Source: a virus (taxonomy: Duplodnaviria > Caudoviricetes). From it: a stretch of DNA of 64,000 nucleotides. How positions within the stretch are numbered: position 1 is the first letter of the stretch; each line of letters opens with the position of its first letter. Below are positions 1 through 64,000 of this stretch, piece after piece. The DNA is taken from IMG/VR virus record IMGVR_UViG_3300042361_000498; one strand, written 5' to 3'. The notes under the pieces were generated by a model. It worked only from the letters and a program-made list of their open reading frames with translations. It was not told the origin of the DNA and searched no databases. A program made the translations under genes and the position numbers.

Positions 1-142
1 TGTGTACGATGGAGGTAGTTAAATCCATCTACCCAGCTCACTCCTTTTCAGCTTCCAATAACCATAGAGCTGGTGAGAGGTATGAGAGACCTTTGGAGTA
101 TGTATGGAACGCATTTTTCTTTTAAAAATATTTGTTAAAAGG

Positions 143-180
143 CTTGTATATATCAGGAATTTTACTTACCTTTATTATAT
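143..180 (+). promoter_or_regulatory. Early-type Bacteroidota sigma-A-like promoter (TACCTTTA variant)
   Basis: CTTG 143-146, 20-nt spacer, TACCTTTA 167-174; near-identical copies at 644, 11802, 12076. Confidence 0.85.
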
Positions 181-305
181 GAGAGAGAGGTTGATTGCTT
201 TGATTGTGTTCTTAATGGTAACGGGTCACCCCTGCCGATTGAGGGTGTTAGCAATCTCTGTAAGACACCTCCCAAAAATTGAAATTGGTTTTAACCCCTT
301 ATAAT

Positions 306-506
306 ATGAATAACGAAGAAATTGCTGGTTTGAGTTTGGTTGAGTATGTGGACCTGTTAGAGGGTATGGCGGTGTTGAATGGTTCTACTCCTGCGAAGGT
401 GAACTTTGATTATTGTTTTTGGTATGGTGTGATTAGTGAGGATAGGTTTGAGGAGGCTAAGTGGGCATTGACAATTCGTAAGGTAGTTGAGAACTACTAC
501 GTGTAA
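306..506 (+). CDS. Hypothetical protein (66 aa)
   Basis: ATG at 306 downstream of promoter; the track start at 279 is probably an over-extension. Confidence 0.6.
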   Translation: MNNEEIAGLSLVEYVDLLEGMAVLNGSTPAKVNFDYCFWYGVISEDRFEEAKWALTIRKVVENYYV

Positions 507-541
507 GATATTAAGTGATTTGTAAACATAGTTTTTGGATT

Positions 542-572
542 AAACCCCTCTGGTACTGCTGGTGGGGTTTGT
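542..572 (+). terminator. Probable intrinsic terminator
   Basis: AAACCCC...GGGGTTT stem after the 306-506 ORF; U-tract is short. Confidence 0.45.
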
Positions 573-643
573 TGTATGCGGAGGCCCCGGCATATACCAT
601 TAAATAAATAATTGAAAAAAAAGCAAAAATAATTGTTAAAAGG

Positions 644-699
644 CTTGTTTATTTGCTAACTTTTACTTACCTTTATTATATGTGAGAGAGACAGTTCTC
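644..699 (+). promoter_or_regulatory. Early-type promoter plus 5' leader hairpin
   Basis: CTTG 644-647, N20, TACCTTTA 668-675, then TATGTGAGAGAGACAGTTCTC. Confidence 0.85.
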
Positions 700-719
700 C
701 ACTTTAAACCCCCCTTATT

Positions 720-1307
720 ATGGCTTCTTCTAAGAACACTACGAAATTTAAATTGATGGGTATCACTTTTGAATTACCCTCTGCTTGTTTAAGAACTACT
801 AACTACTGGGGAGAACCCCTTACTAACCCTACTATCACTATTGGACGTAAGGAAGTTCCTTTGATGTTCAAACAATTTATGAAAGTTAAATATCCTAATA
901 TGTTGGTATGGGGTAAATCCTCTACCTTCGCTAATGGTTCTTCTTCTGACTTGTATGCTTGTAACGCTGATGGTTCGGAGTTAGAATATGGTACTAAAGA
1001 GTACTATGATATTGCTTCTTTCTGTAATATGTTCAAAGGTGGACATTACGATGGGATGCATGATTGTTATGAGTACGCTGAGAATGGTAAGAGTGATAAC
1101 GGAACTGAATTAGAGTTCAACGCTAAGTATGTTTCCTTTAATGGTAAAGCCCCCTTCGGTACTTGGCCTGAAGCGAAACGTTCCCTAAGAGATATGCTAG
1201 ATGGTAAGTATGTGTGGGGTGTATTAACTTTAGAGAAAGCAATTGAGAAATTAAAAGGATATTCCTACACCGAAGCTACAATCGCTAAAGCAGTGGCTAG
1301 CTTGTAA
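720..1307 (+). CDS. Hypothetical protein, possibly LPD29-like (large polyvalent protein-associated domain)
   Basis: KSSTFANGSSSDLY...FKGGHYDGMHDCYEY resembles the LPD29 F-x-G-x-x-DGM-x-D-x-Y-x-Y pattern as recalled. Confidence 0.45.
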   Translation: MASSKNTTKFKLMGITFELPSACLRTTNYWGEPLTNPTITIGRKEVPLMFKQFMKVKYPNMLVWGKSSTFANGSSSDLYACNADGSELEYGTKEYYDIASFCNMFKGGHYDGMHDCYEYAENGKSDNGTELEFNAKYVSFNGKAPFGTWPEAKRSLRDMLDGKYVWGVLTLEKAIEKLKGYSYTEATIAKAVASL

Positions 1308-1348
1308 TCGGACACTAATAAAAATAAATTCATTTAAACTCCCTATAT

Positions 1349-1546
1349 ATGAAACACACTAATGGTTACTTACCCAAAATCGAATACCATACTAAACGAA
1401 TAAGTGAATTGTCTTTTTCACTTCAGTATGGACACCCTAAATACATAGGGGGACTGACCACCCGAATCACTAACCACATAAAGCGGTTAGAATATTTTGT
1501 AGCCCGTCACTGTGAGGAGAGCGGAGGCGTTGTGGGTGTGTTGTAG
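1349..1546 (+). CDS. Hypothetical protein
   Basis: ORF track; same strand as neighbours. Confidence 0.5.
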   Translation: MKHTNGYLPKIEYHTKRISELSFSLQYGHPKYIGGLTTRITNHIKRLEYFVARHCEESGGVVGVL

Positions 1547-1887
1547 TACCCGGCGGAGGCGGCTCGTAAATAGATTGGATTCAAAAGGTAGAATGTGGTG
1601 GTTTGTGGCACTAATGCGGAGGCGTTGAGTGGCACTAATAAGTAGGTGGTTATACTCCGAGGTGGGGGGGGACTGGTTACTTGTAAAAGGTCTTGCAACT
1701 TTTTTTTGGAAGGGGGCCCTAATACCTTTTCGCCCCGAGCCAGGTTTTTTTCTCTGGGGTTTACTTTTTGTGGGACAGAGTAGACTCTTGGTTTACCCCA
1801 AAGGGAGGGTTTTTAGATAGTACCTATCCAGCTTACTTGAGCTAACTTACTTATGTGGATTGATACAAAAATAAATTTACCTAAATG

Positions 1888-1919
1888 TTTGGAATTCTCA
1901 TTTATTTTACTTACCTTTA
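1888..1919 (+). promoter_or_regulatory. Early-type promoter
   Basis: TTTG 1888-1891, N20, TACCTTTA 1912-1919. Confidence 0.8.
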
Positions 1920-1966
1920 ATATGTGGTTGAGAGACAACAAACCTTCCCTCCCTCCACTCTATATT

Positions 1967-2188
1967 ATGAAAACCCCAAAGATTACTAAGAAAGAGTTGA
2001 TTGCTATCGCCCCCACCATTAACGCTGCAGAGTTCGAAGCCTTATGTGAGAAGAATGGTATCCACACTAGTTGGCTGGATGTAAGTGTAGAGGATTATAA
2101 TAGAGAATACTACAACGTTGAGATAATGGAGTATAACCTATTCGTTGCCTACTACAATGGTAAGTTAGAAGAGATTTACGACCTATAA
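1967..2188 (+). CDS. Hypothetical protein (MKTPKITKK...)
   Basis: Start moved to ATG 1967; the track start (1853) runs through the promoter. Confidence 0.65.
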   Translation: MKTPKITKKELIAIAPTINAAEFEALCEKNGIHTSWLDVSVEDYNREYYNVEIMEYNLFVAYYNGKLEEIYDL

Positions 2189-2200
2189 AAGATATAAGAT

Positions 2201-2452
2201 ATGAAAAATGGATTAGATTTGAAACCATCAACTATTAAACGTCTTTCCTTAGAACGTTACGTTGAGTTTATTGAAGAGAGAGCAAAAGCATTGGGTATCA
2301 CCCCTAAACGAGCCAATTCAGAATACTATATAAATGAAGGTGTGGTTTCGTATGATAGATATGAAGAGGCTATGGAGTTGATTCAAAAACGGATTAACGT
2401 TAGGAACTCAATGGCAATATCGGATTACATTGATTTTCAAATAGGAAGATAA
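2201..2452 (+). CDS. Hypothetical protein
   Basis: ORF track; tightly packed operon. Confidence 0.65.
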   Translation: MKNGLDLKPSTIKRLSLERYVEFIEERAKALGITPKRANSEYYINEGVVSYDRYEEAMELIQKRINVRNSMAISDYIDFQIGR

Positions 2453-2457
2453 AAGAT

Positions 2458-2577
2458 ATGAACAAAGAAATGGATTTTGTATTAAAGGTAAATGGACAAT
2501 ACCTCATACTATCATCCCTCCAATATGAGAAGTGGTTGATGTATGGGACATTGCCAAAAGAACGGATTAACAAATAG
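2458..2577 (+). CDS. Small hypothetical protein (39 aa, MNKEMDFVLKVNGQYL...)
   Basis: Read manually; exactly fills the gap between 2452 and 2580. Confidence 0.55.
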   Translation: MNKEMDFVLKVNGQYLILSSLQYEKWLMYGTLPKERINK

Positions 2578-2579
2578 AT

Positions 2580-2816
2580 ATGAATACATTAGAAATAGTT
2601 GGTTACTTCGCAATGGGTATGAGTGTACTCTCCTTTGCGTTCTCTAAACAAAAGCTGGTTCGGATAGTGAACTTCTTTGCATGTTTAGTGTGGGTTTGGT
2701 ATGGGTTCTTAATTCAGAATAACCCTACTATCATTGTAAACGTTATGGTATCGATGGTACACCTATATTGGTTTATTAATCGTTGGTGTAGAATCTCTAA
2801 ATTAAATCGTAAATAA
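2580..2816 (+). CDS. Small inner-membrane protein, YgjV/PQ-loop-like
   Basis: Three hydrophobic segments; GYFAMGMSVLSFAFSKQKLVRIVNFFACLVWVWYGFL pattern. Confidence 0.6.
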   Translation: MNTLEIVGYFAMGMSVLSFAFSKQKLVRIVNFFACLVWVWYGFLIQNNPTIIVNVMVSMVHLYWFINRWCRISKLNRK

Positions 2817-2819
2817 GAT

Positions 2820-2912
2820 ATGCATTATAAAGGAAGAAACAAAGATATCATAAAGGTGATTATATCCCTATTGGTATTGGGTATATTACTATGGATTGTT
2901 GAAATGATGTAA
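2820..2912 (+). CDS. Small membrane peptide (30 aa)
   Basis: MHYKGRNKDIIKVIISLLVLGILLWIVEMM read manually; fills the gap. Confidence 0.5.
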   Translation: MHYKGRNKDIIKVIISLLVLGILLWIVEMM

Positions 2913-2914
2913 GG

Positions 2915-3241
2915 ATGAAAGCACCTATAAATTTTAGTACTAAGTTGCACGGATACGAATTGGAGGTAGATGGGGAATCGTATATCCTTACTACAATCGC
3001 AAGTATGGATTCTTCTCTTTGGATAACTCCTATGAGAAATACGCCCGGCGCTATCATGCTACTATTCAATTGGAAGAGGGATGAATACGATATAGTGCCC
3101 ATTAGCCGTTTGAGTGGAAAATCGGATTATTCTCGTTCAAAGCAGGATTTGGGTTTCTCTCCTCATAAGTTCAGAACATTCGATTCGTTCATAGAGTGTA
3201 CTACATCCCTAATCAGAGACCATAAGGAATTATTTAATTAA
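2915..3241 (+). CDS. Array paralogue 1 (MKAPINF subfamily)
   Basis: Shares start, IML.F.W and P..F.TF..FI with the next two ORFs. Confidence 0.75.
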   Translation: MKAPINFSTKLHGYELEVDGESYILTTIASMDSSLWITPMRNTPGAIMLLFNWKRDEYDIVPISRLSGKSDYSRSKQDLGFSPHKFRTFDSFIECTTSLIRDHKELFN

Positions 3242-3244
3242 GAT

Positions 3245-3571
3245 ATGAAAGCACCAATCAATTTTGCTAAACGGATTAATGGATATAAAATGCCCGGCTC
3301 ATGGAGTAATTGCTATTTAGGGAATAACGAAGGGGATGACGATAAGGTATGGATATATACTAAAGATAAATCTACCAATTCAATTATGTTAGAGTTCCGA
3401 TGGGATGAGGAAGAATATAGGGTATGTATCGCAGGGAACGGAGATGGTACAAACTTTCACACCATTCTTAAACCTTGGCGATTTGACCCAAAATTCTTCA
3501 CATCCTTTGATACATTCATTGGATGGTTATTTGAGAAGTTGAATGAGTGGGGAAATCATTTTTATAATTAA
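3245..3571 (+). CDS. Array paralogue 2 (MKAPINF subfamily)
   Basis: VWIY..., IMLEFRW, GDGTNFHT, FDPKFFTSFDTFIGW. Confidence 0.75.
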   Translation: MKAPINFAKRINGYKMPGSWSNCYLGNNEGDDDKVWIYTKDKSTNSIMLEFRWDEEEYRVCIAGNGDGTNFHTILKPWRFDPKFFTSFDTFIGWLFEKLNEWGNHFYN

Positions 3572-3574
3572 GAT

Positions 3575-3898
3575 ATGAAAGGACCTCAAAACTTTACGGA
3601 ACGTGTTAAGGGATTCAAACTAGCTTCAGGGTTCTATAACTATCATTTGGATGCACACCGTCATAGGGATACCATAGTATGGATATATCCTCAATCCGAA
3701 TGCTCTAACGTGATTATGTTAGATTTCGATTGGAGTAACCATACCTATAAGGTGTGTGTAGTGAGGAGTGGAGATGGGGTGAACTTCCATACCACAGAAG
3801 GGAACTCTTTTAATCCTAAATACTTCAAAACATTTCCCCTATTCATAGAATGGTTATCTTTGAAGGTTGCTGATTGGTGGGATTATTTTGGATATTAA
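3575..3898 (+). CDS. Array paralogue 3 (MKGPQNF)
   Basis: VWIY, IMLDFDW, GDGVNFHT, FNPKYFKTF..FIEW, clearly homologous to 3245-3571. Confidence 0.75.
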   Translation: MKGPQNFTERVKGFKLASGFYNYHLDAHRHRDTIVWIYPQSECSNVIMLDFDWSNHTYKVCVVRSGDGVNFHTTEGNSFNPKYFKTFPLFIEWLSLKVADWWDYFGY

Positions 3899-3930
3899 TT
3901 TGGAAATACGGATTTTTTTACTTACCTTTA
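3899..3930 (+). promoter_or_regulatory. Early-type promoter heading the MLTI array
   Basis: TTTG 3899-3902, N20, TACCTTTA 3923-3930. Confidence 0.8.
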
Positions 3931-3949
3931 ATACATAATCAAAACCCCT

Positions 3950-4237
3950 ATGCTAACAATACACAATTACAAAAAGCTGGAACTACATAACATCGGAGTA
4001 GGTAAATGGTATGTGAGTGCTATCTATGAACAAAATAAAGAATACACTATAAACCTACGCTCACCCGAACACCAAGAGACTGTGTATCTAAGTAGGATTG
4101 CTAAAGTACTTCCCGATGGTAGGAAGGTGTACCAATACTATGATAGAAATGGTAGTGTTACTCTACGGAGTGTAACGATTGATTTCATACAAAACCCATC
4201 TAACCTATTACGTTCACTTAAAGGATTTTGTTTATAG
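3950..4237 (+). CDS. Array paralogue 4 (MLTIHNYKKL)
   Basis: MLTIxN start shared across array. Confidence 0.75.
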   Translation: MLTIHNYKKLELHNIGVGKWYVSAIYEQNKEYTINLRSPEHQETVYLSRIAKVLPDGRKVYQYYDRNGSVTLRSVTIDFIQNPSNLLRSLKGFCL

Positions 4238-4240
4238 GAT

Positions 4241-4615
4241 ATGCTAACAATACGAAACCCAACAAAGGGCGCAGACCCAGATACTGGAATCGTAATAGGT
4301 TCATTCAAATTGGTAAATGCTGGGTTGTACAATCGACCCGATGAAATAACGGGCATTTCGGATAACTACGATTATTACGCATTCTATTGGAGTTACAATG
4401 ATGAGCGTAGTAGGTTCAAATGCTTTTTAGAAAGAAAACCAATAGAGGGTACAACATCTATATACAACTTTGAGATTTACGATGAGAAAAAAGGTTTCAC
4501 TCATTATGGTAAAGCCGGTTTGATTTATGCTACATCTGTGGGTACAAATACTCACCTAAAAGATAGAATAGGGTTCTATACTTGGATGATAAATCAAATA
4601 GTAAAACATATGTAA
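4241..4615 (+). CDS. Array paralogue 5 (MLTIRNP)
   Basis: MLTIxN start; IGSFKLVNAGL...YAFYWS shared with 5214-5552. Confidence 0.75.
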   Translation: MLTIRNPTKGADPDTGIVIGSFKLVNAGLYNRPDEITGISDNYDYYAFYWSYNDERSRFKCFLERKPIEGTTSIYNFEIYDEKKGFTHYGKAGLIYATSVGTNTHLKDRIGFYTWMINQIVKHM

Positions 4616-4616
4616 T

Positions 4617-4907
4617 ATGCTAACAATTAAGAATTTTTATAAACTGTGTGGTAAACCCCTTGGAAGAGATGGTTGGGAGGTTGCTTTTTGTAGAGAAACG
4701 GATAATTGGTACGAAATTAAATTAGAACACCAACACCTATCATCTATAAAGGTATATTTGGAAAGGAAACCCACAAATACAAGTAATGGTAAGGTAGCGT
4801 ATATGTTTAGGAACGGAGATGGTGAACTTACACAATACGGAGTAACTCCGGATTGGATTTTGAATATGGGGAATATGTTAAAGGCATTAGATAGATTTAC
4901 ATGCTAA
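4617..4907 (+). CDS. Array paralogue 6 (MLTIKNFYKL)
   Basis: MLTIxN start, GW, Y-x-I, LERK pattern. Confidence 0.75.
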   Translation: MLTIKNFYKLCGKPLGRDGWEVAFCRETDNWYEIKLEHQHLSSIKVYLERKPTNTSNGKVAYMFRNGDGELTQYGVTPDWILNMGNMLKALDRFTC

Positions 4908-5209
4908 CAATTAAGAACTACGATAAGTTAGAGGGAAGATTATTAGAGTTTACCGCAGGGTGGGTAGTGGAATATTGTGAAGAGTGGGATTACACCTATA
5001 CAATTGGGGTACGACATCCCGCATATAAAATTACTGCTAATAGAAAGGAATTTCATTTAAGTAGAACACTTGAATCATTGGGTAATGGTGAATGGAGATA
5101 CTTCTTTTATTATGAGCATAAAAAAATTGAATTTTGTGTAGATGCGGAATACCTTTCGGATATGAATATGATGCTAGCAACCTTATGTAAAATAGTTAAT
5201 AAATATTAA
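4901..5209 (+). CDS. Array paralogue 7 (MLTIKNYDKL)
   Basis: MLTIxN start, GW, Y-x-I, LSR pattern. Confidence 0.75.
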   Translation: MLTIKNYDKLEGRLLEFTAGWVVEYCEEWDYTYTIGVRHPAYKITANRKEFHLSRTLESLGNGEWRYFFYYEHKKIEFCVDAEYLSDMNMMLATLCKIVNKY

Positions 5210-5213
5210 TAAC

Positions 5214-5552
5214 ATGCTAAGGATTAAAAATGTACGGAGAGATATAGGACATGATGATGGATACCAAATTGGTGGATTCAAATTAGTAGATGGGGGTTTA
5301 CACGGAGCTGTTTCCGGCAATTTGGAAAATCCATTCTATACATTCTTTTGGTCTATGGGGGATGCTAAGAGGAGGTTTAAGGTAGTGGTGAAGAGAGAGG
5401 CGGAAGATGAGGTGTACTACCATCTTTGGATTGAGGATTTGATTATGGGAATACGAATACACGATGTACGCGTTATGAGTAGTTTGTTTAAGGATAGGGA
5501 AAGGTTCTATAATTGGATGGTGGATAGGATTGTGGATTCACTATCAAATTAA
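5214..5552 (+). CDS. Array paralogue 8 (MLRIKNV)
   Basis: IGGFKLVDGGL...YTFFWS shared with 4241-4615. Confidence 0.75.
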   Translation: MLRIKNVRRDIGHDDGYQIGGFKLVDGGLHGAVSGNLENPFYTFFWSMGDAKRRFKVVVKREAEDEVYYHLWIEDLIMGIRIHDVRVMSSLFKDRERFYNWMVDRIVDSLSN

Positions 5553-5609
5553 ACCTTTACAAAAAAATCTTAAATTCGACCCGAATGAGAGTTGATGATA
5601 CTGAATATT

Positions 5610-5930
5610 ATGCTAACAATAACGAACTACAAAAAGATAAAGGATAATCAATTCAATTGTATGGGTACATTGTGGTTGATGGGTGAGATTATCGAAAGGG
5701 ATGATTACTACCAATTTGCATTTCTCCCGGAGACCAAAGGGGTGTTCGCCATACACAAATCACAATTCGTTAAGTTGTATCGGCAATTAAATGAGAATGG
5801 GTTTGAGTATGATATTGAAATTATGAATTCGATGGGAACCCGAAAGAAAATACATAATCAATACATAAAAAATCCTAAGCAATTACTTAATTGGATTAGT
5901 TCAAAATTTTTAGTATATGTTGAAGATTGA
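5610..5930 (+). CDS. Array paralogue 9 (MLTITNYKKI)
   Basis: Start moved to ATG 5610 to match the family start. Confidence 0.75.
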   Translation: MLTITNYKKIKDNQFNCMGTLWLMGEIIERDDYYQFAFLPETKGVFAIHKSQFVKLYRQLNENGFEYDIEIMNSMGTRKKIHNQYIKNPKQLLNWISSKFLVYVED

Positions 5931-6246
5931 AAACATAGATAAGTTTAAGAGTATGTTGTGTAGTGGTAAAGTTGCACACAAAGTAATTCTAAATGGGATA
6001 TGGTATATATTTTATTTTAGGGTAAGTGAGTTTAGCCCAAAGGTTCAAAAGGTGTATAGGTTAATTGGAGATGATGTTGAGATTTGGTTAGATAGAACTC
6101 CCAACGAATCAGGTAAATATGAAATGTTTGTATCGGCTTGGAAAAACGAAGTAAAGATTTTGGTTGAGTGGGATGATTTACAAAGACCATATCTACTTGC
6201 AACAACTATGGCGAAGTTATTAGAAAAATTACAAAGGGTATGCTAA
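5917..6246 (+). CDS. Array paralogue 10 (MLKIENIDKF)
   Basis: Variant family start; LDR motif; C-terminal amphipathic helix. Confidence 0.65.
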   Translation: MLKIENIDKFKSMLCSGKVAHKVILNGIWYIFYFRVSEFSPKVQKVYRLIGDDVEIWLDRTPNESGKYEMFVSAWKNEVKILVEWDDLQRPYLLATTMAKLLEKLQRVC

Positions 6247-6599
6247 CGATAAAGAATTTCAAATCCTCATTACTTAATAGTTGGTGGGGTGGTTGGAAGA
6301 TTACCGATGTGTTGGAGGATACATACAAATTTGATATTGATTCGAACCTCATTGGGTGTAAACAATATTCGGTTCAATTTCATTATTACCGAGCGGATGG
6401 GTTGGGTGGACCAAAGAATGTGGGTAGGTTAATATTGGAGAGAGAAACCGATGAGTTTTTAGGAGGACAGTATCGATATAAAATATACTTAAATCAAAAG
6501 ATGATTAATGGGGGTGGAGTATTCAAAACTGCGTTAGAAGATAAAAAGGCATTTATAGAATCGGTAGTAGGTGTAATAGATTACGAATTAAAAAAATAA
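6240..6599 (+). CDS. Array paralogue 11 (MLTIKNF)
   Basis: MLTIxN start, GW, LER motif. Confidence 0.75.
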   Translation: MLTIKNFKSSLLNSWWGGWKITDVLEDTYKFDIDSNLIGCKQYSVQFHYYRADGLGGPKNVGRLILERETDEFLGGQYRYKIYLNQKMINGGGVFKTALEDKKAFIESVVGVIDYELKK

Positions 6600-6604
6600 T
6601 AGAT

Positions 6605-6865
6605 ATGAAAAGATTTAATGATTTAGAGTTTAACCTACACCCTATGGGAAGTGGTGTTCAAGCACTTATAGAGTTTGAGAATAGTTATGGTGCATCCGTA
6701 GTTAGAACTCCTTATACCTATGGAGGTGGTGAGGGTTTGTATGAGTTGGCAGTATTCAAAGATGGCGAAATCCATTACGATAATCCGATTGCCGATGGAG
6801 ATGTTAAGGGATACCTAACTGAAGAAGGTGTAACTGCTTTATTAGCTGAAATCCAATTATTATAA
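6605..6865 (+). CDS. Conserved phage hypothetical protein (unrelated to the array)
   Basis: FENSYGASVV...YGGGEGLYELAV motif, recalled as widespread in phage hypotheticals. Confidence 0.7.
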   Translation: MKRFNDLEFNLHPMGSGVQALIEFENSYGASVVRTPYTYGGGEGLYELAVFKDGEIHYDNPIADGDVKGYLTEEGVTALLAEIQLL

Positions 6866-7245
6866 TGCTAACAATACTAAACTTTGAGTATCAACTAAAT
6901 TCTTTCAAAACAAAAGTTAATAGCTTTAGGGGTTGGTACATAATGGAGGTGGAAGAAACGCGTAATGATTACTATTCTATAATCTTACAAAAGAATGTCC
7001 CAACTGATTTTGATTGGGTTGAGATACGATTGGGTATGGAGGCGGATAAAGAATTCCCATATGATAGGGATTCGGATGATGTGTATAAACTACAATTCGT
7101 ACATAAAGATGGTTCAGTTATATACGAACATTGGTTGGGACGTAAATGGTTAAAGAAAACAACCGCATATGAATTTATGGAAAGAGTTGGTGCTATTATT
7201 GAAAACTATGTAGAGAATCATCCAAATCTAAAATTACCATTCTAA
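6865..7245 (+). CDS. Array paralogue 12 (MLTILNF)
   Basis: MLTIxN start, GWY, YYSI. Confidence 0.7.
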   Translation: MLTILNFEYQLNSFKTKVNSFRGWYIMEVEETRNDYYSIILQKNVPTDFDWVEIRLGMEADKEFPYDRDSDDVYKLQFVHKDGSVIYEHWLGRKWLKKTTAYEFMERVGAIIENYVENHPNLKLPF

Positions 7246-7532
7246 TGAAACTAACTATAAAGAACTACGATAAGATTATAGGTTGTGTAGTGGGTAAATA
7301 CCAAATTACACAAGTCCGGCAGTTGAGTAAGTTATATGAAATTGTGTTTAAGGGTAAGACCCGTAGAGACCATAAGATTGTAACCATATATAGAGAACCG
7401 CTATCCGAATACGAAAAGCAGGTTTACAAAGTAGTATGTGATGGTGAGTACACAACCATTTGGAATATCACATTAAAGGATAAGATTGCCACTTTACAAT
7501 ATCTTTCATATTGGTTGGAAAATACTTTCTAA
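7245..7532 (+). CDS. Array paralogue 13 (MKLTIKNYDKI)
   Basis: LTIKNY.K..G start, IYR motif. Confidence 0.7.
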   Translation: MKLTIKNYDKIIGCVVGKYQITQVRQLSKLYEIVFKGKTRRDHKIVTIYREPLSEYEKQVYKVVCDGEYTTIWNITLKDKIATLQYLSYWLENTF

Positions 7533-7536
7533 ATAA

Positions 7537-7568
7537 TTAGGATATATCAATTTTTTTACTTACCTTTA
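7537..7568 (+). promoter_or_regulatory. Early-type promoter heading the RNA-repair operon
   Basis: TTAG 7537-7540, N20, TACCTTTA 7561-7568. Confidence 0.75.
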
Positions 7569-7593
7569 TCCTATAATTAAAACCCCCAATAGT

Positions 7594-8253
7594 ATGAAGA
7601 TTATTTTGAATAAAGGTCAAAAGTTGTGGTTCACTTCAGATACCCACTTTAATCACGCAAATATTTGTAGAGGCACTACCGAATGGGATAAGAGCAAACC
7701 GAATCACTTTAGAGATTTTGATTCTTTGGGTGAGATGAATGATAGGTTAGTTGCTGGTATCAATACCGTAGTTGGGGAGAATGATATCCTAATCCATTTA
7801 GGTGACTGGTCTTTCGGTGGGTTTGATTCCATTAGAGAGTTCCGTAGCAGATTGAATTGCAAGAACATCCATTTAGTATTAGGAAACCACGACCATCACA
7901 TTGGAAGAAATAAAGATGGGGTGCAGGATTGTTTCATTAGTGTAAACCATTTAGTTAATTTGGTTGTTAAGTGGAATGTTGGAACTCTAAATCAAAAGGA
8001 AGCACAATTTGTTTTGATGCACTTTCCAATTGCTAGTTGGGAAAATTTAGGTAGGGGTGTTATTCACTTACACGGACACGTTCACTTACCTAACCATCGT
8101 AGAGTTGGTAATGGTAAAGTTATGGATGTGGGTGTAGATGGAAATGGTTTAGACCCTATTAGTTTAGAAGAGATATTAAAGATTATGGAGAAACAACCAA
8201 TAGGTAGTATGATGCCAAATGACCACCACACTATGGTTGAAAATTATAGATAA
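7594..8253 (+). CDS. Calcineurin-like metallophosphoesterase
   Basis: SDTHFNH, HLGD, GNHD, HGHVH motifs. Confidence 0.9.
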   Translation: MKIILNKGQKLWFTSDTHFNHANICRGTTEWDKSKPNHFRDFDSLGEMNDRLVAGINTVVGENDILIHLGDWSFGGFDSIREFRSRLNCKNIHLVLGNHDHHIGRNKDGVQDCFISVNHLVNLVVKWNVGTLNQKEAQFVLMHFPIASWENLGRGVIHLHGHVHLPNHRRVGNGKVMDVGVDGNGLDPISLEEILKIMEKQPIGSMMPNDHHTMVENYR

Positions 8254-8256
8254 AAT

Positions 8257-8457
8257 ATGGAAAAGTTTAATTATGTGATTGCACGAATGTGGTTTAAGGA
8301 TAGTAATCAATTAAACTGCTACACATATCACAATACAGTATTCTATGGTACTATGGAAGAAGCCGAAGAACAATTAGAGTTCATCAAAGGTAGAGCCGAT
8401 ACGAATATAGCAGATGAGTTTTGTATTTACAAAGTAGAAGATAAACCAATAAAGTAA
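8257..8457 (+). CDS. Hypothetical protein
   Basis: ORF track. Confidence 0.6.
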   Translation: MEKFNYVIARMWFKDSNQLNCYTYHNTVFYGTMEEAEEQLEFIKGRADTNIADEFCIYKVEDKPIK

Positions 8458-8873
8458 TGATACCAAAAATATTAACATTAGTAAGAGGATTGCCAGGTAG
8501 TGGCAAATCAACATTCGCCAATTGGATTTGGAATGAGTATGCAATATGTGAAGCTGATAAGTTCTTCTATGATAAAGAAGGTAACTATAACTTTGATGGT
8601 TCTAAATTAAGGCAAGCACATGAATGGTGTAGAAACCAAGTTGAGACTCGTATGAAAGATAACGAAGTCAATCCTCAATTTTATCCTGAAATTGTAGTAT
8701 CAAACACATTTACGCAAGAGTGGGAAATGGAAGCATACTATAAGTTAGCAGAACAATACGGATATAAAGTATTCAGTATTATTGTAGAAAATAGACATGG
8801 TGGTGTAAATGAGCACGGAGTACCTGCTGAAAAGTTAGAACAAATGAAAAATCGTTTTGAAGTAAAGTTATGA
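8457..8873 (+). CDS. P-loop kinase, polynucleotide-kinase (AAA_33)-like
   Basis: LVRGLPGSGKST Walker A; EADKFF; VVSNTF; next to an RNA ligase. Confidence 0.8.
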   Translation: MIPKILTLVRGLPGSGKSTFANWIWNEYAICEADKFFYDKEGNYNFDGSKLRQAHEWCRNQVETRMKDNEVNPQFYPEIVVSNTFTQEWEMEAYYKLAEQYGYKVFSIIVENRHGGVNEHGVPAEKLEQMKNRFEVKL

Positions 8874-9601
8874 TAGATAATATAGAGCAAATTAAAGGAT
8901 TACTTAACTTTGAGAAAGAAGGAGATTTCTATATGCTCTATATCTTTAAGCGTAAGAAAGACCAAACAACTGATAAAGCTAATCATCAATCGGTTCGTAC
9001 AATCAAATCATATTGTATTGAGAGTGTAGAACATTTAGAACAACGATACGATGAGATTAAACAACTTTGTGAGATGTTTAAGGCAAGGGCATATATTCAT
9101 ATCAACAAACAAAAACATAAGGATGTTGGTATGCAAATGATTGTTGATATTGTCAATCGCATTCAATCGGGTCAAATCAATCAAAAGCACGTATTTGATT
9201 CGGTGGTTGGACAAGTTAAGATGCACGAAAAAAGATGGATTGTAGATATTGACACAAAGGATGAAAGTTTGATTGGTGGTGTAATAAACACAATTGACCA
9301 ATGTAAACCTATTAAATTTAGAGCAATAGTACATACATACAAAGGAGATGGTACTATTGAAAAATCACTAGATATTGTTACAAAGGTGATTAAAAAAATC
9401 CCAACTAAATCAGGCTATCATTTAATTACTGAAAGATTTGATGTTATGGAATTTAAGAAACAATATGCTGATATCGATATCCAAAAGAAAAACCCAACAT
9501 TATTATATTACCCTGAAAGTTTAGGTACAAATACAAATAAAATAGCTTATCAAATACTACAAAACTCCACATATGGAAAAATGGGTGGTTTGGGAGAATA
9601 A
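8870..9601 (+). CDS. Conserved phage hypothetical protein
   Basis: RKKD..., ARAYI, WIVDID, PTKSGYHLIT motifs (primase/polymerase-like TKSGYH is weak). Confidence 0.55.
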   Translation: MIDNIEQIKGLLNFEKEGDFYMLYIFKRKKDQTTDKANHQSVRTIKSYCIESVEHLEQRYDEIKQLCEMFKARAYIHINKQKHKDVGMQMIVDIVNRIQSGQINQKHVFDSVVGQVKMHEKRWIVDIDTKDESLIGGVINTIDQCKPIKFRAIVHTYKGDGTIEKSLDIVTKVIKKIPTKSGYHLITERFDVMEFKKQYADIDIQKKNPTLLYYPESLGTNTNKIAYQILQNSTYGKMGGLGE

Positions 9602-9616
9602 ATAAAAAATTGTAAT

Positions 9617-10783
9617 ATGAAATACGATTTAACATTAATAGGTGATTACATATCCAAAGGATTGGTGATTAAACAAAATCATCCTACACTTCCATTGGCT
9701 ATATACAACTATTCACGTGAATGCCAATACAATGGTATGTGGGATGATATTACTTTGAATTGCAGAGGATTAGTTTTGGATAACGAAGGTAATGTTGTTG
9801 CTAAACCTTTTCCAAAGTTCTTTAACTACGAAGAGCACAAACCAGAGGATATCCCAAATGAATACTTTGAGGTTTATGAAAAGATGGATGGTTCGTTAGG
9901 TATATTCTTTTACTATGAGGAAGAGTTGAGTGATGAAAGAAGATATAACATATGGTTTAATAATAATTACGAAACCGGTATGGAAAGGTTCTTTGACCCA
10001 AACAACTTACCTAACTTTGATGACCCATACTATGAACCAACACCAAAAATAAAAGGTGAATGGCATATGACAACTCGTGGTTCATTTACTTCCGAACAAG
10101 CAATCAAAGGTATGGAGATTGCAAATAAGTACAACTACAATAAGATATGCGTACCTGGCTACACATATCTTTTTGAAATAATTTATCCTGAAAATCGTAT
10201 CGTTGTAGATTATGGTAAAGAAGAGAGATTGGTATTGTTGGGCGTTATGAATAGAAGAGGTGAAGAGTTTCCATATGAAGAGCTTGTGGAAGAAGGTTGG
10301 GATATCGTAATGAAGTATAAGACTTGGGGAGAAGATTGGGAAACTTTGAAAAAAGAAATATCCAAAGATAATGAAGGATATGTAATTCGTTTTTCAGGCG
10401 GTATGCGAATGAAGATTAAAGGTGATGAGTATGTTCGTCTACATAGAATCTTAACTAACTTTTCCACCAAAGATATATGGGAACTATTAAGAAATAACGA
10501 ACAGTTAGAACCATTTTTGGATAGAGTACCTGATGAGTTTGATGCTTGGGTGAAAGAAGTTGTTAGGGATTTACAAACTGAATTTGATACAATTAAAAAT
10601 AAAATTGAAATAGAATTCAGAGAGTTAATAGATAAGAAAGAGTTTGCTGATAAGATTGCAGATAATCCTAATAGGTCTTTATTATTCAAAAGGTTGGATT
10701 CATATTCGCCGCAATTTGATGAAATGATTTGGAAATTGTTAAAGCCAAAGTATGAAAAACCTTTCAAAAAAGATGAAAAATAA
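9617..10783 (+). CDS. rnlA: RNA ligase 1 (T4 Rnl1-like)
   Basis: CRGLV, KPFPKFFN, EKMDGSLG (motif I), TRGSF, FEIIYP, EGYVIRF, RMKIKGDEY. Confidence 0.9.
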   Translation: MKYDLTLIGDYISKGLVIKQNHPTLPLAIYNYSRECQYNGMWDDITLNCRGLVLDNEGNVVAKPFPKFFNYEEHKPEDIPNEYFEVYEKMDGSLGIFFYYEEELSDERRYNIWFNNNYETGMERFFDPNNLPNFDDPYYEPTPKIKGEWHMTTRGSFTSEQAIKGMEIANKYNYNKICVPGYTYLFEIIYPENRIVVDYGKEERLVLLGVMNRRGEEFPYEELVEEGWDIVMKYKTWGEDWETLKKEISKDNEGYVIRFSGGMRMKIKGDEYVRLHRILTNFSTKDIWELLRNNEQLEPFLDRVPDEFDAWVKEVVRDLQTEFDTIKNKIEIEFRELIDKKEFADKIADNPNRSLLFKRLDSYSPQFDEMIWKLLKPKYEKPFKKDEK

Positions 10784-10794
10784 TTGATGAAAAG

Positions 10795-10826
10795 CTTGTG
10801 TATATCAAATCTTTTACTTACCTTTA
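10795..10826 (+). promoter_or_regulatory. Early-type promoter
   Basis: CTTG 10795-10798, N20, TACCTTTA 10819-10826. Confidence 0.8.
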
Positions 10827-10926
10827 CTATGTACTAAGAGATACACATTATGAAAGTTTTAGTTTTTGATTCGATTTGGTTTGGTTTGAGAGTGTTAAAA
10901 ATGTTAGGATACTAAACAATAGACAT

Positions 10927-11109
10927 ATGAAATGGTTTTACAGCGAAATGGGTAGTGTGAATAAGAAGACTGGGAAGTATAAGCACTATAAAGTAACAGT
11001 TGAAGATTGGAAGATTACGGGTTGTAACTGCGAAGCTAGAGATTTTCGTAAATATACACCCTGTAAACATATGATTTCAATCCATAATAAGTTAGGACAT
11101 AGTTTATAA
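10927..11109 (+). CDS. SWIM zinc-finger protein
   Basis: GCNCEARDFRKYTPCKH = CxC-xn-CKH; start moved to ATG 10927. Confidence 0.75.
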   Translation: MKWFYSEMGSVNKKTGKYKHYKVTVEDWKITGCNCEARDFRKYTPCKHMISIHNKLGHSL

Positions 11110-11127
11110 AAAATAATTAAGAAAAAG

Positions 11128-11159
11128 CTTGACATTATCAATTTTTTTACATACCTTTA
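11128..11159 (+). promoter_or_regulatory. Early-type promoter
   Basis: CTTG 11128-11131, N20, TACCTTTA 11152-11159. Confidence 0.8.
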
Positions 11160-11182
11160 TTAAGTAATAAAAGATAAACAAT

Positions 11183-11449
11183 ATGAACATCGAATTTAAA
11201 AAACCCAACAAAAATCATCCTCAACCATTTATTCGTCATTCGAACTTTTCGATTATGAAAGCGGCAACTGAAAAGTATCCCGAAATGGTTGAAATCCTAA
11301 GAGGACCTTCTTATGCTAGGAAATTCTTTGGTAAGAAATTCATAAACATTGAATCCGCTATCAAAAGTGTAGATTTGATATGTGCAGAACGTATGATTGC
11401 AAAGCAGTCAATGGTTGAAACCGAGTCAATAGAGAACGCTTGGTGTTAA
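11183..11449 (+). CDS. Hypothetical protein
   Basis: ORF track; directly downstream of promoter. Confidence 0.65.
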   Translation: MNIEFKKPNKNHPQPFIRHSNFSIMKAATEKYPEMVEILRGPSYARKFFGKKFINIESAIKSVDLICAERMIAKQSMVETESIENAWC

Positions 11450-11473
11450 ACCTTAAAAAAAACTTAAAGAATA

Positions 11474-11505
11474 TTAGGATTTTTGATATTTTTTTTGTAT
11501 ATTTG
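11474..11505 (+). promoter_or_regulatory. Canonical Bacteroidota sigma-A promoter
   Basis: TTAG 11474-11477, N20, TATATTTG 11498-11505. Confidence 0.75.
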
Positions 11506-11541
11506 TATAATTATAATTAATAACCTTAAACAAAAAGTAGA

Positions 11542-11706
11542 ATGAAAAAATTATTAGCATTAGCGTTTATCGCATCTGGATTAGTATTAGCAGCATGTGG
11601 TGAATCAAAACAAGAAGTTGCAAGTGATTCTTTAGCAGTTGATACAATTGCAGTTGATAGTGTAGCAGCTGATTCGGTAGCAGCAGACACAGCAGTTGCA
11701 AAGTAA
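11542..11706 (+). CDS. Small acidic lipoprotein (54 aa), PG1828-family-like; absent from the ORF track
   Basis: MKKLLALAFIASGLVLAAC lipobox, then DSLAVDTIAVDSVAADSVAADT repeats; own promoter and terminator. Confidence 0.8.
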   Translation: MKKLLALAFIASGLVLAACGESKQEVASDSLAVDTIAVDSVAADSVAADTAVAK

Positions 11707-11733
11707 GAATTAAATTTTGATTGTGAATAATGG

Positions 11734-11765
11734 AAAGGGGTAGACTTTTAGTTTATCCCTTTTTT
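11734..11765 (+). terminator. Intrinsic terminator
   Basis: AAAGGGGTAGAC-TTTTA-GTTTATCCCTTT followed by T-tract. Confidence 0.75.
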
Positions 11766-11801
11766 GTGTCTAAAAATAATTTAAAAATATTTTGGTAAAA
11801 G

Positions 11802-11860
11802 CTTGTTTATATCAATTTTTTTACTTACCTTTATTATATGTGAGAGAGACAGTTCTCTTC
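11802..11860 (+). promoter_or_regulatory. Early-type promoter plus leader hairpin
   Basis: CTTG, N20, TACCTTTA 11826-11833, then TATGTGAGAGAGACAGTTCTC identical to the 644 copy. Confidence 0.85.
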
Positions 11861-11879
11861 CTTTTAACCCCACATTGAT

Positions 11880-12071
11880 ATGAATTATCCAAAGAAACTT
11901 AATGAGTATGTTCACTTCATTACTATCATCTATGGTGGTACAATGCGTAAAGAAGGTATCATAGAATGTATTATGGCTAACACTATTGGTTACGCTAATG
12001 GATTAGTATCCCGTACTACTTATAGAGGAGCCGAAAAACATTTTGTAAATTTATTAAAAAATATTTCGTAA
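11880..12071 (+). CDS. Hypothetical protein, paralogue of 12423-12614
   Basis: KE.II.CI..N...YANGLVS...Y..AEK..V..LK.IS shared. Confidence 0.7.
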   Translation: MNYPKKLNEYVHFITIIYGGTMRKEGIIECIMANTIGYANGLVSRTTYRGAEKHFVNLLKNIS

Positions 12072-12075
12072 AAGG

Positions 12076-12135
12076 CTTGTTTAATTCAGGAATTTTACTT
12101 ACCTTTATTATATGGGAGTGAGGGACGTTCCTCCT
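12076..12135 (+). promoter_or_regulatory. Early-type promoter plus leader hairpin
   Basis: CTTG, N20, TACCTTTA 12100-12107, then GAGGGAC/GTTCCTC hairpin. Confidence 0.85.
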
Positions 12136-12156
12136 CCATTAACCCCCCCCTTTGTT

Positions 12157-12384
12157 ATGAATATTAGAAATTATTATGTGAATGAGTTCCCATCAGATGA
12201 GTTAGGTTTAGAGATTGACCCAAAAGCCAACTTCGAATCTTTATGGCTCGCAATTCGTGGTGATATGGTCTATGAATACATTGGTGTTTCTGATAGTGTG
12301 ATACGAGAGAGATTGTTTGAAAAGTTTTCCGAACTCACCGGTCATACTTACGATTATATTTACCAAGAATGGTTAAACGCCTAA
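12157..12384 (+). CDS. Hypothetical protein
   Basis: Start moved to ATG 12157 (MNIRNYYV). Confidence 0.65.
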   Translation: MNIRNYYVNEFPSDELGLEIDPKANFESLWLAIRGDMVYEYIGVSDSVIRERLFEKFSELTGHTYDYIYQEWLNA

Positions 12385-12422
12385 TAATTAAATTTTAATA
12401 TTAATCTTAAACCCCTTATATT

Positions 12423-12614
12423 ATGACAATTCATTTCAAAGATTTAGATTCGTACATTAAACATTTGACATTGGGAGTTTCCTTTTTAGGAAAAGAAACC
12501 ATCATTAATTGTATTACAAAAAATGATGTGATTTATGCAAACGGACTTGTTTCCGAAAAGATTTACAAAAAAGCTGAAAAGTATTTAGTTGAAAACCTTA
12601 AATTTATTTCTTAA
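12423..12614 (+). CDS. Hypothetical protein, paralogue of 11880-12071
   Basis: YANGLVS motif shared. Confidence 0.7.
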   Translation: MTIHFKDLDSYIKHLTLGVSFLGKETIINCITKNDVIYANGLVSEKIYKKAEKYLVENLKFIS

Positions 12615-12640
12615 TTATTATTTCACTAAAATAAAATGTT

Positions 12641-12787
12641 ATGCAAGAAGTACCTAGATTACCTTTTACAACAATGGATTACATTGTGCATGGATTTCAT
12701 TTAGTATGTTTACTTTCAATCATAGTATTGGGAGCAGCATATATTATTCACGATTACAAAACTTTTAAACCCAAAGACAGATTTTAA
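12641..12787 (+). CDS. Small membrane protein (48 aa)
   Basis: MQEVPRLPFTTMDYIVHGFHLVCLLSIIVLGAAYII..., read manually. Confidence 0.5.
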   Translation: MQEVPRLPFTTMDYIVHGFHLVCLLSIIVLGAAYIIHDYKTFKPKDRF

Positions 12788-12788
12788 T

Positions 12789-13037
12789 ATGGTAGCATAT
12801 AAGCAATTTATAACAATGTGCATTGGACTTGTTGTGGGAGTAATTGCAATAAGTATATTGGCATTTGTACCCAGCAAATCGGATAAAGCAAAGTACACTA
12901 TTACATCGGAAAACGGAAAAACTTATTACGCAAATACATTTCGTATGTATGGTAAGGGAGTTATGTTTGATGATATTTATGGGAACACAGTCATCGTTCA
13001 AGGTGATTTAGAAATTAAATGTAAAAAAGTAGAATGA
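12789..13037 (+). CDS. Membrane-anchored hypothetical protein
   Basis: N-terminal TM helix. Confidence 0.6.
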   Translation: MVAYKQFITMCIGLVVGVIAISILAFVPSKSDKAKYTITSENGKTYYANTFRMYGKGVMFDDIYGNTVIVQGDLEIKCKKVE

Positions 13038-13333
13038 AATTATTAAGTAAGACAAAAGAAATATTTGAAGCTTGGGCAATATCGTTTAATCCAAATGATG
13101 CCCAAGCTGAATTAGCATCAGAACGCATTCAGATTTGTGATGCCTGTGAACATAAAGTTCAAGAACCTTACATTCATTGTGGTCAATGCGGATGTGCTCT
13201 TAAAGCAAAGATATACACCCCTAAAACGTTTATGGATGAGGGTGGTTCATGTCCTGAAAAAAAATGGAAGGGGGTTGAAGTTCAATACCTTAAAACAAAA
13301 AATTTAAATCGTTACAACGAACTAAACAAATGA
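13034..13333 (+). CDS. Cys-rich zinc-binding protein
   Basis: R...CDAC...CGQCGC.L.AK...SCPEKKW. Confidence 0.7.
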   Translation: MKLLSKTKEIFEAWAISFNPNDAQAELASERIQICDACEHKVQEPYIHCGQCGCALKAKIYTPKTFMDEGGSCPEKKWKGVEVQYLKTKNLNRYNELNK

Positions 13334-13476
13334 TAGAATTTGTAAAGCACGCATTGGGATTATGTGGTGAACATTGGCATCCTAACCTATTCACAATAAT
13401 AGCAAGCGGATTTGGATTATTACCTGCATTTGAATATCTTAAATACAAATACTTTAAGAATGGAACAAACAAATAG
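13330..13476 (+). CDS. Small hypothetical protein (48 aa)
   Basis: MIEFVKHALGLCGEHWHPNLFTII..., read manually; overlaps both neighbours. Confidence 0.55.
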   Translation: MIEFVKHALGLCGEHWHPNLFTIIASGFGLLPAFEYLKYKYFKNGTNK

Positions 13477-13726
13477 TGAAGTAGAAGTATTGGAAAAAAT
13501 TGAGAAGCAACATCAAATTATAGTTTACAATGATAATGTAAATACGTTTGAGCATGTCATTATGTGTTTAATGATTATGTGTGGACACGAAATGGAACAG
13601 GCAGAACAATGTGCAATGATAATTCACTACAAAGGAAAGTGTGGAGTTAAATCAGGCACTATGGATGAATTGATTCCTATTGCCGAAGCATTAGATAGAG
13701 CAGGATTACACTTACAAATCGTTTAA
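13460..13726 (+). CDS. clpS: ATP-dependent Clp protease adaptor ClpS
   Basis: IVYNDNVNTFEHVI..L...CGH...QAEQCAMIIHYKGK; start moved to ATG 13460. Confidence 0.9.
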   Translation: MEQTNSEVEVLEKIEKQHQIIVYNDNVNTFEHVIMCLMIMCGHEMEQAEQCAMIIHYKGKCGVKSGTMDELIPIAEALDRAGLHLQIV

Positions 13727-13737
13727 TTCATATCTTT

Positions 13738-13746
13738 ATATTTATA
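13738..13746 (+). promoter_or_regulatory. Putative late promoter ATATTTATA
   Basis: Recurs shortly upstream of genes at 21031, 27870, 28489, 35018, 42053, 48482, 49551, 53794, 58917. Confidence 0.6.
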
Positions 13747-13762
13747 TTCAAATACAATATAA

Positions 13763-13921
13763 ATGGAGACAATGAAAATTAACTTAACGGAATACAACCA
13801 AACATTGGAGTATAGTAATCGATTTGATTTCTTAAATAAAATTGTATCGTTACAATCTAAAAAAGGAAAGGCAATCAAAAGTCAATCGCCTAATCGTAGA
13901 GCTAAAAAGATTAAAAAATGA
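13763..13921 (+). CDS. Small basic hypothetical protein (52 aa)
   Basis: Read manually; follows the late motif; TGA overlaps the next ATG. Confidence 0.55.
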   Translation: METMKINLTEYNQTLEYSNRFDFLNKIVSLQSKKGKAIKSQSPNRRAKKIKK

Positions 13922-14670
13922 TTAAGTTAAAATCCATATTATCCGAAGACCTTCGTAATTGGTTTGGTAAAGGTAAGACGGGTTCAACTACCGGTGGTGG
14001 TTGGGATAGATACGATTCTACTGGAAAGAAAGTTGGTAAGTGTGGTGATTCAAAAGAAGGAGACCCTTATGCAGCTTGTTTATCAAAAGAGAAAGCAGCC
14101 AAATTAGGTAAAGATGGAATTGCATCATTTGTAAAAAGAAAAAGAGCTGCACAATCTAAAGCAGGTGATTCTGAAAAAGGTGGTGAACAAAAGAAAGGAC
14201 AGAAACCCACATTTGTAAAAACAGGAGCTAGTGAGGGATTGGATGAGAAGTGGTCTCAAAAATATAAAAAATCAATTAATTGTAGTAATCCGAAAGGATT
14301 CTCACAAAAAGCACATTGCCAGGGTAGAAAGAAAAACGAATTGGTTGAAGAGGCAATGGAATTATTTTTAGAGAAGAATTGTCCAACCGATTCGGCAAAG
14401 TGGTCAGCATCTAAAGCAGCAGCTAAAAAGAAGTTTGATGTATATCCATCAGCTTATGCAAATGGTTGGGCGGCAAAGAACTACAAATCAAAAGGTGGTG
14501 GTTGGAAAGTATGTAAAGAAAGTGTTATAAAAGAAGAGGAGTCTGAAATGAATCCAAAGGTATTAGATATATCATCTGAACAAGATAAGAAAAGAAAGGA
14601 ATTGGATATATACGATGAACCTAATTATGATAGTACATATTATTACACCGGAATGCAAGGTAAGAGTTAA
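13918..14670 (+). CDS. Lys-rich mosaic protein of short Cys-containing phage modules
   Basis: LRNWF...KCG...ACL; KWSQKYKKSINC.NPKGFSQKAHC; KKFDVYPSAYANGW modules. Confidence 0.7.
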   Translation: MIKLKSILSEDLRNWFGKGKTGSTTGGGWDRYDSTGKKVGKCGDSKEGDPYAACLSKEKAAKLGKDGIASFVKRKRAAQSKAGDSEKGGEQKKGQKPTFVKTGASEGLDEKWSQKYKKSINCSNPKGFSQKAHCQGRKKNELVEEAMELFLEKNCPTDSAKWSASKAAAKKKFDVYPSAYANGWAAKNYKSKGGGWKVCKESVIKEEESEMNPKVLDISSEQDKKRKELDIYDEPNYDSTYYYTGMQGKS

Positions 14671-14671
14671 A

Positions 14672-14704
14672 AAAGAAAGGGAAGATTTACTTCCCTTTTT
14701 TATT
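14672..14704. terminator. Bidirectional intrinsic terminator
   Basis: AAAGGGAAG-ATTTA-CTTCCCTTT flanked by A and T tracts between convergent genes. Confidence 0.8.
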
Positions 14705-15100
14705 TTAATCCATTAACAACTTATCATCATCTTTACTACTTTGATTTGTAAATATATTATTAGTTGTGTTTGGTATTGTATATGTACTACTATTTCCACT
14801 TGTATCCGTATAAGTTAAAGTTGAACCGGGAAATTGTGTTGTAGTAACCGAACCTCCTGTTGTAATAGTTCCACTCAATGGCATAATATTTGGAGTTCCA
14901 GTTGATATCCAACCACCACCCAATTGTGGTACTACTGCCGGAGTTCCAAACCCACCACTACCAATAGGAAATCCAATAGGAGCATCCTCTACTTCTTTTA
15001 ATTTTTCTCTGATTGAATCAAATTGTCTTTTGGTAATGTTGTATCCATCTACCGCATCTAAAAAACCTTTCAACCATTGTGTGTATTCTTGACTAGTCAT
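14705..15100 (-). CDS. Hypothetical protein, Thr/Gly-rich
   Basis: ORF track. Confidence 0.65.
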   Translation of the reverse strand: MTSQEYTQWLKGFLDAVDGYNITKRQFDSIREKLKEVEDAPIGFPIGSGGFGTPAVVPQLGGGWISTGTPNIMPLSGTITTGGSVTTTQFPGSTLTYTDTSGNSSTYTIPNTTNNIFTNQSSKDDDKLLMD

Positions 15101-15111
15101 AATATATTCTT

Positions 15112-15651
15112 TTATAAAAGTGATAAAATTGTATCTATACTTTTTTCGTTTACTTTGATTGGATAGTAATCTATATCGTATTGTTTTAATACTGTTGTTA
15201 TATCATCGTCAATCTCTTTACTTTCTTCCAAACTCTGAAATCTACCATCGGTTTGAAACATAGAATCATCTCTTTCCAATACAATGTTAATTGAGTTGTA
15301 CTGCTTATGCAAATCAACTACAAACTCATTGAATGTAAATCCGTAAAATGCGGCTGGATAATCTAAATCATTTGAGTATCGATTCTTATATACCAAACTT
15401 AACATAATAGGAGAATCAACTACAATGTAATCAACCTGCCCATGTAACCTTGCTATGTTCCTATGTTGATTAGCCAATACATACAATTGGTCTTTCACCA
15501 TTTCATAACTCTTATCCCATGCTAATAACTTTGGAAACTCATATGGCATTTCTACATTCATATTAAGTTTCTTCATTTCATAATATAGACCGGCGGCTTG
15601 TGTGGATTTCCCAATGCCAGGTCCACCAAATAAATTTATAATTTTTGTCAT
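15112..15651 (-). CDS. P-loop NTPase/kinase (NadR/Ttd14 AAA_28-like)
   Basis: INLFGGPGIGKST Walker A; VDSP; LER...GRFQ. Confidence 0.75.
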   Translation of the reverse strand: MTKIINLFGGPGIGKSTQAAGLYYEMKKLNMNVEMPYEFPKLLAWDKSYEMVKDQLYVLANQHRNIARLHGQVDYIVVDSPIMLSLVYKNRYSNDLDYPAAFYGFTFNEFVVDLHKQYNSINIVLERDDSMFQTDGRFQSLEESKEIDDDITTVLKQYDIDYYPIKVNEKSIDTILSLL

Positions 15652-15655
15652 AGAT

Positions 15656-15686
15656 AAAAAAGGGAGGGATTTGATTCCCTCCCCTT
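15656..15686 (-). terminator. Intrinsic terminator after the TBDR
   Basis: GGGAGGGA/TCCCTCCC stem with a U-tract on the minus strand. Confidence 0.7.
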
Positions 15687-15691
15687 AATTA

Positions 15692-18600
15692 TTAGTTGAA
15701 TAGGTATCTTACACCTAATTGAATTTGGTAGCGAGAACCAAATCCTACGTTATCTCTGAATGAATCAGTAAACGGAACTTTGTTTCTTCCATCCAAATAT
15801 GGGAATGCGAAGATTGGTGTTTTACCATCAGTATCCAATTTAACAAAGTTAAGTGGAGTGATTGTTGTAGGTAATTGTTGAACACCCAATTTACTACTAA
15901 TAAAGTTTGTGAAGTTATATACATCAGCAGTAAAACGTAATGTATGCTTTATAGCTCCAACTTTAATGTAAACATCTTGCGTTAAATTCAAATCTAATCT
16001 ATGAACCCACGGAAGAACTAATGCTTGTCTTTCTGCCATCATACCTCTACGAGTTGAAAGATAAGGATTGTTTGAAATAAAAGCATCTAATTGAGACCAT
16101 AGTTCAGCTTGTGTTCTTGTATCAGCTACACCACTTACCGCAGATGCGTTAGTTAATTTGATTTGAGATGCATCTTTAGGAACGAAGATTAAATCGTTAC
16201 CATTGAAACCATCGTTATTCAAATCACCACCATATGTGTATGAAAGAGATGTTTGTGCGCTGTTAGGAGATGCTTCATACAATAAACCAATTGAAGTTCT
16301 TGTATTCTTAATAAATTCCTTACCATAGTTCACACTAGCAATAATTCTATGAGGTAAATAGTTGTTTGAAAAACCTGCCTCAAAGTTGTTAGGGTCAGTA
16401 CCAGTCGGTCTAGCTCCCCACATTGTAAATGCAGTTGAACCATTGATTGTTGCATCTACTGCCGTTTGGCGAGTATAAGAAGCGTTTACACCTAAGTTAT
16501 TAAATTGTCTTTGGATTTGTAATGTTCCAAATAAAGTATGACCGATGTTTGCATTCGTCATATAGATTGCATTACCAATGTTTGGATTCTCCGCAGTTTG
16601 AGCCGCACCAACCGCATCATATACCGAACGTTTAACGAAACGAGTTCTACCATCACTTAATGTTGTGTTACCCGATGATGGTAATGCAACGTTTTGGAAA
16701 ACAGTAGCGTTGATGTTTTGGATATAAGTTCCCTCCGCAGTTACGGTCCAACCTAATACTTTCTTATCAACTGCTAATGTAGATTTCCAAACCTGTGGGA
16801 ATTTATAATTAGGGTCAGTTACGTTAAGAGAATATGATTTGGATAAACCTGGCGTTGGCGTTGGTCTATATTTATCAATATCAGGTGAGAATACATATCC
16901 AGTTCCATTTGTAATAGAGCCAAATAATGCCATACCACTATTAGATGCCTGATTTGAAATCCATACAAATGGTGGAGGTCCTTGGAATAAACCAGTACCA
17001 CCTCGTATTTGTAAAGTTTGGTCATCATTCACATCCCAGTTAAATCCAACTCTTGGTGATATTTGTAGTGAAGCAGATGGTGCTAAACCTGTGTTTAATT
17101 TCGTACCATTATAGAACTTATCTAAACCAGCAACTACTGGATTGAAAAGGAAGTTATCAGCAAACGAAACATAATCAGCTCTAATACCATATGTTAAAGT
17201 TAAATTATCTTTTACTCTAAACTTATCTTGCGCAAATAAACTTAACTCCATATTCTTTGGTCCAACCAATGGGAAACCACCACTCAATGAATATGATAAA
17301 TCATAGAACGCTGCTGGTTTTGTTCCTGCTGCCGAAGCGTAGAAATCTGCTAAACTATTGAAACGATATGCACCTGCGAATGAAGGTGAAAAACCATTTG
17401 AATAAGTTTTGAATGAGTTTTGTGTACCAAATGTAAATTCGTGCTTACCTTTGTATAAGTTGAAAATGTTATTAAGTTGAATTACATCAGTATTCAATAC
17501 GTTACCATATGTAAATCTTTCATAACCAAACGTTGTGTAAGGTAAGCCATTACCATCTAAGATATCTACTTGTGGGAAATTACCAACACTTAAAGGTGCT
17601 CTATAATCTCTCAATTGAGTATATCCAATTTGCAATTTGTTATTTGCCGAATTAGAGAATCGAGTGTTCAACTCACCAATTAAGATATCCGCATCGTTGT
17701 TGATGATGTATCCACTACCAAAGAAAGGCATTGCTGTGTTACCCGGTCTTCTACCATTTGATGAGTTAATTGAACCACTATTAGATGCTGGGATATCAGC
17801 TGAAGAACGTAACATTGTATATTTCAATGAGAACGAATTCTTTGCATTAATATTCCAATCTATCTTTGCAGTTAATCTTTGTGATTTAGAACCATACTGA
17901 TAACCTTGATATGCACCGGGGTCATATTTGTAAGTATCAATTAAGAACTTTCTCAACGCATCTAAATCAGATGTTTTTGCCTGTGATACGTTAGTACCAT
18001 TTGGTGTATTGTTAGCATCTGATGCTACCCATTGAGTACCCGGCTCCATTCTTTCTTCTTGCTCTCCGTTTAAGAAGAAAAACAACTTATCCTTAACAAT
18101 TGCACCACCTGCGGTGAAACCTTTAAGGTCATATGTGAATGGTTGTTGTGGTAAAGTGATATCACCTACCTTATACCCTTGCAAATCTTTATTCTTAAAA
18201 AATTGGTAAACCGAACCAAATGCCTGATTCTTACCACTACGAGTTACAGTGTTCACCGAGCCACCTGCGAAACCACCATACTTAACATCAAAAGGAGAAA
18301 CGTTTACTTGGATTTGTTCAATCGCATCTAATGAGATTGGTTGCGCTCCAGTCTGTCCTCCCAATGTTCCATCACCCAATCCAAATGAGTTATTGAAGTT
18401 CGCACCATCTAATGTTACGTTATTCAATTGAGAACTCATACCACCAAACGATAAGTTGTTTTGTGATGGTACTAATTTAACTAAATCTTTCCAACTACGA
18501 TTTACGTTTGGTACTGATTCGATTAATCTTCTATTGATAATCTCCTGCGAACCATTACGGCTTGAGTTGAAAACTTTGTTTTGACCTGATACAACAACGA

Positions 18601-18952
18601 CTTCGTTTAAGGTAGTAGATGATTCCACTAAATTAAAGTTAGCTCTATGTGTCTGTCCTAACAATAATGTAATATCATTTTGTGTTTCGTTTTTGTATCC
18701 CACAAATGATACTGTAACTACATAAGGTCCTCCAATTTTTAAGTTTGGTAGGTTATATCTTCCATCAGCACGAGTGGTTGTACCATACTTCGTACCGGTT
18801 GGTTGATGGATAGCCTGTACAGTTGCACCTGCGATAGCTTCCTTACCTGCCAAAACATTACCTTGAATTTCTGATGTAGTTTCTTGTGCAAATGCTCCAA
18901 ATGATGATACGAATACCAACAAAAGTAACATTAGATTTTTTAACTTTCTCAT
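15692..18952 (-). CDS. TonB-dependent receptor, Oar-like, with N-terminal carboxypeptidase-regulatory-like domain
   Basis: Signal peptide; GTKYGTTTRADGRY; plug NVTLDGANFNNSFG...ISLDAIEQIQV...NTVTRSG; C-terminal QLGVRYLF. Confidence 0.92.
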   Translation of the reverse strand: MRKLKNLMLLLLVFVSSFGAFAQETTSEIQGNVLAGKEAIAGATVQAIHQPTGTKYGTTTRADGRYNLPNLKIGGPYVVTVSFVGYKNETQNDITLLLGQTHRANFNLVESSTTLNEVVVVSGQNKVFNSSRNGSQEIINRRLIESVPNVNRSWKDLVKLVPSQNNLSFGGMSSQLNNVTLDGANFNNSFGLGDGTLGGQTGAQPISLDAIEQIQVNVSPFDVKYGGFAGGSVNTVTRSGKNQAFGSVYQFFKNKDLQGYKVGDITLPQQPFTYDLKGFTAGGAIVKDKLFFFLNGEQEERMEPGTQWVASDANNTPNGTNVSQAKTSDLDALRKFLIDTYKYDPGAYQGYQYGSKSQRLTAKIDWNINAKNSFSLKYTMLRSSADIPASNSGSINSSNGRRPGNTAMPFFGSGYIINNDADILIGELNTRFSNSANNKLQIGYTQLRDYRAPLSVGNFPQVDILDGNGLPYTTFGYERFTYGNVLNTDVIQLNNIFNLYKGKHEFTFGTQNSFKTYSNGFSPSFAGAYRFNSLADFYASAAGTKPAAFYDLSYSLSGGFPLVGPKNMELSLFAQDKFRVKDNLTLTYGIRADYVSFADNFLFNPVVAGLDKFYNGTKLNTGLAPSASLQISPRVGFNWDVNDDQTLQIRGGTGLFQGPPPFVWISNQASNSGMALFGSITNGTGYVFSPDIDKYRPTPTPGLSKSYSLNVTDPNYKFPQVWKSTLAVDKKVLGWTVTAEGTYIQNINATVFQNVALPSSGNTTLSDGRTRFVKRSVYDAVGAAQTAENPNIGNAIYMTNANIGHTLFGTLQIQRQFNNLGVNASYTRQTAVDATINGSTAFTMWGARPTGTDPNNFEAGFSNNYLPHRIIASVNYGKEFIKNTRTSIGLLYEASPNSAQTSLSYTYGGDLNNDGFNGNDLIFVPKDASQIKLTNASAVSGVADTRTQAELWSQLDAFISNNPYLSTRRGMMAERQALVLPWVHRLDLNLTQDVYIKVGAIKHTLRFTADVYNFTNFISSKLGVQQLPTTITPLNFVKLDTDGKTPIFAFPYLDGRNKVPFTDSFRDNVGFGSRYQIQLGVRYLFN

Positions 18953-18989
18953 ACTTTTTTTGTTTTTGTTTTGTTTGTTTAATTAAAAT

Positions 18990-19017
18990 AAAAAAGGTGT
19001 AGGGACATCCCACACCT
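18990..19017 (-). terminator. Terminator hairpin inside the TBDR leader
   Basis: Minus strand AGGTGTGGGA-TG-TCCCTACACCT then TTTTT. Confidence 0.7.
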
Positions 19018-19019
19018 GC

Positions 19020-19097
19020 TTATAGATAGAATAATTGTACGTTAAACGGCTCGTTTGTAAATGTAACTTTTTTTAGATTTATTTGTTTGTCTAACAT
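19020..19097 (-). CDS. Candidate leader peptide/uORF (MLDKQINLKKVTFTNEPFNVQLFYL)
   Basis: 25-aa ORF between the promoter and the leader terminator; read manually. Confidence 0.45.
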   Translation of the reverse strand: MLDKQINLKKVTFTNEPFNVQLFYL

Positions 19098-19148
19098 AGG
19101 CAATTTTTTCTATCCTTTTATAACTATTTGATAGATATAAAATTTTAA

Positions 19149-19180
19149 CAAAGATACGAAGAAAAAATGGGAAATCCTAA
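19149..19180 (-). promoter_or_regulatory. Bacteroidota sigma-A promoter for the TBDR operon
   Basis: Minus strand TTAG, N20, TATCTTTG. Confidence 0.75.
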
Positions 19181-19256
19181 TTTTTTATTTAGTATTTTAT
19201 CAATACGATTGGTATGCTTAATATTAAAAAATAATTAAAAAATATTTACTAAAAAG

Positions 19257-19288
19257 CTTGGAAATGTGGAATATTTTTATTACCTTTA
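19257..19288 (+). promoter_or_regulatory. Early-type promoter
   Basis: CTTG 19257-19260, N20, TACCTTTA 19281-19288. Confidence 0.8.
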
Positions 19289-19314
19289 CTATGTAATAAA
19301 TGATAAGATAAGAT

Positions 19315-19635
19315 ATGAAAAATTACAATAACCCCATCGTTGAAAAGTTTATTGAAAAAGTGAATGCTGAAATCGAAGAGTATTATTCAACTCACTTATC
19401 AAACCTAACACCCAAACCAATGGAGATGCGTGTTGGTACTAAGTTTATCAAATTAATTAGTAACGGAAGTGTGTGGGGATTTATCTCCCGATATGATGGT
19501 GAATACAAAGGTGTTCCAATTAAGAAAGGTGATTTAATGAAAGCCGCTTCTCGTGATTCTCCTGCCAAACATAGTAGAGGTAACATCGTTGATGGAACTG
19601 CTCGTTATGGTGTGTATGGAGTTCAATACCTATAA
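19315..19635 (+). CDS. Conserved phage hypothetical protein
   Basis: KFIKLI...SVWGFI...KGDLMKAAS...PAKH.RGNI motif, recalled from T4-like phages. Confidence 0.7.
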   Translation: MKNYNNPIVEKFIEKVNAEIEEYYSTHLSNLTPKPMEMRVGTKFIKLISNGSVWGFISRYDGEYKGVPIKKGDLMKAASRDSPAKHSRGNIVDGTARYGVYGVQYL

Positions 19636-19645
19636 AAATTAAAGA

Positions 19646-21022
19646 GTGCAGTTAAGACCTAATCAAATAGAACCTGTTAAAAAGGGAGTGGAATTCTTTA
19701 AGCAAAAGAAAGCCGTTCCCTCAATTATTGTTGCCCCAACGGCATTCGGTAAATCAATTGTTATCGCTCAGATAGCAAAAGAAGTTGGAGAGAAGTTATT
19801 AGTTATCCAACCATCCAAAGAACTCTTAGAGCAGAACTATAATAAGTTTATAGGGTTGGGTGGGGAAGCATCTATCTATTCGGCTGCAATGGGGGAGAAA
19901 GAGATTGGACACGTTACCTATGCAACCATTGGTTCGATTGTAAACATCGCATACAAGTTTAAGGATATGGGTATCACCAAAGTCATTATCGATGAGTGTG
20001 ATAGATTTCCAAGAGACCCTAAAGGAATGATGCGAAGATTTTTAGATGCTGCAAAAACAACTCACGTATTAGGATTAACCGCAACTCCATTAAAGTTACA
20101 AACCAATATGGGGGATGATGGAAGACCTTTTTCTAAATTGGTAATGTTGACATCCCGTTCTAAAAAGGGTATATTCTTTAAGGAGGTACTTCATGTGGCT
20201 CAAATTAAAGAGATGGTTGATTTACAATTTTGGTCTCCTCTAAAATATGAATCATATGATTTTAATACTGGGGATTTGGTTTACAATTCAACCAACGCAG
20301 AGTTCACCGATGAATCAATTCAGAAAGCTTACAAAAACCAAGATATTGGTGGTAAGATTATGAAGAAGATTTCGGATATGCCTGATAGAAAATCTATATT
20401 AGTTGCCGTACCCTCAATTGATGATGCTAAATTGTTATCAACACAATTACCATCTTGCGAAGCAGTATATAGCGGAATGCCTGATAAGGATAGAGATAGG
20501 ATTATTGATGATTTCAAAAACCTACGATTACGAATTGTAGTTCAAGTTACTATTCTTTCGGTAGGATTTGACCATCCTCAATTAGATTGTATCATTACAG
20601 GTAGACCTACTGCATCTTTAAGTTGGTGGTATCAGTTTGTGGGTAGGGTAACTCGTATCCACTCCGAAAAGCCAAATGGATTGGTTATAGATTTTGTAGG
20701 TAGTGTTCCGAAATTTGGAAAGGTTGAGGATTTATACTTTAAGAAAGAAGGTGTGATGTGGAAACTCTATGGGGAAGGTCAAAAGTTGTTGACTGGTATT
20801 CCGTTGCATGAAGTTGGATTACATATAGAAGGACAGAAATCTCCGCACGAATTAGCAGAAGAAAGTCCTGATGTGATTATGACATTTGGAAAATACAAAG
20901 ATACACCAATCAGAAAAATACCTATATGGTATAGAAAGTGGATGTTGGAGAACATTACTTGGAATCAATTTAATCAAGCTATCAAAGCTGAATTACTCCG
21001 ATTAAAAAATATTGGAATTTAA
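19646..21022 (+). CDS. Superfamily 2 (DEAD/DEAH-like) helicase with C-terminal DUF3820-like domain
   Basis: APTAFGKS, IIDEC, LTATP, GFDHP, QFVGRVTR; C-terminal MTFGKYK...IP..Y..W. Confidence 0.9.
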   Translation: MQLRPNQIEPVKKGVEFFKQKKAVPSIIVAPTAFGKSIVIAQIAKEVGEKLLVIQPSKELLEQNYNKFIGLGGEASIYSAAMGEKEIGHVTYATIGSIVNIAYKFKDMGITKVIIDECDRFPRDPKGMMRRFLDAAKTTHVLGLTATPLKLQTNMGDDGRPFSKLVMLTSRSKKGIFFKEVLHVAQIKEMVDLQFWSPLKYESYDFNTGDLVYNSTNAEFTDESIQKAYKNQDIGGKIMKKISDMPDRKSILVAVPSIDDAKLLSTQLPSCEAVYSGMPDKDRDRIIDDFKNLRLRIVVQVTILSVGFDHPQLDCIITGRPTASLSWWYQFVGRVTRIHSEKPNGLVIDFVGSVPKFGKVEDLYFKKEGVMWKLYGEGQKLLTGIPLHEVGLHIEGQKSPHELAEESPDVIMTFGKYKDTPIRKIPIWYRKWMLENITWNQFNQAIKAELLRLKNIGI

Positions 21023-21044
21023 TATATTTTATATTTATAGGGGT

Positions 21045-21464
21045 ATGATATCTCTTGAAAAAATATTAAAAGAATTAAACAATGTAACAGACACCTCATC
21101 TGGTGCTGTAAAAATTGGCTCAAATAATCCATCTTCACTTGCAAGAGTATTAGGACCTCAATTTTTGAAAATTGTAATTTCCGATGAAAATGGTGGGGGT
21201 TTTTCTGATTCTAAAAAAAGAAACGAATTATTTTCTTTAATAAAAAGTGAATTAATTACACCAAACTCAATTTTTAAATTCAATAGTTCGGAAATACAAA
21301 AGATAATGGATGAATTAAAATACTATCCAGCTACAAATAAAATTGTTGGAAACCTTCCTAAATTTATGTTTAAAACTGGAAACATCCCTTCAATGAAGAG
21401 TATTAAAATTTCAAAAGAGATTTATAACATAAGTCCTACTATTGAAATAAAACAAAAGAAATAA
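21045..21464 (+). CDS. Hypothetical protein (late)
   Basis: ATG 21045 after ATATTTATA at 21031. Confidence 0.65.
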   Translation: MISLEKILKELNNVTDTSSGAVKIGSNNPSSLARVLGPQFLKIVISDENGGGFSDSKKRNELFSLIKSELITPNSIFKFNSSEIQKIMDELKYYPATNKIVGNLPKFMFKTGNIPSMKSIKISKEIYNISPTIEIKQKK

Positions 21465-21468
21465 TAAT

Positions 21469-21705
21469 ATGGGAAAATATTTCGTACACAAGCAACTAAT
21501 ACCTATTGATTCAAATATGGGTGACCCGAATTGGGCAAAAAGACAGATATGGGTTTTACGCCTAAATCCAAATGATACCATTGATGAGTTTGATACTATC
21601 GATGAGGCACAAGTTAAAGTTGGATTATTAATGAATGAAGACCCTTCTGGTAGAATCTACAAAGTTGTAGAACAATCTGAAGATGGTACATTCTCTGATA
21701 TTTAA
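21469..21705 (+). CDS. Hypothetical protein
   Basis: ORF track. Confidence 0.65.
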   Translation: MGKYFVHKQLIPIDSNMGDPNWAKRQIWVLRLNPNDTIDEFDTIDEAQVKVGLLMNEDPSGRIYKVVEQSEDGTFSDI

Positions 21706-21943
21706 AAAAATAATAAACATACATGCGGTAACACTTCCCTGGTTTGCACTGTGTCACGTGTCTGCTTGCGAAAAGTTGTCAAAAGATTGAAATTAAAAAT
21801 TTTGCCTGAACCAATAATCTTCCAACTTTCTTAGGTGATTAAAGTGTAGTATCCGAACGATACATTTATATATATGACCATCTTTTACCAAACGAAAGAA
21901 AAAAATCAAAAAATATTAAAAAAATAAAATATAGTTTGTTTTG

Positions 21944-21975
21944 TTTGGATTTATCAATTTTTATTCTTATCTTTG
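21944..21975 (+). promoter_or_regulatory. Canonical sigma-A promoter
   Basis: TTTG, N20, TATCTTTG. Confidence 0.8.
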
Positions 21976-21997
21976 TAAATTAACTAAAACAAAATAT

Positions 21998-22357
21998 ATG
22001 TTACACTCGAATTTTGAAGACCCTTCAATTGTTGAATTAGCCGAAAAGGATTACCCTGAAACTACGGCAGAGTACAAACGAATTATGTATGAACAATACG
22101 AATTGTTCTGCCGTAAACAATCAAACTATGGACCGGGAAACATTTCGGTGGGAACTGAATGTAGAAGTGATGCTGATGTGAAGTTATCATTAACTGGCTT
22201 ATGGTTTAGAATCAATGATAAGATTAATCGTTTAAAACAAATGATTATTATCGGAGCGCAAGATAATGTTGGAGAATCTCTAACGGATACATATCAAGAC
22301 CTTTCAGTATATGGTATCATCGCTCAAATTGTACAAAACAAAAAGTGGGGTAAGTAA
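21998..22357 (+). CDS. DUF1599 / nucleotide-modification-associated domain 1-like protein
   Basis: KQSNYG, RINDKINRL, ES..DTYQDLSVY. Confidence 0.75.
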   Translation: MLHSNFEDPSIVELAEKDYPETTAEYKRIMYEQYELFCRKQSNYGPGNISVGTECRSDADVKLSLTGLWFRINDKINRLKQMIIIGAQDNVGESLTDTYQDLSVYGIIAQIVQNKKWGK

Positions 22358-22797
22358 TGGAGTGGGGTGAATACTTTATTAATATAGCCGAACAGGTTAA
22401 ATTAAAATCAAAAGATAACAACACCAAAATAGGAGTGGTTATAGTTGGTAAAGATAATGAGATTGTTTCTACCGGCTATAACTCATTTCCAAGAGGTATT
22501 GATGATAGTGTTGAAGAACGACAAGAAAAACCTGAAAAGTATTTTTGGTTTGAACATGCCGAACGAAACGCAATCTACAACGCAGCAAGAATAGGAGTAT
22601 CAACTTTAGGAACTACAATGTATATGACTTGTGGTATTAGTTGTGCGGATTGTGCTAGAGCTATTATCAATGCAGGAATTTCAAAGATTGTACTCCGTAG
22701 TGGGAAAGGTGCAATGAGTCCAAAGTGGGTAGAATCAGCCCAACGTTCAAATCAAATGTTTAAGGAAGCTGGAATCCAAATCGAATATTATGATTAA
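22357..22797 (+). CDS. dCMP deaminase
   Basis: STGYN, HAERNAI, SCADCARAII (HAE...CxxC). Confidence 0.9.
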   Translation: MEWGEYFINIAEQVKLKSKDNNTKIGVVIVGKDNEIVSTGYNSFPRGIDDSVEERQEKPEKYFWFEHAERNAIYNAARIGVSTLGTTMYMTCGISCADCARAIINAGISKIVLRSGKGAMSPKWVESAQRSNQMFKEAGIQIEYYD

Positions 22798-22812
22798 TCC
22801 ATATTTATTTAT

Positions 22813-23727
22813 ATGGAATATATTACATTAAATAAGTTAGTAAACAAATACCCAACAATTGGAAACTACGTTGCCAATGTGGTAGGTAGTATAAAATTGA
22901 ATGGAATATATGCTGTAAAAAATTTTATTGATTTTAAAATATCTCCAGTCAATAATATAAAATTAGATAATATACAAACAATTGATAATACAAAATTTCA
23001 ATTTGTATTGGGTGTAAAGAACAAATCATCAGAAACAACACCATTCAAATATTTCACATCTCCTGATTTTTTTAAAAAACTACAAGAATCAATAAATGAA
23101 CCAAATCCATATTTTATTTTACAAGCTTTAAAAAAAGAATTTATAGTTGAATATTCATTAGAAGATGATATAAATACATTAAAGGATTTATCAAAATTAG
23201 AAGCTGAAGATATGGTTACTGTTAAAAATCATATTTGGTTTTTGGAAAATGGTAATGTGGATTACAAAAAATTAGTTCAATATATAGATTGGATAGTATC
23301 TACTCCAAACCCATTAGATACTGCTAATTTAGGTGTAATACCGGTTTCCGATATATTAACTAAAGCTGATTATGAAATTGAGAAATTAAAATTACCTGAA
23401 TTACCAAAATCAGAATCTGGTGGTAGTGCTGGTAGAGGCGGTGGTAGTTCATCTGATATTAACTACGATGAACCATTTGGTGGTTCAAGTGGTGGTTCAA
23501 GTGGTGGTTCAAGTGGTGGTTCAAGTGGTGGTAGTGCTGGTGGTGGTGGAACGGCACCACCAGATACAACTGGCGGCCAAGGTGATGGTGGCGGTGGTGG
23601 GAGAACCAACCGTATGGAAGAAGATATCAATGATGTAATTAATGGTAATGGTCGTGGTGGACGAGGTGGTAGAAGTGGAACTGAAGATGTTGTATATGAT
23701 ACTGGTGGTGGAAGCAGTTTACGATAA
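22813..23727 (+). CDS. Hypothetical protein with a Gly/Ser-rich C-terminal tail
   Basis: ORF track. Confidence 0.7.
   Translation: MEYITLNKLVNKYPTIGNYVANVVGSIKLNGIYAVKNFIDFKISPVNNIKLDNIQTIDNTKFQFVLGVKNKSSETTPFKYFTSPDFFKKLQESINEPNPYFILQALKKEFIVEYSLEDDINTLKDLSKLEAEDMVTVKNHIWFLENGNVDYKKLVQYIDWIVSTPNPLDTANLGVIPVSDILTKADYEIEKLKLPELPKSESGGSAGRGGGSSSDINYDEPFGGSSGGSSGGSSGGSSGGSAGGGGTAPPDTTGGQGDGGGGGRTNRMEEDINDVINGNGRGGRGGRSGTEDVVYDTGGGSSLR
23479..23526 (+). repeat. In-frame tandem repeat GGTGGTTCAAGT x4 (GGSS)
   Basis: Read directly. Confidence 0.9.
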
Positions 23728-23830
23728 TTAAGGTGGTAGATTTTGGTAACAAATTTATTAAATACATAAAACAAATAAAGTTATTTTCTTTAGTTTAAGA
23801 TACTTATTAGTAATAAACTAAGTTTTGCCT

Positions 23831-24196
23831 ATGGCATATTCTAAGGTACATTGGAAAAAGTATTTAGATAGTTCACATCCTACTATCAATCAATACCTTA
23901 GTGTATTTGGTGATAACTTCATCAAACAAACTCACCACCGAATCAAACAAGCTCATAAAAGAAAATTGCCTGAAATCGTTCTCATTCGATTTAAGGATTC
24001 CGATATTGTTTCCATCGTAAAAAGTAAACATTATATTTCAGTATTGGAAAATCTTCTAAATTTATGCATTAAGTTAGAGAAGTATGAGTTGTGTGGAGAT
24101 ATACATCAAACATTAGATTTATTAAAAAGTAAAAATAAGATTAGAATCGCACTAGGTGTGGTTGGTAAAACTAATCCGGTTACGTTAGTGAACTAA
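23831..24196 (+). CDS. Hypothetical protein
   Basis: ORF track; ATG 23831. Confidence 0.65.
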   Translation: MAYSKVHWKKYLDSSHPTINQYLSVFGDNFIKQTHHRIKQAHKRKLPEIVLIRFKDSDIVSIVKSKHYISVLENLLNLCIKLEKYELCGDIHQTLDLLKSKNKIRIALGVVGKTNPVTLVN

Positions 24197-24208
24197 ATAG
24201 TAATCAAT

Positions 24209-25048
24209 ATGGGAAAGAGACAACCAAAAACTCTGGATGAAGTGAGAGAGGCAATAAATGTTTTGCCAAAAGTAGTAAAGAAGATTAAATTTAAAACGAA
24301 AAATCAAAAGAGGTTTTTTAAAGCAATTGAGAATGATGGAAATAATATTGTAATGGCTCATGCATTAGCAGGAGCAGGTAAGACCTACGTTGCAATACAA
24401 AAAGGATTGGAGTTGTTATTCCACAAATCATCACCAATTGAAAAACTTATTATTATGAACCCAACGGTTGATGTGGGTGGTGAGGATAAGTTGGGTTTCT
24501 TACCCGGCGATTTGATGGAGAAGATTGAAGTACACAACGAATCTGCTCTATACATTTTAGATAAGATAATAGGATTAGCAGAAACTCGTAGATTGATTGC
24601 GCAAGGAAAGATTGAGTTTAAAGTACTTAACTTTTTGAGAGGAAACAATATGGAAAAATCCTATGTTATATTGGATGAAGCACAAAACGCATCACCTCTA
24701 CAACTAAAAACATTGGTAACTCGTATTACGGATGATTCAAAACTTATCATTCAGGGTGACCTTTCACAATGTGATAAGTATAGAAACAATGGAACACCTG
24801 CTTACCAAAAGAGTGGGTTCTACGATGTGTGGAAACGATTGGCAGGATTGAAGGGAGTTTATCAAATAGAATTTACTAAAGATGATTGTATCCGTTCTGG
24901 TATTGTTAAAAGAATATTGGAAAGGTACGAATTGGAAGAGGAAATCTATTTAGGAGAAAACAACTCATATGAAATAGATGTTGATTATAATCCAGCCGTA
25001 GAGATATTGGATATAGAAGAGTATCAGTTTGTTGATGAAATACAATAA
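24209..25048 (+). CDS. phoH: PhoH-like ATPase
   Basis: AGAGKT, LGFLPGDL.EK, FLRG, ILDEAQN, GDLSQCD, RSGIV. Confidence 0.92.
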   Translation: MGKRQPKTLDEVREAINVLPKVVKKIKFKTKNQKRFFKAIENDGNNIVMAHALAGAGKTYVAIQKGLELLFHKSSPIEKLIIMNPTVDVGGEDKLGFLPGDLMEKIEVHNESALYILDKIIGLAETRRLIAQGKIEFKVLNFLRGNNMEKSYVILDEAQNASPLQLKTLVTRITDDSKLIIQGDLSQCDKYRNNGTPAYQKSGFYDVWKRLAGLKGVYQIEFTKDDCIRSGIVKRILERYELEEEIYLGENNSYEIDVDYNPAVEILDIEEYQFVDEIQ

Positions 25049-25096
25049 ATTTTGTCAGTAAAATTTTAATAAAAGTAAAAAATAAAGGGGTAAAAA

Positions 25097-25128
25097 TTTG
25101 GTAATTTCAAATAAATTTCGTATATTTG
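25097..25128 (+). promoter_or_regulatory. Canonical sigma-A promoter
   Basis: TTTG, N20, TATATTTG. Confidence 0.8.
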
Positions 25129-25156
25129 AAAGTACTAATGATTTACCCCTTTTATT

Positions 25157-25612
25157 ATGAACAAAAAAGTTATTTGGATTGATATGGATGGTGTGTTGGT
25201 TGATTTCGGTGGACACATCGAAACTGTAATGAGAGAAAATCCCTATCTAAATGAAGAATATACAGGAAGAGAAGATGAGATTCCAAACATATTCAGACAC
25301 GCTCCCCCAATCGAAGGGGCAATTGAAGCAGTAAGAAAATTAGAAGAGAGTGGAAAGTATGAGTTGTACATTGCAACTGCCGCTCCGTGGGGAAACCCCT
25401 CCGCTGCTATGGATAAAAGATTGTGGATTGTAGAACACTTTGGTGAGTTATTCAAAAAGAAAATGGCAATCACTCACTTAAAGAATATGTTGATTGGGGA
25501 TTACCTAATTGATGATAGAACTAAGAATGGTGCAGGTGAGTTTAACGGAACTCATATTCACTTTGGACAAAACGGAACTGATTGGAATGAAGTTTTAAGA
25601 TTGTTATTATGA
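25157..25612 (+). CDS. 5'(3')-deoxyribonucleotidase (HAD, NT5C-like)
   Basis: IDMDGVLVDF, TAAPW, GDYLIDDR. Confidence 0.88.
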   Translation: MNKKVIWIDMDGVLVDFGGHIETVMRENPYLNEEYTGREDEIPNIFRHAPPIEGAIEAVRKLEESGKYELYIATAAPWGNPSAAMDKRLWIVEHFGELFKKKMAITHLKNMLIGDYLIDDRTKNGAGEFNGTHIHFGQNGTDWNEVLRLLL

Positions 25613-26151
25613 AAAAGCTAATTGTATTGGTATCGCTATTTGCCTTTGGTTGTGATGATACTCAAATGGTAGAACCATCTAAAAAATATAAATTAAGTAT
25701 AGATTCAGTATTAACGCAAGATGGAAAACGTTCATTGCCAAAAGATAAAAATGGGTTTTATCACCTAACTCTAATACCTTCACCTAAGCAACAATTATAT
25801 AGAGTAACTGGTAAAGTATTAGTAGATGGATATGAACCAATCGCACCGCAAAAAATAAGTTGGCAATCTAATTTATTTTGGTATATTAAAGCAGGTGATG
25901 TTGTAACATATGTAACTAAAACTTATCTTAATTATTATACAGGTCAATATACAATTGTACAATTACCACCATTAATTTCTCAACAAAATGATATAGTTCC
26001 AACTATTAATACATCATCCTACAGTGGAAAAGCTGGCTCGGTAAATACTATCATCGCACCGGTTGGACAAATGAAAGGAGATACACTTATTATAAAAGCA
26101 TCAAATTACGAAAATAAATTAAACGCAATCACTAAAGTAGTTTTAGAATGA
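25609..26151 (+). CDS. Lipoprotein of unknown function
   Basis: MKKLIVLVSLFAFGC lipobox. Confidence 0.75.
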   Translation: MKKLIVLVSLFAFGCDDTQMVEPSKKYKLSIDSVLTQDGKRSLPKDKNGFYHLTLIPSPKQQLYRVTGKVLVDGYEPIAPQKISWQSNLFWYIKAGDVVTYVTKTYLNYYTGQYTIVQLPPLISQQNDIVPTINTSSYSGKAGSVNTIIAPVGQMKGDTLIIKASNYENKLNAITKVVLE

Positions 26152-26543
26152 GAAGTAAAGAATTTAAATTACCAACTACACCCATAACTGAAAAAACATT
26201 TATTAGGCAGGGGTGGGAAAAGAGTTATATTGGCGATAGATATATTGATGATGAGGGATTTGAAGAAGATATCGAAGAGTTTGAAGATGATAAAGAAGAA
26301 ATAGAAGATGATGATGCATATTATTGGACACTCCCATTACCAAAGAGTAGAAGGGAAGACCCTTATGCGGTTGTACTAACATCAAACGCAACCGATGAGT
26401 TAAGTGTTGTTAGAGAGTTTGGATTGCAAGATGGTTCATTTATTGTTGAGATATTCGATTCAGATGGATTAGGATTATGTACAAACGAAGAAGAGTTGGA
26501 AGTATTATATAGAGCATTAACAGGAGAAGAAATAGAAGATTAA
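26148..26543 (+). CDS. Acidic hypothetical protein
   Basis: ORF track. Confidence 0.65.
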   Translation: MRSKEFKLPTTPITEKTFIRQGWEKSYIGDRYIDDEGFEEDIEEFEDDKEEIEDDDAYYWTLPLPKSRREDPYAVVLTSNATDELSVVREFGLQDGSFIVEIFDSDGLGLCTNEEELEVLYRALTGEEIED

Positions 26544-26545
26544 TT

Positions 26546-27154
26546 ATGAAATTTGAAGAATTTAAAATGAACCCCGAGTGGGAAGATTGGATGAAAAATA
26601 TGTTCCATAGTTTTTATACGGAAATATGGGATGACCACGAATACGATAGATTTGGTATTGAAATTTCCGAAGGAGATGTTGTGGTAGATTTGGGTGCAAG
26701 TATTGGATTGTTTTCGCAATATGCAGTTAGTAAAGGAGCATCCAAAGTATTTGCTTTTGAATGTATGGATGAAAGGTTTGAATTGATTAAAGAAAACATT
26801 TCAAATACGGATAAGATTACACCAATGTACGGATTGATTTCGGATAACGCAGATGGTGATAACTACAATTTGGAAAGAATCTTTAAGGATTGTAATGTAG
26901 ACCATATTGATTTTATGAAGGTAGATGTGGATGGTTATGAGTATCCATTCATATTAAATGCACCTGATGAATTATTTAAGAAAGTAGATAAGTGGGCAAT
27001 GGAAGTTCACATTTGGGGGATGTTTGATAACCGAGCAGATGAGTACATAAAGATGATGCAGATTATAGAGAAGTTTAGTAAGAACGGATATAAGGTAGCT
27101 TGTGAGCACGTTCATAAGAATACAAATCTTTATATGCTATACGCTTCAAAATAA
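26546..27154 (+). CDS. FkbM-family SAM-dependent methyltransferase
   Basis: VVDLGASIGLFS, VFAFE, IDFMKVDVDGYE. Confidence 0.85.
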   Translation: MKFEEFKMNPEWEDWMKNMFHSFYTEIWDDHEYDRFGIEISEGDVVVDLGASIGLFSQYAVSKGASKVFAFECMDERFELIKENISNTDKITPMYGLISDNADGDNYNLERIFKDCNVDHIDFMKVDVDGYEYPFILNAPDELFKKVDKWAMEVHIWGMFDNRADEYIKMMQIIEKFSKNGYKVACEHVHKNTNLYMLYASK

Positions 27155-27155
27155 A

Positions 27156-27187
27156 TTTGGAAATATCAAAAAGTTTTATTATATTTG
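27156..27187 (+). promoter_or_regulatory. Canonical sigma-A promoter
   Basis: TTTG, N20, TATATTTG. Confidence 0.8.
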
Positions 27188-27191
27188 TAAC

Positions 27192-27854
27192 ATGAGAAAT
27201 TATACTGAACAACAATTACAAGAGAACTACGAAAAGTTCCTAAACTTCATTCGTAAAGCATTCGCTAACCAACCGGAACGAATGGAGAAATTATTACATA
27301 TGTATTCCGAAGACCAATTGGGTATGGAATTAATAATGGCACCTGCAAGTGGTAAGGCTCATTTCCATTCAGCATATGTTGGTGGTTATATTGACCATGT
27401 TATGAATGTATGTAAGAATTCAATCGGTCAGATGAATCAATTTAAAGCCAATGGTGGTACTATTGATTTTGAAGTCGAAGAGTTACTATTTGCAGCATTA
27501 CATCACGACTTAGGAAAGTTAGGAGATTTGGGTAAACCATATTATGTAGAACAAGAATCAGATTGGCATCGTAAGAATCAAGGTTCCCTATTCAAACAAA
27601 ATCCAAACATTAATTACTTTGATGTAACACATAGAGCCCTATGGTTATTACAAGAATATGGGATTAAGTTTACCCAAAAAGAAATGTTGGGTATTATGTT
27701 GGCGGATGGTTTGTATAATAAAGGAAACGAAAAATACTTTATTTCATATGATGAAAACTTCCAATTAAAAACTGAATTACCATATCTATTACATTGGGCA
27801 GACCATATGAGTTGCCGTATTGAAAATAGTGAATATAAGAATGGGGTTGTTTAA
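27192..27854 (+). CDS. HD-domain phosphohydrolase
   Basis: APAS...HSAYVGGYIDH, LHHDLGK, HWADH; start moved to ATG 27192. Confidence 0.85.
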   Translation: MRNYTEQQLQENYEKFLNFIRKAFANQPERMEKLLHMYSEDQLGMELIMAPASGKAHFHSAYVGGYIDHVMNVCKNSIGQMNQFKANGGTIDFEVEELLFAALHHDLGKLGDLGKPYYVEQESDWHRKNQGSLFKQNPNINYFDVTHRALWLLQEYGIKFTQKEMLGIMLADGLYNKGNEKYFISYDENFQLKTELPYLLHWADHMSCRIENSEYKNGVV

Positions 27855-27954
27855 TTTTTAGACAACCTTATATTTATATAGGATGGAGCTGGCCAGCACA
27901 TCCTCGTATTATCCAAAAGGAAATACAAACTTAACGCTTAAACAAGGTAAAAAA

Positions 27955-28434
27955 ATGAAAAATCAAATCCAAAGGGGATTCCCTAACCCCGTATTTAGGG
28001 ATGAGTTCTTCTCACCATTAGATACTTTATTCGATAAAGTATTTTCAGAATCATTTCCTGAATTATCAAAGGAAATAGGTATTAATCCATTCCAACAAAA
28101 TGCTTATCCAAAATGTGACATCATTAATTTTGATGACCGTATTGAGATTGTAGCAGAAGTTCCTGGTCTAACCAAAGAACAAATTACCATTGATGTAGAT
28201 GGTGATGTAATTACATTAAAAGGAGAAAAAGCAAACAAAGCAAACGAAAAAGAAGGTGGTACATATCTTCGTAGAGAAGTTAAACGTTCATCGTTTCTAA
28301 GAAGTTTTACTGCTGATTCTAAAATCTTTGATTTAGATAATGTAAAAGCATCATTTGAAGATGGGGTATTGGAATTACAGATACCAAAGAGGGAACCTGA
28401 ACAACCAAAAAAGAGAACTATTAAGATAGGTTAA
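27955..28434 (+). CDS. Small heat-shock protein (Hsp20/alpha-crystallin)
   Basis: AEVPGL.KE.I, RSSFLRSF, ASFEDGVLELQIPK; start moved to ATG 27955. Confidence 0.92.
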   Translation: MKNQIQRGFPNPVFRDEFFSPLDTLFDKVFSESFPELSKEIGINPFQQNAYPKCDIINFDDRIEIVAEVPGLTKEQITIDVDGDVITLKGEKANKANEKEGGTYLRREVKRSSFLRSFTADSKIFDLDNVKASFEDGVLELQIPKREPEQPKKRTIKIG

Positions 28435-28447
28435 TAATAAAAAAATG

Positions 28448-28480
28448 AGGGAGTGGGTGTCAATATTCACTCCCTTTTTA
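28448..28480 (+). terminator. Intrinsic terminator after hsp20
   Basis: AGGGAGTG...CACTCCCT followed by T-tract. Confidence 0.75.
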
Positions 28481-28510
28481 TTTTTGTTATATTTATACTA
28501 AAGAATTTAT

Positions 28511-28690
28511 ATGAAACCCGAATACAAACAAAAGGCTCAAGAGAATTTAGAAGCTATTTCAAAGAGAGCAAAAGTTATTTCCGAAATGTTGCATGGTGAG
28601 AGACCGGCTAATGAGGAAGAAGCTAAGAGATTAGCAAGAGAGATTGAAAGATTGGTTGAACTTACTACTAACATAGTAGATTTATCATAA
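28511..28690 (+). CDS. Small helical hypothetical protein (59 aa)
   Basis: MKPEYKQKAQENLEAI..., read manually after the late motif at 28489. Confidence 0.6.
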   Translation: MKPEYKQKAQENLEAISKRAKVISEMLHGERPANEEEAKRLAREIERLVELTTNIVDLS

Positions 28691-28693
28691 TAT

Positions 28694-29929
28694 ATGAATT
28701 GGCTTAAAGTGCTTTTATTTATGGCTGCTATTGCAGTAGCTGGGACAGGAGCATACTTTTCGGTGACTGGATTGGGTGTTCTATTTAGTGGAGCATCTAC
28801 CGCTGTTATTGTTATGGCATCTACTTTGGAGTTCGCTAAATTAGTAACCGCATCATACCTTGAACAAAAATGGCAAGAAACCACATTATTTCTAAAAGTT
28901 TACTTAACATCAGCCGTATTTATACTAATGCTCATCACATCGGCTGGTATCTTTGGCTACTTATCTAATGCTTTTCAGCAACAAAACATCAAATTACAAC
29001 AAATAGATAGAGAAATTTTGGTATTTCAAACAAAAATTGACCAAAATAATTCTCAAATAGAGCAATTATCAACCCAAATTAACGAATCAAACAAAAATCA
29101 GACAACCATATTGGGTAAGGGTAAGGTAAACAACCGACTCTTACGTTCAATTGACAACAAAGACCGTCAAATTGGTAAAATTAACGATAAAATTTCCAAA
29201 TTACAGGAAGATAACGCTAAAAATAACGAAGAAATCAACAAAATCAGGTTAAATAACTTGGATTTAGAAAAAGAAGTGGGTGGATTTAAGTTTGTTGCCC
29301 AAGCATTTGATGTAGAATTGGATAAAGTAGTAAAATGGTTTATGTTTTTGATTGTTTTTGTGTTTGACCCACTTGCAATCGCTTTAGTTTTAGCATTAAA
29401 CAAACTTTTAAAGGAAAATAAGCCAAAAACTGAAGAAAATGAACCTTTAGTGGAAAAAAATTACGAAATTTACGGAGATAGTGGAAAAATTGCATCAATA
29501 AATGAGATTTTAAGTGTTAATGTGGAAAATAATCAACAAATGGGTTTGTATGAACCACCATTTGATAATCCATTAATAGATAATGAAGAAATATTCACCG
29601 AAGAGGATAAAAAAGCATTAGAACCTGAAATTACTGATGAAATACTATTAAATCTACAAACCGATTACTCAAAACGAGCAATTGATGTGGATGGTGATGG
29701 TAGTGTCGATGGATATGATACTGATGGTGATGGTTTAATTAATATTATCAGAGCAGAGCACCCAAGCAGAGCTGAAGAAGTTAAAACAAAATTACCATAC
29801 TACGCAAGAGGTAATTTTAATTGGTCTGATAGAAAGAATTGGATAAATGACCAAAATGCAGTAAACTATTGGATTAAGCATATTAAACAATCTCAATATC
29901 CTGAAGATTTCTCTGGAAAATCTTATTAA
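28694..29929 (+). CDS. Multi-pass membrane protein with coiled coil and DxDxDG motifs
   Basis: Three N-terminal TMs, coiled coil, TM VFVFDPLAIALV, DVDGDGSVDGYDTDGDG. Confidence 0.7.
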   Translation: MNWLKVLLFMAAIAVAGTGAYFSVTGLGVLFSGASTAVIVMASTLEFAKLVTASYLEQKWQETTLFLKVYLTSAVFILMLITSAGIFGYLSNAFQQQNIKLQQIDREILVFQTKIDQNNSQIEQLSTQINESNKNQTTILGKGKVNNRLLRSIDNKDRQIGKINDKISKLQEDNAKNNEEINKIRLNNLDLEKEVGGFKFVAQAFDVELDKVVKWFMFLIVFVFDPLAIALVLALNKLLKENKPKTEENEPLVEKNYEIYGDSGKIASINEILSVNVENNQQMGLYEPPFDNPLIDNEEIFTEEDKKALEPEITDEILLNLQTDYSKRAIDVDGDGSVDGYDTDGDGLINIIRAEHPSRAEEVKTKLPYYARGNFNWSDRKNWINDQNAVNYWIKHIKQSQYPEDFSGKSY

Positions 29930-29932
29930 AAA

Positions 29933-29964
29933 TTTGGATTTCTCATAAATAATTTGTATATTTG
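29933..29964 (+). promoter_or_regulatory. Canonical sigma-A promoter
   Basis: TTTG, N20, TATATTTG. Confidence 0.8.
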
Positions 29965-29986
29965 TTTTCAACATTCAAATAACACT

Positions 29987-30880
29987 ATGAATTTAGGATA
30001 CGCGTGTATCAATATGAGTTTAGGAAAGAACGTAACTACAAATCGTTCTATGGTTAAACGTACATTCAATCAAAAAGGTTTAGATTATGTTTCGGAACTT
30101 GCATTAGCAAACGCCAAAGATGTACTCAAAATATTAGTGTGGAATAAGAACAATAATATAAAGTTCTTTCGTTTATCATCAGCGCTCGTTCCTTGGGGTG
30201 ATGGTTTGGACCTAACAACCTTAAAAGATTATGATGAGATAAGTATCGCACTTCGTAGAGCAGGTGATTACGCTAAAGCAAATGGTATTAGAATTAATTC
30301 ACATCCTGGTCCATTCAATGTATTACCATCTCCAAACGAATCCGTTGTTCAAAAGACTTTTGCTGATTTAGAATTACATGGTAAAATATTTGACCTTATA
30401 GGGTTATCACTAACTCACTATAATAATATAAACATTCATTGTAATGGTGTTTATGGTGATAAACAATCTGCGATGGATAGATTGATTACAAACTTCAAAA
30501 GACTCTCTCCAAGCGTACGCAAACGATTGACATTGGAGAATGATGATAAGGCTTCTATGTATTCCGTAAAAGACCTTATGTACATCCATAAACATACAGG
30601 CATTCCAATTGTATTTGATTACCACCACCACCAATTTTGTACAGGTGGATTGAGTGAAGAAGAAGCACTTAAATTAGCAGCAACAACTTGGCCCAACGAT
30701 ATAAGACAAGAAGTTCATTATTCGGAGTCAAAAGCATTACATGAAAATAACCCAAAAGAAAAACCACAATCACATTCCTATCTTATTAATACCCTCCCCA
30801 ATACATATGGGTTGGATTTGGACATTATGGTTGAAGCAAAAGGAAAGGAATTAGCAATATTACCATTTATTAAAAAATAA
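29987..30880 (+). CDS. uvsE: UV-damage endonuclease
   Basis: LGYACIN, FFRLSS, HPGPF, LENDD, FDYHHH, HYSES, MVEAKGKE; start moved to ATG 29987. Confidence 0.92.
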   Translation: MNLGYACINMSLGKNVTTNRSMVKRTFNQKGLDYVSELALANAKDVLKILVWNKNNNIKFFRLSSALVPWGDGLDLTTLKDYDEISIALRRAGDYAKANGIRINSHPGPFNVLPSPNESVVQKTFADLELHGKIFDLIGLSLTHYNNINIHCNGVYGDKQSAMDRLITNFKRLSPSVRKRLTLENDDKASMYSVKDLMYIHKHTGIPIVFDYHHHQFCTGGLSEEEALKLAATTWPNDIRQEVHYSESKALHENNPKEKPQSHSYLINTLPNTYGLDLDIMVEAKGKELAILPFIKK

Positions 30881-30884
30881 AATT

Positions 30885-31286
30885 ATGGATACGAACACAA
30901 CATTAAAAATTACATTAGGTACAATACTAATAGTTGGAATTATAGCAATGACAATAGTATCAATAGGATTTAGTATGAATGATAAAGATAAATCGGTTGT
31001 TGCAATGAGTAGAGAAAACTATCAGATTCAAACTCATACAATAGATTCATTGACTAGAGTAGTTGATAGTTTAGAAATAGAAATACATTCACAAGCACAA
31101 AAGTTTGATAATACCGAAAAAAAATACAAAGAAATCCTATTTGAATATGAATTGGGAATTGATAGAATCGAAAACTATCATCCAAAAGCATATGAGGATT
31201 TCCATAGGATATTAGCATATAGAGAAGATTATAGTAGAGAAGCAGAAATTGAAAACAAAAAAAGATTAAATGAATACAATAGATAA
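30885..31286 (+). CDS. Membrane-anchored coiled-coil protein
   Basis: N-terminal TM. Confidence 0.6.
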   Translation: MDTNTTLKITLGTILIVGIIAMTIVSIGFSMNDKDKSVVAMSRENYQIQTHTIDSLTRVVDSLEIEIHSQAQKFDNTEKKYKEILFEYELGIDRIENYHPKAYEDFHRILAYREDYSREAEIENKKRLNEYNR

Positions 31287-32421
31287 AAAGTATCAACAAT
31301 TACTTAATGATATTATTGAATTTGGTGTAGAAAAAAAAGATAGAACCGGAACAGGTACTATATCAGAGTTTGGACATCAAATACGACATAAGATGAGTGA
31401 GGGGTTTCCATTACTTACTACAAAAAAGATGCATTGGAATTCCATTGTGACAGAACTCCTATGGTTTTTAAGAGGTGATACTAACATCAAATTCCTATTG
31501 GATTACGATTGCCACATTTGGGATGGTGATACATATAAGAACTATGTAAGTAAAGTTGAAGAATATACATCTACATTAAATGTTCCTAATGATATATCCG
31601 AATTTCAAGAAGTAATGGATTCAGTAGGAAACCAAATAAAGAGTAGTGTATTATCAAAAGAAGAATTCATTAAACAAATCAAAACCAATAATGAGTTTGC
31701 AAAGAAGTGGGGAGATTTAGGTCCAATCTATGGTAAGCAATGGAGGCAATGGCAAGGGTGGATGCAATATAAGAGAGATGATGGTTCAAACGGATTTGGT
31801 TCATTGTGGTATGACCAAATCCTACAATTAGTTCATTCCTTAAAAACAAATCCAGATAGTAGAAGATTGATGGTATCAGCTTGGAACGTAGCGGAGTTAG
31901 ACCAAATGGTTTTACCACCTTGTCATTATGGATTCCAAGTTTATACAAGAGAGTTGAGTAAATTTGAAAGAAGTAGACATATGGGATTACCAGAAGGTGA
32001 ACATTTTTTAGATGATGTATTAGATAAACATAACATTCCTAAACGTGCAATCTCTTTAATGTGGAATCAACGTAGTTGTGATACATTTTTGGGATTACCT
32101 TTTAACATAGCATCTTATGCATTACTATTAGAGATTATTGCGAAAGAAGTAAATATGGTGCCGGAAGATTTGATTGGTAATTTGGGAGATGTACATTTAT
32201 ATAAAAACCATATCGAACAAGCCAAAGAACAAATCAGTAGAGAACCTTATAGTTTACCAAAAGTTGAAATCACCGAAAGGAATTGGTATCAGCACGAAAA
32301 AGTAAAAGAGAATTTAGGACCAAAAACATTTAGAGATATAATACTATCTTATAGACCTGATTGTTTTGAATTAATAGGTTACGAATCACATCCAAAAATT
32401 AAAGCACCATTATCAAATTAA
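31270..32421 (+). CDS. thyA: Thymidylate synthase
   Basis: DRTGTGT, FPLLTTKK, ELLWFLRG, LGPIYGKQWR, LPPCH, QRSCDTFLGLPFN, GDVHLY. Confidence 0.95.
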   Translation: MNTIDKKYQQLLNDIIEFGVEKKDRTGTGTISEFGHQIRHKMSEGFPLLTTKKMHWNSIVTELLWFLRGDTNIKFLLDYDCHIWDGDTYKNYVSKVEEYTSTLNVPNDISEFQEVMDSVGNQIKSSVLSKEEFIKQIKTNNEFAKKWGDLGPIYGKQWRQWQGWMQYKRDDGSNGFGSLWYDQILQLVHSLKTNPDSRRLMVSAWNVAELDQMVLPPCHYGFQVYTRELSKFERSRHMGLPEGEHFLDDVLDKHNIPKRAISLMWNQRSCDTFLGLPFNIASYALLLEIIAKEVNMVPEDLIGNLGDVHLYKNHIEQAKEQISREPYSLPKVEITERNWYQHEKVKENLGPKTFRDIILSYRPDCFELIGYESHPKIKAPLSN

Positions 32422-32432
32422 AAAATAATAAT

Positions 32433-33005
32433 ATGAAAATTAAAAAAATTGAGCAATCGCCTGTTACAAAAGAAGATATTGCAAAGTATAAAGAATTGGT
32501 ACAACATAGAGAAGGTATGATGCATACTGCTAATGATGTTGGAATGAATAAAAGAATTGTTACCTTTAGACCCGATACAAAAGATACCGAACTTACATTA
32601 GTAAATCCTCGTATTGTAGAAGGTTCGGATAACGCAGTTGTTTATTTTGAAAAGGATAACTACAAAGATAAAATCCGCAAGACTGTTCGATTATCACATT
32701 TAGTTATTGAAACTGATAATTTGGGTAAGATGGAATTCAAATCAGATAAAACAAATTGGAAAAACGCCGATGAGTTTATGGAAGATGCTGGTTTATTTGA
32801 ATCGGTTCATATTCAAAAACTAATTGATGCTATTGATGGTATTGAATTAACACATCCATCTCGTCAATACAAAGAGACTGTGAGTGTAAAAACAAAGTTG
32901 GGAAGAAACGAAAGAGTTATGTTACAATCACCGGAAGGTGAGATGGCATTTGTGAAAGCAAAACAAGCTGATTCATATTACCAAATGGGATATAGAGCAA
33001 TTTAA
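32433..33005 (+). CDS. Peptide-deformylase-like protein lacking catalytic motifs
   Basis: ANDVG..KRI, LVNPRIV, QKLIDAIDGI align to PDF but lack GxGxAAxQ, EGCLS and HExxH. Confidence 0.6.
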   Translation: MKIKKIEQSPVTKEDIAKYKELVQHREGMMHTANDVGMNKRIVTFRPDTKDTELTLVNPRIVEGSDNAVVYFEKDNYKDKIRKTVRLSHLVIETDNLGKMEFKSDKTNWKNADEFMEDAGLFESVHIQKLIDAIDGIELTHPSRQYKETVSVKTKLGRNERVMLQSPEGEMAFVKAKQADSYYQMGYRAI

Positions 33006-33008
33006 TTT

Positions 33009-33269
33009 ATGGCAAAGTTAATATTTAATATAGATAACGATAACTTCAGAGAAGCATCTAACATAGAACTTATTGTGCCCGATGATATGGATATTTGGGA
33101 ATACAAAATAATGTGTACCCGATTAGCCGCAGCAATGGGATATACCGAATCAACTATCAAAAGAGCATTCGGAGAAGAGAAATACAATCACACCGAAGAT
33201 GAGTTACGAATCAGAGAATTTTTAGAAATAATCAATGTTTACACCGGTTCACTAATAAACACAATATAA
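33009..33269 (+). CDS. Hypothetical protein
   Basis: ORF track. Confidence 0.65.
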   Translation: MAKLIFNIDNDNFREASNIELIVPDDMDIWEYKIMCTRLAAAMGYTESTIKRAFGEEKYNHTEDELRIREFLEIINVYTGSLINTI

Positions 33270-33514
33270 TGAACGAATTAGAAAGACAAATTTTATCATC
33301 ACAAATTTTAGTAGAATCGTTGGCAGATATACTAATCCAAAAAGGAATTATGACTCAAGTTGAAATTCAAAAGTTATGTCAAGAAAGAGTTGATTCACTA
33401 ACTTCCGAATTAAAGAAGGAACAAAAGAAGCAAGTAAAGAAAACAAAAACAAAACAATCCGATTCGGAGATACTTACAACTATGTTTATGGGTAATCAAA
33501 TTGGGGAAGCATAA
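33269..33514 (+). CDS. Hypothetical protein
   Basis: ORF track. Confidence 0.6.
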   Translation: MNELERQILSSQILVESLADILIQKGIMTQVEIQKLCQERVDSLTSELKKEQKKQVKKTKTKQSDSEILTTMFMGNQIGEA

Positions 33515-33529
33515 AAACTTTCCCAATAA

Positions 33530-33561
33530 TTTGGTTTATTCGAAATAATGTTGTATCTTTG
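33530..33561 (+). promoter_or_regulatory. Canonical sigma-A promoter heading the sigma-factor operon
   Basis: TTTG, N20, TATCTTTG. Confidence 0.8.
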
Positions 33562-33582
33562 TAAGATATAAACAAATAAATT

Positions 33583-33849
33583 ATGATATTGTTATATACA
33601 ATCCTAACAATCTCCATTATTTTTAATATTATTCTTTTTATAAGAGGTATGATATTGGTGAAACAAAACGAAGAACTAGCTGATGCAATTTTAGAAGCTG
33701 ATGATGTAGTTGAAGAATCACAAACAACATTGGAGAAAATGTTAGATGAGATGAGAGCCTTAGATATAAAAGGTTCTTTCGAAGCAGATGATGAAGTAGG
33801 AGCGGTTTTTACCGAACTTAAAAACCTCATCGAAAAATATAAAAACTAA
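33583..33849 (+). CDS. Membrane-anchored coiled-coil protein
   Basis: N-terminal TM. Confidence 0.65.
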   Translation: MILLYTILTISIIFNIILFIRGMILVKQNEELADAILEADDVVEESQTTLEKMLDEMRALDIKGSFEADDEVGAVFTELKNLIEKYKN

Positions 33850-33857
33850 TCTAACTA

Positions 33858-34607
33858 ATGCCAAGAAAGAAAAAAAGTAAAATATACTTTTCGCAAGATA
33901 CCGAAAACGCAATTATAGAGTATAATAAATCAAAAGATTATGTAAAGAGAAATAGGATATATGTGGAAAGTATTCAGTATCCTTTTGAAAAATTAGCAGA
34001 AAATATTCTAAACACATTTAAGTTCACATACTTTGATGTACCTAAAGCAGATGTTCAGAGAGAGGTGGTATCTACTCTAATTGAAAAGATACACATGTTT
34101 AAAGAAGGTAGAGGTAAAGCATTCTCTTACTTCAGTATTGTTGCTAAGAACCACTTAATCTTAAAGAACAACGGAAACTATAAGAGGTTTAAGAAAACTG
34201 CTCTACTATCCGAAATGCCGGAAACTTGGAATCCACCAAATGATTTTGAAGAAGTACAAACCGGTGCGGAGTTTATGGAGTTCAGAGATTTAATGTTGGC
34301 GTATTGGGATAAACATCTAACAAGAGTATTTACAAAGAAAAGAGATATCCAAATTGCAGATGCGGTATTAGAACTATTCCGTAGAAGTCAATACATCGAA
34401 AACTTTAATAAGAAACATCTATATCTCCTTATTAGAGAAATGACAGATTGTAAGACACACTACATTACAAAAGTGGTAAACGAAATGAAGAAACATCAGA
34501 CAAAGATGTTAAATGATTACTTAGACCACGGATATGTAAAGGATGAGAATAACGATTTTTGGGAAGAGGAATACTTATATGAAACGGAACAAATAGACGA
34601 AGATTAA
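33858..34607 (+). CDS. Phage sigma factor, T4 gp55-like (late transcription)
   Basis: YFSQDTENAIIEY, KLAENI...F, KAFSYFSIVAKN resembles gp55 region 2 (AFxYF). Confidence 0.7.
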   Translation: MPRKKKSKIYFSQDTENAIIEYNKSKDYVKRNRIYVESIQYPFEKLAENILNTFKFTYFDVPKADVQREVVSTLIEKIHMFKEGRGKAFSYFSIVAKNHLILKNNGNYKRFKKTALLSEMPETWNPPNDFEEVQTGAEFMEFRDLMLAYWDKHLTRVFTKKRDIQIADAVLELFRRSQYIENFNKKHLYLLIREMTDCKTHYITKVVNEMKKHQTKMLNDYLDHGYVKDENNDFWEEEYLYETEQIDED

Positions 34608-34609
34608 AA

Positions 34610-34981
34610 ATGGAAGATATAGCATCAATGTTTTTTCATAGTAGAACACAAGCTCACCAATTTCATACATTGACAACTGGTGAAGGTTCATACGCAAGAC
34701 ATAAGGCATTAAAAAAATATTACGAAGAAATCGTACCATTGATTGATGGAATTATAGAAGCATATCAGGGTATGTATGGTTTAATTTCTTACAAAAAAGT
34801 TGCAGGTGTTGATAATGATGCTACTAAAGAAAACATATTAAATTATTTTGATGATTTGATTAAGTTTTTGGAAACAAAAAGAAAAGATGAAAAACTACAA
34901 GTAAGTTGGATTCAAAATGAGTTAGATAATTTGGCAAAACTCTTATACTCAACTAAATATAAACTAACTTATTTAGGATAA
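34610..34981 (+). CDS. Ferritin/Dps-like four-helix phage protein
   Basis: HQFH......YARHKAL..YYE...LID...EAYQG. Confidence 0.7.
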   Translation: MEDIASMFFHSRTQAHQFHTLTTGEGSYARHKALKKYYEEIVPLIDGIIEAYQGMYGLISYKKVAGVDNDATKENILNYFDDLIKFLETKRKDEKLQVSWIQNELDNLAKLLYSTKYKLTYLG

Positions 34982-35007
34982 TAAAAAAATAAGAAAGTAC
35001 TAAAATT

Positions 35008-35045
35008 AAGGTGTTTGATATTTATATTCGGACACCTTTTTTTAT
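35008..35045 (+). terminator. Terminator whose loop contains ATATTTATA
   Basis: AAGGTGTTTG-ATATTTATATT-CGGACACCTT followed by T-tract. Confidence 0.7.
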
Positions 35046-35102
35046 GTCCTATCAATATGTTACATAGTTAAAAAATTAGACAGGGATTGTACCCTATATT
35101 TT

Positions 35103-35774
35103 ATGAAAAATAATGTAACATCAATTGGTTTAAACGTTAGTGAGTTAGGTACTAACTTTCTATTGTTCATCGTATCTTCTATTGTAGCAATAGGATTATG
35201 TACTCAAGCATATTTTATATATCTTAATGTTTCTGGTAACAACGAAACTGCTAGAAACTTATCAACTAAATTTGATGAGAAGTTTAATGGGTATTACAAA
35301 AACACACCAGGCAACATATTCTATAATGATGATGATACAATATATCATATGGAAGAAAACGAAGTGTGGGTTGACGGTGTAACTAATCAAGTTAAAATTG
35401 GTAAGTTAGCCGGAAATCGTAATTTAGAATTTGGAGTTAAAAACATATTGGAAGAGTATATTCAGGAAACCGGATTTGCTCTAACTGAAAACGCAAGTAA
35501 AAAAATTAAAGTTGAGATAATATATTTAGATGTACTCACAACAAAAAAGAACATATCGGTTTTTCATAGTAATGAAGAAGAGGTAGTTATTCGTTTACGT
35601 GGAATGTTATATAAAGATGGTAAAAAAGTGAAAGATGTTATAGTGGAGGAATCATCATCGGAAGTATCAATGTCAACGCTGATAGTAGACGGTGGTGGTA
35701 AGTTCAATCAAACTTCTTTAAGCAATGCGCTGAAGAAAGGTTCTGGTAAACTTATTACTAAACTATTTCAGTAA
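35103..35774 (+). CDS. Membrane-anchored CsgG-like protein (paralogue of 42085-42804)
   Basis: TM; FGVKNILEEYIQ and KFNQTSLSNALKK match LGVANISMEYLE and KFNQSTIGTSTKK. Confidence 0.55.
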   Translation: MKNNVTSIGLNVSELGTNFLLFIVSSIVAIGLCTQAYFIYLNVSGNNETARNLSTKFDEKFNGYYKNTPGNIFYNDDDTIYHMEENEVWVDGVTNQVKIGKLAGNRNLEFGVKNILEEYIQETGFALTENASKKIKVEIIYLDVLTTKKNISVFHSNEEEVVIRLRGMLYKDGKKVKDVIVEESSSEVSMSTLIVDGGGKFNQTSLSNALKKGSGKLITKLFQ

Positions 35775-37400
35775 ATGAAAAATTTCTTATTGGCTGTGGT
35801 ACTTTCATTGGTATCACTTACATCTTTTGGTCAATTGATTATTAACCAAGAGGTAGTAAACTCAAAACCTTATAGAGTTGGTGATACACTAACTATAAGA
35901 TATAACATTATCAAAGGAACTACAAACCCTAGATACCTTTGGATGCGTTATCAATACTCAAACAAACACTTACAAAAATTAGGTCAAACTGTATTCTCAC
36001 AAGGACAAACTGCTCAAAACTTTGAAGCAACTTGGCCAAATTATATGTTTGGTCAAAATCCTACAATCGGAGTTGGTGAATTGGATAAACAATATGGTTC
36101 AACACCTTGGAACTATACCGCAAACAATGATTGGATAGCAAAGCAATTTACAACCCAAAGAGCGGATGCGGTAATTGATGGATTATGGGCAACTGAAAAG
36201 TATATCTTATTAGAAAATACATCTTATCAAGCAATACACAAATTGGATTTAGCAACTGCAACTGGAACAAACGATGCGGCAATCACACCAATTGGTTCTC
36301 AAGTTCTTCAATTATCATTTGCTACTGGAGATGTAAAATACGTTGCGGCATTTAGAGTAAAAGTTGGGTATCCATCCGGATTTAACCCTACATCATTATC
36401 TGTTTTAATTCAACCATTGAATACAGATGGAACTACTAATTTTACTGCTCCACAAATAGCAAAGAAAGCATTAAACTCAGCAGGAATTGCAGATTTTGAA
36501 CAATTTAACATTGGTGATAAGTTTGGAGTATATATTGTTCCAACTACTGGAGCAGATTACCTAAACAATGTGGTAACTGTTACGGATGCTTATAGAGCAT
36601 TCTTAGCAGTAACCGATGTTGGATTAAATGGAACATCATCAGTATTCCAGTATCCTGCAATTGAAAAGGTGATTGGTAATGTAACAATTGGTGATGGTGA
36701 TTTTAATACAAATGATGCTTATTATTTATTTGCACACATTTTAGGACAAGATGTTGCTTCAAAGGCAAATATAACAAGACAAGCGGCAAATCCATTACAA
36801 TTTATATCGGTAAAACAATCGGCATTTCCAAACTTTGCAGCTGCGGCAACTAACAATTCTGTTACTATTGCATCGGCAAATCAAACAGAATTGTTCTCTT
36901 ATGCGTTTAGTGGTGATTTGGATTTCTCTCACTCATCTAACCCTGGTAACCCAATAACGGCAAATAGTGTAGGTGGACAAGGAACAATGAATAGAACGAT
37001 AGCTAACACAGGTATCTACGCAAATCAAGTTACTAAAACTGCAACATTAAGTTTATCATCTAAAATTGAAAACAACAAAGTTATCCTAAGTGGTAACTTA
37101 ACACAAGAAGGATTGGCAGGTTTGGAAGTTATTTTGAAATACGATGACTCTAAATTAACTTTGGATGGTATTGTATTTGATGCTGGTTCAACTGTAACTA
37201 ACTTCTCAACTAACAAAGATGGTAGATTAACATTTGGTTCTATGGACCAAATTAAAACTGGTAGAATTAAAACTGGTACACCATACAAATTAACTTTCAC
37301 ATCTAATGTTCCTTTAACAAATACCGCTGGTTTATTCTATACTGAATTAGCAGATGCAGTTGATGGAAAAGGAAATAAGATTGGATTAAATGTAGAGTAA
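35775..37400 (+). CDS. Secreted protein with dockerin-like duplicated module and cohesin-like domain
   Basis: Signal peptide; VTVTDAY...GDGDFNTNDAYYLFAHILG...GDLDFSH; LAGLEVILKYDDSKLTL. Confidence 0.65.
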   Translation: MKNFLLAVVLSLVSLTSFGQLIINQEVVNSKPYRVGDTLTIRYNIIKGTTNPRYLWMRYQYSNKHLQKLGQTVFSQGQTAQNFEATWPNYMFGQNPTIGVGELDKQYGSTPWNYTANNDWIAKQFTTQRADAVIDGLWATEKYILLENTSYQAIHKLDLATATGTNDAAITPIGSQVLQLSFATGDVKYVAAFRVKVGYPSGFNPTSLSVLIQPLNTDGTTNFTAPQIAKKALNSAGIADFEQFNIGDKFGVYIVPTTGADYLNNVVTVTDAYRAFLAVTDVGLNGTSSVFQYPAIEKVIGNVTIGDGDFNTNDAYYLFAHILGQDVASKANITRQAANPLQFISVKQSAFPNFAAAATNNSVTIASANQTELFSYAFSGDLDFSHSSNPGNPITANSVGGQGTMNRTIANTGIYANQVTKTATLSLSSKIENNKVILSGNLTQEGLAGLEVILKYDDSKLTLDGIVFDAGSTVTNFSTNKDGRLTFGSMDQIKTGRIKTGTPYKLTFTSNVPLTNTAGLFYTELADAVDGKGNKIGLNVE

Positions 37401-39334
37401 TGAGAAAACTACTTGTTGTAATATTAATATTATTATCCAGTAGTATATCCATAGCACAATCCATTACACAACCGCTCTCTAAAAAGTTTGAATTAAACGT
37501 AAGTGGGCAGGCGTGTAGTGGATTTGTTTTGAATGGGTTTACTTCTACTGATATTTTATTGGCATCAATAGGGTTTATCAATCCACCCGCGGGTACAACA
37601 TTTAACATAACCACAACAACTGGTTTAACACCAGCATCTGGATTTACTTTAACTGGTAATAAAGCTAGATTAGTATTTACAGGTACACAAGCAAACATAA
37701 ATGCAGCATTAGCAACGTTAAGAATAAATACAGGTACAACTGCTGGTAGTGTTCAGATATCGGTATCGGCAACTGTAAATCCACCAGGATATTATTATAA
37801 TCCAATCAATGGACACTTTTATTTACCAGTAACTCCGGGAGCATCTTATACGGCAGCTAGAGCAGCATCTCTATTAACTACATTTAAAGGTCAAACGGGA
37901 TATTTGGTAACGATTACTTCTGCCGATGAAAATGCATTTATATTTGCTAATGTACCACAAGCTAATATATGGTTTGCGGCAACGGATGAAGTTAAAGATG
38001 GAACTTGGGTAATTGATGCTGGGCCTGAAAAGGGAACGATAATGAAAACATCAAATGGACAATTTACAGGAAACGTTTCGGATGTGTATAATAACTGGGC
38101 ACCTGGTGAACCAAATGGAAATAATGGTAGCGAAAATTATGCGGTAACAAATTGGAATGGACAATCAACTTGGAACGATTTATCAAATAATTGGACTAAT
38201 CCATACATAATTGAATATGGAACTTGGACTAACCCTAGTGCACAAACATTTACAAACTTCTTTTCGGCAAACGTAATAAACCCAATAGATGTACCAACCT
38301 CAAAGGTTAATTTTTATTTTGGTGGTGGTATAAATCCAGCACAATGGACAGTAAAAAGCTATACTGCAAATGGTACAACTGCTGTAAGTGCAACTACTGG
38401 TTTAGCTTTGGGAGCAAATGGTAGTGTAAATAACATTAGTGATTTTAACAAAACTAAAACGGATATGGTAATGTACCTATCCAAATTACCATCTACTACA
38501 TTATCTAATTTGTATGGAAGTGTATTAACTGTGGGAGATGCTTATTTAGCATTTCAAGAGTTAGCAAATAGAGGATTAAGTGGAACTGAAAGTAATACTT
38601 TTACAAGTGGAGTACAATTCTTAAACGCAGATGTGGATGGTAATAATATATTTAACGAATTGGATTCATATAGAATATTACAACACGTTATAGGTGGTAC
38701 ACCAATAGTTTCAACTTGGAGTGAAGATAATTTATTTAGGTTAATAAATAAAACTACATTTGATGGGATAACCAAAGCAAATTGGGCAACTATAAATGTA
38801 CCATACAAAGCAAACTATCCATTGGCAGTTGATGCTGGTATAAGTGATTATGTTTATAATGTGGTTGTTGCACCAAAGGGGGATGTAAACCTTTCACATA
38901 CAATAGCACAAAATAGACCGGCAACTCAAAGTACAAATCGTACAATGAATTTAAGTATGCCTATGGAAGTATCAACCTATGTATCAAGCGAAATAGTGGA
39001 TGGTAAGGTAGTAGTAACTATAAAAGTTAATACATTGGGGCAATTGGTAAAAGGGATTCAATTAAAGTTAAACTATGATAGTGATATTTTAAAATATGAA
39101 AATACCGAATATACAACTTCTGGTAATCCTTTAAACTTTTCAAATGATATTGGCAACTGCATAAGTTTTGGTTCTTTAATTTATAATAGTAATGGTTTAT
39201 TAAACAATAATACGGAATACAAATTAACATTTACACCAAAAGAAGTCATAACTAATACAATTGGTTTAACATCAATTGAGGGAATTGATGCGGTGAATGT
39301 GAGTGGTTCAACTCTTAAAATTAAAAACTTATAA
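37400..39334 (+). CDS. Secreted C-type lectin + dockerin-like + cohesin-like protein
   Basis: Signal peptide; NGHFY...GYLVTITSADENAFI...WAPGEPN...WNDL; LTVGDAY...DVDGNNIFNELDSYRILQHVIG...GDVNLSH; GIQLKLNYDSDIL. Confidence 0.75.
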   Translation: MRKLLVVILILLSSSISIAQSITQPLSKKFELNVSGQACSGFVLNGFTSTDILLASIGFINPPAGTTFNITTTTGLTPASGFTLTGNKARLVFTGTQANINAALATLRINTGTTAGSVQISVSATVNPPGYYYNPINGHFYLPVTPGASYTAARAASLLTTFKGQTGYLVTITSADENAFIFANVPQANIWFAATDEVKDGTWVIDAGPEKGTIMKTSNGQFTGNVSDVYNNWAPGEPNGNNGSENYAVTNWNGQSTWNDLSNNWTNPYIIEYGTWTNPSAQTFTNFFSANVINPIDVPTSKVNFYFGGGINPAQWTVKSYTANGTTAVSATTGLALGANGSVNNISDFNKTKTDMVMYLSKLPSTTLSNLYGSVLTVGDAYLAFQELANRGLSGTESNTFTSGVQFLNADVDGNNIFNELDSYRILQHVIGGTPIVSTWSEDNLFRLINKTTFDGITKANWATINVPYKANYPLAVDAGISDYVYNVVVAPKGDVNLSHTIAQNRPATQSTNRTMNLSMPMEVSTYVSSEIVDGKVVVTIKVNTLGQLVKGIQLKLNYDSDILKYENTEYTTSGNPLNFSNDIGNCISFGSLIYNSNGLLNNNTEYKLTFTPKEVITNTIGLTSIEGIDAVNVSGSTLKIKNL

Positions 39335-40233
39335 TGAAAAAGTTTATAATTACTCTTATCTTTATACTTACAGTACAAATGTGGGGATATTCTCAAACTG
39401 TATCAATACCGGATACTATGCAACTATCCGCAAAGGAATTATTTGATGAAAGTGATGATTGGAATGATTTGGGTATATTAGAATCTTATATTGATTTTTC
39501 AAAAGATGTTCTATCATCATCTAATCTATCAGTTGGTATAATTGGAAGGCAAGTATCAACTACTATAAATTTAGGATATAGTAAGTGGTCTAAAAATGGT
39601 ATGTATGGGCATTCATTTTCAACATCAATAAATCCAATATGGAAATACTATGGGTTGGGTTATGGATTTAGTAAAAATACGGATAAAAGAACAACAACTT
39701 TACAATCATTTTATTCAACCGATTTTGATTTTCAAAAAGATATTAACCTTTCATTCATAGATGTTTATAGAACTAAAAAGTGGGGAACATTTGGATATAG
39801 TTTAATAGCATCAAAAACATTTTGGGGTTCTTATGAGGGAGAATGGGAAGGAAAATATACAATAGATTCGGATGGCAACTTTTTAGATTTAATATATCCA
39901 ACTATTCCTGCATCATCTCAATTAACTTATAAAGGAATGTTGATGTACACTTATACATTTAAAACAAAGATGATTGATATATCGCCACAACTATTTGGTA
40001 TGAGTGATGTTTATGTAGATTTTAAAGATGGTACTGAATCTGATTTGGCTTATGTAAATGATTTCAATTTAGACTTGTATTATGGTACATCTTTGGATTG
40101 GAAAATAACTAAGAGATTCGTATTGAATACTAACATTAGATTTAATAAGACTTGGGATAGATTATCCGAATCCGCTGGTTATAAAAAGAGTAACCCAATA
40201 ATGTTTATGATTGGAACAAACTTTCAATTTTAA
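39334..40233 (+). CDS. Outer-membrane beta-barrel protein (paralogue of the 50420 C-terminal domain)
   Basis: Signal peptide; alternating beta strands; terminal FMIGTNFQF. Confidence 0.7.
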   Translation: MKKFIITLIFILTVQMWGYSQTVSIPDTMQLSAKELFDESDDWNDLGILESYIDFSKDVLSSSNLSVGIIGRQVSTTINLGYSKWSKNGMYGHSFSTSINPIWKYYGLGYGFSKNTDKRTTTLQSFYSTDFDFQKDINLSFIDVYRTKKWGTFGYSLIASKTFWGSYEGEWEGKYTIDSDGNFLDLIYPTIPASSQLTYKGMLMYTYTFKTKMIDISPQLFGMSDVYVDFKDGTESDLAYVNDFNLDLYYGTSLDWKITKRFVLNTNIRFNKTWDRLSESAGYKKSNPIMFMIGTNFQF

Positions 40234-40236
40234 GGT

Positions 40237-40581
40237 ATGAAGTGGAGTAAAATTATAATTTGGTGTTGTGTACTTTCTATAATATCTTGTCAAAACGAAG
40301 ATATGGTAGAGCCACAAATAATTGATATTTTTAAGGTAGAGCAATCTATGGTATCAAATAAAAGTGAAATTAGTTTTAATGTGCAAAAGGAAGGGATATA
40401 CATTGTAACTATGGTAGATAAAAATACCAATCAAGTTCTAAGTAGAGAAAAAATAAAATGTATTATAGGTAAAAATAAAATAAAGGTTTATACGAAAACA
40501 ATACCAAGTCAATATTTATATTTGACATTGGAAGATAGTTTTGATAATCAGTTAGGAAAAACAACAATAACAATAAAATAA
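40237..40581 (+). CDS. Lipoprotein resembling a free-standing T9SS C-terminal sorting domain
   Basis: IISC lipobox; G.Y.V.M.D...Q...E...G.N.I...YL.L..D. Confidence 0.5.
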   Translation: MKWSKIIIWCCVLSIISCQNEDMVEPQIIDIFKVEQSMVSNKSEISFNVQKEGIYIVTMVDKNTNQVLSREKIKCIIGKNKIKVYTKTIPSQYLYLTLEDSFDNQLGKTTITIK

Positions 40582-40583
40582 AG

Positions 40584-40955
40584 ATGAAAAAAGTATTAGG
40601 ATTATTAGCAATGATTTGCATAGTTGCAAGTTGTACCAATGAAGATTTGTTAGTACCAACAACAACGGAAGTAACTGAAAAATTACAAATAGTTGGCAAT
40701 ATGGGTATTAAAGTAGAAACTCCATTTGTAAAAAATGAAGTTGCTATGAATGTAAAAGCTGAAACTGCTGGAACATATGTAGTAAAGATATTAAACATAG
40801 CAAACAAATCAGTATCAAAAGAAGAAGTAACTATAAAAGCTGGTAACAATCTATTAAAGATTTATGCAAACGCTTTACCATCTTCAGCATATAGAATTGG
40901 TCTATTCGATTTAGAAGGAAACTTACTTGGGATAGCAGATTTTAACAAGTTATAA
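40584..40955 (+). CDS. Lipoprotein resembling a free-standing T9SS C-terminal sorting domain
   Basis: VASC lipobox; GTYVVKILNIANKSV...AGNN...NALPSSAY...FDLEGNLL. Confidence 0.55.
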   Translation: MKKVLGLLAMICIVASCTNEDLLVPTTTEVTEKLQIVGNMGIKVETPFVKNEVAMNVKAETAGTYVVKILNIANKSVSKEEVTIKAGNNLLKIYANALPSSAYRIGLFDLEGNLLGIADFNKL

Positions 40956-40982
40956 TTAAAACAAATATAAATAAAGAATAAA

Positions 40983-41312
40983 ATGTCAGAGGAAACAGAA
41001 AACTCAGGAGGAGGTTCATTAAAGAGTATTTTAATTGGACTTGCTAGCACAATCGCATTGGGAGTTGGTGGTTATGTAACCAAGCAACTAACAGGTGAAA
41101 AAGATGAACCGGCAGCAGCAACATCAGCACCAGCACCGGTAATTAACATTACTAACTCAAACCAACAATCACAGAGAGCAGCCGGAGGCGGTGGAACTAA
41201 AGTGATTGAGAGAGTAATAGAAAAACCAGCAGCTCAAACTCAACCAGCACCTGCTCCTAAACCAAAGAAAAAAGAAGGAGACGAGTTCAAAGAAGAAAAA
41301 CCTCAATGGTAA
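40983..41312 (+). CDS. Single-TM protein with Pro/Ala-rich tail
   Basis: ILIGLASTIALGVGG; PAPAPKPKK. Confidence 0.65.
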   Translation: MSEETENSGGGSLKSILIGLASTIALGVGGYVTKQLTGEKDEPAAATSAPAPVINITNSNQQSQRAAGGGGTKVIERVIEKPAAQTQPAPAPKPKKKEGDEFKEEKPQW

Positions 41313-41318
41313 TATAAT

Positions 41319-41654
41319 ATGGAGAATCAACAACCTGATGGATTTAAGCAACTCTTAAATCAAATGATGAAACGTAGGTGGTTAATTACATTAATTGTGT
41401 TAATTACTTTTATGTTTACTACATTTGGAATTATGATTTCTATTCATATAGATACGGCTGTTGGACAAGAATGGAAAGAATTATTACTTTTATTATTAGG
41501 GGCATTTATTGGTTCTTATGGTAAAATTATAGATTACTGGTTTTCTGATACTGATAAAGATAAGATGTTAGTTCAGAAAATGGATGAAGAAGATGGAGTA
41601 TCTCTTTCAAATACCGGTGGAGCAGCAGAATCATCGGAAGAAGAATTAGGTTAA
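41319..41654 (+). CDS. Two-TM membrane protein (holin-like)
   Basis: Two TMs; GAFIGSYGKIIDYWF; ends EEELG. Confidence 0.6.
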   Translation: MENQQPDGFKQLLNQMMKRRWLITLIVLITFMFTTFGIMISIHIDTAVGQEWKELLLLLLGAFIGSYGKIIDYWFSDTDKDKMLVQKMDEEDGVSLSNTGGAAESSEEELG

Positions 41655-41728
41655 ATTTTATAATAATAAGTTATACCCAAATACGTTTTAATAATTGGTT
41701 ATATAAAATAACAATTAAATAAAAGATT

Positions 41729-42016
41729 ATGGGATTTTTTAAAGAATTATTCAGCGATGATAACCAAATCAATGAGAAATCAGTAGTTGGATTCGCATCA
41801 TTCGCAGTAATGGTAATATGTATCGCTGTTGATTTAGTGACTGGATATTTGGGAAAAGAATTAGTGATTAACGAATATGTGTTTAACGCATTTCTAACAC
41901 TAACATTAGGTTCATTTGGTATCGGTTCAGTTGATAAGTTTATCAACAAAAAAGCAGAAAACGATAAAGCTAAAATTGAAGCAGATAGTTCAACCGATGA
42001 GGAAGAATTAGGATAG
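41729..42016 (+). CDS. Two-TM membrane protein
   Basis: Two TMs; ends EEELG. Confidence 0.6.
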   Translation: MGFFKELFSDDNQINEKSVVGFASFAVMVICIAVDLVTGYLGKELVINEYVFNAFLTLTLGSFGIGSVDKFINKKAENDKAKIEADSSTDEEELG

Positions 42017-42017
42017 T

Positions 42018-42052
42018 AAAAAAGGGAGAAAGTTTTTTTCTCCCTTTTTTTT
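42018..42052 (+). terminator. Intrinsic terminator directly followed by the late motif
   Basis: AAAGGGAGAAA...TTTCTCCCTTT followed by T-tract. Confidence 0.8.
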
Positions 42053-42084
42053 ATATTTATACATAAACAAAAACAAATTTATGT

Positions 42085-42804
42085 ATGAAAAAATTATTAG
42101 GATTATTAAGTTTATGTTTGTTAAGCAGTGTTGCAATAGGACAAACGGTAGGTAAAACTCAAACGGAAAACTATAAAGCATCGTTTGAAACCAAAGTAGA
42201 CATTAGTGAGTTAATGGATTATGATGGACCTACTATTCCAGTACAAATACTTAAATGTGGAATCAGCGATGAAATTTTGGAACAGTATCCGGAACTTAAA
42301 GAGAAGAAGGTGGGCTTGGGTGTTGCTAATATATCTATGGAATACCTTGAAAATCTCAATCGTTTTACTTTTACTGAAGATAAGACAGAGCTGAAAAACA
42401 GAATGGTGAAGCAATTCCAAGCTTCTCAATCGGGTATCACTCAAGACAAATTAGATGGTAGAGGTAAAATACGTTTAGCGCATTACTTTGTTACAATCGA
42501 AGTATATGATTTCTCCGTTTCCGAAGATGAGACAGTTAATCTAAAAGATGGAGTAAAGAATAAGATGGTTACTCGTCTGGGTTTGCAAGTTCGTTTTACT
42601 GATGCCGAAACTGGTGAAGTATTTGGAGCAAGTGGTTTAGGTGAAGCAACTACAACCAGAGAGTTATCTTTAATATCAGATGCAACAATTGATGATGTTA
42701 AATTTAACCAATCAACAATCGGAACATCTACAAAGAAAGCATTAGATATTGCTTGTAGTAGAATTCTTCTTCGTATGATTAAGAAGGGGAAGTTCCCAAA
42801 ATAA
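42085..42804 (+). CDS. CsgG/HfaB-family-like exported protein
   Basis: Signal peptide; GLGVANI..EYLENLNRF...E; VTIEVYDF; GLQVRFTDAETGEV. Confidence 0.7.
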   Translation: MKKLLGLLSLCLLSSVAIGQTVGKTQTENYKASFETKVDISELMDYDGPTIPVQILKCGISDEILEQYPELKEKKVGLGVANISMEYLENLNRFTFTEDKTELKNRMVKQFQASQSGITQDKLDGRGKIRLAHYFVTIEVYDFSVSEDETVNLKDGVKNKMVTRLGLQVRFTDAETGEVFGASGLGEATTTRELSLISDATIDDVKFNQSTIGTSTKKALDIACSRILLRMIKKGKFPK

Positions 42805-42810
42805 TTTATT

Positions 42811-43551
42811 ATGACAAAAAGAGAAGTAGTATATAATGCTAGTTTAGCAGTATTAGCTTATTCCCAAAAAGAACAAATTAAGTGGAGTGATTATGGGTTA
42901 GAGTTAGTGAAGTGGATTGAGAATAAAAAATCAGATACACAGGGTTTTGTAGCAACAAGAGATAAATCAATCTATGTTGTATGGAGAGGTAGTGAATCAA
43001 AGAAGGATTTCCAAAACGATGCTTCAATTGATAAAGTACCATTCTTAAACGAAGGTGAGAAAGTTCACATTGGATTTAAGAGTTGTTGGGAATCGGTAGT
43101 AGGTGATACCTATGATGCAATTGATATTGCATTAGAAAACCTACAAGGAGAAACTACGGATATTGTAGTTTGTGGACATAGTTTGGGTGGAGCAGTGGCA
43201 ACATTGTATGCACACTCAATTAAAAAACACTATCCACATTACAACATTAAATCCGTAACAATTGGAAGTCCAAGAGTTGGTAACAAAGTATTCAAAGATA
43301 ATTACGATTCGTATGAGATTGATACTTTGAGAGTAGTACATAATAATGATTTGGTAACACATACACCATACATTAGATTTTACCACGTAAACTATCAATT
43401 ACGATTGGATAATAATGGTAATGTATTAAAGAGAGATACATCATTAAACGCATTGTGGTTATACCTAAAAGCATTATTTTCAGGTAAAAATATCAAAGAC
43501 CATATGTGTGATGGATATATGACTGCATTACAAAACTGGGTAGCAAAATAG
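42811..43551 (+). CDS. Class 3 lipase
   Basis: VVWRGS, VHIGF, GHSLGGA, TIGSPRVGN, DLVTHTP, KDHM. Confidence 0.92.
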   Translation: MTKREVVYNASLAVLAYSQKEQIKWSDYGLELVKWIENKKSDTQGFVATRDKSIYVVWRGSESKKDFQNDASIDKVPFLNEGEKVHIGFKSCWESVVGDTYDAIDIALENLQGETTDIVVCGHSLGGAVATLYAHSIKKHYPHYNIKSVTIGSPRVGNKVFKDNYDSYEIDTLRVVHNNDLVTHTPYIRFYHVNYQLRLDNNGNVLKRDTSLNALWLYLKALFSGKNIKDHMCDGYMTALQNWVAK

Positions 43552-43552
43552 T

Positions 43553-43861
43553 ATGTCAACAATAAGGGTTACATTATATGAAGATGAGGAAGTATTAGTG
43601 GAATGTGATTATCTTTTCAATAAAACTAAAATTGCTATGCATATAAGTTTTAATGAGGAAGTATGGTCACATTCTTTTTTTAAACGGATGATGGATATTT
43701 ATGAGGGTATTCTTCAAAACTTTAAGAATGAGGGTTATAACGAAATATACGGAGCACCCCCAAAAGGAAATATTAAAGCAAAGAAGTTAGCACAAATGTT
43801 TGGATTCAAAGATTGGTTTGAAAACAATGAGTTATACTTAATGAGAATGGAAATAAACTAA
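43553..43861 (+). CDS. GNAT-like small protein
   Basis: N.KAKKLAQMFGF terminal GNAT-like motif. Confidence 0.45.
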   Translation: MSTIRVTLYEDEEVLVECDYLFNKTKIAMHISFNEEVWSHSFFKRMMDIYEGILQNFKNEGYNEIYGAPPKGNIKAKKLAQMFGFKDWFENNELYLMRMEIN

Positions 43862-43873
43862 ACAACTAAAATT

Positions 43874-44674
43874 ATGGGAAGCGCTGGAAAAGCAATCGAA
43901 AAGGCATTTGTAGATGCCGGAAATGCAATTAATGATAATGTTATTCAACCAATTGGAAATGCGGTGGTGGATGCGGGTAACGCAATTAATGATGCTGTTA
44001 TTCAACCAATGATTGGTGGTGTTAATACCGCAATTGGTAGTGTAGAAGATGCATACAACTATTCAGTAGCATTTGCTACCGATAGTGCACATAGAGTAGA
44101 AAGTGCAGCTTGTACTATTGCAAGTACTACCGAAGAATTTGCAAAGGTGGGGTTCGATGTGACTCAAAACGAATTTGTTCAATTATCTAAACAAGCTGAA
44201 CAACAAATCGTAGCGGGTGTTGAAATTGTGGCAGCAGGTGCGGTAGCTGCATACAATTGGGCAGATGCAAATGCTTGTACAATTGGAATAACTGCGGCAA
44301 TCTCTATGGGTTGTGTTGCAGCATTTACACCGGCTCAACCTGCTGGAGCAGCAACTTCAACCACATTGTCTTTAATGGCTACACCTGTTCTTTATACGGC
44401 AGATATGGCAGCTAAAATGGCAGTATCAACTGAAATGGGAAAAATAGTTGCTGATGGATTTTTATCAATACCCGGTGTTGGTGGAAATGTTGATACACAA
44501 TTATTAAGAAATGTATGCTCAAATTGTATCTATTATAGTTTAGATTCAGCTGCATTATGGGCAACGCCTGCTGGAGTTGGTATCGCAATCGGAGCTGCAG
44601 TAGCACCAGTTGTTGCATCTTTAGTATGTACTAGAACTTGCCCTAATGGATTTAGTAAAGCATTGGGTGCATAA
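43874..44674 (+). CDS. Ala-rich protein with VDAGNAINDxVIQP duplication and hydrophobic Cys-containing C-terminus
   Basis: Read from translation. Confidence 0.65.
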   Translation: MGSAGKAIEKAFVDAGNAINDNVIQPIGNAVVDAGNAINDAVIQPMIGGVNTAIGSVEDAYNYSVAFATDSAHRVESAACTIASTTEEFAKVGFDVTQNEFVQLSKQAEQQIVAGVEIVAAGAVAAYNWADANACTIGITAAISMGCVAAFTPAQPAGAATSTTLSLMATPVLYTADMAAKMAVSTEMGKIVADGFLSIPGVGGNVDTQLLRNVCSNCIYYSLDSAALWATPAGVGIAIGAAVAPVVASLVCTRTCPNGFSKALGA

Positions 44675-44698
44675 TACAAACTTAACAATTTGTTAATA
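44671..44698 (+). promoter_or_regulatory. Pho-box-like direct repeats
   Basis: ATAATA 44671, TTAACA 44682, TTAATA 44693: 11-bp period. Confidence 0.5.
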
Positions 44699-44758
44699 CT
44701 AAAAGTATAATTTTATTAAGGTAGTTTCCTATATATTGATGAAAATTAAAACATCAAT

Positions 44759-47242
44759 ATGAGGAAACTACTTTTATTATTAACGTTACTAATTCCTACA
44801 ATATCCTTTTCACAAACCTTATCGGGTAAAACAAAATCAAATAAAGAAGAACTCATTGGAGTTACAATTTGGCTAACTAACAAAGATACAAATAAAAAAG
44901 TTGGAAGTACATCTGATATTGAATCCAAATATCAATTCCAAAATGTAGTAGTTGGAAACTATTCAATTAAAGCATCATTTGTTGGATATAAAGAATACAC
45001 AAAAGATATTACAATTAATGGAGATACCAATTTAGATATCCTAATTGAAGAAGATACAAAGGTATTGCAAGAAGTTGTGGTAAAGCAAGTAGCAAAGAAA
45101 GAAACTGCAACTGCACTTATCAATACACTTAAAGCATCTTACATTGTAGCAGATGGTTTATCAATTGAATCAATAAAGAAAACACCAGATAGAACTGTTG
45201 GAGATGCACTTAAAAGAGTTAGTGGTGTAACAATCCAAAACGATAAGTTTGTTTTAGTTAGAGGTTTAGCTGATAGATACAACTTGGCTCTACTAAACAA
45301 ATCAATCCTACCATCAACCGAACCTGATAGAAGAGCATTCTCATTTGATATTATCCCAACATCACTAATAGATAATATCATCATCAACAAAGGAGCATCT
45401 GCAAACCTACCCGGTGATTTCGCAGGAGGTTTAGTACAAATAACAACAAAAGAAGTTAGTGGTGATTTCTTTAATATATCATTGGGGGGCAGTTGGGGTT
45501 CACTATCAACGGGACAGGATTTTAGGTTGGTAGACGCTATACAATTCCCAACATCATTTCCATCAACAAATGGATATAGAATTGCGGGATTAGGTGATAG
45601 AAGAGCATACACTAAACTAATAGGTTCTCCGCAAACCGAAACATCAACATCTATTCCAAACTTAAATGGTAACTTATCATTTGGTGTTGTTAAAAACAAA
45701 TGGAACATCTTATTCAGTTCAACTGCAAGAAACACATACTCTGCCAACACAACTAAAAGAATTGATTACCAATCATCAACTGAATTAGCATACAACTATA
45801 AAGACCAGAACTATTCAAATGTACAATCATTAAATGGATTATTAAATATAGTTTATTTAGGTGAGAATCGTTATAGTTGGAAAACACTTGCTAACTACCA
45901 AAACGAAAAATCATTTTTAAGTAGAGTTGGTGAGAACTACGATAATGTTCAGTATGTAGATAGTAAATCATCCAACTCAATTCAAAAGTTAGTATTCAAT
46001 ACACAATTCGAAGGTAAGTTTAAAACATTTGATTTTAATTTAGGATACAATCTTATGTTAAGAGACCAGCCCGATTATAGAGTAACACCTTACATATCAT
46101 CTTTATATACAACAACTCCTTACTCAATAGCATGGAGAGACACGTATCGTTTTTGGAGTGTAATGGATGAAAACTCATTCAATGGGGGATTGAACAAATC
46201 CATAGGAGATGTTCGTTTAGGAGTGGGTTACTTGAAGAAATTTAGAAACTTCAAAGCAAGAATATTCAGATACGAATCAACTGATTTATTAAATGAGATT
46301 ACAAACAATACTGATAGATATACTGCCGATTTTGATTTGGCAAATGCATATGTGATGTATGAAAAAGAAATTGATAAATTAAAAATAAACACAGGTTTTA
46401 GAACGGAATACAATTTATTTAAAGTTCAAACATCTGATTTTGGTGGACAACGGATTTCAGTAGATAGAGAGTATTTGGATTTACTACCATCATTAAACGC
46501 AACCTATTCTACATCGGAAAAAAAAAAGGTTAGATTATCCGTAAGTAAAACATTAGCAAGACCAGAGTTTAGAGAGGTAGCTAATTTTGCATATTATGAT
46601 TTTGTTAGAAACGCACAACTATTAGGAAATCCAAACTTACAAAAAACGGATATATTCAATTCAGATATAAAGTTTGAGTTGTATCCTAAATCAGGTGAGA
46701 ACATATCAATCGGTTTCTTTGGTAAAAAGTTCTTCAATCCAATTGAGCAAGTTGTAGCAGATGGTTCAGTTCCATCAAACCTTTTACTAACATATAAAAA
46801 CCCAAAAGAAGCATTGGTATATGGAGTTGAGATTGAACTTCGTAAGAAATTAAATGATTGGATAGATTTATATTCAAACACATCGTTTATCAATTCGGAA
46901 GTACAAATCGGTTCAGTAAAAAGACAATTGCAAGGACAATCAAACTATGTAGTAAATGGTGGATTGAACTTACATAAAAACAACAATACATTCAACATAT
47001 CATACAATAGAGTTGGAGATAGAATATCAGCAGTAGGATTTCAAGGATACCCTGATATATTTGAAAACTCTCGTGATGTAGTTGATATTGTTATTCTTCG
47101 TAAAATTAAAAACGGAGAAATTAAATTAGCAGTATCGGATATATTCAGACAACCATTTGAGTATTATCAAAAACCAAATAGAACTTTAATTAAAACAAAC
47201 AACGAAACAACAGTTTCACTAACACTAAATTACAACCTATGA
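44759..47242 (+). CDS. TonB-dependent receptor
   Basis: Signal peptide; TPDRTVGDALKRVSGV...VRGLADRYN...LPSTEPDRRAFSFDIIP; LARPEFRE; terminal LNYNL. Confidence 0.92.
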   Translation: MRKLLLLLTLLIPTISFSQTLSGKTKSNKEELIGVTIWLTNKDTNKKVGSTSDIESKYQFQNVVVGNYSIKASFVGYKEYTKDITINGDTNLDILIEEDTKVLQEVVVKQVAKKETATALINTLKASYIVADGLSIESIKKTPDRTVGDALKRVSGVTIQNDKFVLVRGLADRYNLALLNKSILPSTEPDRRAFSFDIIPTSLIDNIIINKGASANLPGDFAGGLVQITTKEVSGDFFNISLGGSWGSLSTGQDFRLVDAIQFPTSFPSTNGYRIAGLGDRRAYTKLIGSPQTETSTSIPNLNGNLSFGVVKNKWNILFSSTARNTYSANTTKRIDYQSSTELAYNYKDQNYSNVQSLNGLLNIVYLGENRYSWKTLANYQNEKSFLSRVGENYDNVQYVDSKSSNSIQKLVFNTQFEGKFKTFDFNLGYNLMLRDQPDYRVTPYISSLYTTTPYSIAWRDTYRFWSVMDENSFNGGLNKSIGDVRLGVGYLKKFRNFKARIFRYESTDLLNEITNNTDRYTADFDLANAYVMYEKEIDKLKINTGFRTEYNLFKVQTSDFGGQRISVDREYLDLLPSLNATYSTSEKKKVRLSVSKTLARPEFREVANFAYYDFVRNAQLLGNPNLQKTDIFNSDIKFELYPKSGENISIGFFGKKFFNPIEQVVADGSVPSNLLLTYKNPKEALVYGVEIELRKKLNDWIDLYSNTSFINSEVQIGSVKRQLQGQSNYVVNGGLNLHKNNNTFNISYNRVGDRISAVGFQGYPDIFENSRDVVDIVILRKIKNGEIKLAVSDIFRQPFEYYQKPNRTLIKTNNETTVSLTLNYNL

Positions 47243-48441
47243 AAAAATTATTAGTATTGTTCGCAAGTTTAACAATCTTTGGATGTTCTAAAGATTTGGG
47301 TGGAGAAGTTACACCAATCAATGTACCAACCTCAACAACTTTGAGTGGTAATATCACATCAACTACAACTCTTACATCGGATAAAGAGTGGGTATTAAAA
47401 GGATATGTTTATGTAACCGATGGTGCTAAAGTTATCATTCAACCTGGCACAATTATCAAATCTGATATAAGTGAGAAAGGTGCATTGTGTATTGAAAGAG
47501 GAGCACAAATTGTAGCAGAAGGTACTGCATCAAAACCAATCATATTTACATCTGGTAGACCCGCAGGAGAAAGAACTCCCGGTGATTGGGGTGGTATTGT
47601 AATATTGGGTAGAGCAAAAACCAATAGAACATCCGAACCAACTATCGAAGGTGGTATTGGTAGAGCATATGGTGGAACAAACGATTTAGATAATAGTGGT
47701 ATCTTAAAATATGTTCGTATTGAATACGCTGGTATTGCGGCAATGCCAAACTCTGAAATCAACGCATTAACATTGGGTGGTGTTGGTAGTGGAACAATCA
47801 TTGAGAATGTTCAAACTATCTACGCTAACGATGATGCATTTGAGTTCTTTGGTGGAACTGTAAATGCAAAAAACTTATACGCATATGGAACTGCGGATGA
47901 TGATTTTGATTTTGATTTTGGATATAGAGGTAAAGTATCTAATTCAGTTTCTAAAAGAGACCCACAATTTGTAGATAATGGTGATGCAGGAAATGGTGTA
48001 GAGTGTGATAATGATGGTACAGGTTCATCAGCAGAACCATTCACACATCCTATATTAGATGGTGTAATTTTAATTGGACCAAATGATGCAGCATCTTTAC
48101 CAAACCATAATTTAGCAATGAGATGGAGAAGAGCAACTCAATTTGAGGTTTACAATTCTACAATCATTGGATATATGAAAGGTGGGTTCTCAATGGAAAG
48201 TAACGAAACTGCACAATTCTACAAAGATGGTGTAAGTAAATTTCAGAACAACAAAATTGGTTCATTTAATTTATTAAACTTTATCAGTAAAGCAACTACT
48301 ATTATTACATCTGATGCGGTTAAAACAAAGGCGTTGAGTGAGGGTAATACTGAAATAACTTTAACTGCTAGTGAAATAGAAACTTTATCTAAACCAAATT
48401 GGACGAATGGTTGGACAAAATTCCCAACAAAAGGAAATTAA
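47239..48441 (+). CDS. Surface lipoprotein with beta-helix repeats, partner of the TBDR
   Basis: IFGC lipobox; PGDWGGIVILG; SGILKYVRIEYAG; DDAFEFFGG; DDDFDFDFGY. Confidence 0.85.
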   Translation: MKKLLVLFASLTIFGCSKDLGGEVTPINVPTSTTLSGNITSTTTLTSDKEWVLKGYVYVTDGAKVIIQPGTIIKSDISEKGALCIERGAQIVAEGTASKPIIFTSGRPAGERTPGDWGGIVILGRAKTNRTSEPTIEGGIGRAYGGTNDLDNSGILKYVRIEYAGIAAMPNSEINALTLGGVGSGTIIENVQTIYANDDAFEFFGGTVNAKNLYAYGTADDDFDFDFGYRGKVSNSVSKRDPQFVDNGDAGNGVECDNDGTGSSAEPFTHPILDGVILIGPNDAASLPNHNLAMRWRRATQFEVYNSTIIGYMKGGFSMESNETAQFYKDGVSKFQNNKIGSFNLLNFISKATTIITSDAVKTKALSEGNTEITLTASEIETLSKPNWTNGWTKFPTKGN

Positions 48442-48510
48442 ATGATAACAATAATATAACAATAGAAAGAATATAATTGTGATATTTATATATACAAACT
48501 AAACAAATAA

Positions 48511-49551
48511 ATGTCATCCTCAAAAACCCTGTTTATATTAAAAAGAAAACAAAACTATAATCTTTCAACCGATTATAGTATTGGTTTAAGTACCGGCCTG
48601 TACAATTCAGCTCAATTTATGAATCAAATGCTATTAGATGGCGGGTTTGATTCTCAAATGGTAGTTGTAAATGATAATAACGATATAGATAGAGAAGTAA
48701 CTCTACACAAACCAACCCACGTTATTATTGAAGCTCTTTGGGTTGTTCCATCTAAATTCGAAGTTCTTTGCAAATTACATCCAAACGTTAAATGGGTAAT
48801 TCGCTTACATAGCGAAATACCATTTTTAGCAAATGAAGGAATGGCAATGGATTGGATTGGGGAATATAGTAAATTTGATAATATTATTATTTCTTGCAAC
48901 TCACCACAAACTACCAAAGATATTGAGTTTTATATGAGTACAAAATTAGGTATTAAAAAACATATAGATTTTTTACCAAATTTTTATCCACAACAATACA
49001 AAACTAAATCATTCAATAAGAAAGGTGATACGATTCACATAGGATGTTTTGGTGCAATTAGACCTCTAAAAAATCATCTTATACAAGCATTTGCAGCAAT
49101 TAAGTTTGCAGATGAAATTGGTAAAAAATTACATTTCCATATCAATTGCGATAGAGTTGAACAAAAAGGAGAACCAATATTAAATAACTTAATAAGTATG
49201 TTCAATCATTTGGAACATAAAGGTCATAAGTTAGTTCATCATGAGTGGAGTGTTAGAGAGCAATTTATTCAATTATGTTCTACGATGGATATTGGAATTC
49301 AGATATCATTTAATGAAACTTTTAATATTGTAGGAGCTGATATAGTTTCACAAGGAGTTCCTTTGGTATCTTCACCTGAAATCCCTTGGGCTAATTCATT
49401 ATTTACTGCAAGACAAACTAATACTGATGATATTGTAGATTCACTATTATGTACTTACGCATATCCAAAAATAAATGTATTATTAAATCAAAGGGGTCTT
49501 GAAAAATATACAAATAAAACAAAACATATTTGGTTTAAGTTTTTCAAATGA
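48511..49551 (+). CDS. Glycosyltransferase (GT-B, GT4-like)
   Basis: GCFGAIRPLKNHL; SFNETFNIVGAD. Confidence 0.7.
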   Translation: MSSSKTLFILKRKQNYNLSTDYSIGLSTGLYNSAQFMNQMLLDGGFDSQMVVVNDNNDIDREVTLHKPTHVIIEALWVVPSKFEVLCKLHPNVKWVIRLHSEIPFLANEGMAMDWIGEYSKFDNIIISCNSPQTTKDIEFYMSTKLGIKKHIDFLPNFYPQQYKTKSFNKKGDTIHIGCFGAIRPLKNHLIQAFAAIKFADEIGKKLHFHINCDRVEQKGEPILNNLISMFNHLEHKGHKLVHHEWSVREQFIQLCSTMDIGIQISFNETFNIVGADIVSQGVPLVSSPEIPWANSLFTARQTNTDDIVDSLLCTYAYPKINVLLNQRGLEKYTNKTKHIWFKFFK

Positions 49552-49579
49552 TATTTATAGTTATAAAATAATTATAGCT

Positions 49580-50389
49580 ATGAAACAAATATTATTATTT
49601 TTTTTGTTATTACCAACATTATTGTTAGGGCAGATATCCTCTTGGAGAAGTGGTGCAACAACCGCACCACAACAAAGGAGTAGTGTAAATGTACCATCCA
49701 ATAGAGAATACTCACAACCAAATCGTAATGATAATGTGAGTAGATGGAGAAGTACACCACAATATAGGCAATATCCAAACACACCATATTTTCGTAATAG
49801 AGAAGTTTGGGTAGGTGGGATGTACCCTTGGTTTAATGGATTTGGATATTACAATATGTATCCATATTATTTCTATGATGATTTTGGATATAGACAAAGA
49901 GGTAGAGTTCGTATCTATAACGATGGTAAGAGGGATACTATAAGTGTTAAACCAATGCGTTGGGCATTTGGTTTACAAACATCAAAAGGTAATCAAATTG
50001 GTGGTTGGTTGGCAATAGGACATGTAAACTATGTCTTATTAGAATACCAGCAAACAAATCAAATACATTCAGCATCTTATTTCCCACTTGGACATTTAGG
50101 TATTGTTGATTTTCCATTAGTAGAAGATTGGATATCTAACAAAGTATTCTACGCAGGTATTGGTAAGAGGTATGGTAGAAACGGAATGCACATATCTTTG
50201 GGTTTGGGAAATGAAGAAGTAAGATTTCAGGGAAAAGATAAAATAGGATACATAACATTCCCAAAATATAATTCGGACTTTATGACAATGAAATTTGGTA
50301 TAATACACGACTTCAAATATGTTACTCTTAAATTAGATTATGACCCTATACGAAGAAATGGTATTGTTGGGGCTGGTATAAATCTGTAA
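49580..50389 (+). CDS. Exported protein with Arg/Tyr-rich N-terminus and C-terminal beta-barrel
   Basis: ATG 49580 after the late motif; signal peptide; terminal GAGINL. Confidence 0.65.
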   Translation: MKQILLFFLLLPTLLLGQISSWRSGATTAPQQRSSVNVPSNREYSQPNRNDNVSRWRSTPQYRQYPNTPYFRNREVWVGGMYPWFNGFGYYNMYPYYFYDDFGYRQRGRVRIYNDGKRDTISVKPMRWAFGLQTSKGNQIGGWLAIGHVNYVLLEYQQTNQIHSASYFPLGHLGIVDFPLVEDWISNKVFYAGIGKRYGRNGMHISLGLGNEEVRFQGKDKIGYITFPKYNSDFMTMKFGIIHDFKYVTLKLDYDPIRRNGIVGAGINL

Positions 50390-50419
50390 GTTACACTTTT
50401 TAATCAAAACAGCATATGA

Positions 50420-52024
50420 TTGAAAAAGTTAAAAGTTTTATTAAGTGTATTATTCATATTCTGTCTAGCTTCCAAAGCTAACGGACAAACAACATTTACA
50501 CAAACATTTATAGATAAGTGTACTGGAGAAGTAAAACTCGCCACTACTACTTATGTCAACGGAAGAGCATTTGTATCTTTCTATGACCAAATGAGAGTAT
50601 TTACACCGGATGAAGTTACAAGTGGTGTAATGCAAATGTGGTTACAATCCGTATATGTTGCATATTCAACGCAAGGGTGTGCTACAAACCAGGTAGTACA
50701 ACAAACTATACAACAAACAGTAAACCAAGCAGTTCAGCAGGCAGCAGCTCAAGCGGCTCAACAAGCAGCTTCGGCAGCAGCAACACAGGCTGCATCTCAA
50801 GCAGCTTCGGCAGCAGCTTCGCAAGCAGCCTCATCAGCAGCAGCTTCAGCAGCACAATCAGCCGCAAGTTCAGCTGCATCATCTGCCGCTTCTTCTGCAG
50901 CAAGTTCAGCTGCAAGTTCAGCTGCATCATCTGCCGCTTCTTCTGCGGCTAGTGGAGCGGCTTCATCGGCAGCTGGTTCTGCCGTTAGTGGAGCAGCAGC
51001 TTCGGCAGCTGGTGCCGCAGTACCACCACCCCCACCAACCCCATCCGCACCTGCTCCTTCTGCTTCGGCTCCGTCTGGTGGAGGTTCAACCACACCGGCA
51101 TCAAATAGTTCTTCTGGTGGAGGAAGTGGCGGTAGTAGTTCATCACCAAAAGCAGAAGCAAAAGCAGAAGCTAAAGCTGAAGCAAAAGCAGAAGCTAAAT
51201 CCGAAAGTAAGAGTGAATCTAAATCAGAATCAAAATCCGAAAGTAAGAGTGAGGAAAAGAAAGAAGAAACTAAATCGGAATCTAAAAAAGAAGAGAAGAA
51301 AGAAGAATCTAAAAAGGAGGAAAAGAAAGAGGAGAAAAAAGAAGAAAAGAAAAAAGAAAAAATAGCACCAATAAATCCATTATTATTAGCATCGGATTTA
51401 AGTGTAGTAGAATCATCTCCATCTAAATTTGATGCTATCTTAACAACCGGTGTATCTCGTTCATCAATGGCTGGGGATGAAAGTTATTCAGCAACATCTA
51501 TGATATGGAGTAACTTAAAACAATTTGCAGTAAGTGGTGGTTATACTAAAATGAACTTTAAAGATGGCTCATTGAATTCTATGAACTCATACTCCGTAAC
51601 TGGAGCATATCTAAATAGAACCTATATGAGTTTGGTTGGATTGACCGTAATTATACCAAACCCAAATATTGGTGTATATGGATATAATGTTGGTTTAGTT
51701 AATTTATTCTCACCAAAAGCAGATGGTGGATATGGATATAGTGTAAGTAATTCTGGTGTTGTATTTTGGACTAAACCATATCAAACTACAAAAAAACTAA
51801 CTCTTTCACCACAAATATTTACAATGTTACCTGGTGGTAGTTGGGATACAACTAACGGAGAATTCACTTATAGTTCTGATGTTGGGTTTTTATTGGGTAC
51901 TTCAATTGATTACAAAATCAGTAAACGTTTTGGATTTAGTTTTAATTACAAAATCAATACGTCTACTGCTGCAGGGGCTCCGATATTAAGTAACTTTTTA
52001 ATTGGTTCTAGATTGATGCTTTAA
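50420..52024 (+). CDS. Exported protein: Cys-pair N-domain, Ala/Ser/Gln stalk, Pro and K/E linkers, C-terminal beta-barrel
   Basis: Signal peptide; SSAA, KAEA, KSES, KKEE repeats; barrel homologous to 39334. Confidence 0.75.
   Translation: MKKLKVLLSVLFIFCLASKANGQTTFTQTFIDKCTGEVKLATTTYVNGRAFVSFYDQMRVFTPDEVTSGVMQMWLQSVYVAYSTQGCATNQVVQQTIQQTVNQAVQQAAAQAAQQAASAAATQAASQAASAAASQAASSAAASAAQSAASSAASSAASSAASSAASSAASSAASSAASGAASSAAGSAVSGAAASAAGAAVPPPPPTPSAPAPSASAPSGGGSTTPASNSSSGGGSGGSSSSPKAEAKAEAKAEAKAEAKSESKSESKSESKSESKSEEKKEETKSESKKEEKKEESKKEEKKEEKKEEKKKEKIAPINPLLLASDLSVVESSPSKFDAILTTGVSRSSMAGDESYSATSMIWSNLKQFAVSGGYTKMNFKDGSLNSMNSYSVTGAYLNRTYMSLVGLTVIIPNPNIGVYGYNVGLVNLFSPKADGGYGYSVSNSGVVFWTKPYQTTKKLTLSPQIFTMLPGGSWDTTNGEFTYSSDVGFLLGTSIDYKISKRFGFSFNYKINTSTAAGAPILSNFLIGSRLML
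50735..51360 (+). repeat. Low-complexity in-frame repeats (QAA/SSAA, KAEA, KSES, KKEE)
   Basis: Read directly. Confidence 0.85.
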
Positions 52025-52161
52025 GAAATAACTTCTTTATCTATATGTAGAGGTTCAGTATGTTGTCTTTGTTTTCTAACACCATAATGAGTTGTTGTTT
52101 TAGCAATTGTAGCTCCTAAAGAACCACAAATTAGAATTATTGTAATTAATAAATTTATCAT
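52021..52161 (-). CDS. Small membrane peptide (46 aa, MINLLITIILICGSLG...)
   Basis: Read manually on the minus strand. Confidence 0.45.
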   Translation of the reverse strand: MINLLITIILICGSLGATIAKTTTHYGVRKQRQHTEPLHIDKEVIS

Positions 52162-52343
52162 TTTTTTGTATTATTTGTATTGTTTTATCACTTTTCTAAT
52201 ATAAGTATTGGAAAAATACTAAAAATATAATAAAAATAGGATTTTCCCAATAAGTTGAAAAAGGTTCTTTATATAATACAAAAATATTATAATTTTATTG
52301 ATTATTAAGTATTTAATATTTATTGGTGTAAAAAATATACATT

Positions 52344-52970
52344 ATGAACACGTTTCTTAAATTAGGTGTAATCGTTATAGCAATCGCAGTTGGGATATTT
52401 ATATTCCGTGAATGTTCTTCATCGGATACACCGGGTGAAACTGTGAATGTGGATGGTAAAAAATATGAGTTGATAAAACACAAAATTGATACTTTTGTTG
52501 TTGAGCATACTCAAATTAAATATAAAAGAGGACAGGATATCTACCACGAAACAATTGTGGAAAAAGAGAAAAGAGTAGAAGTACCAATTTATATTAAAGC
52601 TGATAGTGAAAGAATTGTCAGAGAGTATCATCAAAAAGTTTTGTATAAAGATAAGTTAGTATTAGATAATGATTTGGGAACAATTGAATTAACCGATACT
52701 ATATCTATGAATAAAATTATTGGTAGAAAGTGGAACGCTCAAATAAGGGAAAGAACCATAACTGATACCAAAATAGTAAAAGAGTTACCAAAGAATCAGA
52801 TTTACGTTGGAGCACAAACTATAATTGGAAATTCGAATGTATTGGTTGGTCCACAACTTACATTGAAAACTAAAAAAGATAATATGTATGGTGCCGGAAT
52901 GTTAATTGATGGTGATGGTAAAAAGTACTTAGGAGTTTCAGTTGGTTGGAAAATTAGACTTAAAAAATAA
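52344..52970 (+). CDS. Membrane-anchored protein with C-terminal beta strands (spanin-like candidate)
   Basis: N-terminal TM; terminal YLGVSVGWKIRLKK. Confidence 0.55.
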   Translation: MNTFLKLGVIVIAIAVGIFIFRECSSSDTPGETVNVDGKKYELIKHKIDTFVVEHTQIKYKRGQDIYHETIVEKEKRVEVPIYIKADSERIVREYHQKVLYKDKLVLDNDLGTIELTDTISMNKIIGRKWNAQIRERTITDTKIVKELPKNQIYVGAQTIIGNSNVLVGPQLTLKTKKDNMYGAGMLIDGDGKKYLGVSVGWKIRLKK

Positions 52971-52971
52971 A

Positions 52972-53778
52972 ATGCTCAACGAGTGTATCATTGTATCGAA
53001 AGAAGTTGGTGATAAGTTTATCTTAGCAAAGAATAGAGATAGAGCTTACAAACCAAAATTAGAAATTATCCACACTATCATAAATGGTGTGGAAGTTGCA
53101 TACATTCACGATATGATTACCGATTGGAGTGAAGGTATGAATGAGTTTGGAATTGGTATTGTGAATTCAGCTCTAATGGTGGGTCACGATGAGGCAGAAG
53201 CAAAGTTAGTAAAGAAGAGTGGTAAACCATCCAAAGATGGGAAAAAGATTAGAACTGCACTTTCACAAAAAACTTTAAGAGAAGCAATCAAAGCAGCAGT
53301 ATTAACCGATGGTGGTGTTAATGGACATACATTTGTTTCATCCCCAAGGTATATGGTTAGTATTGAGAAAACATCAAAACATAAACCTAATATTATTTTA
53401 CATAATATGGAAAATCCAGTTGTTCGTACAAATCACGGACATATGTTTACTAATGCTGGATACACACATGGAGAAAAATACTTATCATCTAAAATGAGAA
53501 AAATATCGGCTGAAAAATCAGTTGATAAAGTTGAAGATTGGAAAGAGATTGCAAATGCAATGAGAAAAGAATTCTTTCCAAAACAATCTCAACTTAATAT
53601 GGCAAGAAAAGCCAAAGAGATGTTCACATCATCTCAAACTGTACTTAACCTTACTGATAGAATATTACAAGTAGAATATTTTACTGATAACGTTGAGGAA
53701 TTTGTTGGTATAACTAATAAGTTACCAAAGGACTACAAAGCTAAAATTAGTATTGTGGTTAAACCAATTCAATCCTAA
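52972..53778 (+). CDS. Ntn-hydrolase-like protein (C45/NRDE-like)
   Basis: CIIV...ILAKNRDR; EGMNEFGIGIVNS; RTNHG; start moved to ATG 52972. Confidence 0.7.
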   Translation: MLNECIIVSKEVGDKFILAKNRDRAYKPKLEIIHTIINGVEVAYIHDMITDWSEGMNEFGIGIVNSALMVGHDEAEAKLVKKSGKPSKDGKKIRTALSQKTLREAIKAAVLTDGGVNGHTFVSSPRYMVSIEKTSKHKPNIILHNMENPVVRTNHGHMFTNAGYTHGEKYLSSKMRKISAEKSVDKVEDWKEIANAMRKEFFPKQSQLNMARKAKEMFTSSQTVLNLTDRILQVEYFTDNVEEFVGITNKLPKDYKAKISIVVKPIQS

Positions 53779-53829
53779 CTTTTTATAGTTTAGATATTTA
53801 TATACAAACAATATATAAATAGAATTACT

Positions 53830-54222
53830 ATGTCAACCGAATTCGAATTATTCAAAGGTAAAACATTAGGTTCACTTTTTGAGGATATCTATAATAACCA
53901 AACACAAAAGAAAGCCAAAATATCCGAACTAATCATTGAACTAAAAAAAATGGTTAGGCATGCTGGGGATATGGCTGTTATAGGTCCTTTAATTAGAGAC
54001 CTTATAGATACTTCCGTTAAGAATGATGACCAATTAGTTAAATTAGCAAACCTTGCTCAAAAACTAATAGCATCGGAAAAGAAATCGGAGGGTGATGATG
54101 GATTCCTTTCAGCATTTGAAAAAGAACAACTACTTAAAGATATTGAAGATACTCAATTGGAATTAGAAAGAGTTGATGAATTGGAAAACGAAATAGAAGA
54201 ACTTAAACTAAAAGTAAAATAA
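53830..54222 (+). CDS. Conserved helical hypothetical protein
   Basis: After the late motif at 53794. Confidence 0.65.
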   Translation: MSTEFELFKGKTLGSLFEDIYNNQTQKKAKISELIIELKKMVRHAGDMAVIGPLIRDLIDTSVKNDDQLVKLANLAQKLIASEKKSEGDDGFLSAFEKEQLLKDIEDTQLELERVDELENEIEELKLKVK

Positions 54223-54223
54223 A

Positions 54224-55462
54224 ATGACATTACAAAATTCAAGTGTTGTATCTACGCAAATAACACAAACAGGACCGATAACTACTAGCGTAAGTAAGGG
54301 AATGGGATTTGTATATAGTGTTATATTAGATGAAACACATCCTGCTATAAAAGATAGTAATGGTAATAGAAAAATATCATATATAGGAGCAATTGAATAT
54401 AGGTTTGCAAATAATGTAGCATCTGATGATGCAAATTTACCAATTGCATTTCCATTTGATAAAAATTTTAAAAATTTACCGGTTGTAAACGAAAGTGTTG
54501 AAATTTATCAAAATGGTAGTGTGTCTATGTATAGGCGTGTTGGACAAGATATAACACCAAATATAAATTCAGACCAAAAAGCTATAACAAAACATTATGG
54601 TGAAAAAACAAAATTAGATAATAAAGGTAATGATTATAATAAAGTACAAACCACTGGTATAGTTAAAACAAATGTAAACGAATCATTGCAATTAGATGGG
54701 TTTGGAAAATATTTTAAAACAGAAAGGGGAATACACAGATTAAAATTATACGAAGGTGATAGTTTGGTTGAAACACGGTTTGGACAATCTATAAGATTCT
54801 CTGGATACAATAATCCTAAAAATGTATTCTCACCAACTGTAATAATTAGAAATGGCGAAAGTCAGATAACAAGAAAAAAACCAATAACAGAATCTATATT
54901 AGAAGATATAAATAAAGATGGCAGTATCATTGCTATGACATCTGACCAATATGAGTTATCGTTTTTACCTGGTACTGTTAGTGAAACTGGTACAACTGAT
55001 TTTCAAACAGCTCCAACATCATTTCAACAATATCCATCTAAATTAATTGGTGACCAAATTCTAATCAATTCTGGAAGATTGATATTTTCTGCAAAAAGTG
55101 CGGAAATGATATTTTATTCTAAAAAGAATTATGGGTTTATATCAGATGGTGCCATGTCAATTGATAATGCATTGGGGATTGATGTTAGTGTGGGTGGTGA
55201 TATAAATGTATTAACTAACGATAGGAGTGTTCATTTATATACAGGAAATGGTTCTATTATATTGGGTAGTCAGGGATTAGAACCATTGGTAAAAGGACAA
55301 ACTTTAGTAGATATATTGGGTGAGTTAATAGATACAATTGTAGCACAACAATATCTAACTCCATCCGGCCCAACTAAAATAGGTCCTGAAAATGTACCAA
55401 AATTTGCATCTATAAAGTCAAAACTTAATTCAATGTTAAGTAAATTAAATCAAACTGCTTAA
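54224..55462 (+). CDS. Baseplate hub/spike (gp5-like) protein
   Basis: RFGQSIRF, QILINSGRLIFSAK, EPLVKG..L..IL..L; position before baseplate genes. Confidence 0.55.
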   Translation: MTLQNSSVVSTQITQTGPITTSVSKGMGFVYSVILDETHPAIKDSNGNRKISYIGAIEYRFANNVASDDANLPIAFPFDKNFKNLPVVNESVEIYQNGSVSMYRRVGQDITPNINSDQKAITKHYGEKTKLDNKGNDYNKVQTTGIVKTNVNESLQLDGFGKYFKTERGIHRLKLYEGDSLVETRFGQSIRFSGYNNPKNVFSPTVIIRNGESQITRKKPITESILEDINKDGSIIAMTSDQYELSFLPGTVSETGTTDFQTAPTSFQQYPSKLIGDQILINSGRLIFSAKSAEMIFYSKKNYGFISDGAMSIDNALGIDVSVGGDINVLTNDRSVHLYTGNGSIILGSQGLEPLVKGQTLVDILGELIDTIVAQQYLTPSGPTKIGPENVPKFASIKSKLNSMLSKLNQTA

Positions 55463-55466
55463 ATAT

Positions 55467-56042
55467 ATGGCAACGATAATTCAACCACCATTACCAAAAT
55501 TTGATACTACATCACTAAATGCGGATTTGGCTAATAAAATAAAAGCGCCTGAATTGCAAGAAATACCTGATGGTAGTGGTAATTTACGTTCTATGATAAA
55601 AGACCAATCTATGCAATTGGGTACTAATATAGAAGGTACTTTAGACCAATTTGGAGAAAACATAGAAGCCGAAGCAGAGAGAAAAGCTGCAGAATTAGAA
55701 GCTGCTGCAAAACAAATAGAAGCGGCAGCATTAGCAGCTGCTAAAATGATTGAAGAAGAATTAAAAAGAAAAAAAGAAGAAGCAAAGAAAGCAATTGAAG
55801 ATGCAAAAAAAGAAGCAAAGGAGGCATTTCAAAAAGCACTAACCGCAAAAGAACAGGCGGAAGATATGATAGCAAAATTACGTGGATTTAAAATACCCAG
55901 ATTAAAAAAATTAAAACCCATACCAACAAAAGATTTACCAGCACCTCCTCAATATGCTAAATATATGGATGCTGATGCAAAACGGGAATACGCCGAAAAT
56001 GCTAAAAGTTCGGCAACAAAAGGAGAACCACCAATAGTATAA
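55467..56042 (+). CDS. Coiled-coil structural protein
   Basis: Ala/Glu/Lys heptads. Confidence 0.55.
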   Translation: MATIIQPPLPKFDTTSLNADLANKIKAPELQEIPDGSGNLRSMIKDQSMQLGTNIEGTLDQFGENIEAEAERKAAELEAAAKQIEAAALAAAKMIEEELKRKKEEAKKAIEDAKKEAKEAFQKALTAKEQAEDMIAKLRGFKIPRLKKLKPIPTKDLPAPPQYAKYMDADAKREYAENAKSSATKGEPPIV

Positions 56043-56045
56043 ATT

Positions 56046-57110
56046 ATGTCTTGGGAAATATTTAAACAAAATATTGTAAGAATTTCAAATAGACCAGGTA
56101 GTATACCTGATATAGATACTGTGGCTAGGGCTTATGCAGTTGAATACGATGCTGCAATTAAAAGAGGATTTGATACTTTAAATAATATAGCAATTCAGCA
56201 AGGTGATGTTGCAACAATGGAAAGATTGTTTAAAATTGCTTTACAAAAAGGATTATCATCAACAGGTCCATATGATTTAGTTGGTGAAATGGGAAAGGGT
56301 GTAATTGCGTATTGGAGTGCACCAGGTGGGCCTGCTAGTATAGCTGATAATGCGGATGGTATTGATGCGGTGGAGGCTGAAGCAATTCAAACCGATATTA
56401 ATAGAGAATACCCAAAAACTCAATTAGAGTATGAAAGACAGTTTCCATCAAAAGAAGCCGCAATGGCAAATAATAGTAATGTTTCACCAAAAGAAGCATT
56501 AGATTCTGTAAACGATTTTAATAATGAAAAATCCCAAAGTAATGCTGATACTAAATTAGTTGGAAGGGGTGATACTGCATTATTTAATAAATGTGGAAAT
56601 GGAATATGGCCTGCATTGGGAACTGCTCCAAATTTTGAAATAAGAAGTATAGAAAATGCTGACTCAGATTGTCCTAGAAAATGGTACAAAACAAATCAAG
56701 AATATCTAACAAAAAATTGTACTCAAATAATGTTTCCAACTGCCAAAGGTAGTTCTAAAATATTAGTTCATAAAAATTTGGCAGCAATTATAAAACCCGC
56801 ATTAGAAGAAATAAAAGCAAAAGGATTGCAAAGATATATTGAAAATTGCGGAGGTGGGTTGGCTATTAGAAATGTAACTTGTGGTACTAGATTATCAAAT
56901 CATAGTTGGGGAACTGCGATTGATATGAATACGGGAATATACCCATATGGTGTAAAATTTAAATCAGATGGAATTTATAGTGGTAAGAAAAAACTTAGAG
57001 AACTTAATGAATTTGATAAAGGATTCCAACAAGTAGCAGCAATATTTAAATCAAAAGGAATGACATGGTTAAGTAATAATGACCCAATGCACGTTTCTAT
57101 ATATGAATAA
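56046..57110 (+). CDS. Virion protein with C-terminal M15-family peptidase
   Basis: R......RLSNHSWGTAIDMN...DPMHVS. Confidence 0.85.
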   Translation: MSWEIFKQNIVRISNRPGSIPDIDTVARAYAVEYDAAIKRGFDTLNNIAIQQGDVATMERLFKIALQKGLSSTGPYDLVGEMGKGVIAYWSAPGGPASIADNADGIDAVEAEAIQTDINREYPKTQLEYERQFPSKEAAMANNSNVSPKEALDSVNDFNNEKSQSNADTKLVGRGDTALFNKCGNGIWPALGTAPNFEIRSIENADSDCPRKWYKTNQEYLTKNCTQIMFPTAKGSSKILVHKNLAAIIKPALEEIKAKGLQRYIENCGGGLAIRNVTCGTRLSNHSWGTAIDMNTGIYPYGVKFKSDGIYSGKKKLRELNEFDKGFQQVAAIFKSKGMTWLSNNDPMHVSIYE

Positions 57111-57120
57111 TTATTAAGAT

Positions 57121-57957
57121 ATGGGAGCTATAATGAGAAACTTTCCAATACCACTTATACCAGCACCAGGCTCAACTGCCAATGTTGCTGTAATAAATAA
57201 TGTGGTTTTAAGTCCGGGAGTTTGGGGACCACCACAACCATCGGTAGGAGCAAGACAGGGAGATACTTTATCCGAAGAGGAAAAAGCTGGTGCACAAGAA
57301 GATTTGGATGTTGCAAAAAAAGATTTGCAAGAATTTCAAAATGACCCAACACCCGAAGGACAGGCTAAAGCACAAACTGCAAGAGAACAAATAGCATATC
57401 AATCGGAAAGATTGGGAAGTGGTGAGAATGCATCTTCATCGGATGTATCAAATGAACCAAAGCAAGAGATTATAGCAGATTTGCCACCTGATATGGAAAT
57501 AGGATTAAAAATAGTTCAATATGCTTTAAGAGATTTAGGAGTAACTGAAAATCCACTACCACCGGGAAAACCTGAAAATTCCGGTCCAAGAGTTTTACAA
57601 ATGTTAAAAGGTGTTGGATTTAATACACCCGCATATTGGTGTGCTGCTGCGGTATCTGCTTGGTATAAGAGTGCTGGTGCAAAATCACCCAATAGTGCAT
57701 CATGTGATGTTTGGATGAGTTGGGCAAAACGAAATGGATTGTTTAGTAGCAAACCTGCAATTGGAGCAGCTATTTTATATGGTAGTTCGGCAGATGCACA
57801 TCACATAGGAATTGTTGAGGCAATAAGTGGGGATAGAGTAACTACAATAGAAGGTAATACTTCTGGTGGTGGTTTTAGTAGAAACGGAGTAGGTGTATTC
57901 CGTAAATCAGCAAGAATTGCAAAAGCAGTTGGATTTGTATTACCAATAAAAAAATAA
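57121..57957 (+). CDS. Virion protein with C-terminal CHAP amidase
   Basis: YWCAAAVS, HHIGIVE, TIEGNT. Confidence 0.88.
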   Translation: MGAIMRNFPIPLIPAPGSTANVAVINNVVLSPGVWGPPQPSVGARQGDTLSEEEKAGAQEDLDVAKKDLQEFQNDPTPEGQAKAQTAREQIAYQSERLGSGENASSSDVSNEPKQEIIADLPPDMEIGLKIVQYALRDLGVTENPLPPGKPENSGPRVLQMLKGVGFNTPAYWCAAAVSAWYKSAGAKSPNSASCDVWMSWAKRNGLFSSKPAIGAAILYGSSADAHHIGIVEAISGDRVTTIEGNTSGGGFSRNGVGVFRKSARIAKAVGFVLPIKK

Positions 57958-57961
57958 TAAA

Positions 57962-58894
57962 ATGTCAGCAGTTAGACCTACGGATAATACTGGAGTAATA
58001 GTTGATGAGTTCATTCGTTATGCAACTCAACATTTAACTACTGTAACCGGCGTTATATCAACAACATCTTTATATCCACCTTTGGGTACACCCGGACCGG
58101 GTATTATAAATTGGACAGGTTATACAGTTCCCCCAGCAGCACCATCAATACCTATTGGTCAAGTTGATACATCTGCAATAGAAATGACACCTGAACAAGA
58201 AGCAATAGCTGAAAGAGCATCACAAAGGGGAGCTGATTTAAATTCTGCAACCGCAGCTGCACTATCTGGTGTGGAATATACAGGCGGTTCTTCTGGTGGA
58301 GGTGGTGGAGGTGGTAGTGATTCTGGCGGTGTAGTATCTTTATCCGCAGATAAATTGCCGGTTGATGGTGTTGAAAAAATACCTAATTACAAAACAAGTG
58401 TAAAAGTTCCACCCGAAATAGTTGTTGCTATGAGAAAATATGGAGTGGGTAGAAGTCCTTTGGAAAGAGCACACTTTTTAGCACAATGTGCTCACGAAAG
58501 TGGAGGATTTATTTATAGAGAAGAATTGGCAAGTGGAGCTGCATATGAAGGTAGACGTGATTTGGGTAATACACAACCTGGCGATGGTGTACGATATAAA
58601 GGTAGGGGATATATTCAATTAACGGGTAGAGCAAACTATACAAAATTTGGACCTGTTGCTGGTGGTGATTTTGTAGGAAATCCAAGAGTAGTTGCACAGC
58701 AATATTATGCTGATACCGCTTGTTTATTTTGGAAATCAAATAGTTTAGGTCCAAAATGTGTTAATTCATCGATTGATACTATTAAAGTTGTAACTAAAAG
58801 AATCAATGGTGGTTATAATGGATTGAACGATAGAGTAAGTAGATTTGCAGTTTATTGGAGAGAATTACAAAGAGACCCGACACTTTGGGCATAA
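57962..58894 (+). CDS. Virion protein with C-terminal GH19 lysozyme/chitinase domain
   Basis: HFLAQCAHESGGF, YKGRGYIQLTGRANY, TKRINGGYNG. Confidence 0.9.
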   Translation: MSAVRPTDNTGVIVDEFIRYATQHLTTVTGVISTTSLYPPLGTPGPGIINWTGYTVPPAAPSIPIGQVDTSAIEMTPEQEAIAERASQRGADLNSATAAALSGVEYTGGSSGGGGGGGSDSGGVVSLSADKLPVDGVEKIPNYKTSVKVPPEIVVAMRKYGVGRSPLERAHFLAQCAHESGGFIYREELASGAAYEGRRDLGNTQPGDGVRYKGRGYIQLTGRANYTKFGPVAGGDFVGNPRVVAQQYYADTACLFWKSNSLGPKCVNSSIDTIKVVTKRINGGYNGLNDRVSRFAVYWRELQRDPTLWA

Positions 58895-58949
58895 ATCCCA
58901 AAAATAAACAAATCAAATATTTATATTAACAACAACGAAAGATAATCAA

Positions 58950-59456
58950 ATGAATACGGATAAATTATTAAAAGCTATTCAAATTCTTATCAAAGAGGAG
59001 TTAAAACAACAACTCCCTGCTTTGATTAAAGAAGGAGTGAAAGCGGAAATGAAAAAGGTTTTAGCGGAAGGAAATACTAAACCACAACCTAAAAAAGAAA
59101 GTGAAGGATTTTCAATGGCTAAAGCAATATTGGGGAATGATACTATTAAGGAATCGGTTGAAACTAAAGTAGTAGAAACTAAACAATTTAGTAAAAACCC
59201 AATTATTAATCAAATTTTAAATGAAACAAGAGGTGGTATCCCACAAGGTGATGGTGGTTTTAGAACAATGAATTTTGGACAAGGTGATATGGGGTCTGTT
59301 GTAGGTAGAACTGCAGTAGCTGATAAAATGGGATATGGTGATTTAGCTAGAGGACCTCAACCAAGTGGATTAGGTGTTCAAACTGGGGTGCCTGAATTGG
59401 ATAAAGCATTGAACAGAGATTATTCAGAATTAGTAAAACGATTTAATAAAAAATAA
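58950..59456 (+). CDS. Hypothetical structural-region protein
   Basis: After the late motif at 58917. Confidence 0.65.
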   Translation: MNTDKLLKAIQILIKEELKQQLPALIKEGVKAEMKKVLAEGNTKPQPKKESEGFSMAKAILGNDTIKESVETKVVETKQFSKNPIINQILNETRGGIPQGDGGFRTMNFGQGDMGSVVGRTAVADKMGYGDLARGPQPSGLGVQTGVPELDKALNRDYSELVKRFNKK

Positions 59457-59878
59457 TGGCAGTATTATTAGGTCAAAGGATGGTTAAAGATACAATTGCA
59501 TATAACGATTATGCTATTGGTATTACATTGCCATTACAAATAGGAAATAATGCATTTAATCAATCATTTAAAACAATTGACCAAGTAAAAACAAATATTA
59601 AAAACCTTTTATTAACAAAAAGAAAAGAAAGAGTAATGCAACCGGAATTGGGTAGTGGCTTACAAGAATTACTTTTTGATTTTAATGATGACTTTTTAGC
59701 TGATGAAATAGAAGAAGTTATTACAAACAGTATGGAAAAGTGGTTGCCATACGTTACTATTGAAGAAATTGATGTTAGACAGACTGATGAATTTAAGGAT
59801 ACCAATCGTGTTGAAATTTCATTAACATTTAGTATAACAAATAATGTAGGTATGGAGACAGTAACCTTTACAGTATAA
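59456..59878 (+). CDS. gp25: Baseplate wedge subunit gp25-like
   Basis: NIKNLLLTKRKERVMQPELGSGL..LLF, KWLPYV. Confidence 0.9.
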   Translation: MAVLLGQRMVKDTIAYNDYAIGITLPLQIGNNAFNQSFKTIDQVKTNIKNLLLTKRKERVMQPELGSGLQELLFDFNDDFLADEIEEVITNSMEKWLPYVTIEEIDVRQTDEFKDTNRVEISLTFSITNNVGMETVTFTV

Positions 59879-59882
59879 AAAA

Positions 59883-61919
59883 ATGGCATTAACTACAATA
59901 AATAAGAATTTTAAAAACAAAGGAAAAGATATAAAATATCTAAATAAAGACTTTGCTGCATTTAGAGAAAACTTAATTGAATTTTCTAAAACATATTTTC
60001 CAAAAACATATTCTGATTTTAATGAAACATCACCTGGTATGATGTTTATTGAATTAGCATCGTATGTTGGTGATTCATTATCTTATTATGTAGATGATAC
60101 TTTAAAAGAATCATTAATGCCATACGCTGAAGATATTCAAAGTGTAATTGCATTATCTCAATTTTTGGGATATAAACCAAAAGTAACATCTCCAGCAATA
60201 ACAAATGTATCGGTATATCAATTAATTCCATCAATTGGAAGTGGTGTTAATAACAAACCAGATGAAACATATTTTCTTAGAATAAAAGAAGGTATGCGAT
60301 TACAATCTACTGAAAATGATATTTTATTTAGAACAACAGACGTAGTTGATTTTAATGATGAAAACAATAGAGAGATTACAATTTACGAAAGAGATGTAAA
60401 TACTGGAGAACCTACTTTTTATTTGGTTAAAAAATATGTACAAGCAATATCAGCTATCACATCGGAAAGAACATTTACGTTTGGAGCATATCAACCATTT
60501 CAATCAATAACATTAGATGAAACGAACATTATTCAAATATATGATGTTAGGGATTCGAATGGAAACAAATATTATGAAGTTCCATATTTGGGACAAGAAA
60601 TGGTGTATATTGAACAACCAACAACAGAATCAAATGATGCTGAATTATATCAATTTAAAACAACAGTTCCATATATTCTTAAAACTATAAAAACACCAAG
60701 AAGATTTGTAGCAAAAGTAAATCAAAATAGTACAACTACATTACAATTTGGAGCAGGTGACCCATCCGCATCGGATGAACAATTAATACCAAATCTTAAA
60801 AATGTAGGACTTGGTTTACCAAACTCAATTAGTAGATTGGAAGAATCATTTGACCCAACTAATTTTTTAAAAACAAAAACGTATGGAACATCTCCATCAA
60901 ACACAAGTATTATTGTTAAATATTTTGTAGGTGGTGGTATTAGTTCAAATATAGTTAAAGGTGATTTGACTAGAATAGTTGGAATAGAATATGAAGATGA
61001 TATTGATTCATTTACAAATGCACAAATAGCAACATATAATAGTATTAAAAATTCAGTAGCAGTTGATAACGAAATACCCGCAACAGGTGGTAGAGATGGT
61101 GAAACTATTGAAGAGATTAGACAAAACGCATTGGCAAACTTTGGTGCACAAAATAGAGCAGTAACTGCAAAAGATTATCAAGTTAGAGCATTATCATTAC
61201 CATCAAAATATGGTGGTGTTGCTAAAGCATTTGCAACTGCAGATGGTACATTGGATAATAATTCACCTGCTTCTATATTAGCATCACCAAATCATTTACA
61301 AGAGTTTACGGATTTGGTTATGAGTTTTGTTAATAAGCCTGATTCAGAAGAACCAACTATACAATCCGTTAAGCAAGATATTACAACATATTTAATTGGT
61401 AAAGATTCCAACTTAAAGGAAAAAAATAATCCGTTTGCAATTAACCTCTATTTGTTGGGATATGATTTAAACGGAAATCTTACAAATCTTAATAAAGCAG
61501 TAAAAGAAAATCTTAAAACTTATATGAACGAATACCGAATGTTGACAGATGGTGTTAATATAAGTGATGGGTATATTATAAATATTGGTGTTGAGTTTGA
61601 TATTATCATATATAACAACTACAACAAAAGTGAAGTACTTACTAAATGTATTACTGAATTGAAAGATTATTTTAATATAGATAATTGGACATTCAATCAA
61701 ACAATTAATTTAAGCGAAGTAGAATTACTAATAGCAAACGTTGAAGGTGTATCATCAGTACCAATGATGAAAATAACAAATAAATGTGGTGGAAATTATT
61801 CACCAAATTCATATAACGTAGATGCTGCAACTAAAGATAAAATTGTATATCCATCGTTAGACCCATCTATTTTTGAAATTAAGTTTCCGGATTCAGACAT
61901 TAAAGGACGAGTAAGATAA
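59883..61919 (+). CDS. Baseplate wedge subunit (gp6/baseplate J-like)
   Basis: YLNKDF, DFNETSPGMMFIE, ATGGRDGET.EEIR, QNRAVTAKDY. Confidence 0.85.
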   Translation: MALTTINKNFKNKGKDIKYLNKDFAAFRENLIEFSKTYFPKTYSDFNETSPGMMFIELASYVGDSLSYYVDDTLKESLMPYAEDIQSVIALSQFLGYKPKVTSPAITNVSVYQLIPSIGSGVNNKPDETYFLRIKEGMRLQSTENDILFRTTDVVDFNDENNREITIYERDVNTGEPTFYLVKKYVQAISAITSERTFTFGAYQPFQSITLDETNIIQIYDVRDSNGNKYYEVPYLGQEMVYIEQPTTESNDAELYQFKTTVPYILKTIKTPRRFVAKVNQNSTTTLQFGAGDPSASDEQLIPNLKNVGLGLPNSISRLEESFDPTNFLKTKTYGTSPSNTSIIVKYFVGGGISSNIVKGDLTRIVGIEYEDDIDSFTNAQIATYNSIKNSVAVDNEIPATGGRDGETIEEIRQNALANFGAQNRAVTAKDYQVRALSLPSKYGGVAKAFATADGTLDNNSPASILASPNHLQEFTDLVMSFVNKPDSEEPTIQSVKQDITTYLIGKDSNLKEKNNPFAINLYLLGYDLNGNLTNLNKAVKENLKTYMNEYRMLTDGVNISDGYIINIGVEFDIIIYNNYNKSEVLTKCITELKDYFNIDNWTFNQTINLSEVELLIANVEGVSSVPMMKITNKCGGNYSPNSYNVDAATKDKIVYPSLDPSIFEIKFPDSDIKGRVR

Positions 61920-62986
61920 TGATATATTTTTTAACAGCATCTAAAGATGCAACATTGTATTTACAGCAACCCAATCAAAATACTGGGCTTGATGAGATAT
62001 TGGAAATAAATAAAGTATATTATGGAAATATAAAAGATATAACCCATGCTTTACTTAAATTTGAAATGGGGTATCTATCATCTTCAATTGTAAGTGGTGA
62101 TGTATCAATGAGTAATGCAACTCTTATTTTGAGAGAAACCGAAAGTAATGAGATACCATTAGATTACACAATATTTGCAAATGCATTATCTGGCAGTTGG
62201 GAAATGGGTAAAGGTAATCGATTTGATGAAATTGAAACCGCCGGTGTAACTTGGAATTATAGAGATGGTGATAATAGTGTTGAATGGTTAGAAAACACTT
62301 TTAACACAAACACAACTGCTAGTGTAAATAATGGAACTGGTGGTACTTGGTGGACTAATTATCAGGCATCTCAAGGATATAGTTATCAAACTGCTGATAT
62401 TGAAATGGATGTTAAATCTATTTTAAGAGGATGGGTAAGTGGTTCTATTCCAAACGATGGTTTTATTTTAAGGAGAGATGTTGACAAAGAAAGAGATACA
62501 AATGATTACGGTCAACTTAAATTCTTTTCAAAAGAAACGCATACAATTTATCAACCAAAAATTAGAATAGGTTGGGATGACCAAAAAATTGTAACTGGTT
62601 CACTAACCGAATTAACAACCGAAGATATAAAAGTTAGTATATCTAATTTAAAGAAAGAATATAAATTAAATAGTATTCCAAAATTAAGAGTGTTGGGTAG
62701 AGAATTATATCCATTAAAAACATTTACAAGCACATTTGCATATAATGATGTTAAGTATTTACCCGAAACTACATATTATCAAATAAAAGATTTACATTCA
62801 AACGATGTAATAATCCCCTTTTCGGAATATTCAAAAGTAAGTTGTGATTCAATTGGTAACTATATAAATTTAAATCTTTCCAATTGGGAGGTTGATAGAA
62901 AATATAAAATAGAATTTAAAATAGATAGAGATGGTTCTATTTCTTATTTTGATGATAATATAATATTTGGTGTAATTAAGTACTAA
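61919..62986 (+). CDS. Probable virion structural protein
   Basis: DATLY...NTGLDEILE; follows wedge genes. Confidence 0.6.
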   Translation: MIYFLTASKDATLYLQQPNQNTGLDEILEINKVYYGNIKDITHALLKFEMGYLSSSIVSGDVSMSNATLILRETESNEIPLDYTIFANALSGSWEMGKGNRFDEIETAGVTWNYRDGDNSVEWLENTFNTNTTASVNNGTGGTWWTNYQASQGYSYQTADIEMDVKSILRGWVSGSIPNDGFILRRDVDKERDTNDYGQLKFFSKETHTIYQPKIRIGWDDQKIVTGSLTELTTEDIKVSISNLKKEYKLNSIPKLRVLGRELYPLKTFTSTFAYNDVKYLPETTYYQIKDLHSNDVIIPFSEYSKVSCDSIGNYINLNLSNWEVDRKYKIEFKIDRDGSISYFDDNIIFGVIKY

Positions 62987-62987
62987 G

Positions 62988-64000
62988 ATGATAAAAACAG
63001 GTTTACAAAATGAAGCAATAATATCCGAACTTTTAGTTAGTGGTTCGCAAATCATTGATACTAAAAATGATTTTGGAGTTTATATGTTTGAAGATAAAGA
63101 AACTTCGGATGGTATTGTATTTGGTAAATTACAAAAACCAAAATATAATGAAACAGAAATAATAAAATCAATTGATACAACTATTGTAGAATTATTACCA
63201 TTAGAAGTACCAAATTTACCAGAAACTGTTCTTAAATTTATCTATGATGCTAAAGTTGCGGAAGTTGCGGATTTGACGGAAAATATTAGAGAACTAAATA
63301 CTGAAATATCATCTTTAGAGGGAACTATAAGTGGTTTAGAAACCGAACTTGAGGCAATGAGAATTGATATGGATAATAAAGATTTGTTACTTGCGGTTGC
63401 GGAAAACAATGCACAACAATCAACAACTAAAGTTCAGAGTTCAATACAAGAATTACAAAACGCTATCCAAAGAGCAACTGCTGAATCTGTACAAAGAGTT
63501 TCGGCATATGCTAGAAATGAATCTTTAAAAGGACAGGTAACACAATATGAAGAGCAGGTAAGTACATCTACAAAACAAATAATTTCATTAAATGAATCAA
63601 TACGTCTGCAAAATAATACCATTTTTGAAAAGGATAGTGCAATAGATGCATTAAGTAGAGATAACTCCGCACTTCAAACAAATTTAATAAGAAGTACTAC
63701 CGCCAATAAGAAGGGAAAAATTATTTGTAACATGCTTTATGAGCAAGGATTTATACCTCAACACATATGGGCAGCAGATGAGGCATTTGGTGAGATGATG
63801 TTGAAAGAAAATAGACACGTTGCTATGGGTTACTTAATGTGGGCACAATCTGTTGTGGATTATTTTACTAAAAACTCACAATATTCTAAGTATCTATATG
63901 TAGCAGTTAAACCTTGGTCAGAACATATGGCACACATAATGGGTGTATTACCAAACGATAATTTAATTGGTAAAGGATTGCACTTTGTAGGTTGCCAATA
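62988..64000 (+). CDS. Coiled-coil virion protein with C-terminal GKIIC domain (truncated by window end; not in the track)
   Basis: Manually translated, open from ATG 62988 to the window end. Confidence 0.75.
   Translation, partial: MIKTGLQNEAIISELLVSGSQIIDTKNDFGVYMFEDKETSDGIVFGKLQKPKYNETEIIKSIDTTIVELLPLEVPNLPETVLKFIYDAKVAEVADLTENIRELNTEISSLEGTISGLETELEAMRIDMDNKDLLLAVAENNAQQSTTKVQSSIQELQNAIQRATAESVQRVSAYARNESLKGQVTQYEEQVSTSTKQIISLNESIRLQNNTIFEKDSAIDALSRDNSALQTNLIRSTTANKKGKIICNMLYEQGFIPQHIWAADEAFGEMMLKENRHVAMGYLMWAQSVVDYFTKNSQYSKYLYVAVKPWSEHMAHIMGVLPNDNLIGKGLHFVGCQ

Follow-up and report, generated by a model that had tools for sequence, protein, structure and literature searches.

The array of small genes at positions 2915 to 7532 of the window (the whole 64,000-nucleotide stretch of DNA that was analyzed, from a large uncultured water phage of Bacteroidota) encodes two previously undescribed families of stand-alone, soluble proteins of about 100 residues. 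These paralogues are probably early cytoplasmic binders, with a putative role in host takeover or anti-defense. The region is filled by 13 open reading frames (ORFs) of 95 to 126 amino acids, all on the plus strand and all present where a preliminary description of this DNA had placed them, plus one unrelated ORF that interrupts them. The proposed array of 13 paralogues therefore holds as to its ORFs, with the correction that a fourteenth (6605 to 6865) lies inside it and is not a member. Ten of the ORFs start with M(K)L[TRK]IxN (the MLTIxN family), eight of these opening with ATGCTAA as had been noticed, and three start with MKAPINF or MKGPQNF (the MKAPINF family). Adjoining genes are mostly 1 to 5 nt apart or overlap by 1 to 14 nt. 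The genes are as follows, with E values from the outside-sequence HMM described below unless another source is named.

2915..3241, plus strand: A1, MKAPINF-family gene, 108 aa
3245..3571, plus strand: A2, MKAPINF-family gene, 108 aa, modeled with AlphaFold2
3575..3898, plus strand: A3, MKAPINF-family gene, 107 aa, start MKGPQNF, 41% identity to A2
3950..4237, plus strand: MLTIxN-family gene, 95 aa, E 3.6e-20
4241..4615, plus strand: MLTIxN-family gene, 124 aa, subgroup with 5214, E 1.3e-10
4617..4907, plus strand: MLTIxN-family gene, 96 aa, modeled member, E 4.2e-25
4901..5209, plus strand: MLTIxN-family gene, 102 aa, E 9.9e-20
5214..5552, plus strand: MLTIxN-family gene, 112 aa, MLRIKN, E 8.1e-10
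5610..5930, plus strand: MLTIxN-family gene, 106 aa, starting at an ATG internal to ORF 5592-5930, E 8.4e-15
5917..6246, plus strand: MLTIxN-family gene, 109 aa, MLKIEN, E 6.8e-10
6240..6599, plus strand: MLTIxN-family gene, 119 aa, E 1.2e-9
6605..6865, plus strand: acidic non-family gene, 86 aa, pI 4.3, phrog_4074 (E 2.5e-11)
6865..7245, plus strand: MLTIxN-family gene, 126 aa, E 2.4e-11
7245..7532, plus strand: MLTIxN-family gene, 95 aa, MKLTIKN, motif shifted by one residue, E 3.5e-16

The family HMM was derived from 111 outside sequences, none of which reaches 40% identity to any of this genome's members. All ten MLTIxN genes of the window match it (E 4e-25 to 1.2e-9) and so form one family, as do four further members about 8 kb upstream, beyond the window (E <= 1.1e-6); the next-best ORF is noise (E 0.44). 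Neither the MKAPINF genes nor ORF 6605-6865 gave a match to the MLTIxN models. Among 1.84 billion representatives searched at E <= 1e-3, the family comprises 269 clusters at 50% identity, nearly all of them proteins of 90 to 125 aa with the motif from residue 1 and with matches spanning profile positions 1 to about 100. Some relatives carry the motif after an N-terminal extension of 40 to 75 residues, and it is intact where it lies 1 to 3 residues from the ATG (MKLTIKN, MEKIHIQN, MKKIKIEN); no fused form of at least 225 aa was found. The pattern M(K)L[TRK]IxN has 12 matches in the whole 133-kb record, in two clusters and only in family genes, so that the motif is not due to chance. The preliminary description had not recognized the family, and searches of Pfam, PHROG, NCBIfam, PADLOC, and PDB sequences likewise returned no match, nor was there one to known defense or anti-defense families among the annotated PHROG, Pfam, and PADLOC models.

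An alignment of 154 sequences showed near-invariant positions (I4, 99%; N6, 96%; Y32, 99%; R50, 93%; Y62, 94%) and somewhat less conserved ones (W20, 72%; L48, 79%). Conservation is found at both termini and at alternating strand residues (W20, V22, Y32, F34, L36, V46, L48, R50, Y62, L64, and V76), while the per-column information content indicates that the strand positions in between and the loops are almost free to vary. This alignment and two AlphaFold models bear out the body pattern reported earlier, namely, GW, Y-x-h, L-x-R, Y, and a C-terminal helix. The pI of members ranges from 5.2 to 9.4. Two sub-pairs had been singled out as closer, and they are: 4241/5214 share 33% identity over 121 aa (E 8e-15) and A2/A3 share 41% over 106 aa (E 4.5e-31).

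By sequence, the MKAPINF genes stand apart as a family of their own, with 63 relatives of 105 to 112 aa, all hypothetical, and the three proteins of the array have no Pfam match at E <= 1. The joint motif M-x-x-h-x-N-(F/Y)-x-K-h-x-G that was to unite the two groups describes the MLTIxN genes, but the MKAPINF genes fit it only with a one-residue gap. AlphaFold2 modeled the 4617 product with a pLDDT of 91.6 and a pTM of 0.81 (helix 7-10; strands 20-27, 31-38, 42-54, 60-65, and 71-76; helices 78-81 and 84-92) and the A2 product with a pLDDT of 86.4 and a pTM of 0.79 (helix 7-11, five strands, helices 82-85 and 88-106). The elements of both models are the same in order and lengths: a short segment with the invariant Asn-6 leads into a one-turn helix, followed by a five-stranded antiparallel meander sheet, another one-turn helix, and a C-terminal amphipathic helix. 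Among 48,161 PDB chains, the two models have 15 of their 50 and 5 of their 10 nearest neighbors in common; their Foldseek and Atlas match lists have no visible overlap. Profile-profile homology is weak, both in the local hhalign alignment (C-terminal 26 columns, P 0.002, probability 14%) and in the global one (colinear over 96 columns, P 0.008, probability 2%), and R50 is not retained in the MKAPINF family, where a Phe is aligned. The claim of one fold with variable surfaces is thus supported for the MLTIxN genes by the outside HMM, the conserved strand positions, and the free loops; its extension to the MKAPINF genes is favored by element order and overlapping PDB neighbors but weakened by the profile comparison (P about 0.002 to 0.008, probability 2 to 14%). 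From the models, we consider a shared fold likely but not proven.

Searches of libraries of solved and of predicted structures yielded nothing significant for the MLTIxN model. The top neighbors of both models are RWD/UBC (E2)-like alpha+beta sandwiches, including Atg10 (4gsk_Y), Ctf19-Mcm21 (5mu3_D and 3zxu_C), and Mediator (7emf_Q and 5n9j_A), together with NdhV (6l7o_V). RWD/UBC-like folds resemble both models in having an N-terminal helix, an antiparallel meander sheet, and C-terminal helices, and the alignments are model-wide. E2 enzymes carry a catalytic Cys and an HPN motif. Identity as an E2 enzyme was rejected, since none of the columns of the 154-sequence alignment shows a conserved Cys, His, or HPN. 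The plasmid anti-SOS protein PsiB (PF06290; 3nct_A) was likewise set aside, as both scores fell under the tools' meaningful levels and there was no Pfam match.

The array lies in a promoter-rich early region. A promoter-like repeat, TTTTACTTACCTTTAA, was found by pattern search nine times in the window (0.48 expected), within 160-12108, and 11 times in the whole record, between 4.9 and 36.8 kb, always on the plus strand. Three copies concern the array:

1905..1920, plus strand: promoter-like repeat, closest copy on the 5' side of the MKAPINF genes, from which three small genes separate it
3916..3931, plus strand: promoter-like repeat, the one copy within the array, with the ATG at 3950 lying 19 nt downstream
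7554..7569, plus strand: promoter-like repeat closing the array and heading the next unit

All of the genes had been thought to sit behind strong early-type promoters; with one internal repeat and tightly spaced or overlapping neighbors, that view is not sustained. Since the array holds a single copy, the repeat pattern divides it into 3 to 4 transcription units, not 13.

Downstream of the array are four genes that together form a probable RNA-repair module:

7594-8253, plus strand: phosphoesterase (Pfam Metallophos, PHROG 547)
8457-8873, plus strand: P-loop kinase (Pfam AAA_33, PHROGs 2071/505)
8870-9601, plus strand: gene with no function assigned, part of the conserved downstream set 7594..10783
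9617-10783, plus strand: Rnl1-type RNA ligase (Pfam RNA_lig_T4_1, PHROG 562)

The kinase and the ligase come after the array in the related contigs L009, L013, and L042 too. In T4, Pnk and Rnl1 carry out tRNA repair as a counter-defense, and the Metallophos, kinase, and Rnl1 genes next to the array resemble that pair.

Comparison of copy number across related phages, which had been proposed as a check, showed 4 to 15 tandem MLTIxN copies in other viral contigs (15 in L026, 13 in L037, 8 each in L042 and L009, and 4 in L013), with one MKAPINF copy each in L042, L009, and L013. Members have been gained, lost, and reordered among relatives. A core set (the MKAPINF gene, 4241, 6240, 6605, and 6865) nevertheless keeps its order in all four loci compared: the MKAPINF gene comes first in the array of the window and likewise in those of three related loci, the 4241 gene has orthologues in L009 (80% identity), L013 (65%), and L042 (60%), a 6240-type gene is present in four of four related arrays, and 6605, whose orthologues in the equivalent position of L009, L013, and L042 are 57 to 63% identical, always stands between the 6240-type and 6865-type genes. 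In the L009 arrays, endonuclease-like ORFs (sub-threshold HNH and T5orf172 matches) lie inside or beside the array. Identity within an array reaches at most 41% in the window and 45% in L026, the highest of any contig, and the best match in another contig is usually far closer than any paralogue (for example, 80% versus 32%). From these values, the array is a multigene family of long standing that has gained and lost members, rather than a recently amplified accordion. Poxvirus-type gene accordions are likewise tandem multicopy viral loci with lineage-dependent copy number, but they are recent, near-identical amplifications, whereas no pair here exceeds 45% identity. What survives of the gene accordion first suggested is the variation in copy number by lineage, not the recent amplification.

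Between 97%-identical strains, the MLTIxN block shows 6 differences in 5.8 kb, and the divergence of MLTIxN orthologues (40 to 80%) is no greater than that of the neighboring kinase and ligase (53 to 55%); by these measures, nothing points to an arms race of unusual speed in these genes. The strain-level divergence hot spot is confined to the MKAPINF genes, with A1 the most divergent stretch (up to 43 mismatches per 100 nt). The pN/pS of 0.2 to 0.4 for these genes between strains indicates that they are real coding genes.

We hypothesize, with a probability of roughly 0.45, that each paralogue is an early protein whose variable surface binds a different host protein. The paralogues would be expressed early in infection, each binding its separate target stoichiometrically; the targets would be defense proteins or factors involved in host takeover, and the conserved core and termini would have a purely structural role in the scaffold. 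On this view, a repertoire so large and so variable between lineages would mirror the variety of host targets, or of host strains, that these phages encounter. That no enzyme or known domain appeared in the Pfam, PHROG, NCBIfam, PADLOC, and PDB-sequence searches is in keeping with a binder. Counting against it, no known anti-defense family matches, and the MLTIxN orthologues diverge no more than the neighboring kinase and ligase. No genetic system exists for large aquatic Bacteroidota phages, and hardly any of their early genes carry an annotation. The MLTIxN family, newly defined here, is widespread (269 clusters, up to 15 copies per genome), has a confident model that matched nothing significantly in the structure libraries searched, shows a clear division between conserved scaffold and variable surface, and has a fixed genomic address beside the RNA-repair module; it thereby offers a concrete, easily synthesized candidate set for new inhibitors of Bacteroidota defense systems or host-takeover factors.

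The near-invariant N6, Y32, R50, and Y62 might belong to a functional site common to all members and not to the core alone, a situation more easily reconciled with one common ligand or partner than with wholly diverse targets. On that reading, the proteins would be adaptors or modulators, with a conserved face (the N-terminal segment, Y32, R50, and Y62) that binds one shared host or phage partner, such as RNA polymerase, a protease, or the neighboring RNA-repair enzymes, and a variable face that confers specificity. We regard this as rather unlikely: the conserved residues follow the same alternation as the hydrophobic strand positions and may be simply structural, the absence of R50 from the MKAPINF family argues against a common partner face, and no fusion or covariation ties the MLTIxN family to any partner.

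It is improbable, though conceivable, that the paralogues are injected internal proteins, with an N terminus that acts as a capsid-targeting signal, and would be packed in the head and enter the cell together with the DNA, blocking host defenses immediately. IPI, IPII, and IPIII of T4 are diverse small anti-restriction binders with a capsid-targeting sequence, in which the first 10 to 12 residues are best conserved, and IPI* is a compact alpha+beta protein (PMC3012670); the extreme N terminus is also the most conserved segment of the MLTIxN family. However, MLTIxN bodies are homologous over their full length, residues 1 to 12 hold no conserved Glu and no (L/I)-x-E cleavage site (the first conserved Glu of the 154-sequence alignment is E27, in strand 1), and the motif follows a 40- to 75-residue extension in some members. 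The surroundings of the array genes are early-type promoter repeats, and the structural genes lie far away. Residues 1 to 10 of the 4617 model have a mean pLDDT of 86, which also speaks against a targeting tail, although this figure is silent on packing against the domain.

We think it quite improbable that the genes are dispensable cassettes of a hyperplastic region that persist chiefly through recombination dynamics and have hardly any function, or none, directed at the host. T4-type hyperplastic regions, which consist of PeSL (promoter-early stem-loop) and ORFan cassettes with a repeated promoter element about 70 to 115 bp long, behave as gain/loss cassettes (Arbiol et al. 2010, PMC2839356; Comeau et al. 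2014, PMC4122927). Like the array, they hold small, early, function-unassigned genes between conserved modules, with a repeated promoter element, and relatives differ by insertion, deletion, and reordering, close strains being mosaic. The turnover of members between relatives, the 1-nt insertion in the 4617 orthologue of two 97%-identical strains, the endonuclease-like (sub-threshold) ORFs of L009, and a conserved 12-nt gene start that could act as microhomology would all suit such cassettes. Against this, old paralogues retain open frames, a confident fold, and a conserved core over 269 clusters, core gene order is kept in four of four loci, and pN/pS is below 0.5 where measurable. The T4-type regions differ from the array in host (Proteobacteria, against Bacteroidota for the array phage), and the array genes belong to one or two protein families, whereas hyperplastic-region genes are unrelated ORFans. 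PeSL cassettes as such were rejected: the variable ORFs are not each repeat-flanked (repeats only at 1905, 3916, and 7554), and unlike PeSL regions, the 4.6-kb array has one internal promoter repeat and no terminator-type hairpin in its intergenic gaps by a simple scan. The repeat found at every one of its gene boundaries is instead the first 12 coding nucleotides.

Those 12 nucleotides, ATGCTAACAATA, are conserved beyond the amino-acid requirement, a codon-level feature that appears to be newly found here. It might favor the view that the common start is a mere translation-initiation signal on unrelated ORFs, which is highly improbable and is contradicted for the ten MLTIxN genes by full-length homology (profile positions 1 to about 100) and by motifs that stay intact when shifted 1 to 3 residues from the ATG or placed after long extensions. 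More tentatively, the gene start may act as nucleic acid in addition to its coding role, either as a shared operator or reinitiation signal or as a microhomology "linker" for cassettes. In the former case, translation of the whole repertoire would be set together; in the latter, cassettes would be gained, lost, and reordered at this linker, and the array would resemble an integron as a store of cassettes, with its recombination site inside coding sequence. Shine-Dalgarno-led initiation is largely absent from Bacteroidota, and the conservation of the first four codons presents a separate, testable puzzle on translation or cassette recombination.

The thirteen small genes at 2915-7532 represent an undescribed, widespread phage protein family, or pair of families, that is structurally unmatched and arrayed as an old multigene set. 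The window corresponds to bases 24730 to 88729 of a 133,285-bp IMG/VR virus record estimated to be ~70% complete. The G+C content is 30 to 39%, the + strand holds nearly all genes, and a helicase, PhoH, thymidylate synthase, and baseplate wedge proteins are encoded. All thirteen ORFs of the preliminary description are present. Three of them (named, like the others, by start coordinate: 2915, 3245, and 3575, or A1 to A3) begin MKAPINF or MKGPQNF, and the remaining ten begin M(K)L[TRK]IxN, with ATGCTAA opening 8 of these 10. In the whole record only family genes carry the peptide pattern M(K)L[TRK]IxN. One further gene is interposed:

6605-6865, + strand, unrelated ORF inside the array (86 aa, pI 4.3, phrog_4074)

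Comparison of the window sequences only, by BLAST and HHalign, placed the genes in groups A (2915, 3245, 3575), B (3950, 4617, 4901, 5610, 7245), C (4241, 5214), and D (5917, 6240, 6865), with weak links from B to C and D and none to A. The closer sub-pairs reported previously are real, at 33% identity for 4241/5214 and 41% for 3245/3575. A search with the MLTIxN alignment recovered 177 proteins in a 90%-clustered collection and 269 clusters (E <= 1e-3) among 1.84 billion 50%-identity representatives, nearly all of them 90 to 125 aa long with an MLTI[KQE]N start. An HMM of 111 outside representatives, none reaching 40% identity to a member in this genome, scored the ten MLTIxN genes at E values of 4e-25 to 1.2e-9 and the next ORF at 0.44, so the ten are one family across their full length. 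The same HMM identified a second cluster of four members outside the window, ~8 kb upstream of the array (record 19565-20975, equivalent to 5566-6976 of contig L004), whose genes start MLTIQNINK, MKLTIKNID, MEKIHIQNP, and MKKIKIENP; an N-terminal extension of 46 residues may be fused to the first of these, and there is a possible fifth, diverged member at record 18498-18932 (E 2e-4). This cluster is conserved in L009 (3850-5482), a more distant relative of 178 kb. No fused family forms of at least 225 aa were found, which is weak evidence, and matches to the giant proteins P0202 and P0231 were treated as spurious since just a hairpin-sized piece of the profile aligned.

Within the MLTIxN family, L2, I4, N6, Y32, R50, and Y62 are near-invariant. 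Strong conservation extends to K9, L/I10, W20, V/I22, E27, F/I34, L36, V/I46, L48, L/F64, V76, I/L81, F/L87, L88, and L91. In the strands, conserved positions are interleaved with others whose information content is below 1 bit, so one face of the sheet and the loops are essentially free; packing against the helices and the N-terminal segment presumably takes up the opposite face. This is the pattern expected of a scaffold presenting variable surfaces. The pI of family members ranges from 5.2 to 9.4, and DNA mimicry, which implies uniformly acidic proteins, was rejected for this reason. A shared site could also be marked by the four residues of polar or aromatic type that are invariant, and adaptors that all contact one common partner through a conserved face are a secondary explanation that we regard as rather improbable.

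The gene start is conserved as DNA as well as protein. Of 60 family starts, taken from eight other contigs as well as this record, 53 have CTA as codon 2; among Leu codons, CTA makes up 10% in long ORFs of the record and 18% in the family bodies. ACA accounts for 40 of the 48 Thr codons at position 3, compared with 42% genome-wide, and codon 4 is ATA in 49 of 60, compared with 39%. Synonymous sites would be expected to be randomized, because the proteins are otherwise just 20 to 35% identical. The peptide motif is not bound to the ATG, as it is kept when shifted by 1 to 3 residues or placed behind N-terminal extensions of 40 to 75 residues. Given the codon bias at the start and the retention of the motif away from the ATG, the first four codons seem to be constrained at both the protein and the nucleotide levels. 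A homology block between window 4901-5230 and L009 11871-12212 begins exactly at one gene start and ends at the following one. The conserved first 12 nt may serve translation or recombination. A search of the record for a RegA-type translational repressor (PF01818) gave no match, and neither did the control genomes. The possibility, raised initially, that the shared start is a mere initiation signal on unrelated ORFs is contradicted for the ten MLTIxN genes. The N-terminal segment might also be the targeting signal of injected internal proteins, although its persistence behind long extensions is to be set beside this; we consider that reading unlikely.

The MKAPINF genes form a separate tight family with 63 relatives of 105 to 112 aa. 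In local profile-profile comparison with the deep MLTIxN profile, the match was weak (P 0.002) and covered the last strand and helix, pairing F-x-P-x-x-F-x-T-F-D-x-F-I with V-T-A-D-W-h-x-D-M-D-N-h-h. Global mode gave a weak but colinear alignment of 96 columns (P 0.008) that paired M1 with M1, N6 with N6, the K-h-x-G turn, each strand, and Y58 with Y62. AlphaFold2 models of the group B member 4617 (pLDDT 91.6, pTM 0.81) and the group A member 3245 (pLDDT 86.4, pTM 0.79) have the same order of elements, with a coil at 1 to 6 and a one-turn helix beginning at residue 7 ahead of five strands, and a second one-turn helix and the C-terminal helix behind them. Foldseek searches of the PDB, AlphaFold DB clusters, Swiss-Prot models, and BFVD returned nothing at E <= 0.001, with all query TM-scores at or below 0.61. 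The two models nevertheless had 15 neighbors in common in their top-50 lists and 5 in their top-10 lists, among them NdhV, Atg10, Mediator subunits, the Ctf19-Mcm21 RWD domains, E2 enzymes, and Spa15; about 0.05 common entries would be expected of two random 50-lists from 48,161 chains. It is likely, judging from these predictions, that the two families share one fold. The second-nearest Atlas cluster to the MKAPINF protein by language-model features (102 aa, 57 members, Uroviricota) has a length, member count, and taxon line identical to those of the best structural Atlas match of the MLTIxN model, a correspondence that we treat as a lead only. A sequence profile search of the PDB gave one marginal match of almost full length (9ome_A, 'Lipoprotein', E 0.093), and a two-copy complex prediction for the 4617 protein scored 0.01, giving no verdict and evidence neither way.

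Identical or 97%-identical contigs occur in four NCBI metagenome assemblies. Distant blastn and tblastn searches of 50,697 deposited phage genomes yielded no match, and thus there is no cultured relative with the family at that sensitivity. A single-protein search found two related loci; a degenerate DNA pattern for MLTI[KQE]NYxK found 38, of which 11 had family genes and the others were chance matches. The array occupies the same address in L009 and L010 (178 and 148 kb), L013, and L042 (195 kb), in each case with a single MKAPINF gene first and the kinase and Rnl1 ligase afterwards. A core set (4241-type, 6240-type, the 6605 gene, 6865-type) is constant in order, and the 3950, 4617, 4901, 5214, 5610, 5917, and 7245 types are gained, lost, or relocated between these loci. 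Copy number differs between related phages, as had been proposed for comparison, and unrelated contigs carry arrays of 15 (L026) and 13 (L037) copies. The family was at first described as a gene accordion, but recent amplification is not borne out: no pair in any array exceeds 45% identity, and for most members the nearest relative, by a wide margin, is in another contig (for 4241, 80% versus 32%). This is therefore an old family that has diversified, its members gained and lost lineage by lineage. Such turnover might suggest largely dispensable cassette genes, which, with a core set constant in order, we find an unlikely explanation.

Relative to L009, array orthologues are 35 to 80% identical, flanking small genes 84 to 94%, and the phosphoesterase, kinase, and ligase 73, 53, and 55%, respectively. 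Between 97%-identical strains, the divergence falls mainly in the MKAPINF genes, where A1 has up to 43 mismatches per 100 nt, and in the ligase, whereas 3860-9690 shows 6 differences, a mosaic pattern. Positive selection was sought between the strains; the MKAPINF genes gave pN/pS values of 0.2 to 0.4, and changes in the MLTIxN block were too sparse for a measurement. In two 97%-identical strains, L005 and L008, the 4617-4907 orthologue is frameshifted by a 1-nt insertion at window position 4656, leaving an 86-aa ORF without the MLTIKN start (L005:3164-3424, L008:4134-4394); this reflects either decay of the copy or a misassembly. In L009, a 158-aa ORF with sub-threshold T5orf172/MUG113 (GIY-YIG-like) matches is inserted mid-array (11391-11867), and an HNH-type ORF that also carries a helix-turn-helix motif comes after the upstream cluster, at 5485-5934; these may reflect homing-endonuclease traffic in a variable region.

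The region is marked by a 16-nt motif, TTTTACTTACCTTTAT, preceded by a conserved AAAAGGCTTG and found nine times in the window against 0.48 expected, on the + strand only and within 160-12108:

160, 661, 1905, 3916, 7554, 10812, 11145, 11819, and 12093, + strand, starts of promoter-like repeats (pattern search)

The whole record has 11 copies, all at 4.9 to 36.8 kb. The full repeat is AAAAGGCTTG-N(14-16)-TTTTACTTACCTTTAT, after which a GAGAGAG...CTCTC hairpin and a C-rich leader, AACCCC, often precede the ATG. Only copy 3916 lies inside the array; copy 1905 is three genes upstream and copy 7554 just past the end. Array genes are spaced from +5 nt to a 14-nt overlap, except for two internal gaps of 51 and 57 nt, and a 98-nt gap precedes the first. 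A sigma-70 scan returned fewer sites than the shuffled expectation and no terminator-like hairpin in the array intergenic gaps. Repeat placement and tight spacing point to an array of three to four operon-like units, with predicted starts near 1920, 3931, and 7569, in a promoter-rich, probably early region; the claim of strong early-type promoters ahead of all members is not supported. In its promoter richness, and in the likeness of its repeat to PeSL cassettes, this hyperplastic region resembles those of T4-type phages, which are rich in PeSLs (PMC2839356, PMC4122927); here, however, single array genes lack flanking repeats. A G-rich non-coding gap of ~310 nt (1546-1860) with G8 and T8 runs lies in surroundings of 33% G+C; it folds no better than shuffles (z 0.51), and an Rfam search of 1-13000 gave no match there or elsewhere.

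Directly after the array lies a second feature, syntenic with it in relatives:

7594-10783, + strand, RNA-repair candidate region (calcineurin-like phosphoesterase, P-loop kinase of AAA_33/polynucleotide-kinase-like type, 243-aa protein phrog_14949, Rnl1-type RNA ligase)

From its gene content this looks like an RNA healing-and-sealing module of the T4 Pnk plus Rnl1 kind. The best-supported reading of the array, to which we give a probability of about 45%, is a candidate repertoire of early, soluble, single-domain proteins that bind host proteins in host takeover or anti-defence. It is favored because these are small stand-alone domains without a catalytic signature, with a conserved scaffold and variable surfaces and charge; because many old paralogues are retained in tandem; because the early-region site adjoins a probable RNA-repair counter-defence module; and because the family is restricted to viral contigs. 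The observations of the preliminary description were thus confirmed and extended, and its interpretation stands in part.

Several neighboring genes are of separate interest. An unusual cargo is a 1086-aa SusC-like TonB-dependent receptor (15692-18952, − strand; CarboxypepD_reg, Plug, and beta-barrel domains), adjoined by a thymidylate-kinase/AAA_28-like gene (15112-15651, − strand); carriage of the receptor gene points to a probable Bacteroidota host. A few kilobases 3' of the array, at ~13464-13730 (placed from L005:11990-12256), is an 88-aa ClpS-like (PF02617) N-degron adaptor gene. The 75- and 83-aa proteins of 279-506 and 2201-2452 have a common ...YV(D/E)...E...YDRYEEA-type pattern, match the same L042 ORF, and look like mutual paralogues; in L009 the 2201 protein keeps 94% identity, far above the array genes. 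Directly ahead of the MKAPINF genes, 2580-2816 encodes a 78-aa hydrophobic protein with sub-threshold small inner-membrane or PQ-loop-like matches, conserved at 90% in L009 and L013.

Follow-up and report, generated by a model that had tools for sequence, protein, structure and literature searches.

The DNA analysed here, a viral stretch of 64,000 nucleotides (hereafter the window), carries a real and undescribed block of genes for cell-envelope products, and its carriers are widespread lake-water T4-like myophages of Bacteroidota. We tentatively read the genes as a co-functioning envelope platform that would put lectin and cohesin proteins on the surface of the infected cell, an interpretation to which we give somewhat less than an even chance and whose purpose is conjectural. 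Single phage proteins in the envelope of the host, such as exclusion lipoproteins and Lom/Bor, are familiar from virulent phages; we know of no description of a conserved set of at least six genes that places phage proteins in the inner membrane, the periplasm, the outer membrane and on the cell surface.

The earlier note had drawn attention to ten packed, same-strand genes at 35103-42804, nearly all with export signals, and the re-analysis bears this out: the interval consists of ten + strand ORFs with gaps of -1 to 74 nt, and every one of the ten products bears a signal peptide at its N-terminus, a lipobox or TM helices. The interval itself proved too narrow, as the module ends at 52024, past 42804, and includes the core gene d8. 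Export or membrane signals are also present in d4, d5, d7 and d8. Many of the module signal peptides are followed by Gln, and acidic residues follow in the lipoproteins. Several genes form paralogous pairs: the C-terminal halves of g02 and g03 (E 1e-15), g05 and g06 (E 4e-13), g08 and g09 (E 7e-5), and g04 with the C-terminus of d8 (BLASTP, E 2e-6). The features are as follows:

35008-35046, + strand: terminator-like hairpin downstream of the preceding gene, its loop holding ATATTTATA (35018-35026); putative start of the g01-g09 unit, from sequence reading and motif statistics
35103-35774, + strand: g01, N-terminal TM anchor, linker and predicted periplasmic domain (about residues 83-223) with a CsgG/PelC/LptE/TraT-type α/β core (alignment, AF2, Foldseek, VIA)
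35775-37400, + strand: g02, secreted protein of 541 aa; signal peptide ending FGQ, dockerin-like EF-hand segment with GDGDF at residue 306, C-terminal domain cohesin-like
37400-39334, + strand: g03, secreted protein of 644 aa; C-type lectin domain at about residues 143-280, dockerin-like loop (DVDGN, 411), C-terminus cohesin-like and a paralogue of the g02 one
39334-40233, + strand: g04, accessory outer-membrane β-barrel candidate with a signal peptide and C-terminal ...NFQF; short paralogue of d8
40237-40955, + strand: g05 (40237-40581) and g06 (40584-40955), paralogous small lipoproteins, small β-sandwich
40983-41312, + strand: g07, core gene; one TM helix, Pro/Ala-rich periplasmic arm and near-invariant C-terminal peptide KKKEGDEFKE..P.W
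41319-42016, + strand: g08 (41319-41654) and g09 (41729-42016), paralogous inner-membrane proteins, each with 2 TM helices and an acidic tail that ends in EEELG
42018-42061, + strand: intrinsic-terminator-like hairpin of 15 pairs and a T run, with ATATTTATA directly after it, 24 nt before the g10 start
42085-42804, + strand: g10, probable divergent member of the CsgG family; signal of the signal-peptidase-I type (AIG|QT), no lipid-anchor Cys (profile, fold and hairpin analysis)
42811-48441, + strand: accessory inserts, some of which lie within the module in other phages (Pfam; positions vary between loci), a small ORF among them
42811-43551, + strand: class-3 lipase without a signal, accessory
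43874-44674, + strand: Ala/Gly-rich membrane protein, accessory
44759-47242, + strand: TonB-dependent receptor (TBDR), accessory
47239-48441, + strand: lipoprotein, accessory
50420-52024, + strand: d8, core gene; signal peptide, small Cys-containing N-domain and low-complexity Ala/Ser/Pro/Lys/Glu linker of about 230 aa

The motif ATATTTATA is indeed found at both places where a late motif had been noted, 35018 and 42053. The window contains 13 copies where 5.4 would be expected; all but one are on the + strand (12), and most stand about 5-35 nt upstream of start codons. The promoter-like motif precedes g10, d6 and d7, plus genes adjoining baseplate genes. Upstream of g10, TATTTATA lies at a distance of 17-34 nt in 13 of 57 distinct relatives, with a fourteenth copy at -115, against a background of 2.5% of 120-nt windows having the motif. 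A late-promoter role for ATATTTATA is plausible. Given the hairpins at about 35008-35046 and 42018-42050, g10 appears to be a transcription unit of its own.

Co-conservation in related phages, whose absence the earlier note would have taken as a refutation, is strong. In the set of about 80 retrieved IMG/VR loci the core genes follow one another on a single strand in the order g01, g02-type, g07, g08, g10, d8, and the core also occurs in phage contigs binned into Bacteroidota MAGs, in the cultured Flavobacterium phage immuto (imm13-19) and in a locus, L099, whose g10 is only 37% identical. The six genes stay together down to 37-52% g10 identity, even where they are rearranged to g10-d8-g01. 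Relatives of g10 were found on 526 IMG/VR contigs and in 6154 protein clusters, and the stretch is present almost whole in contigs from 17 lake-water metagenome runs belonging to 17 studies. The family is abundant, and because a cultured member, Immutovirus, grows on Flavobacterium sp. LMO8, the question of what the genes do is directly testable. The accessory genes (g04, g05/g06, g09, the lipase, the TBDR pair and d3) come, go and change place between loci; the TBDR, for example, lies between g07 and g10 in two of them (L030 and L074). This large variation of accessory content between phages resembles a plasticity island and speaks against the platform reading.

The most conserved gene of the module, g10, appears by profile and fold to be a distant member of the CsgG family. 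The protein itself gave no match to the Pfam CsgG model PF03783, which is matched by 17 of 38 members of its family (best 1.9e-17), and the family profile retrieves CsgG from the PDB at E 1e-5. The AF2 model (pLDDT 85) has the fold of a CsgG protomer: its best Foldseek matches are 4uv2 and 4uv3 (E 1e-6), and VIA gives Z of 11.1-12.2 for CsgG (rmsd 3.3-4.0 across 151-171 residues), 9.9 for PelC, about 8 for LptE and 6.6 for TraT. The likeness covers the core fold and the C-terminal helix. In CsgG the constriction loop carries Tyr51, Asn55 and Phe56. Its Tyr-Pro corresponds in the alignment to Y68-P69 of g10, a pair that is near-invariant (P69 is present in at least 90% of the family), and Asn55 and Phe56 are replaced.

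g10 and CsgG differ in the two hairpins that would have to form a pore. In CsgG the amphipathic hairpins TM1 (21 aa) and TM2 (25 aa), with residue numbers reportedly as in Goyal et al. 2014, build a 36-strand barrel. Long β-hairpin extensions are present in the AF2 model of g10; they are 5-6 residues shorter than those of CsgG and about 32-35% charged, with one aromatic residue each. The TM1-equivalent has 15-16 residues (8 in some homologues) compared with 21 in CsgG, and 7 of 20 residues are charged and one is aromatic, where CsgG has three charged and three aromatic residues in 21. The TM2-equivalent, about 19 aa with six charged residues and one aromatic, is modelled as strand and coil. 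Most distant g10 homologues have a G-C at the signal, which g10 does not. Unlipidated E. coli CsgG remains in a soluble pre-pore form. The PDB entry 4uv2 is itself titled as the pre-pore form of CsgG. Searches of the 133-kb record, which is about 70% complete, returned no match to CsgE, CsgF or curlin (PF10627, PF10614, PF07012). No other module gene adjoins the bacterial relatives of g10, so these relatives give no functional hint. Taken on its sequence and model, g10 probably acts as a ring or scaffold and not as a curli-type pore.

Both 42085 and 35103 model as CsgG-like folds (AF2, Foldseek, VIA), as had been anticipated. The core fold of g01 is that of the ring and plug proteins CsgG, PelC, LptE, FlgT and TraT: its AF2 model (pLDDT 79) matches Cj1090c, LptE and PelC in Foldseek (E 1e-6 to 1e-5), and the VIA Z values for CsgG (12.5), PelC (12.0), Cj1090c (11.8) and LptE (11.5) are all tied, with TraT at 10.2. 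The model thus displays a two-layer α/β core, and the fold points to no one family. Against PF03923 g01 scores 20 bits, below the cut-off of 25; no LptE or PelC family model matched above cut-off, and a TM anchor takes the place of the lipoprotein anchor. Among relatives two forms occur, the TM-anchored one seen here and one of 160 aa that has a plain signal peptide and no lipobox. The strings from which g01 and g10 had been called paralogues (FGVKNILEEY/LGVANISMEY and KFNQTSL/KFNQSTI) are present and occupy equivalent places in the two AF2 models, at the start of helix 1 and before the last helix. Paralogy was not borne out by sequence: BLASTP of g01 against g10 found nothing significant (E 1.3), and hhalign of the family profiles aligned 24 columns only, at the first motif (probability 5.6%, E 0.007). 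It is the predicted fold only that suggests common ancestry.

The lectin and the cohesin- and dockerin-like modules of the earlier note were recovered in g02 and g03. To judge from its sequence, g03 is a C-type lectin with an EPN/WND calcium and sugar site: it scores 24.6 bits against PF00059, above the cut-off of 22.6, it matches surfactant protein D in the PDB (E 1e-4), and the EPN (237) and WND (258) motifs are invariant across the family alignment; the canonical disulfides are absent from the domain. Neither g02 nor g03 itself matched Cohesin (PF00963) or dockerin (PF00404). Cohesin was found in 5 of 15 g02 homologues at 14-23 bits, under the cut-off of 24.1, and one homologue matches Dockerin_1 (E 0.03); the g02 family profile found no cohesin in the PDB. 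Among members of Atlas viral sister clusters the shares are 11-93% for Cohesin, 28% for Dockerin_1 and 54-72% for Por_Secre_tail. That the cohesin and dockerin matches lie below Pfam cut-offs is a further observation that weighs against the platform reading.

No T9SS type A sorting domain (PF18962) was detected in g02 or g03. Such a domain ends the g02-type protein of one relative, L061 (32 bits, cut-off 27), and forms the tail of immuto imm15 (home-made HMM), which implies export there by the host T9SS. The T9SS tail on a g02-type protein occurs in 19 loci and g05/g06 lipoproteins in 29 others, never together, an exclusivity that may reflect as few as two clades. In g05/g06 the lipobox Cys is followed by QNED/TNED, resembling the Bacteroidota surface-export signal. 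Matches of their family are all sub-threshold (DUF3244 in 10 of 23, Por_Secre_tail in 5 of 23), g06 scoring 20.1 bits against PF18962 with a cut-off of 27.

The barrel proposed in the earlier note corresponds to g04, which has outer-membrane-barrel features in Atlas (language-model features 0.93-0.94 to autotransporter, OMP_b-brl and DUF6850 clusters) and is present in 22 of 81 loci. The d8 C-terminal domain is barrel-like, giving the protein an autotransporter-like layout. It follows g10 in 70 of 81 loci and also in L099, and imm18 is its immuto counterpart by position and layout only. Neither g04 nor the d8 barrel matched a Pfam or PDB family. The core gene g07 was found in 73 of 81 loci, in immuto (imm16) and in L099, and its invariant C-terminal peptide is of the kind expected in a docking partner. 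The g08 of most relatives has a length of about 200 aa and a cytoplasmic Cys-rich tail (C.H...ECLKCG), which is missing here.

On the platform reading, host Sec/Lol signals would take every module product out of the cytoplasm. The core parts would be the periplasmic g01 of LptE/PelC fold, the divergent CsgG-family g10 and the autotransporter-like barrel d8 with its long disordered stalk, together with the inner-membrane tether g07 with its proline-rich arm, the 2-TM g08/g09 and the large secreted g02/g03. We suppose that g01, g10 and d8 assemble at the outer membrane, that g07 and g08 tie the assembly to the inner membrane, and that the assembly holds g02/g03 or helps to place them on the cell surface, their presumed location. 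In relatives the host type IX system would carry the g02/g03-type proteins through the outer membrane; the proteins of this phage lack the T9SS tail, and in its place the surface lipoproteins g05/g06 are present. At the surface the lectin would bind glycans and the cohesin/dockerin modules would cross-link the proteins. The likely outcome is an altered surface of the infected cell, and possible purposes are receptor masking or phage exclusion (cf. TraT for plasmids), keeping progeny off debris, and cell-cell sticking. Early expression is usual for exclusion genes, whereas the motif of this module is also found before genes of the structural region; this counts against the platform reading. That the genes constitute a new trans-envelope machine (CsgG-like ring, LptE-like plug, autotransporter-like barrel and inner-membrane tether) which exports or anchors a self-linking calcium-dependent lectin scaffold seems to us unlikely; were it true, an infected Bacteroidota cell would meet other phages, cells and particles differently.

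The earlier note had favoured an export pore of the phage's own, in which g10, possibly together with g01, would form a genuine outer-membrane channel of the curli type for the lectin/cohesin cargo. This would agree with g10 being nearest CsgG by profile and fold, above PelC and LptE, with the matching Tyr-Pro and long hairpin extensions, and with the need of g02/g03 for a route other than T9SS. However, g10 has no lipobox Cys, its hairpins are short, charged and poor in aromatics, the second being one strand and coil, Asn55/Phe56 are not kept, CsgE, CsgF and curlin were absent from the searches, and in relatives it is a T9SS sorting domain that the payload carries. Chains pass through the CsgG pore unfolded, which ill fits multi-domain cargo of 540-640 aa that would have to refold and bind calcium outside. 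We therefore consider this quite unlikely: the block is probably not a phage-built curli-type secretion pore. The genes might instead belong to no single system. The region, set between the replication and structural modules, would then be a plasticity island in which accessory genes that act on the envelope independently of one another gather, among them genes for exclusion lipoproteins, a nutrient receptor, a lipase and adhesins. The variable presence and place of the accessory genes would be expected of such an island, the block has at least two transcription units, and the 'curli' cluster of pelagimyophages likewise lies in a hypervariable region at the replication/structural boundary (PMC7029224). 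The cohesion of the six-gene core, even when rearranged and at low g10 identity, and the docking-like peptide of g07 argue against it, and we regard it as doubtful.

A lysis or egress module, in which g08/g09 are holin-like, g07 and the lipoproteins spanin-like, a CsgG-like gated pore times lysis and the lipase acts on the outer membrane, appears very unlikely. The two TM helices and charged tails of g08/g09, the periplasm-spanning arm of g07, the promoter-like motif in common with structural-region genes, the lipase directly after g10 and the lysis-timing role proposed for the CsgG of phage Melnitz (PMC9004378) would suit it. Most g08 homologues, with their length and cytoplasmic Cys-rich tail, are nevertheless unlike holins, the large lectin/cohesin proteins and the TonB-dependent receptor find no place in such a module, a PHROG search returned no holin, spanin or endolysin match, and immuto has an annotated glucosaminidase about 6 kb past the module end. 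The block precedes baseplate genes, and its products could be ordinary virion parts, for instance fibre or decoration proteins that contain lectin and Ig-like domains. Phage fibres and capsid decoration proteins often have lectin and β-sandwich domains. The Sec signals, lipoboxes or TM helices on all products would direct them away from the cytoplasm, where tailed virions assemble, and the CsgG/LptE folds, barrels and TBDR belong to envelope proteins, making this extremely improbable.

We return to the platform reading to compare the module with known systems. A claim that no phage system with CsgG is described would be incorrect: pelagimyophages (HTVC008M group) and the Methylophilales phage Melnitz carry a csgG/csgF 'curli' cluster (PMC7029224, PMC9004378), with no detectable gene in common with ours. 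It is the closest precedent, a CsgG-superfamily gene in aquatic T4-like myophages between the replication and structural modules and without curlin subunits, and its role was called a mystery (PMC7029224). Unlike g10, the CsgG of HTVC008M is a canonical lipoprotein whose hairpins are full-length; it has 40% identity to E. coli CsgG and CsgF as its partner, and its cluster lacks lectin, cohesin, LptE-fold, barrel or lipoprotein partners. Profiles of g10, g01, g02, g05/g06 and d8, and BLASTP of every window protein, found nothing in the eight HTVC008M cluster proteins compared. The present module would be the second instance of CsgG-superfamily proteins in aquatic myophages, independent of the first.

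E. coli CsgG (type VIII secretion; PDB 4uv3, 6si7) has the core fold, C-terminal helix and Tyr-Pro in common with g10, which is without its lipid anchor, longer hairpins, Asn55/Phe56 and CsgE/CsgF/CsgA/CsgB partners. Cohesin- and dockerin-like modules, and the type A sorting domain on the same protein of relatives, recall cellulosomes and Bacteroidota T9SS cargo; compared with cellulosomes, a single protein here holds both modules, no enzyme is joined to them, a C-type lectin forms the payload and the matches fall below threshold. In the plug- or ring-and-barrel pairs LptE-LptD and PelC-PelB, it is LptE and PelC that match g01 in fold, and g01 adjoins d8 and g10 in immuto and L099; d8 and g04 do not match the LptD/PelB families, there are no LPS or Pel genes, and g01 is TM-anchored or soluble, not a lipoprotein. 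TraT of F-like plasmids is a surface-exclusion lipoprotein that forms a decameric outer-membrane ring with an LptE-like core (PMC12658005). While it has two TM helices and a lipid anchor, acts alone and bears no sequence relation to g01 or g10, it offers a functional analogy for surface exclusion and is likewise an envelope protein of a mobile element with the same α/β core and a long β-hairpin.

The source record of the window (133 kb, IMG/VR virus, about 70% complete) shows T4-like traits, namely RNA ligase, helicase, thymidylate synthase and baseplate wedge. It carries a cell-envelope gene block, referred to here as the module, with these parts:

35103-42804, + strand: ten ORFs, g01 to g10, with intergenic gaps of -1 to 74 nt; g01 starts at 35103, g10 at 42085
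41319-41654, + strand: g08, within the ten
50420-52024: d8, a gene for a barrel-type protein

The tight same-strand packing described in the earlier note is borne out, and the signal peptides, lipoboxes or TM helices it ascribed to nearly all of the products are found on all ten.

Table. Export or membrane signals, and number of loci with each gene among 81 loci, many of which are ended by contig edges.
g01: TM anchor; 65/81
g02, g03, g04, g10: signal peptides, then Gln; g02 68/81, g04 22/81
g05, g06: lipoboxes, then QNED/TNED; 39/81 and 40/81
g07: single TM helix; 73/81
g08, g09: hydrophobic stretch each, two-TM proteins as read from sequence; 67/81 and 44/81
d8: 70/81
TonB-dependent receptor (TBDR): 19/81
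Lipase: 18/81

The order g01, g02/g03, (g04, g05, g06), g07, g08, (g09), g10 is kept on a single strand in 80 retrieved loci, with d8 usually next after g10; in some, a TBDR pair, the lipase and d3, a further gene downstream of g10 in the window, are located within the block. The sole cultured relative, phage immuto of Flavobacterium sp. LMO8, has across imm13-19 the order lectin, unknown, cohesin plus tail, g07, g10, d8-like, g01-like, its d8-like protein being assigned by position and layout. At locus L099, where g10 has only 37% identity, the order is large secreted protein, g08, secreted nuclease-like protein, small one-TM protein, g10, d8-like, g01-like, and the small one-TM protein occupies the position of g07. 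The module also occurs on contigs of 112 kb and 254 kb in Sediminibacterium and 'uncultured Bacteroidetes' MAGs, and on a 2.6-kb contig in a Flavobacterium MAG (L083, L084 and L085). These are probably phage contigs binned together with their hosts, and the binning hints at the host range. Because g01, a g02-type protein, g07, g08, g10 and d8 are kept together in the 80 loci, the MAG-binned contigs, immuto and L099, these six are the core. The genes of the proposed phage-built secretion and surface-display system are therefore co-conserved in related phages, and its proposed extent, 35103-42804, is too narrow, since d8 is a core gene.

Both immuto (8002-8580, immuto_12, annotated as endonuclease G) and L099 (6836-7420) encode, within the module or next to it, a nuclease-like protein that has a signal peptide; the module of the window has none.

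Pfam searches gave no score for g10 itself. Its diverse homologues matched CsgG (PF03783) in 17 of 38 cases and LpoB in 8 of 38, and the family profile retrieved CsgG from the PDB (E 1e-5). The AF2 model of g10 (pLDDT 85) has CsgG as its best Foldseek match (E 1e-6), and VIA Z scores fall from 11.1-12.2 for CsgG to 9.9 for PelC and about 8 for LptE, in agreement with the CsgG-like fold suggested from the sequence. Adding E. coli CsgG to the g10 family alignment allowed the hairpins and loop to be compared: g10 retains Tyr-Pro in the constriction loop but neither Asn55 nor Phe56. Its first hairpin has 15-16 residues (only 8 in some homologues) compared with 21 in CsgG, with 7 of 20 residues charged and one aromatic; the second has about 19 compared with 25, with 6 of 19 charged and one aromatic, and is modelled as a strand plus coil. 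The lipobox Cys is absent from g10 and its closest phage relatives but present in most distant homologues. On the profile and fold matches together with this alignment, g10 is a divergent CsgG-family protein that departs from the curli channel in three of the features by which that channel is defined. The family is large: IMG/VR contains 526 relatives, clustering at 90% identity gives 6154 clusters, and at 50% identity there are 220 representatives. Its bacterial members (31-38% identity) are solitary, with the rest of the module not beside them and no Pfam family among their neighbours; two representative homologues are located on 1-3 kb contigs.

Relatives of g01 take two forms: a TM-anchored one of about 215 aa, and one of about 160 aa that has a plain signal peptide. 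In g01, residues 83-223 make up the conserved domain, which also resembles CsgG (Z 12.5), as had been suggested, though level with PelC (12.0), FlgT (11.9), Cj1090c (11.8) and LptE (11.5), with TraT at 10.2. As several proteins match equally well, the modelled domain is best described as the core common to ring or plug proteins of the outer membrane, from which no one family can be selected. The earlier note took g01 and g10 for paralogues on the strength of shared strings. The strings exist. BLASTP gave no significant match between the two, and when the family alignments were compared by hhalign, just 24 columns could be aligned, around the first motif (probability 5.6%). The AF2 models have an identical order of elements with both motifs at equivalent places; a common origin is possible. 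Clear paralogy within the module is found between the C-terminal halves of g02 and g03 (E 1e-15), g05 and g06 (E 4e-13), g08 and g09 (E 7e-5), and g04 and the d8 C-terminus (E 2e-6).

The lectin, cohesin and dockerin content proposed for the block stands in part. A C-type lectin domain in g03 scores above the Pfam cut-off, with EPN at 237 and WND at 258, and the region common to g02 and g03 has dockerin loops that resemble EF-hands and is cohesin-like at its end. Cohesin and dockerin matches come from homologues only: Cohesin slightly below the Pfam cut-off in 5 of 15 g02 homologues, and Dockerin_1 weakly in one g03 homologue. Sister clusters in the Atlas, every one viral, carry Cohesin, Dockerin_1 and Por_Secre_tail; the g02 family profile retrieved no cohesin from the PDB. 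A set of relatives has a g02-type protein of about 630 aa with a T9SS sorting domain at its C-terminus (32 bits; cut-off 27), and the immuto cohesin protein, imm15, likewise has a T9SS-type tail. For the small β-sandwich lipoproteins g05 and g06, the nearest matches are DUF3244 and the T9SS tail, each of them sub-threshold. Tallied with a home-made HMM over phylogenetically non-independent loci, a sorting-domain-bearing payload is found in 19 loci, g05/g06 lipoproteins in 29, neither in 17 and both in none.

The C-terminal peptide of g07 is near-invariant (KKKEGDEFKEEAPKW). Most homologues of g08 are about 180-235 aa long and have a cytoplasmic Cys-rich tail, C.H...DGDG..ECLKCG; the window's g08 has 111 aa and the tail is gone, so that its lineage has a truncated form. 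The d8 protein consists of a signal peptide, a small Cys-containing domain, a low-complexity linker of about 230 aa and a barrel-like end. Pfam and PDB profile matches of d8 and g04 (Cwf15, CDC27, TCERG1) are low-complexity artefacts. PHROGs gave nothing useful for any module gene, and NCBIfam no match above its cut-offs.

Targeting signals, folds, domains and co-conservation are observed, and from them we infer the assembly, the exposure of the payload at the surface in this phage, and the purpose. At somewhat under even likelihood, the core proteins would form one assembly in the envelope, and g02/g03 would be its payload, displayed at the cell surface. A useful analogy is TraT (PMC12658005), an exclusion ring that plasmids encode and whose core is LptE-like. 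That the block is instead a plasticity island of unrelated accessory genes is rather unlikely: genes such as g04 come and go between loci, but the core stays together. A curli-type pore of the phage's own, for which the CsgG fold of g10 speaks, is unlikely given its divergent channel features, and no CsgE, CsgF or curlin was found in the 133-kb record. Clusters of csgG and csgF are already known in pelagimyophages and in phage Melnitz; the CsgG of HTVC008M is canonical, with 40% identity to E. coli CsgG, a lipobox and full hairpins, and module profiles and proteins matched none of the eight HTVC008M cluster proteins tested.

A lysis role has been proposed for the Melnitz CsgG (PMC9004378), and a lysis module is an improbable reading of the present genes; no match to the endolysin families PF01832, PF00959 and PF01510 was found in the record, which is 70% complete, and this leaves the lysis genes unplaced. 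That the products are virion parts is very improbable, set beside export or membrane signals on all ten. The literature found on phage CsgG and lipoproteins, phage TBDRs and phage cohesin, dockerin or T9SS does not describe the present gene set; the earlier claim of novelty holds to that extent, and not for phage csgG/csgF clusters as such.

The motifs of the earlier note are present: ATATTTATA precedes g01, with a terminator-like hairpin, and g10, with a strong hairpin between g09 and g10. It occurs at 13 sites in the window, where 5.4 would be expected (for example at 27870, 28489, 42053, 48482, 49551, 53794 and 58917); all but one are on the + strand, and most lie about 5-35 nt 5' of start codons, baseplate-adjoining genes included. 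It lies 17-34 nt upstream of g10 in 13 of 57 distinct relatives and at -115 in a 14th, against a background of 2.5% of 120-nt windows, and is a plausible candidate phage promoter. The motif looks like an AT-swapped T4 late box. In two metatranscriptome runs, only 7% of words were present.

Several further genes lie beside or between the module genes:

34610-34981, just 5' of the module: DUF5856 protein (E 1e-17) with C-terminus ...TYLG; g08 and g09 both end in EEELG
42811-43551, directly 3' of g10: class-3 lipase (PF01764, E 3e-30) without a signal peptide; upstream of g10 in some loci
43874-44674: 266-aa Ala/Gly-rich protein of no family, with repeated NAINDNVIQP segments and hydrophobic stretches; within the module in some relatives
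44759-48441: full TBDR (CarboxypepD_reg, Plug and barrel domains) overlapping a gene for a 400-aa lipoprotein; the pair lies between g07 and g10 in some relatives
49586-50389: d7, with a signal peptide, rich in Tyr, Arg, Asn and Gly

The d7 gene, present in 17/81 loci, has a promoter-like motif 26 nt upstream and could encode an additional outer-membrane protein.

Follow-up and report, generated by a model that had tools for sequence, protein, structure and literature searches.

Three adjacent genes for predicted wall hydrolases among baseplate genes

The window analysed here is a stretch of 64,000 nucleotides from IMG/VR virus record IMGVR_UViG_3300042361_000498 (Duplodnaviria; Caudoviricetes). 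The source phage is uncultured and comes from a lake. The following genes of the window are considered:

54224..55462, plus strand: conserved 412-aa gene, directly upstream of the scaffold gene wherever the upstream flank is covered
55467..56042, plus strand: coiled-coil-like ORF, 191 aa here and variable among relatives, located after the 412-aa gene and before p1
56046..57110, plus strand: p1, 354 aa; scaffold piece N, then a linker, then Peptidase_M15_4
57121..57957, plus strand: p2, 278 aa; scaffold piece seg2, then a linker, then CHAP
57962..58894, plus strand: p3, 310 aa; scaffold piece seg3, then a linker, then GH19
58950..59456, plus strand: 168-aa gene, the conserved downstream neighbour, syntenic wherever the downstream flank is covered except in loci L035 and L056
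59456..59878, plus strand: gp25-like baseplate wedge protein (PF04965, 1.5e-11; PHROG 261, 2e-22)
59883..61919, plus strand: gp6 / Baseplate_J-like wedge protein (PHROG 6, 219 and 10646, about 1e-16 to 1e-17; weak PF04865)

The gap between p1 and p2 is 10 nt and that between p2 and p3 is 4 nt. A read-through or frameshift polyprotein is ruled out, since p1, p2 and p3 lie in three different frames, end in TAA stops and each have their own ATG. The ORF list bears out the coordinates, ORFs and residues quoted in the original prediction, which had assigned M15, CHAP and GH19 enzymes to the three C-termini; all three domains score above the Pfam cut-offs, namely PF13539 Peptidase_M15_4 at aa 280-351 of p1 (33 bits, cut-off 25), PF05257 CHAP at aa 171-246 of p2 (30.6 bits, cut-off 26) and PF00182 GH19 at aa 180-266 of p3 (31.5 bits, cut-off 25.5). 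In addition, p2 matches PHROG 9589 endolysin (4e-21), aa 151-304 of p3 match PHROG 181 (1.8e-40), and motifs can be read off the translations: SNHSWGTAID (of the SxHxxGxAxD type) and DPMH in p1, YWCAAAV and AHHIGIV in p2, AHESGGF and REE in p3. From these domains and motifs, p1, p2 and p3 are predicted to be peptidoglycan hydrolases.

The gp25-like and gp6-like genes begin 0.6 and 1 kb downstream of p3 on the same strand, a neighbourhood which suggests that p1-p3 are virion proteins, and no terminator-like site was found on the plus strand between 55.2 and 60 kb. A hydrolase domain and a location in the tail or baseplate module are two traits of virion-associated peptidoglycan hydrolases, and p1-p3 have both. 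Neither the 412-aa gene nor the 168-aa gene matches a Pfam, PHROG or PDB family, and a "spike" label once given to the former was withdrawn for that reason. The coiled-coil-like ORF varies from 112 to 450 aa, is missing from many relatives and falls outside the conserved core.

Another reading of the three genes is that p2 and p3, or all three, encode soluble endolysins that would lyse the host from inside, and that the peptides at their N-termini are functionless leftovers of recombination. The PHROG names of the catalytic domains are indeed "endolysin", and the rest of the 133-kb record (about 70% complete) yielded no GH24, Amidase_2 or SLT gene; one of p1-p3 might therefore double as an endolysin. 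The genes around p1-p3 are of baseplate type. Against this reading, no holin-like neighbour was seen, and the N-termini belong to a protein that, as shown below, also exists without any enzyme.

The N-terminal parts tile a single protein family

A scaffold profile of 187 positions (alignment A5) was built from 27 bare relatives of 182-198 aa, none of them from the window. The window matches the whole profile collinearly, the match being divided among the three genes:

56046..56321, plus strand: scaffold piece N, p1 aa 1-92, profile positions 1-93 (93 bits)
57124..57243, plus strand: scaffold piece seg2, p2 aa 2-41, profile positions 93-132 (38.6 bits), Pro-rich and extended
57971..58132, plus strand: scaffold piece seg3, p3 aa 4-57, profile positions 132-187 (64.9 bits)

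Together the pieces cover the bare-scaffold profile in order, with no gap and no overlap. Seg3 consists of a helix followed by the conserved end SLYPPxGTPGPGIxxWTGYTVP, exactly where bare scaffolds stop. The observation that the three segments read continuously when joined is thus a matter of true homology and not of chance, and contiguous single-chain homologues, the very test that the original prediction had proposed for itself, are numerous in both bare and enzyme-fused form. More than 400 metagenome proteins begin with a stretch 65-76% identical to N, and seg2 aligns to residues 92-150 in 117 of 120 N-bearing proteins. One natural protein of 364 aa (P0008) corresponds to residues 1-91 of p1 joined to residues 2-278 of p2; another, P0068, known from its protein sequence alone, corresponds to residues 1-91 of p1, 2-35 of p2 and 1-309 of p3, and p3 is 66% identical to its residues 132-444. 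Judged by these alignments, the N-termini of p1-p3 represent consecutive pieces (about 92, 40 and 57 aa) of a single protein family, about 185 aa long and undescribed.

A likeness between seg3 and N had first been seen when MAFFT twice aligned them and hhalign gave a probability of 71%, a value obtained with a seg3 profile into which N-termini of P0157-P0161 had slipped. Once the profile is cleaned, the probability is 0.5%, the same as for a reversed control, and the idea that seg3 is paralogous to the latter half of N is rejected.

The family has no relative in Pfam or PHROGs and none in the PDB by sequence profile, nor did Foldseek against the PDB return anything meaningful; no solved structure thus helps to place the scaffold within a baseplate. 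A wide VIA-align search with the scaffold reached a best Z of 5.9, with helical hairpins, likewise not meaningful; the ESM Atlas returned only phage "hypothetical protein" clusters and BFVD only another uncharacterised homologue of 182 aa. No cultured relative was matched in 50,697 phage records.

One genomic slot holds zero to three enzymes

In the loci fetched from related IMG/VR contigs we compared the slot that precedes the gp25-like and gp6-like genes. It takes four forms: a bare scaffold, a fusion with one enzyme, two genes or three genes. Bare scaffolds without an enzyme occupy the same slot in L176 and L177, and further ones of 182-198 aa are P0157-P0161 and 27 of the top 150 cluster representatives. 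One-gene loci are L083-87 and L160-173, and fusions of scaffold and enzyme are found in P0068, L083-87 and L167-173. The two-gene form, in which N and seg2 with an enzyme are followed by seg3 with an enzyme, is the commonest among the fetched loci (91 loci), while the three-gene form occurs in the window, L054, L035 and L056; in L054 the N piece is a 105-aa ORF without an enzyme. The profile search recovered 316 cluster representatives, and among the 150 listed the match begins at residue 1 or 2, with two exceptions; 78 of these top 150 are fused, 27 of those 78 being bare.

Each locus not truncated by a contig end contains N, seg2 and seg3. The scaffold is cut at the same two boundaries each time, the order of the pieces is invariant, and the enzyme is C-terminal on each fragment, after a variable acidic linker. 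The gene order (412-aa gene, scaffold slot, then 168-aa, gp25-like and gp6-like genes) is shared by the window, L176, L160-173, L083-87 and the two-gene loci. Across a large group of uncultured myovirus-like phages, the scaffold slot keeps its position a short way upstream of the gp25/gp6 wedge genes. The slot survey called for in the original prediction also upholds the swappable nature of the enzymes, as their families differ in each slot and have been exchanged freely from slot to slot and from phage to phage.

The record is a metagenome assembly, in which a single gene could appear split through an assembly or sequencing artefact, or through decay. We regard this as extremely improbable: entire catalytic domains separate the pieces, the ORFs lie in three frames, a second, independent sample (L054/L082) shows the arrangement too, as do protein clusters of 32 and 68 member sequences, and all parts have a dN/dS well under 1.

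Repeated fission and purifying selection

A single clade of three-gene loci is rejected by the AU test (delta lnL 331, p 2e-30), in agreement with the tree; the cut between N and seg2 originated at least twice. Gene A of L114 equals gene 1 plus the middle gene of L035, the latter two being separated by an 858-nt insert. In one lineage the cut is an 858-nt cassette (linker, M15 domain, stop and start) inserted into an intact gene. Since the two-gene form is already common among the fetched relatives, the lineage-specific step is the cut between N and seg2 only. Whether the ancestral form had one gene or two is only weakly resolved, given a midpoint root and weakly supported nodes.

Relative to L054, dN/dS is 0.29 for N, 0.13 for seg2 and 0.135 for seg3, and all three pieces are under purifying selection. 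The values for seg2 and seg3 speak against functionless leftover peptides, as does the retention of seg2 and seg3 in each complete locus despite deep divergence: in the fetched loci with a separate seg3 gene, seg2 and seg3 are 45-74% identical to those of the window, whereas the linkers are not conserved. With no holin-like neighbour seen and with bare scaffolds in existence, we consider the reading of p1-p3 as soluble endolysins with relic N-termini improbable.

Predicted structure and proposed docking of the fragments

AF2 predicts N to be a four-helix bundle (helices at 2-14, 23-40, 55-71 and 78-91; pLDDT 72-86). When AlphaFold models P0068, a natural fusion, as a single chain (pTM 0.48), seg2 and the conserved seg3 end receive low pLDDT, the confident fold is limited to N and the seg3 helix, and no confident packing of seg2 or seg3 onto N is predicted. 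Hence, of the original proposal that one baseplate protein was divided into three re-assembling fragments, each loaded with a swappable enzyme, the fission and the exchange of enzymes hold; re-assembly of the fragments and their place in the baseplate are inferred, and this model shows no confident co-fold.

We favour, with a probability of about 0.6, the reading that the three hydrolases are carried on pieces of one scaffold of about 185 aa, which would be a structural element for docking at the baseplate or tail tip and whose fragments would dock together or side by side in this phage. The boundaries between the pieces would be exposed loops; with the fragments docked, one site would show a metallopeptidase, a CHAP amidase/peptidase and a GH19 glycosidase, which may open the host wall during infection. 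A more specific version, to which we give slightly less than even odds, is a split-protein platform at the tail tip: the pieces would re-associate non-covalently, two permissive loops at fixed places and the C-terminus would accept cassettes, phages would tune the number (0-3) and kind of enzymes by gaining or losing these, and fission by cargo insertion would have recurred independently.

Alternatively, N, seg2 and seg3 could be independent docking peptides that bind separate sites on another baseplate protein without mutual contact and are merely tethered when fused. Conservation of seg2 and of the seg3 end despite low AF2 confidence is what one expects of peptides that fold on a partner, and both boundaries repeatedly tolerate cuts. 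The order of the pieces is nevertheless invariant, and the joint between seg2 and seg3 spans only about 5-10 residues in fused forms, so that their sites would have to be at least adjacent. We hold independent peptides to be unlikely, if a more serious contender than soluble endolysins.

Discussion

Wall hydrolases borne on phage tails, with swappable domains, are already known. As with T4 gp5, the predicted wall hydrolases p1-p3 are encoded among baseplate genes and would presumably travel on the tail tip, where they would open the peptidoglycan at infection. T4 gp5 is a single chain made of an OB-fold, a GH24 lysozyme and a beta-helix, whereas the scaffold described here is predicted to combine a helical bundle with extended peptides, in all about 185 aa; N, as a predicted four-helix bundle, corresponds to neither a gp5-type OB-fold N-domain nor a beta-helix. 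A search of p1-p3 for a gp5 signature gave no Pfam or PHROG match outside CHAP (only PHROG 1259, on the CHAP part). The present carrier also differs from gp5 in having 0-3 enzymes of many families, divided among genes.

Among phages of Gram-positive bacteria, comparable tail-associated lysins and virion-associated peptidoglycan hydrolases include lactococcal Tal, phi29 gp13 and staphylococcal tail proteins with CHAP and lysozyme domains. They share with p1-p3 a structural N-terminal part and exchangeable C-terminal lytic domains, some having two different catalytic domains. In those proteins the domains belong to a single chain built on a known tail protein, in contrast to three enzymes on three fragments of one small scaffold; multiplicity comes from gene fission here and not from domain stacking. 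Proteins of this kind have been reviewed (PMC6024856, PMC6116005).

A different parallel is offered by the "evolved" VgrG/PAAR proteins of the T6SS and by polymorphic toxins, in which a conserved N-terminal loading part precedes a variable C-terminal effector. The T6SS proteins and ours have in common a conserved N-terminal delivery module, a quickly swapped C-terminal enzyme cargo and the setting of a contractile injection machine. We found no relation in sequence or fold between the two, the cargo here consists solely of peptidoglycan hydrolases, and the loading module is itself cut, each piece having its own cargo. To our knowledge, no small dedicated carrier has been described that occurs bare, fused, or in two or three enzyme-bearing genes.

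An abundant "hypothetical protein" of lake phages hereby gains a name. If the fragments re-assemble, the system would be a natural case of split-protein complementation that multiplies cargo, and a clear example of gene fission caused by an inserted domain, at one and the same site in two lineages or more. It would also offer a ready place to plug in lytic enzymes for display on phage particles.

Three hydrolase genes carry consecutive pieces of one protein

The three genes lie head to tail in three different frames, with spacers of 10 and 4 nt, in a window of ~32% G+C taken from a 133-kb IMG/VR virus record (completeness ~70%):

56046-57110, + strand: p1, ORF of 354 aa, Peptidase_M15_4 at aa 280-351
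57121-57957, + strand: p2, ORF of 278 aa, CHAP at aa 171-246
57962-58894, + strand: p3, ORF of 310 aa, GH19 at aa 180-266

All three domains score above the Pfam cut-offs and the PHROGs assignments agree, which bears out the original prediction of a single hydrolase domain at each C-terminus; the residues it quoted are present in the translations. These also contain motifs expected of active enzymes (SNHSWGTAID and DPMH in p1, YWCAAAV and AHHIGIV in p2, AHESGGF and REE in p3), by which p1-p3 are putative active peptidoglycan hydrolases; attack on three different bond types is an expectation at the level of the families only.

The N-termini had been proposed to be split pieces of one protein. 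Residues 1-91 of p1 share 65-76% identity with the N-termini of >400 metagenome proteins, whose C-terminal domains are M15_4, CHAP, VanY, M15_3, GH19 or GH24, and p2 2-60 aligns immediately after the p1 piece, to positions 92-150, in 117 of the 120 proteins listed. Single contiguous homologues exist: the natural fusion P0068 (445 aa) consists of p1 1-91, p2 2-35 and p3 1-309, and the stand-alone proteins P0157-P0161 (182-186 aa, ending ...WTGYTV(P)) contain all three pieces, here called N, seg2 and seg3. A further fusion, P0008 (364 aa), joins p1 1-91 to p2 2-278. When 1.84 billion cluster representatives were searched with a profile, 316 members of this scaffold family were recovered; of the 150 listed, only two match from a position other than residue 1 or 2.

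Architectures among the top 150 of the 316 cluster representatives
All three pieces + enzyme: 39
Bare scaffold: 27
All three pieces + short tail: 12
N + seg2 + C-terminal tail: 51 (tail >15 residues in 49)
N + long tail, without seg2: 4

The decisive test was a profile made from the 27 bare scaffolds only (alignment A5) and run on the window proteins. It matched p1 1-92 at profile positions 1-93 (93 bits), p2 2-41 at 93-132 (38.6 bits) and p3 4-57 at 132-187 (64.9 bits), tiling the three proteins collinearly, completely and without overlap, as the proposal had it. We thereby demonstrated the homology of the N-termini. The cut points, too, are fixed.

Enzymes are exchanged between slots

The module has the same flanking genes, where these are present, in 170-odd related IMG/VR loci (the 168-aa gene excepted in L035 and L056):

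54224-55462: 412-aa ORF, upstream, strongly conserved
58950-59456: 168-aa ORF, downstream of p3, strongly conserved
downstream of the 168-aa ORF: gp25-like gene (PF04965, 1.5e-11)
beyond the gp25-like gene: gp6/Baseplate_J-like gene (PHROG 6 and 219, ~1e-17)

N, seg2 and seg3 all occur in every locus that is not truncated at a contig end. They form a bare 186-aa scaffold (L176 and L177, gp6 73% identical to the window gp6), a scaffold with a ~90-aa tail (L160-166), one gene with GH19 (L083-87) or CHAP (L167-173), two genes, N+seg2-enzyme then seg3-enzyme (91 loci), or three genes (the window, L054, L035 and L056). The ~90-aa acidic tails replacing the enzyme (L160:2747-3583, L163:3427-4281; P0238, P0259, P0267, P0235) often end in a short Cys-rich motif (..GGTKCE, ..CCDDCD, ..RCCDC, ..GCCCD), which might bind a metal or act as a small binding module.

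Enzymes by slot, the position after N (1), seg2 (2) or seg3 (3); names are from Pfam, slot 2 includes genes starting at seg2, and counts depend on the queries used and are not frequencies
M15_4: slot 1, 9; slot 2, 43; slot 3, 20; fused form, 2
CHAP: slot 1, 0; slot 2, 47; slot 3, 2; fused form, 18
GH19: slot 1, 0; slot 2, 1; slot 3, 50; fused form, 8
M15_3-like: slot 1, 2; slot 2, 42; slot 3, 0; fused form, 1
VanY: slot 1, 0; slot 2, 24; slot 3, 3; fused form, 3
GH24: slot 1, 1; slot 2, 3; slot 3, 19; fused form, 1
Unnamed family: slot 1, 1; slot 2, 27; slot 3, 7; fused form, 1

Several families occur in every slot; the survey establishes enzyme swapping across slots, as predicted for each fragment. 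One common cargo family without a Pfam match (36 sequences in the set, such as P0010, P0134, L035:3294-4238 and L114:4745-5992), of which P0134 gives faint CHAP and Amidase_6 signals only, probably comprises papain-like wall amidases or peptidases not described before. In the closest relative of the window, L054 (same contig as L082), N is a 105-aa ORF without an enzyme (L054:4925-5239) that retains only the first ~8 linker residues; the M15 cassette looks to have been cleanly deleted, and the ORF shows that N is maintained in its own right.

The scaffold was split independently in two lineages

Three-gene loci occupy two distant places in the gp6 tree and in that of the adjacent 412-aa protein: the window and L054 are nested among two-gene loci of one clade, and L035 and L056 adjoin the two-gene locus L114 in another. 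An AU test rejected a single clade of three-gene loci (delta lnL 331, p 2e-30), the group having been named after the tree was seen. Between the two lineages N is only ~40% identical, against 77% between L035 and L114. The single gene A of L114 corresponds to residues 2-100 of L035 gene 1 plus residues 6-313 of its middle gene, and at the DNA level the two loci differ by an 858-nt insert in L035 containing linker, M15 domain, stop and new start: fission by cargo insertion. In the window lineage such fission can be deduced at the protein level from P0008, which equals p1 1-91 plus p2 2-278. The predicted fission is upheld for the cut between N and seg2, which occurred independently in both lineages.

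Both lineages have since diversified, slot 1 holding an M15_4 or M15_3-like enzyme or nothing in one, and an M15_4, M15_3-like or GH24-like enzyme in the other. On the midpoint-rooted gp6 tree, whose node supports are weak, each major clade has one-gene forms at its base or close to it, which slightly favours a one-gene ancestor (three changes versus four). P0068, which groups by sequence identity with two-gene relatives of the window's clade, may be interpreted as a fusion that arose secondarily; its chain, like that of the one-gene form L084, still has the start Met of seg3 in its interior.

Selection and predicted structure

Between the window and L054, dN/dS was 0.29 for N (only 15 changes), 0.13 for seg2, 0.135 for seg3, 0.14-0.18 for the linkers, 0.07 for CHAP and 0.02 for GH19, revealing purifying selection on the pieces; family-wide, the scaffold pieces are conserved and the linkers not alignable. 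AlphaFold2 models of P0068 (alignment A2, pTM 0.48) and of N+seg2 of L060 (alignment A4, pTM 0.66) predict N as a four-helix bundle (pLDDT 72-86) and seg3 as a helix (pLDDT ~80) followed by a strand, with low confidence for seg2 and for the invariant SLYPPxGTPGPG..WTGY end. Such conserved, low-confidence segments may fold on a partner. No solved structure resembles the model, and BFVD returned solely an uncharacterised 182-aa homologue.

A candidate display site at the baseplate

The carrier family has no relative in Pfam, PHROGs, solved structures or 50,697 cultured-phage records. The 412-aa and 168-aa neighbours, though amid baseplate genes, lack sequence relatives in Pfam, PHROGs and the PDB, and no terminator-like site was found on the + strand at 55.2-60 kb of the window. 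The 412-aa gene is separated from the scaffold gene by an Ala/Lys/Glu-rich, coiled-coil-like ORF (55467-56042), whose counterparts range from 112 to ~450 aa and are missing from many relatives. Further upstream, a 534-aa ORF (50420-52024) begins like a signal peptide and has a barrel-like C-terminal part, along with KAEA/KSES/KKEE repeats and a long low-complexity stretch rich in Ala/Ser/Gln and Pro.

The system would work like the tail-borne lysins T4 gp5, Tal and phi29 gp13 and the cargo-loaded spikes of contractile injection systems. The T4 gp5 family has an OB-fold and a beta-helix, whereas the carrier has neither and a different predicted fold, by which it is not a gp5-family member. The p1-p3 enzymes may also have a role in lysis from within, since GH24, Amidase_2 and SLT genes, three common lysin families, are absent outside the module from the 133-kb record, itself ~70% of the genome.

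In the mechanism proposed, the scaffold, encoded close to the baseplate wedge genes, would serve as a structural element for docking, with both piece boundaries and the C-terminus exposed. To this the natural fusions contribute 'Rosetta stone' evidence, for proximity only. The three fragments would either dock together or bind next to each other on a shared partner, so that three enzymes attacking the host wall during infection would be displayed at a single site.
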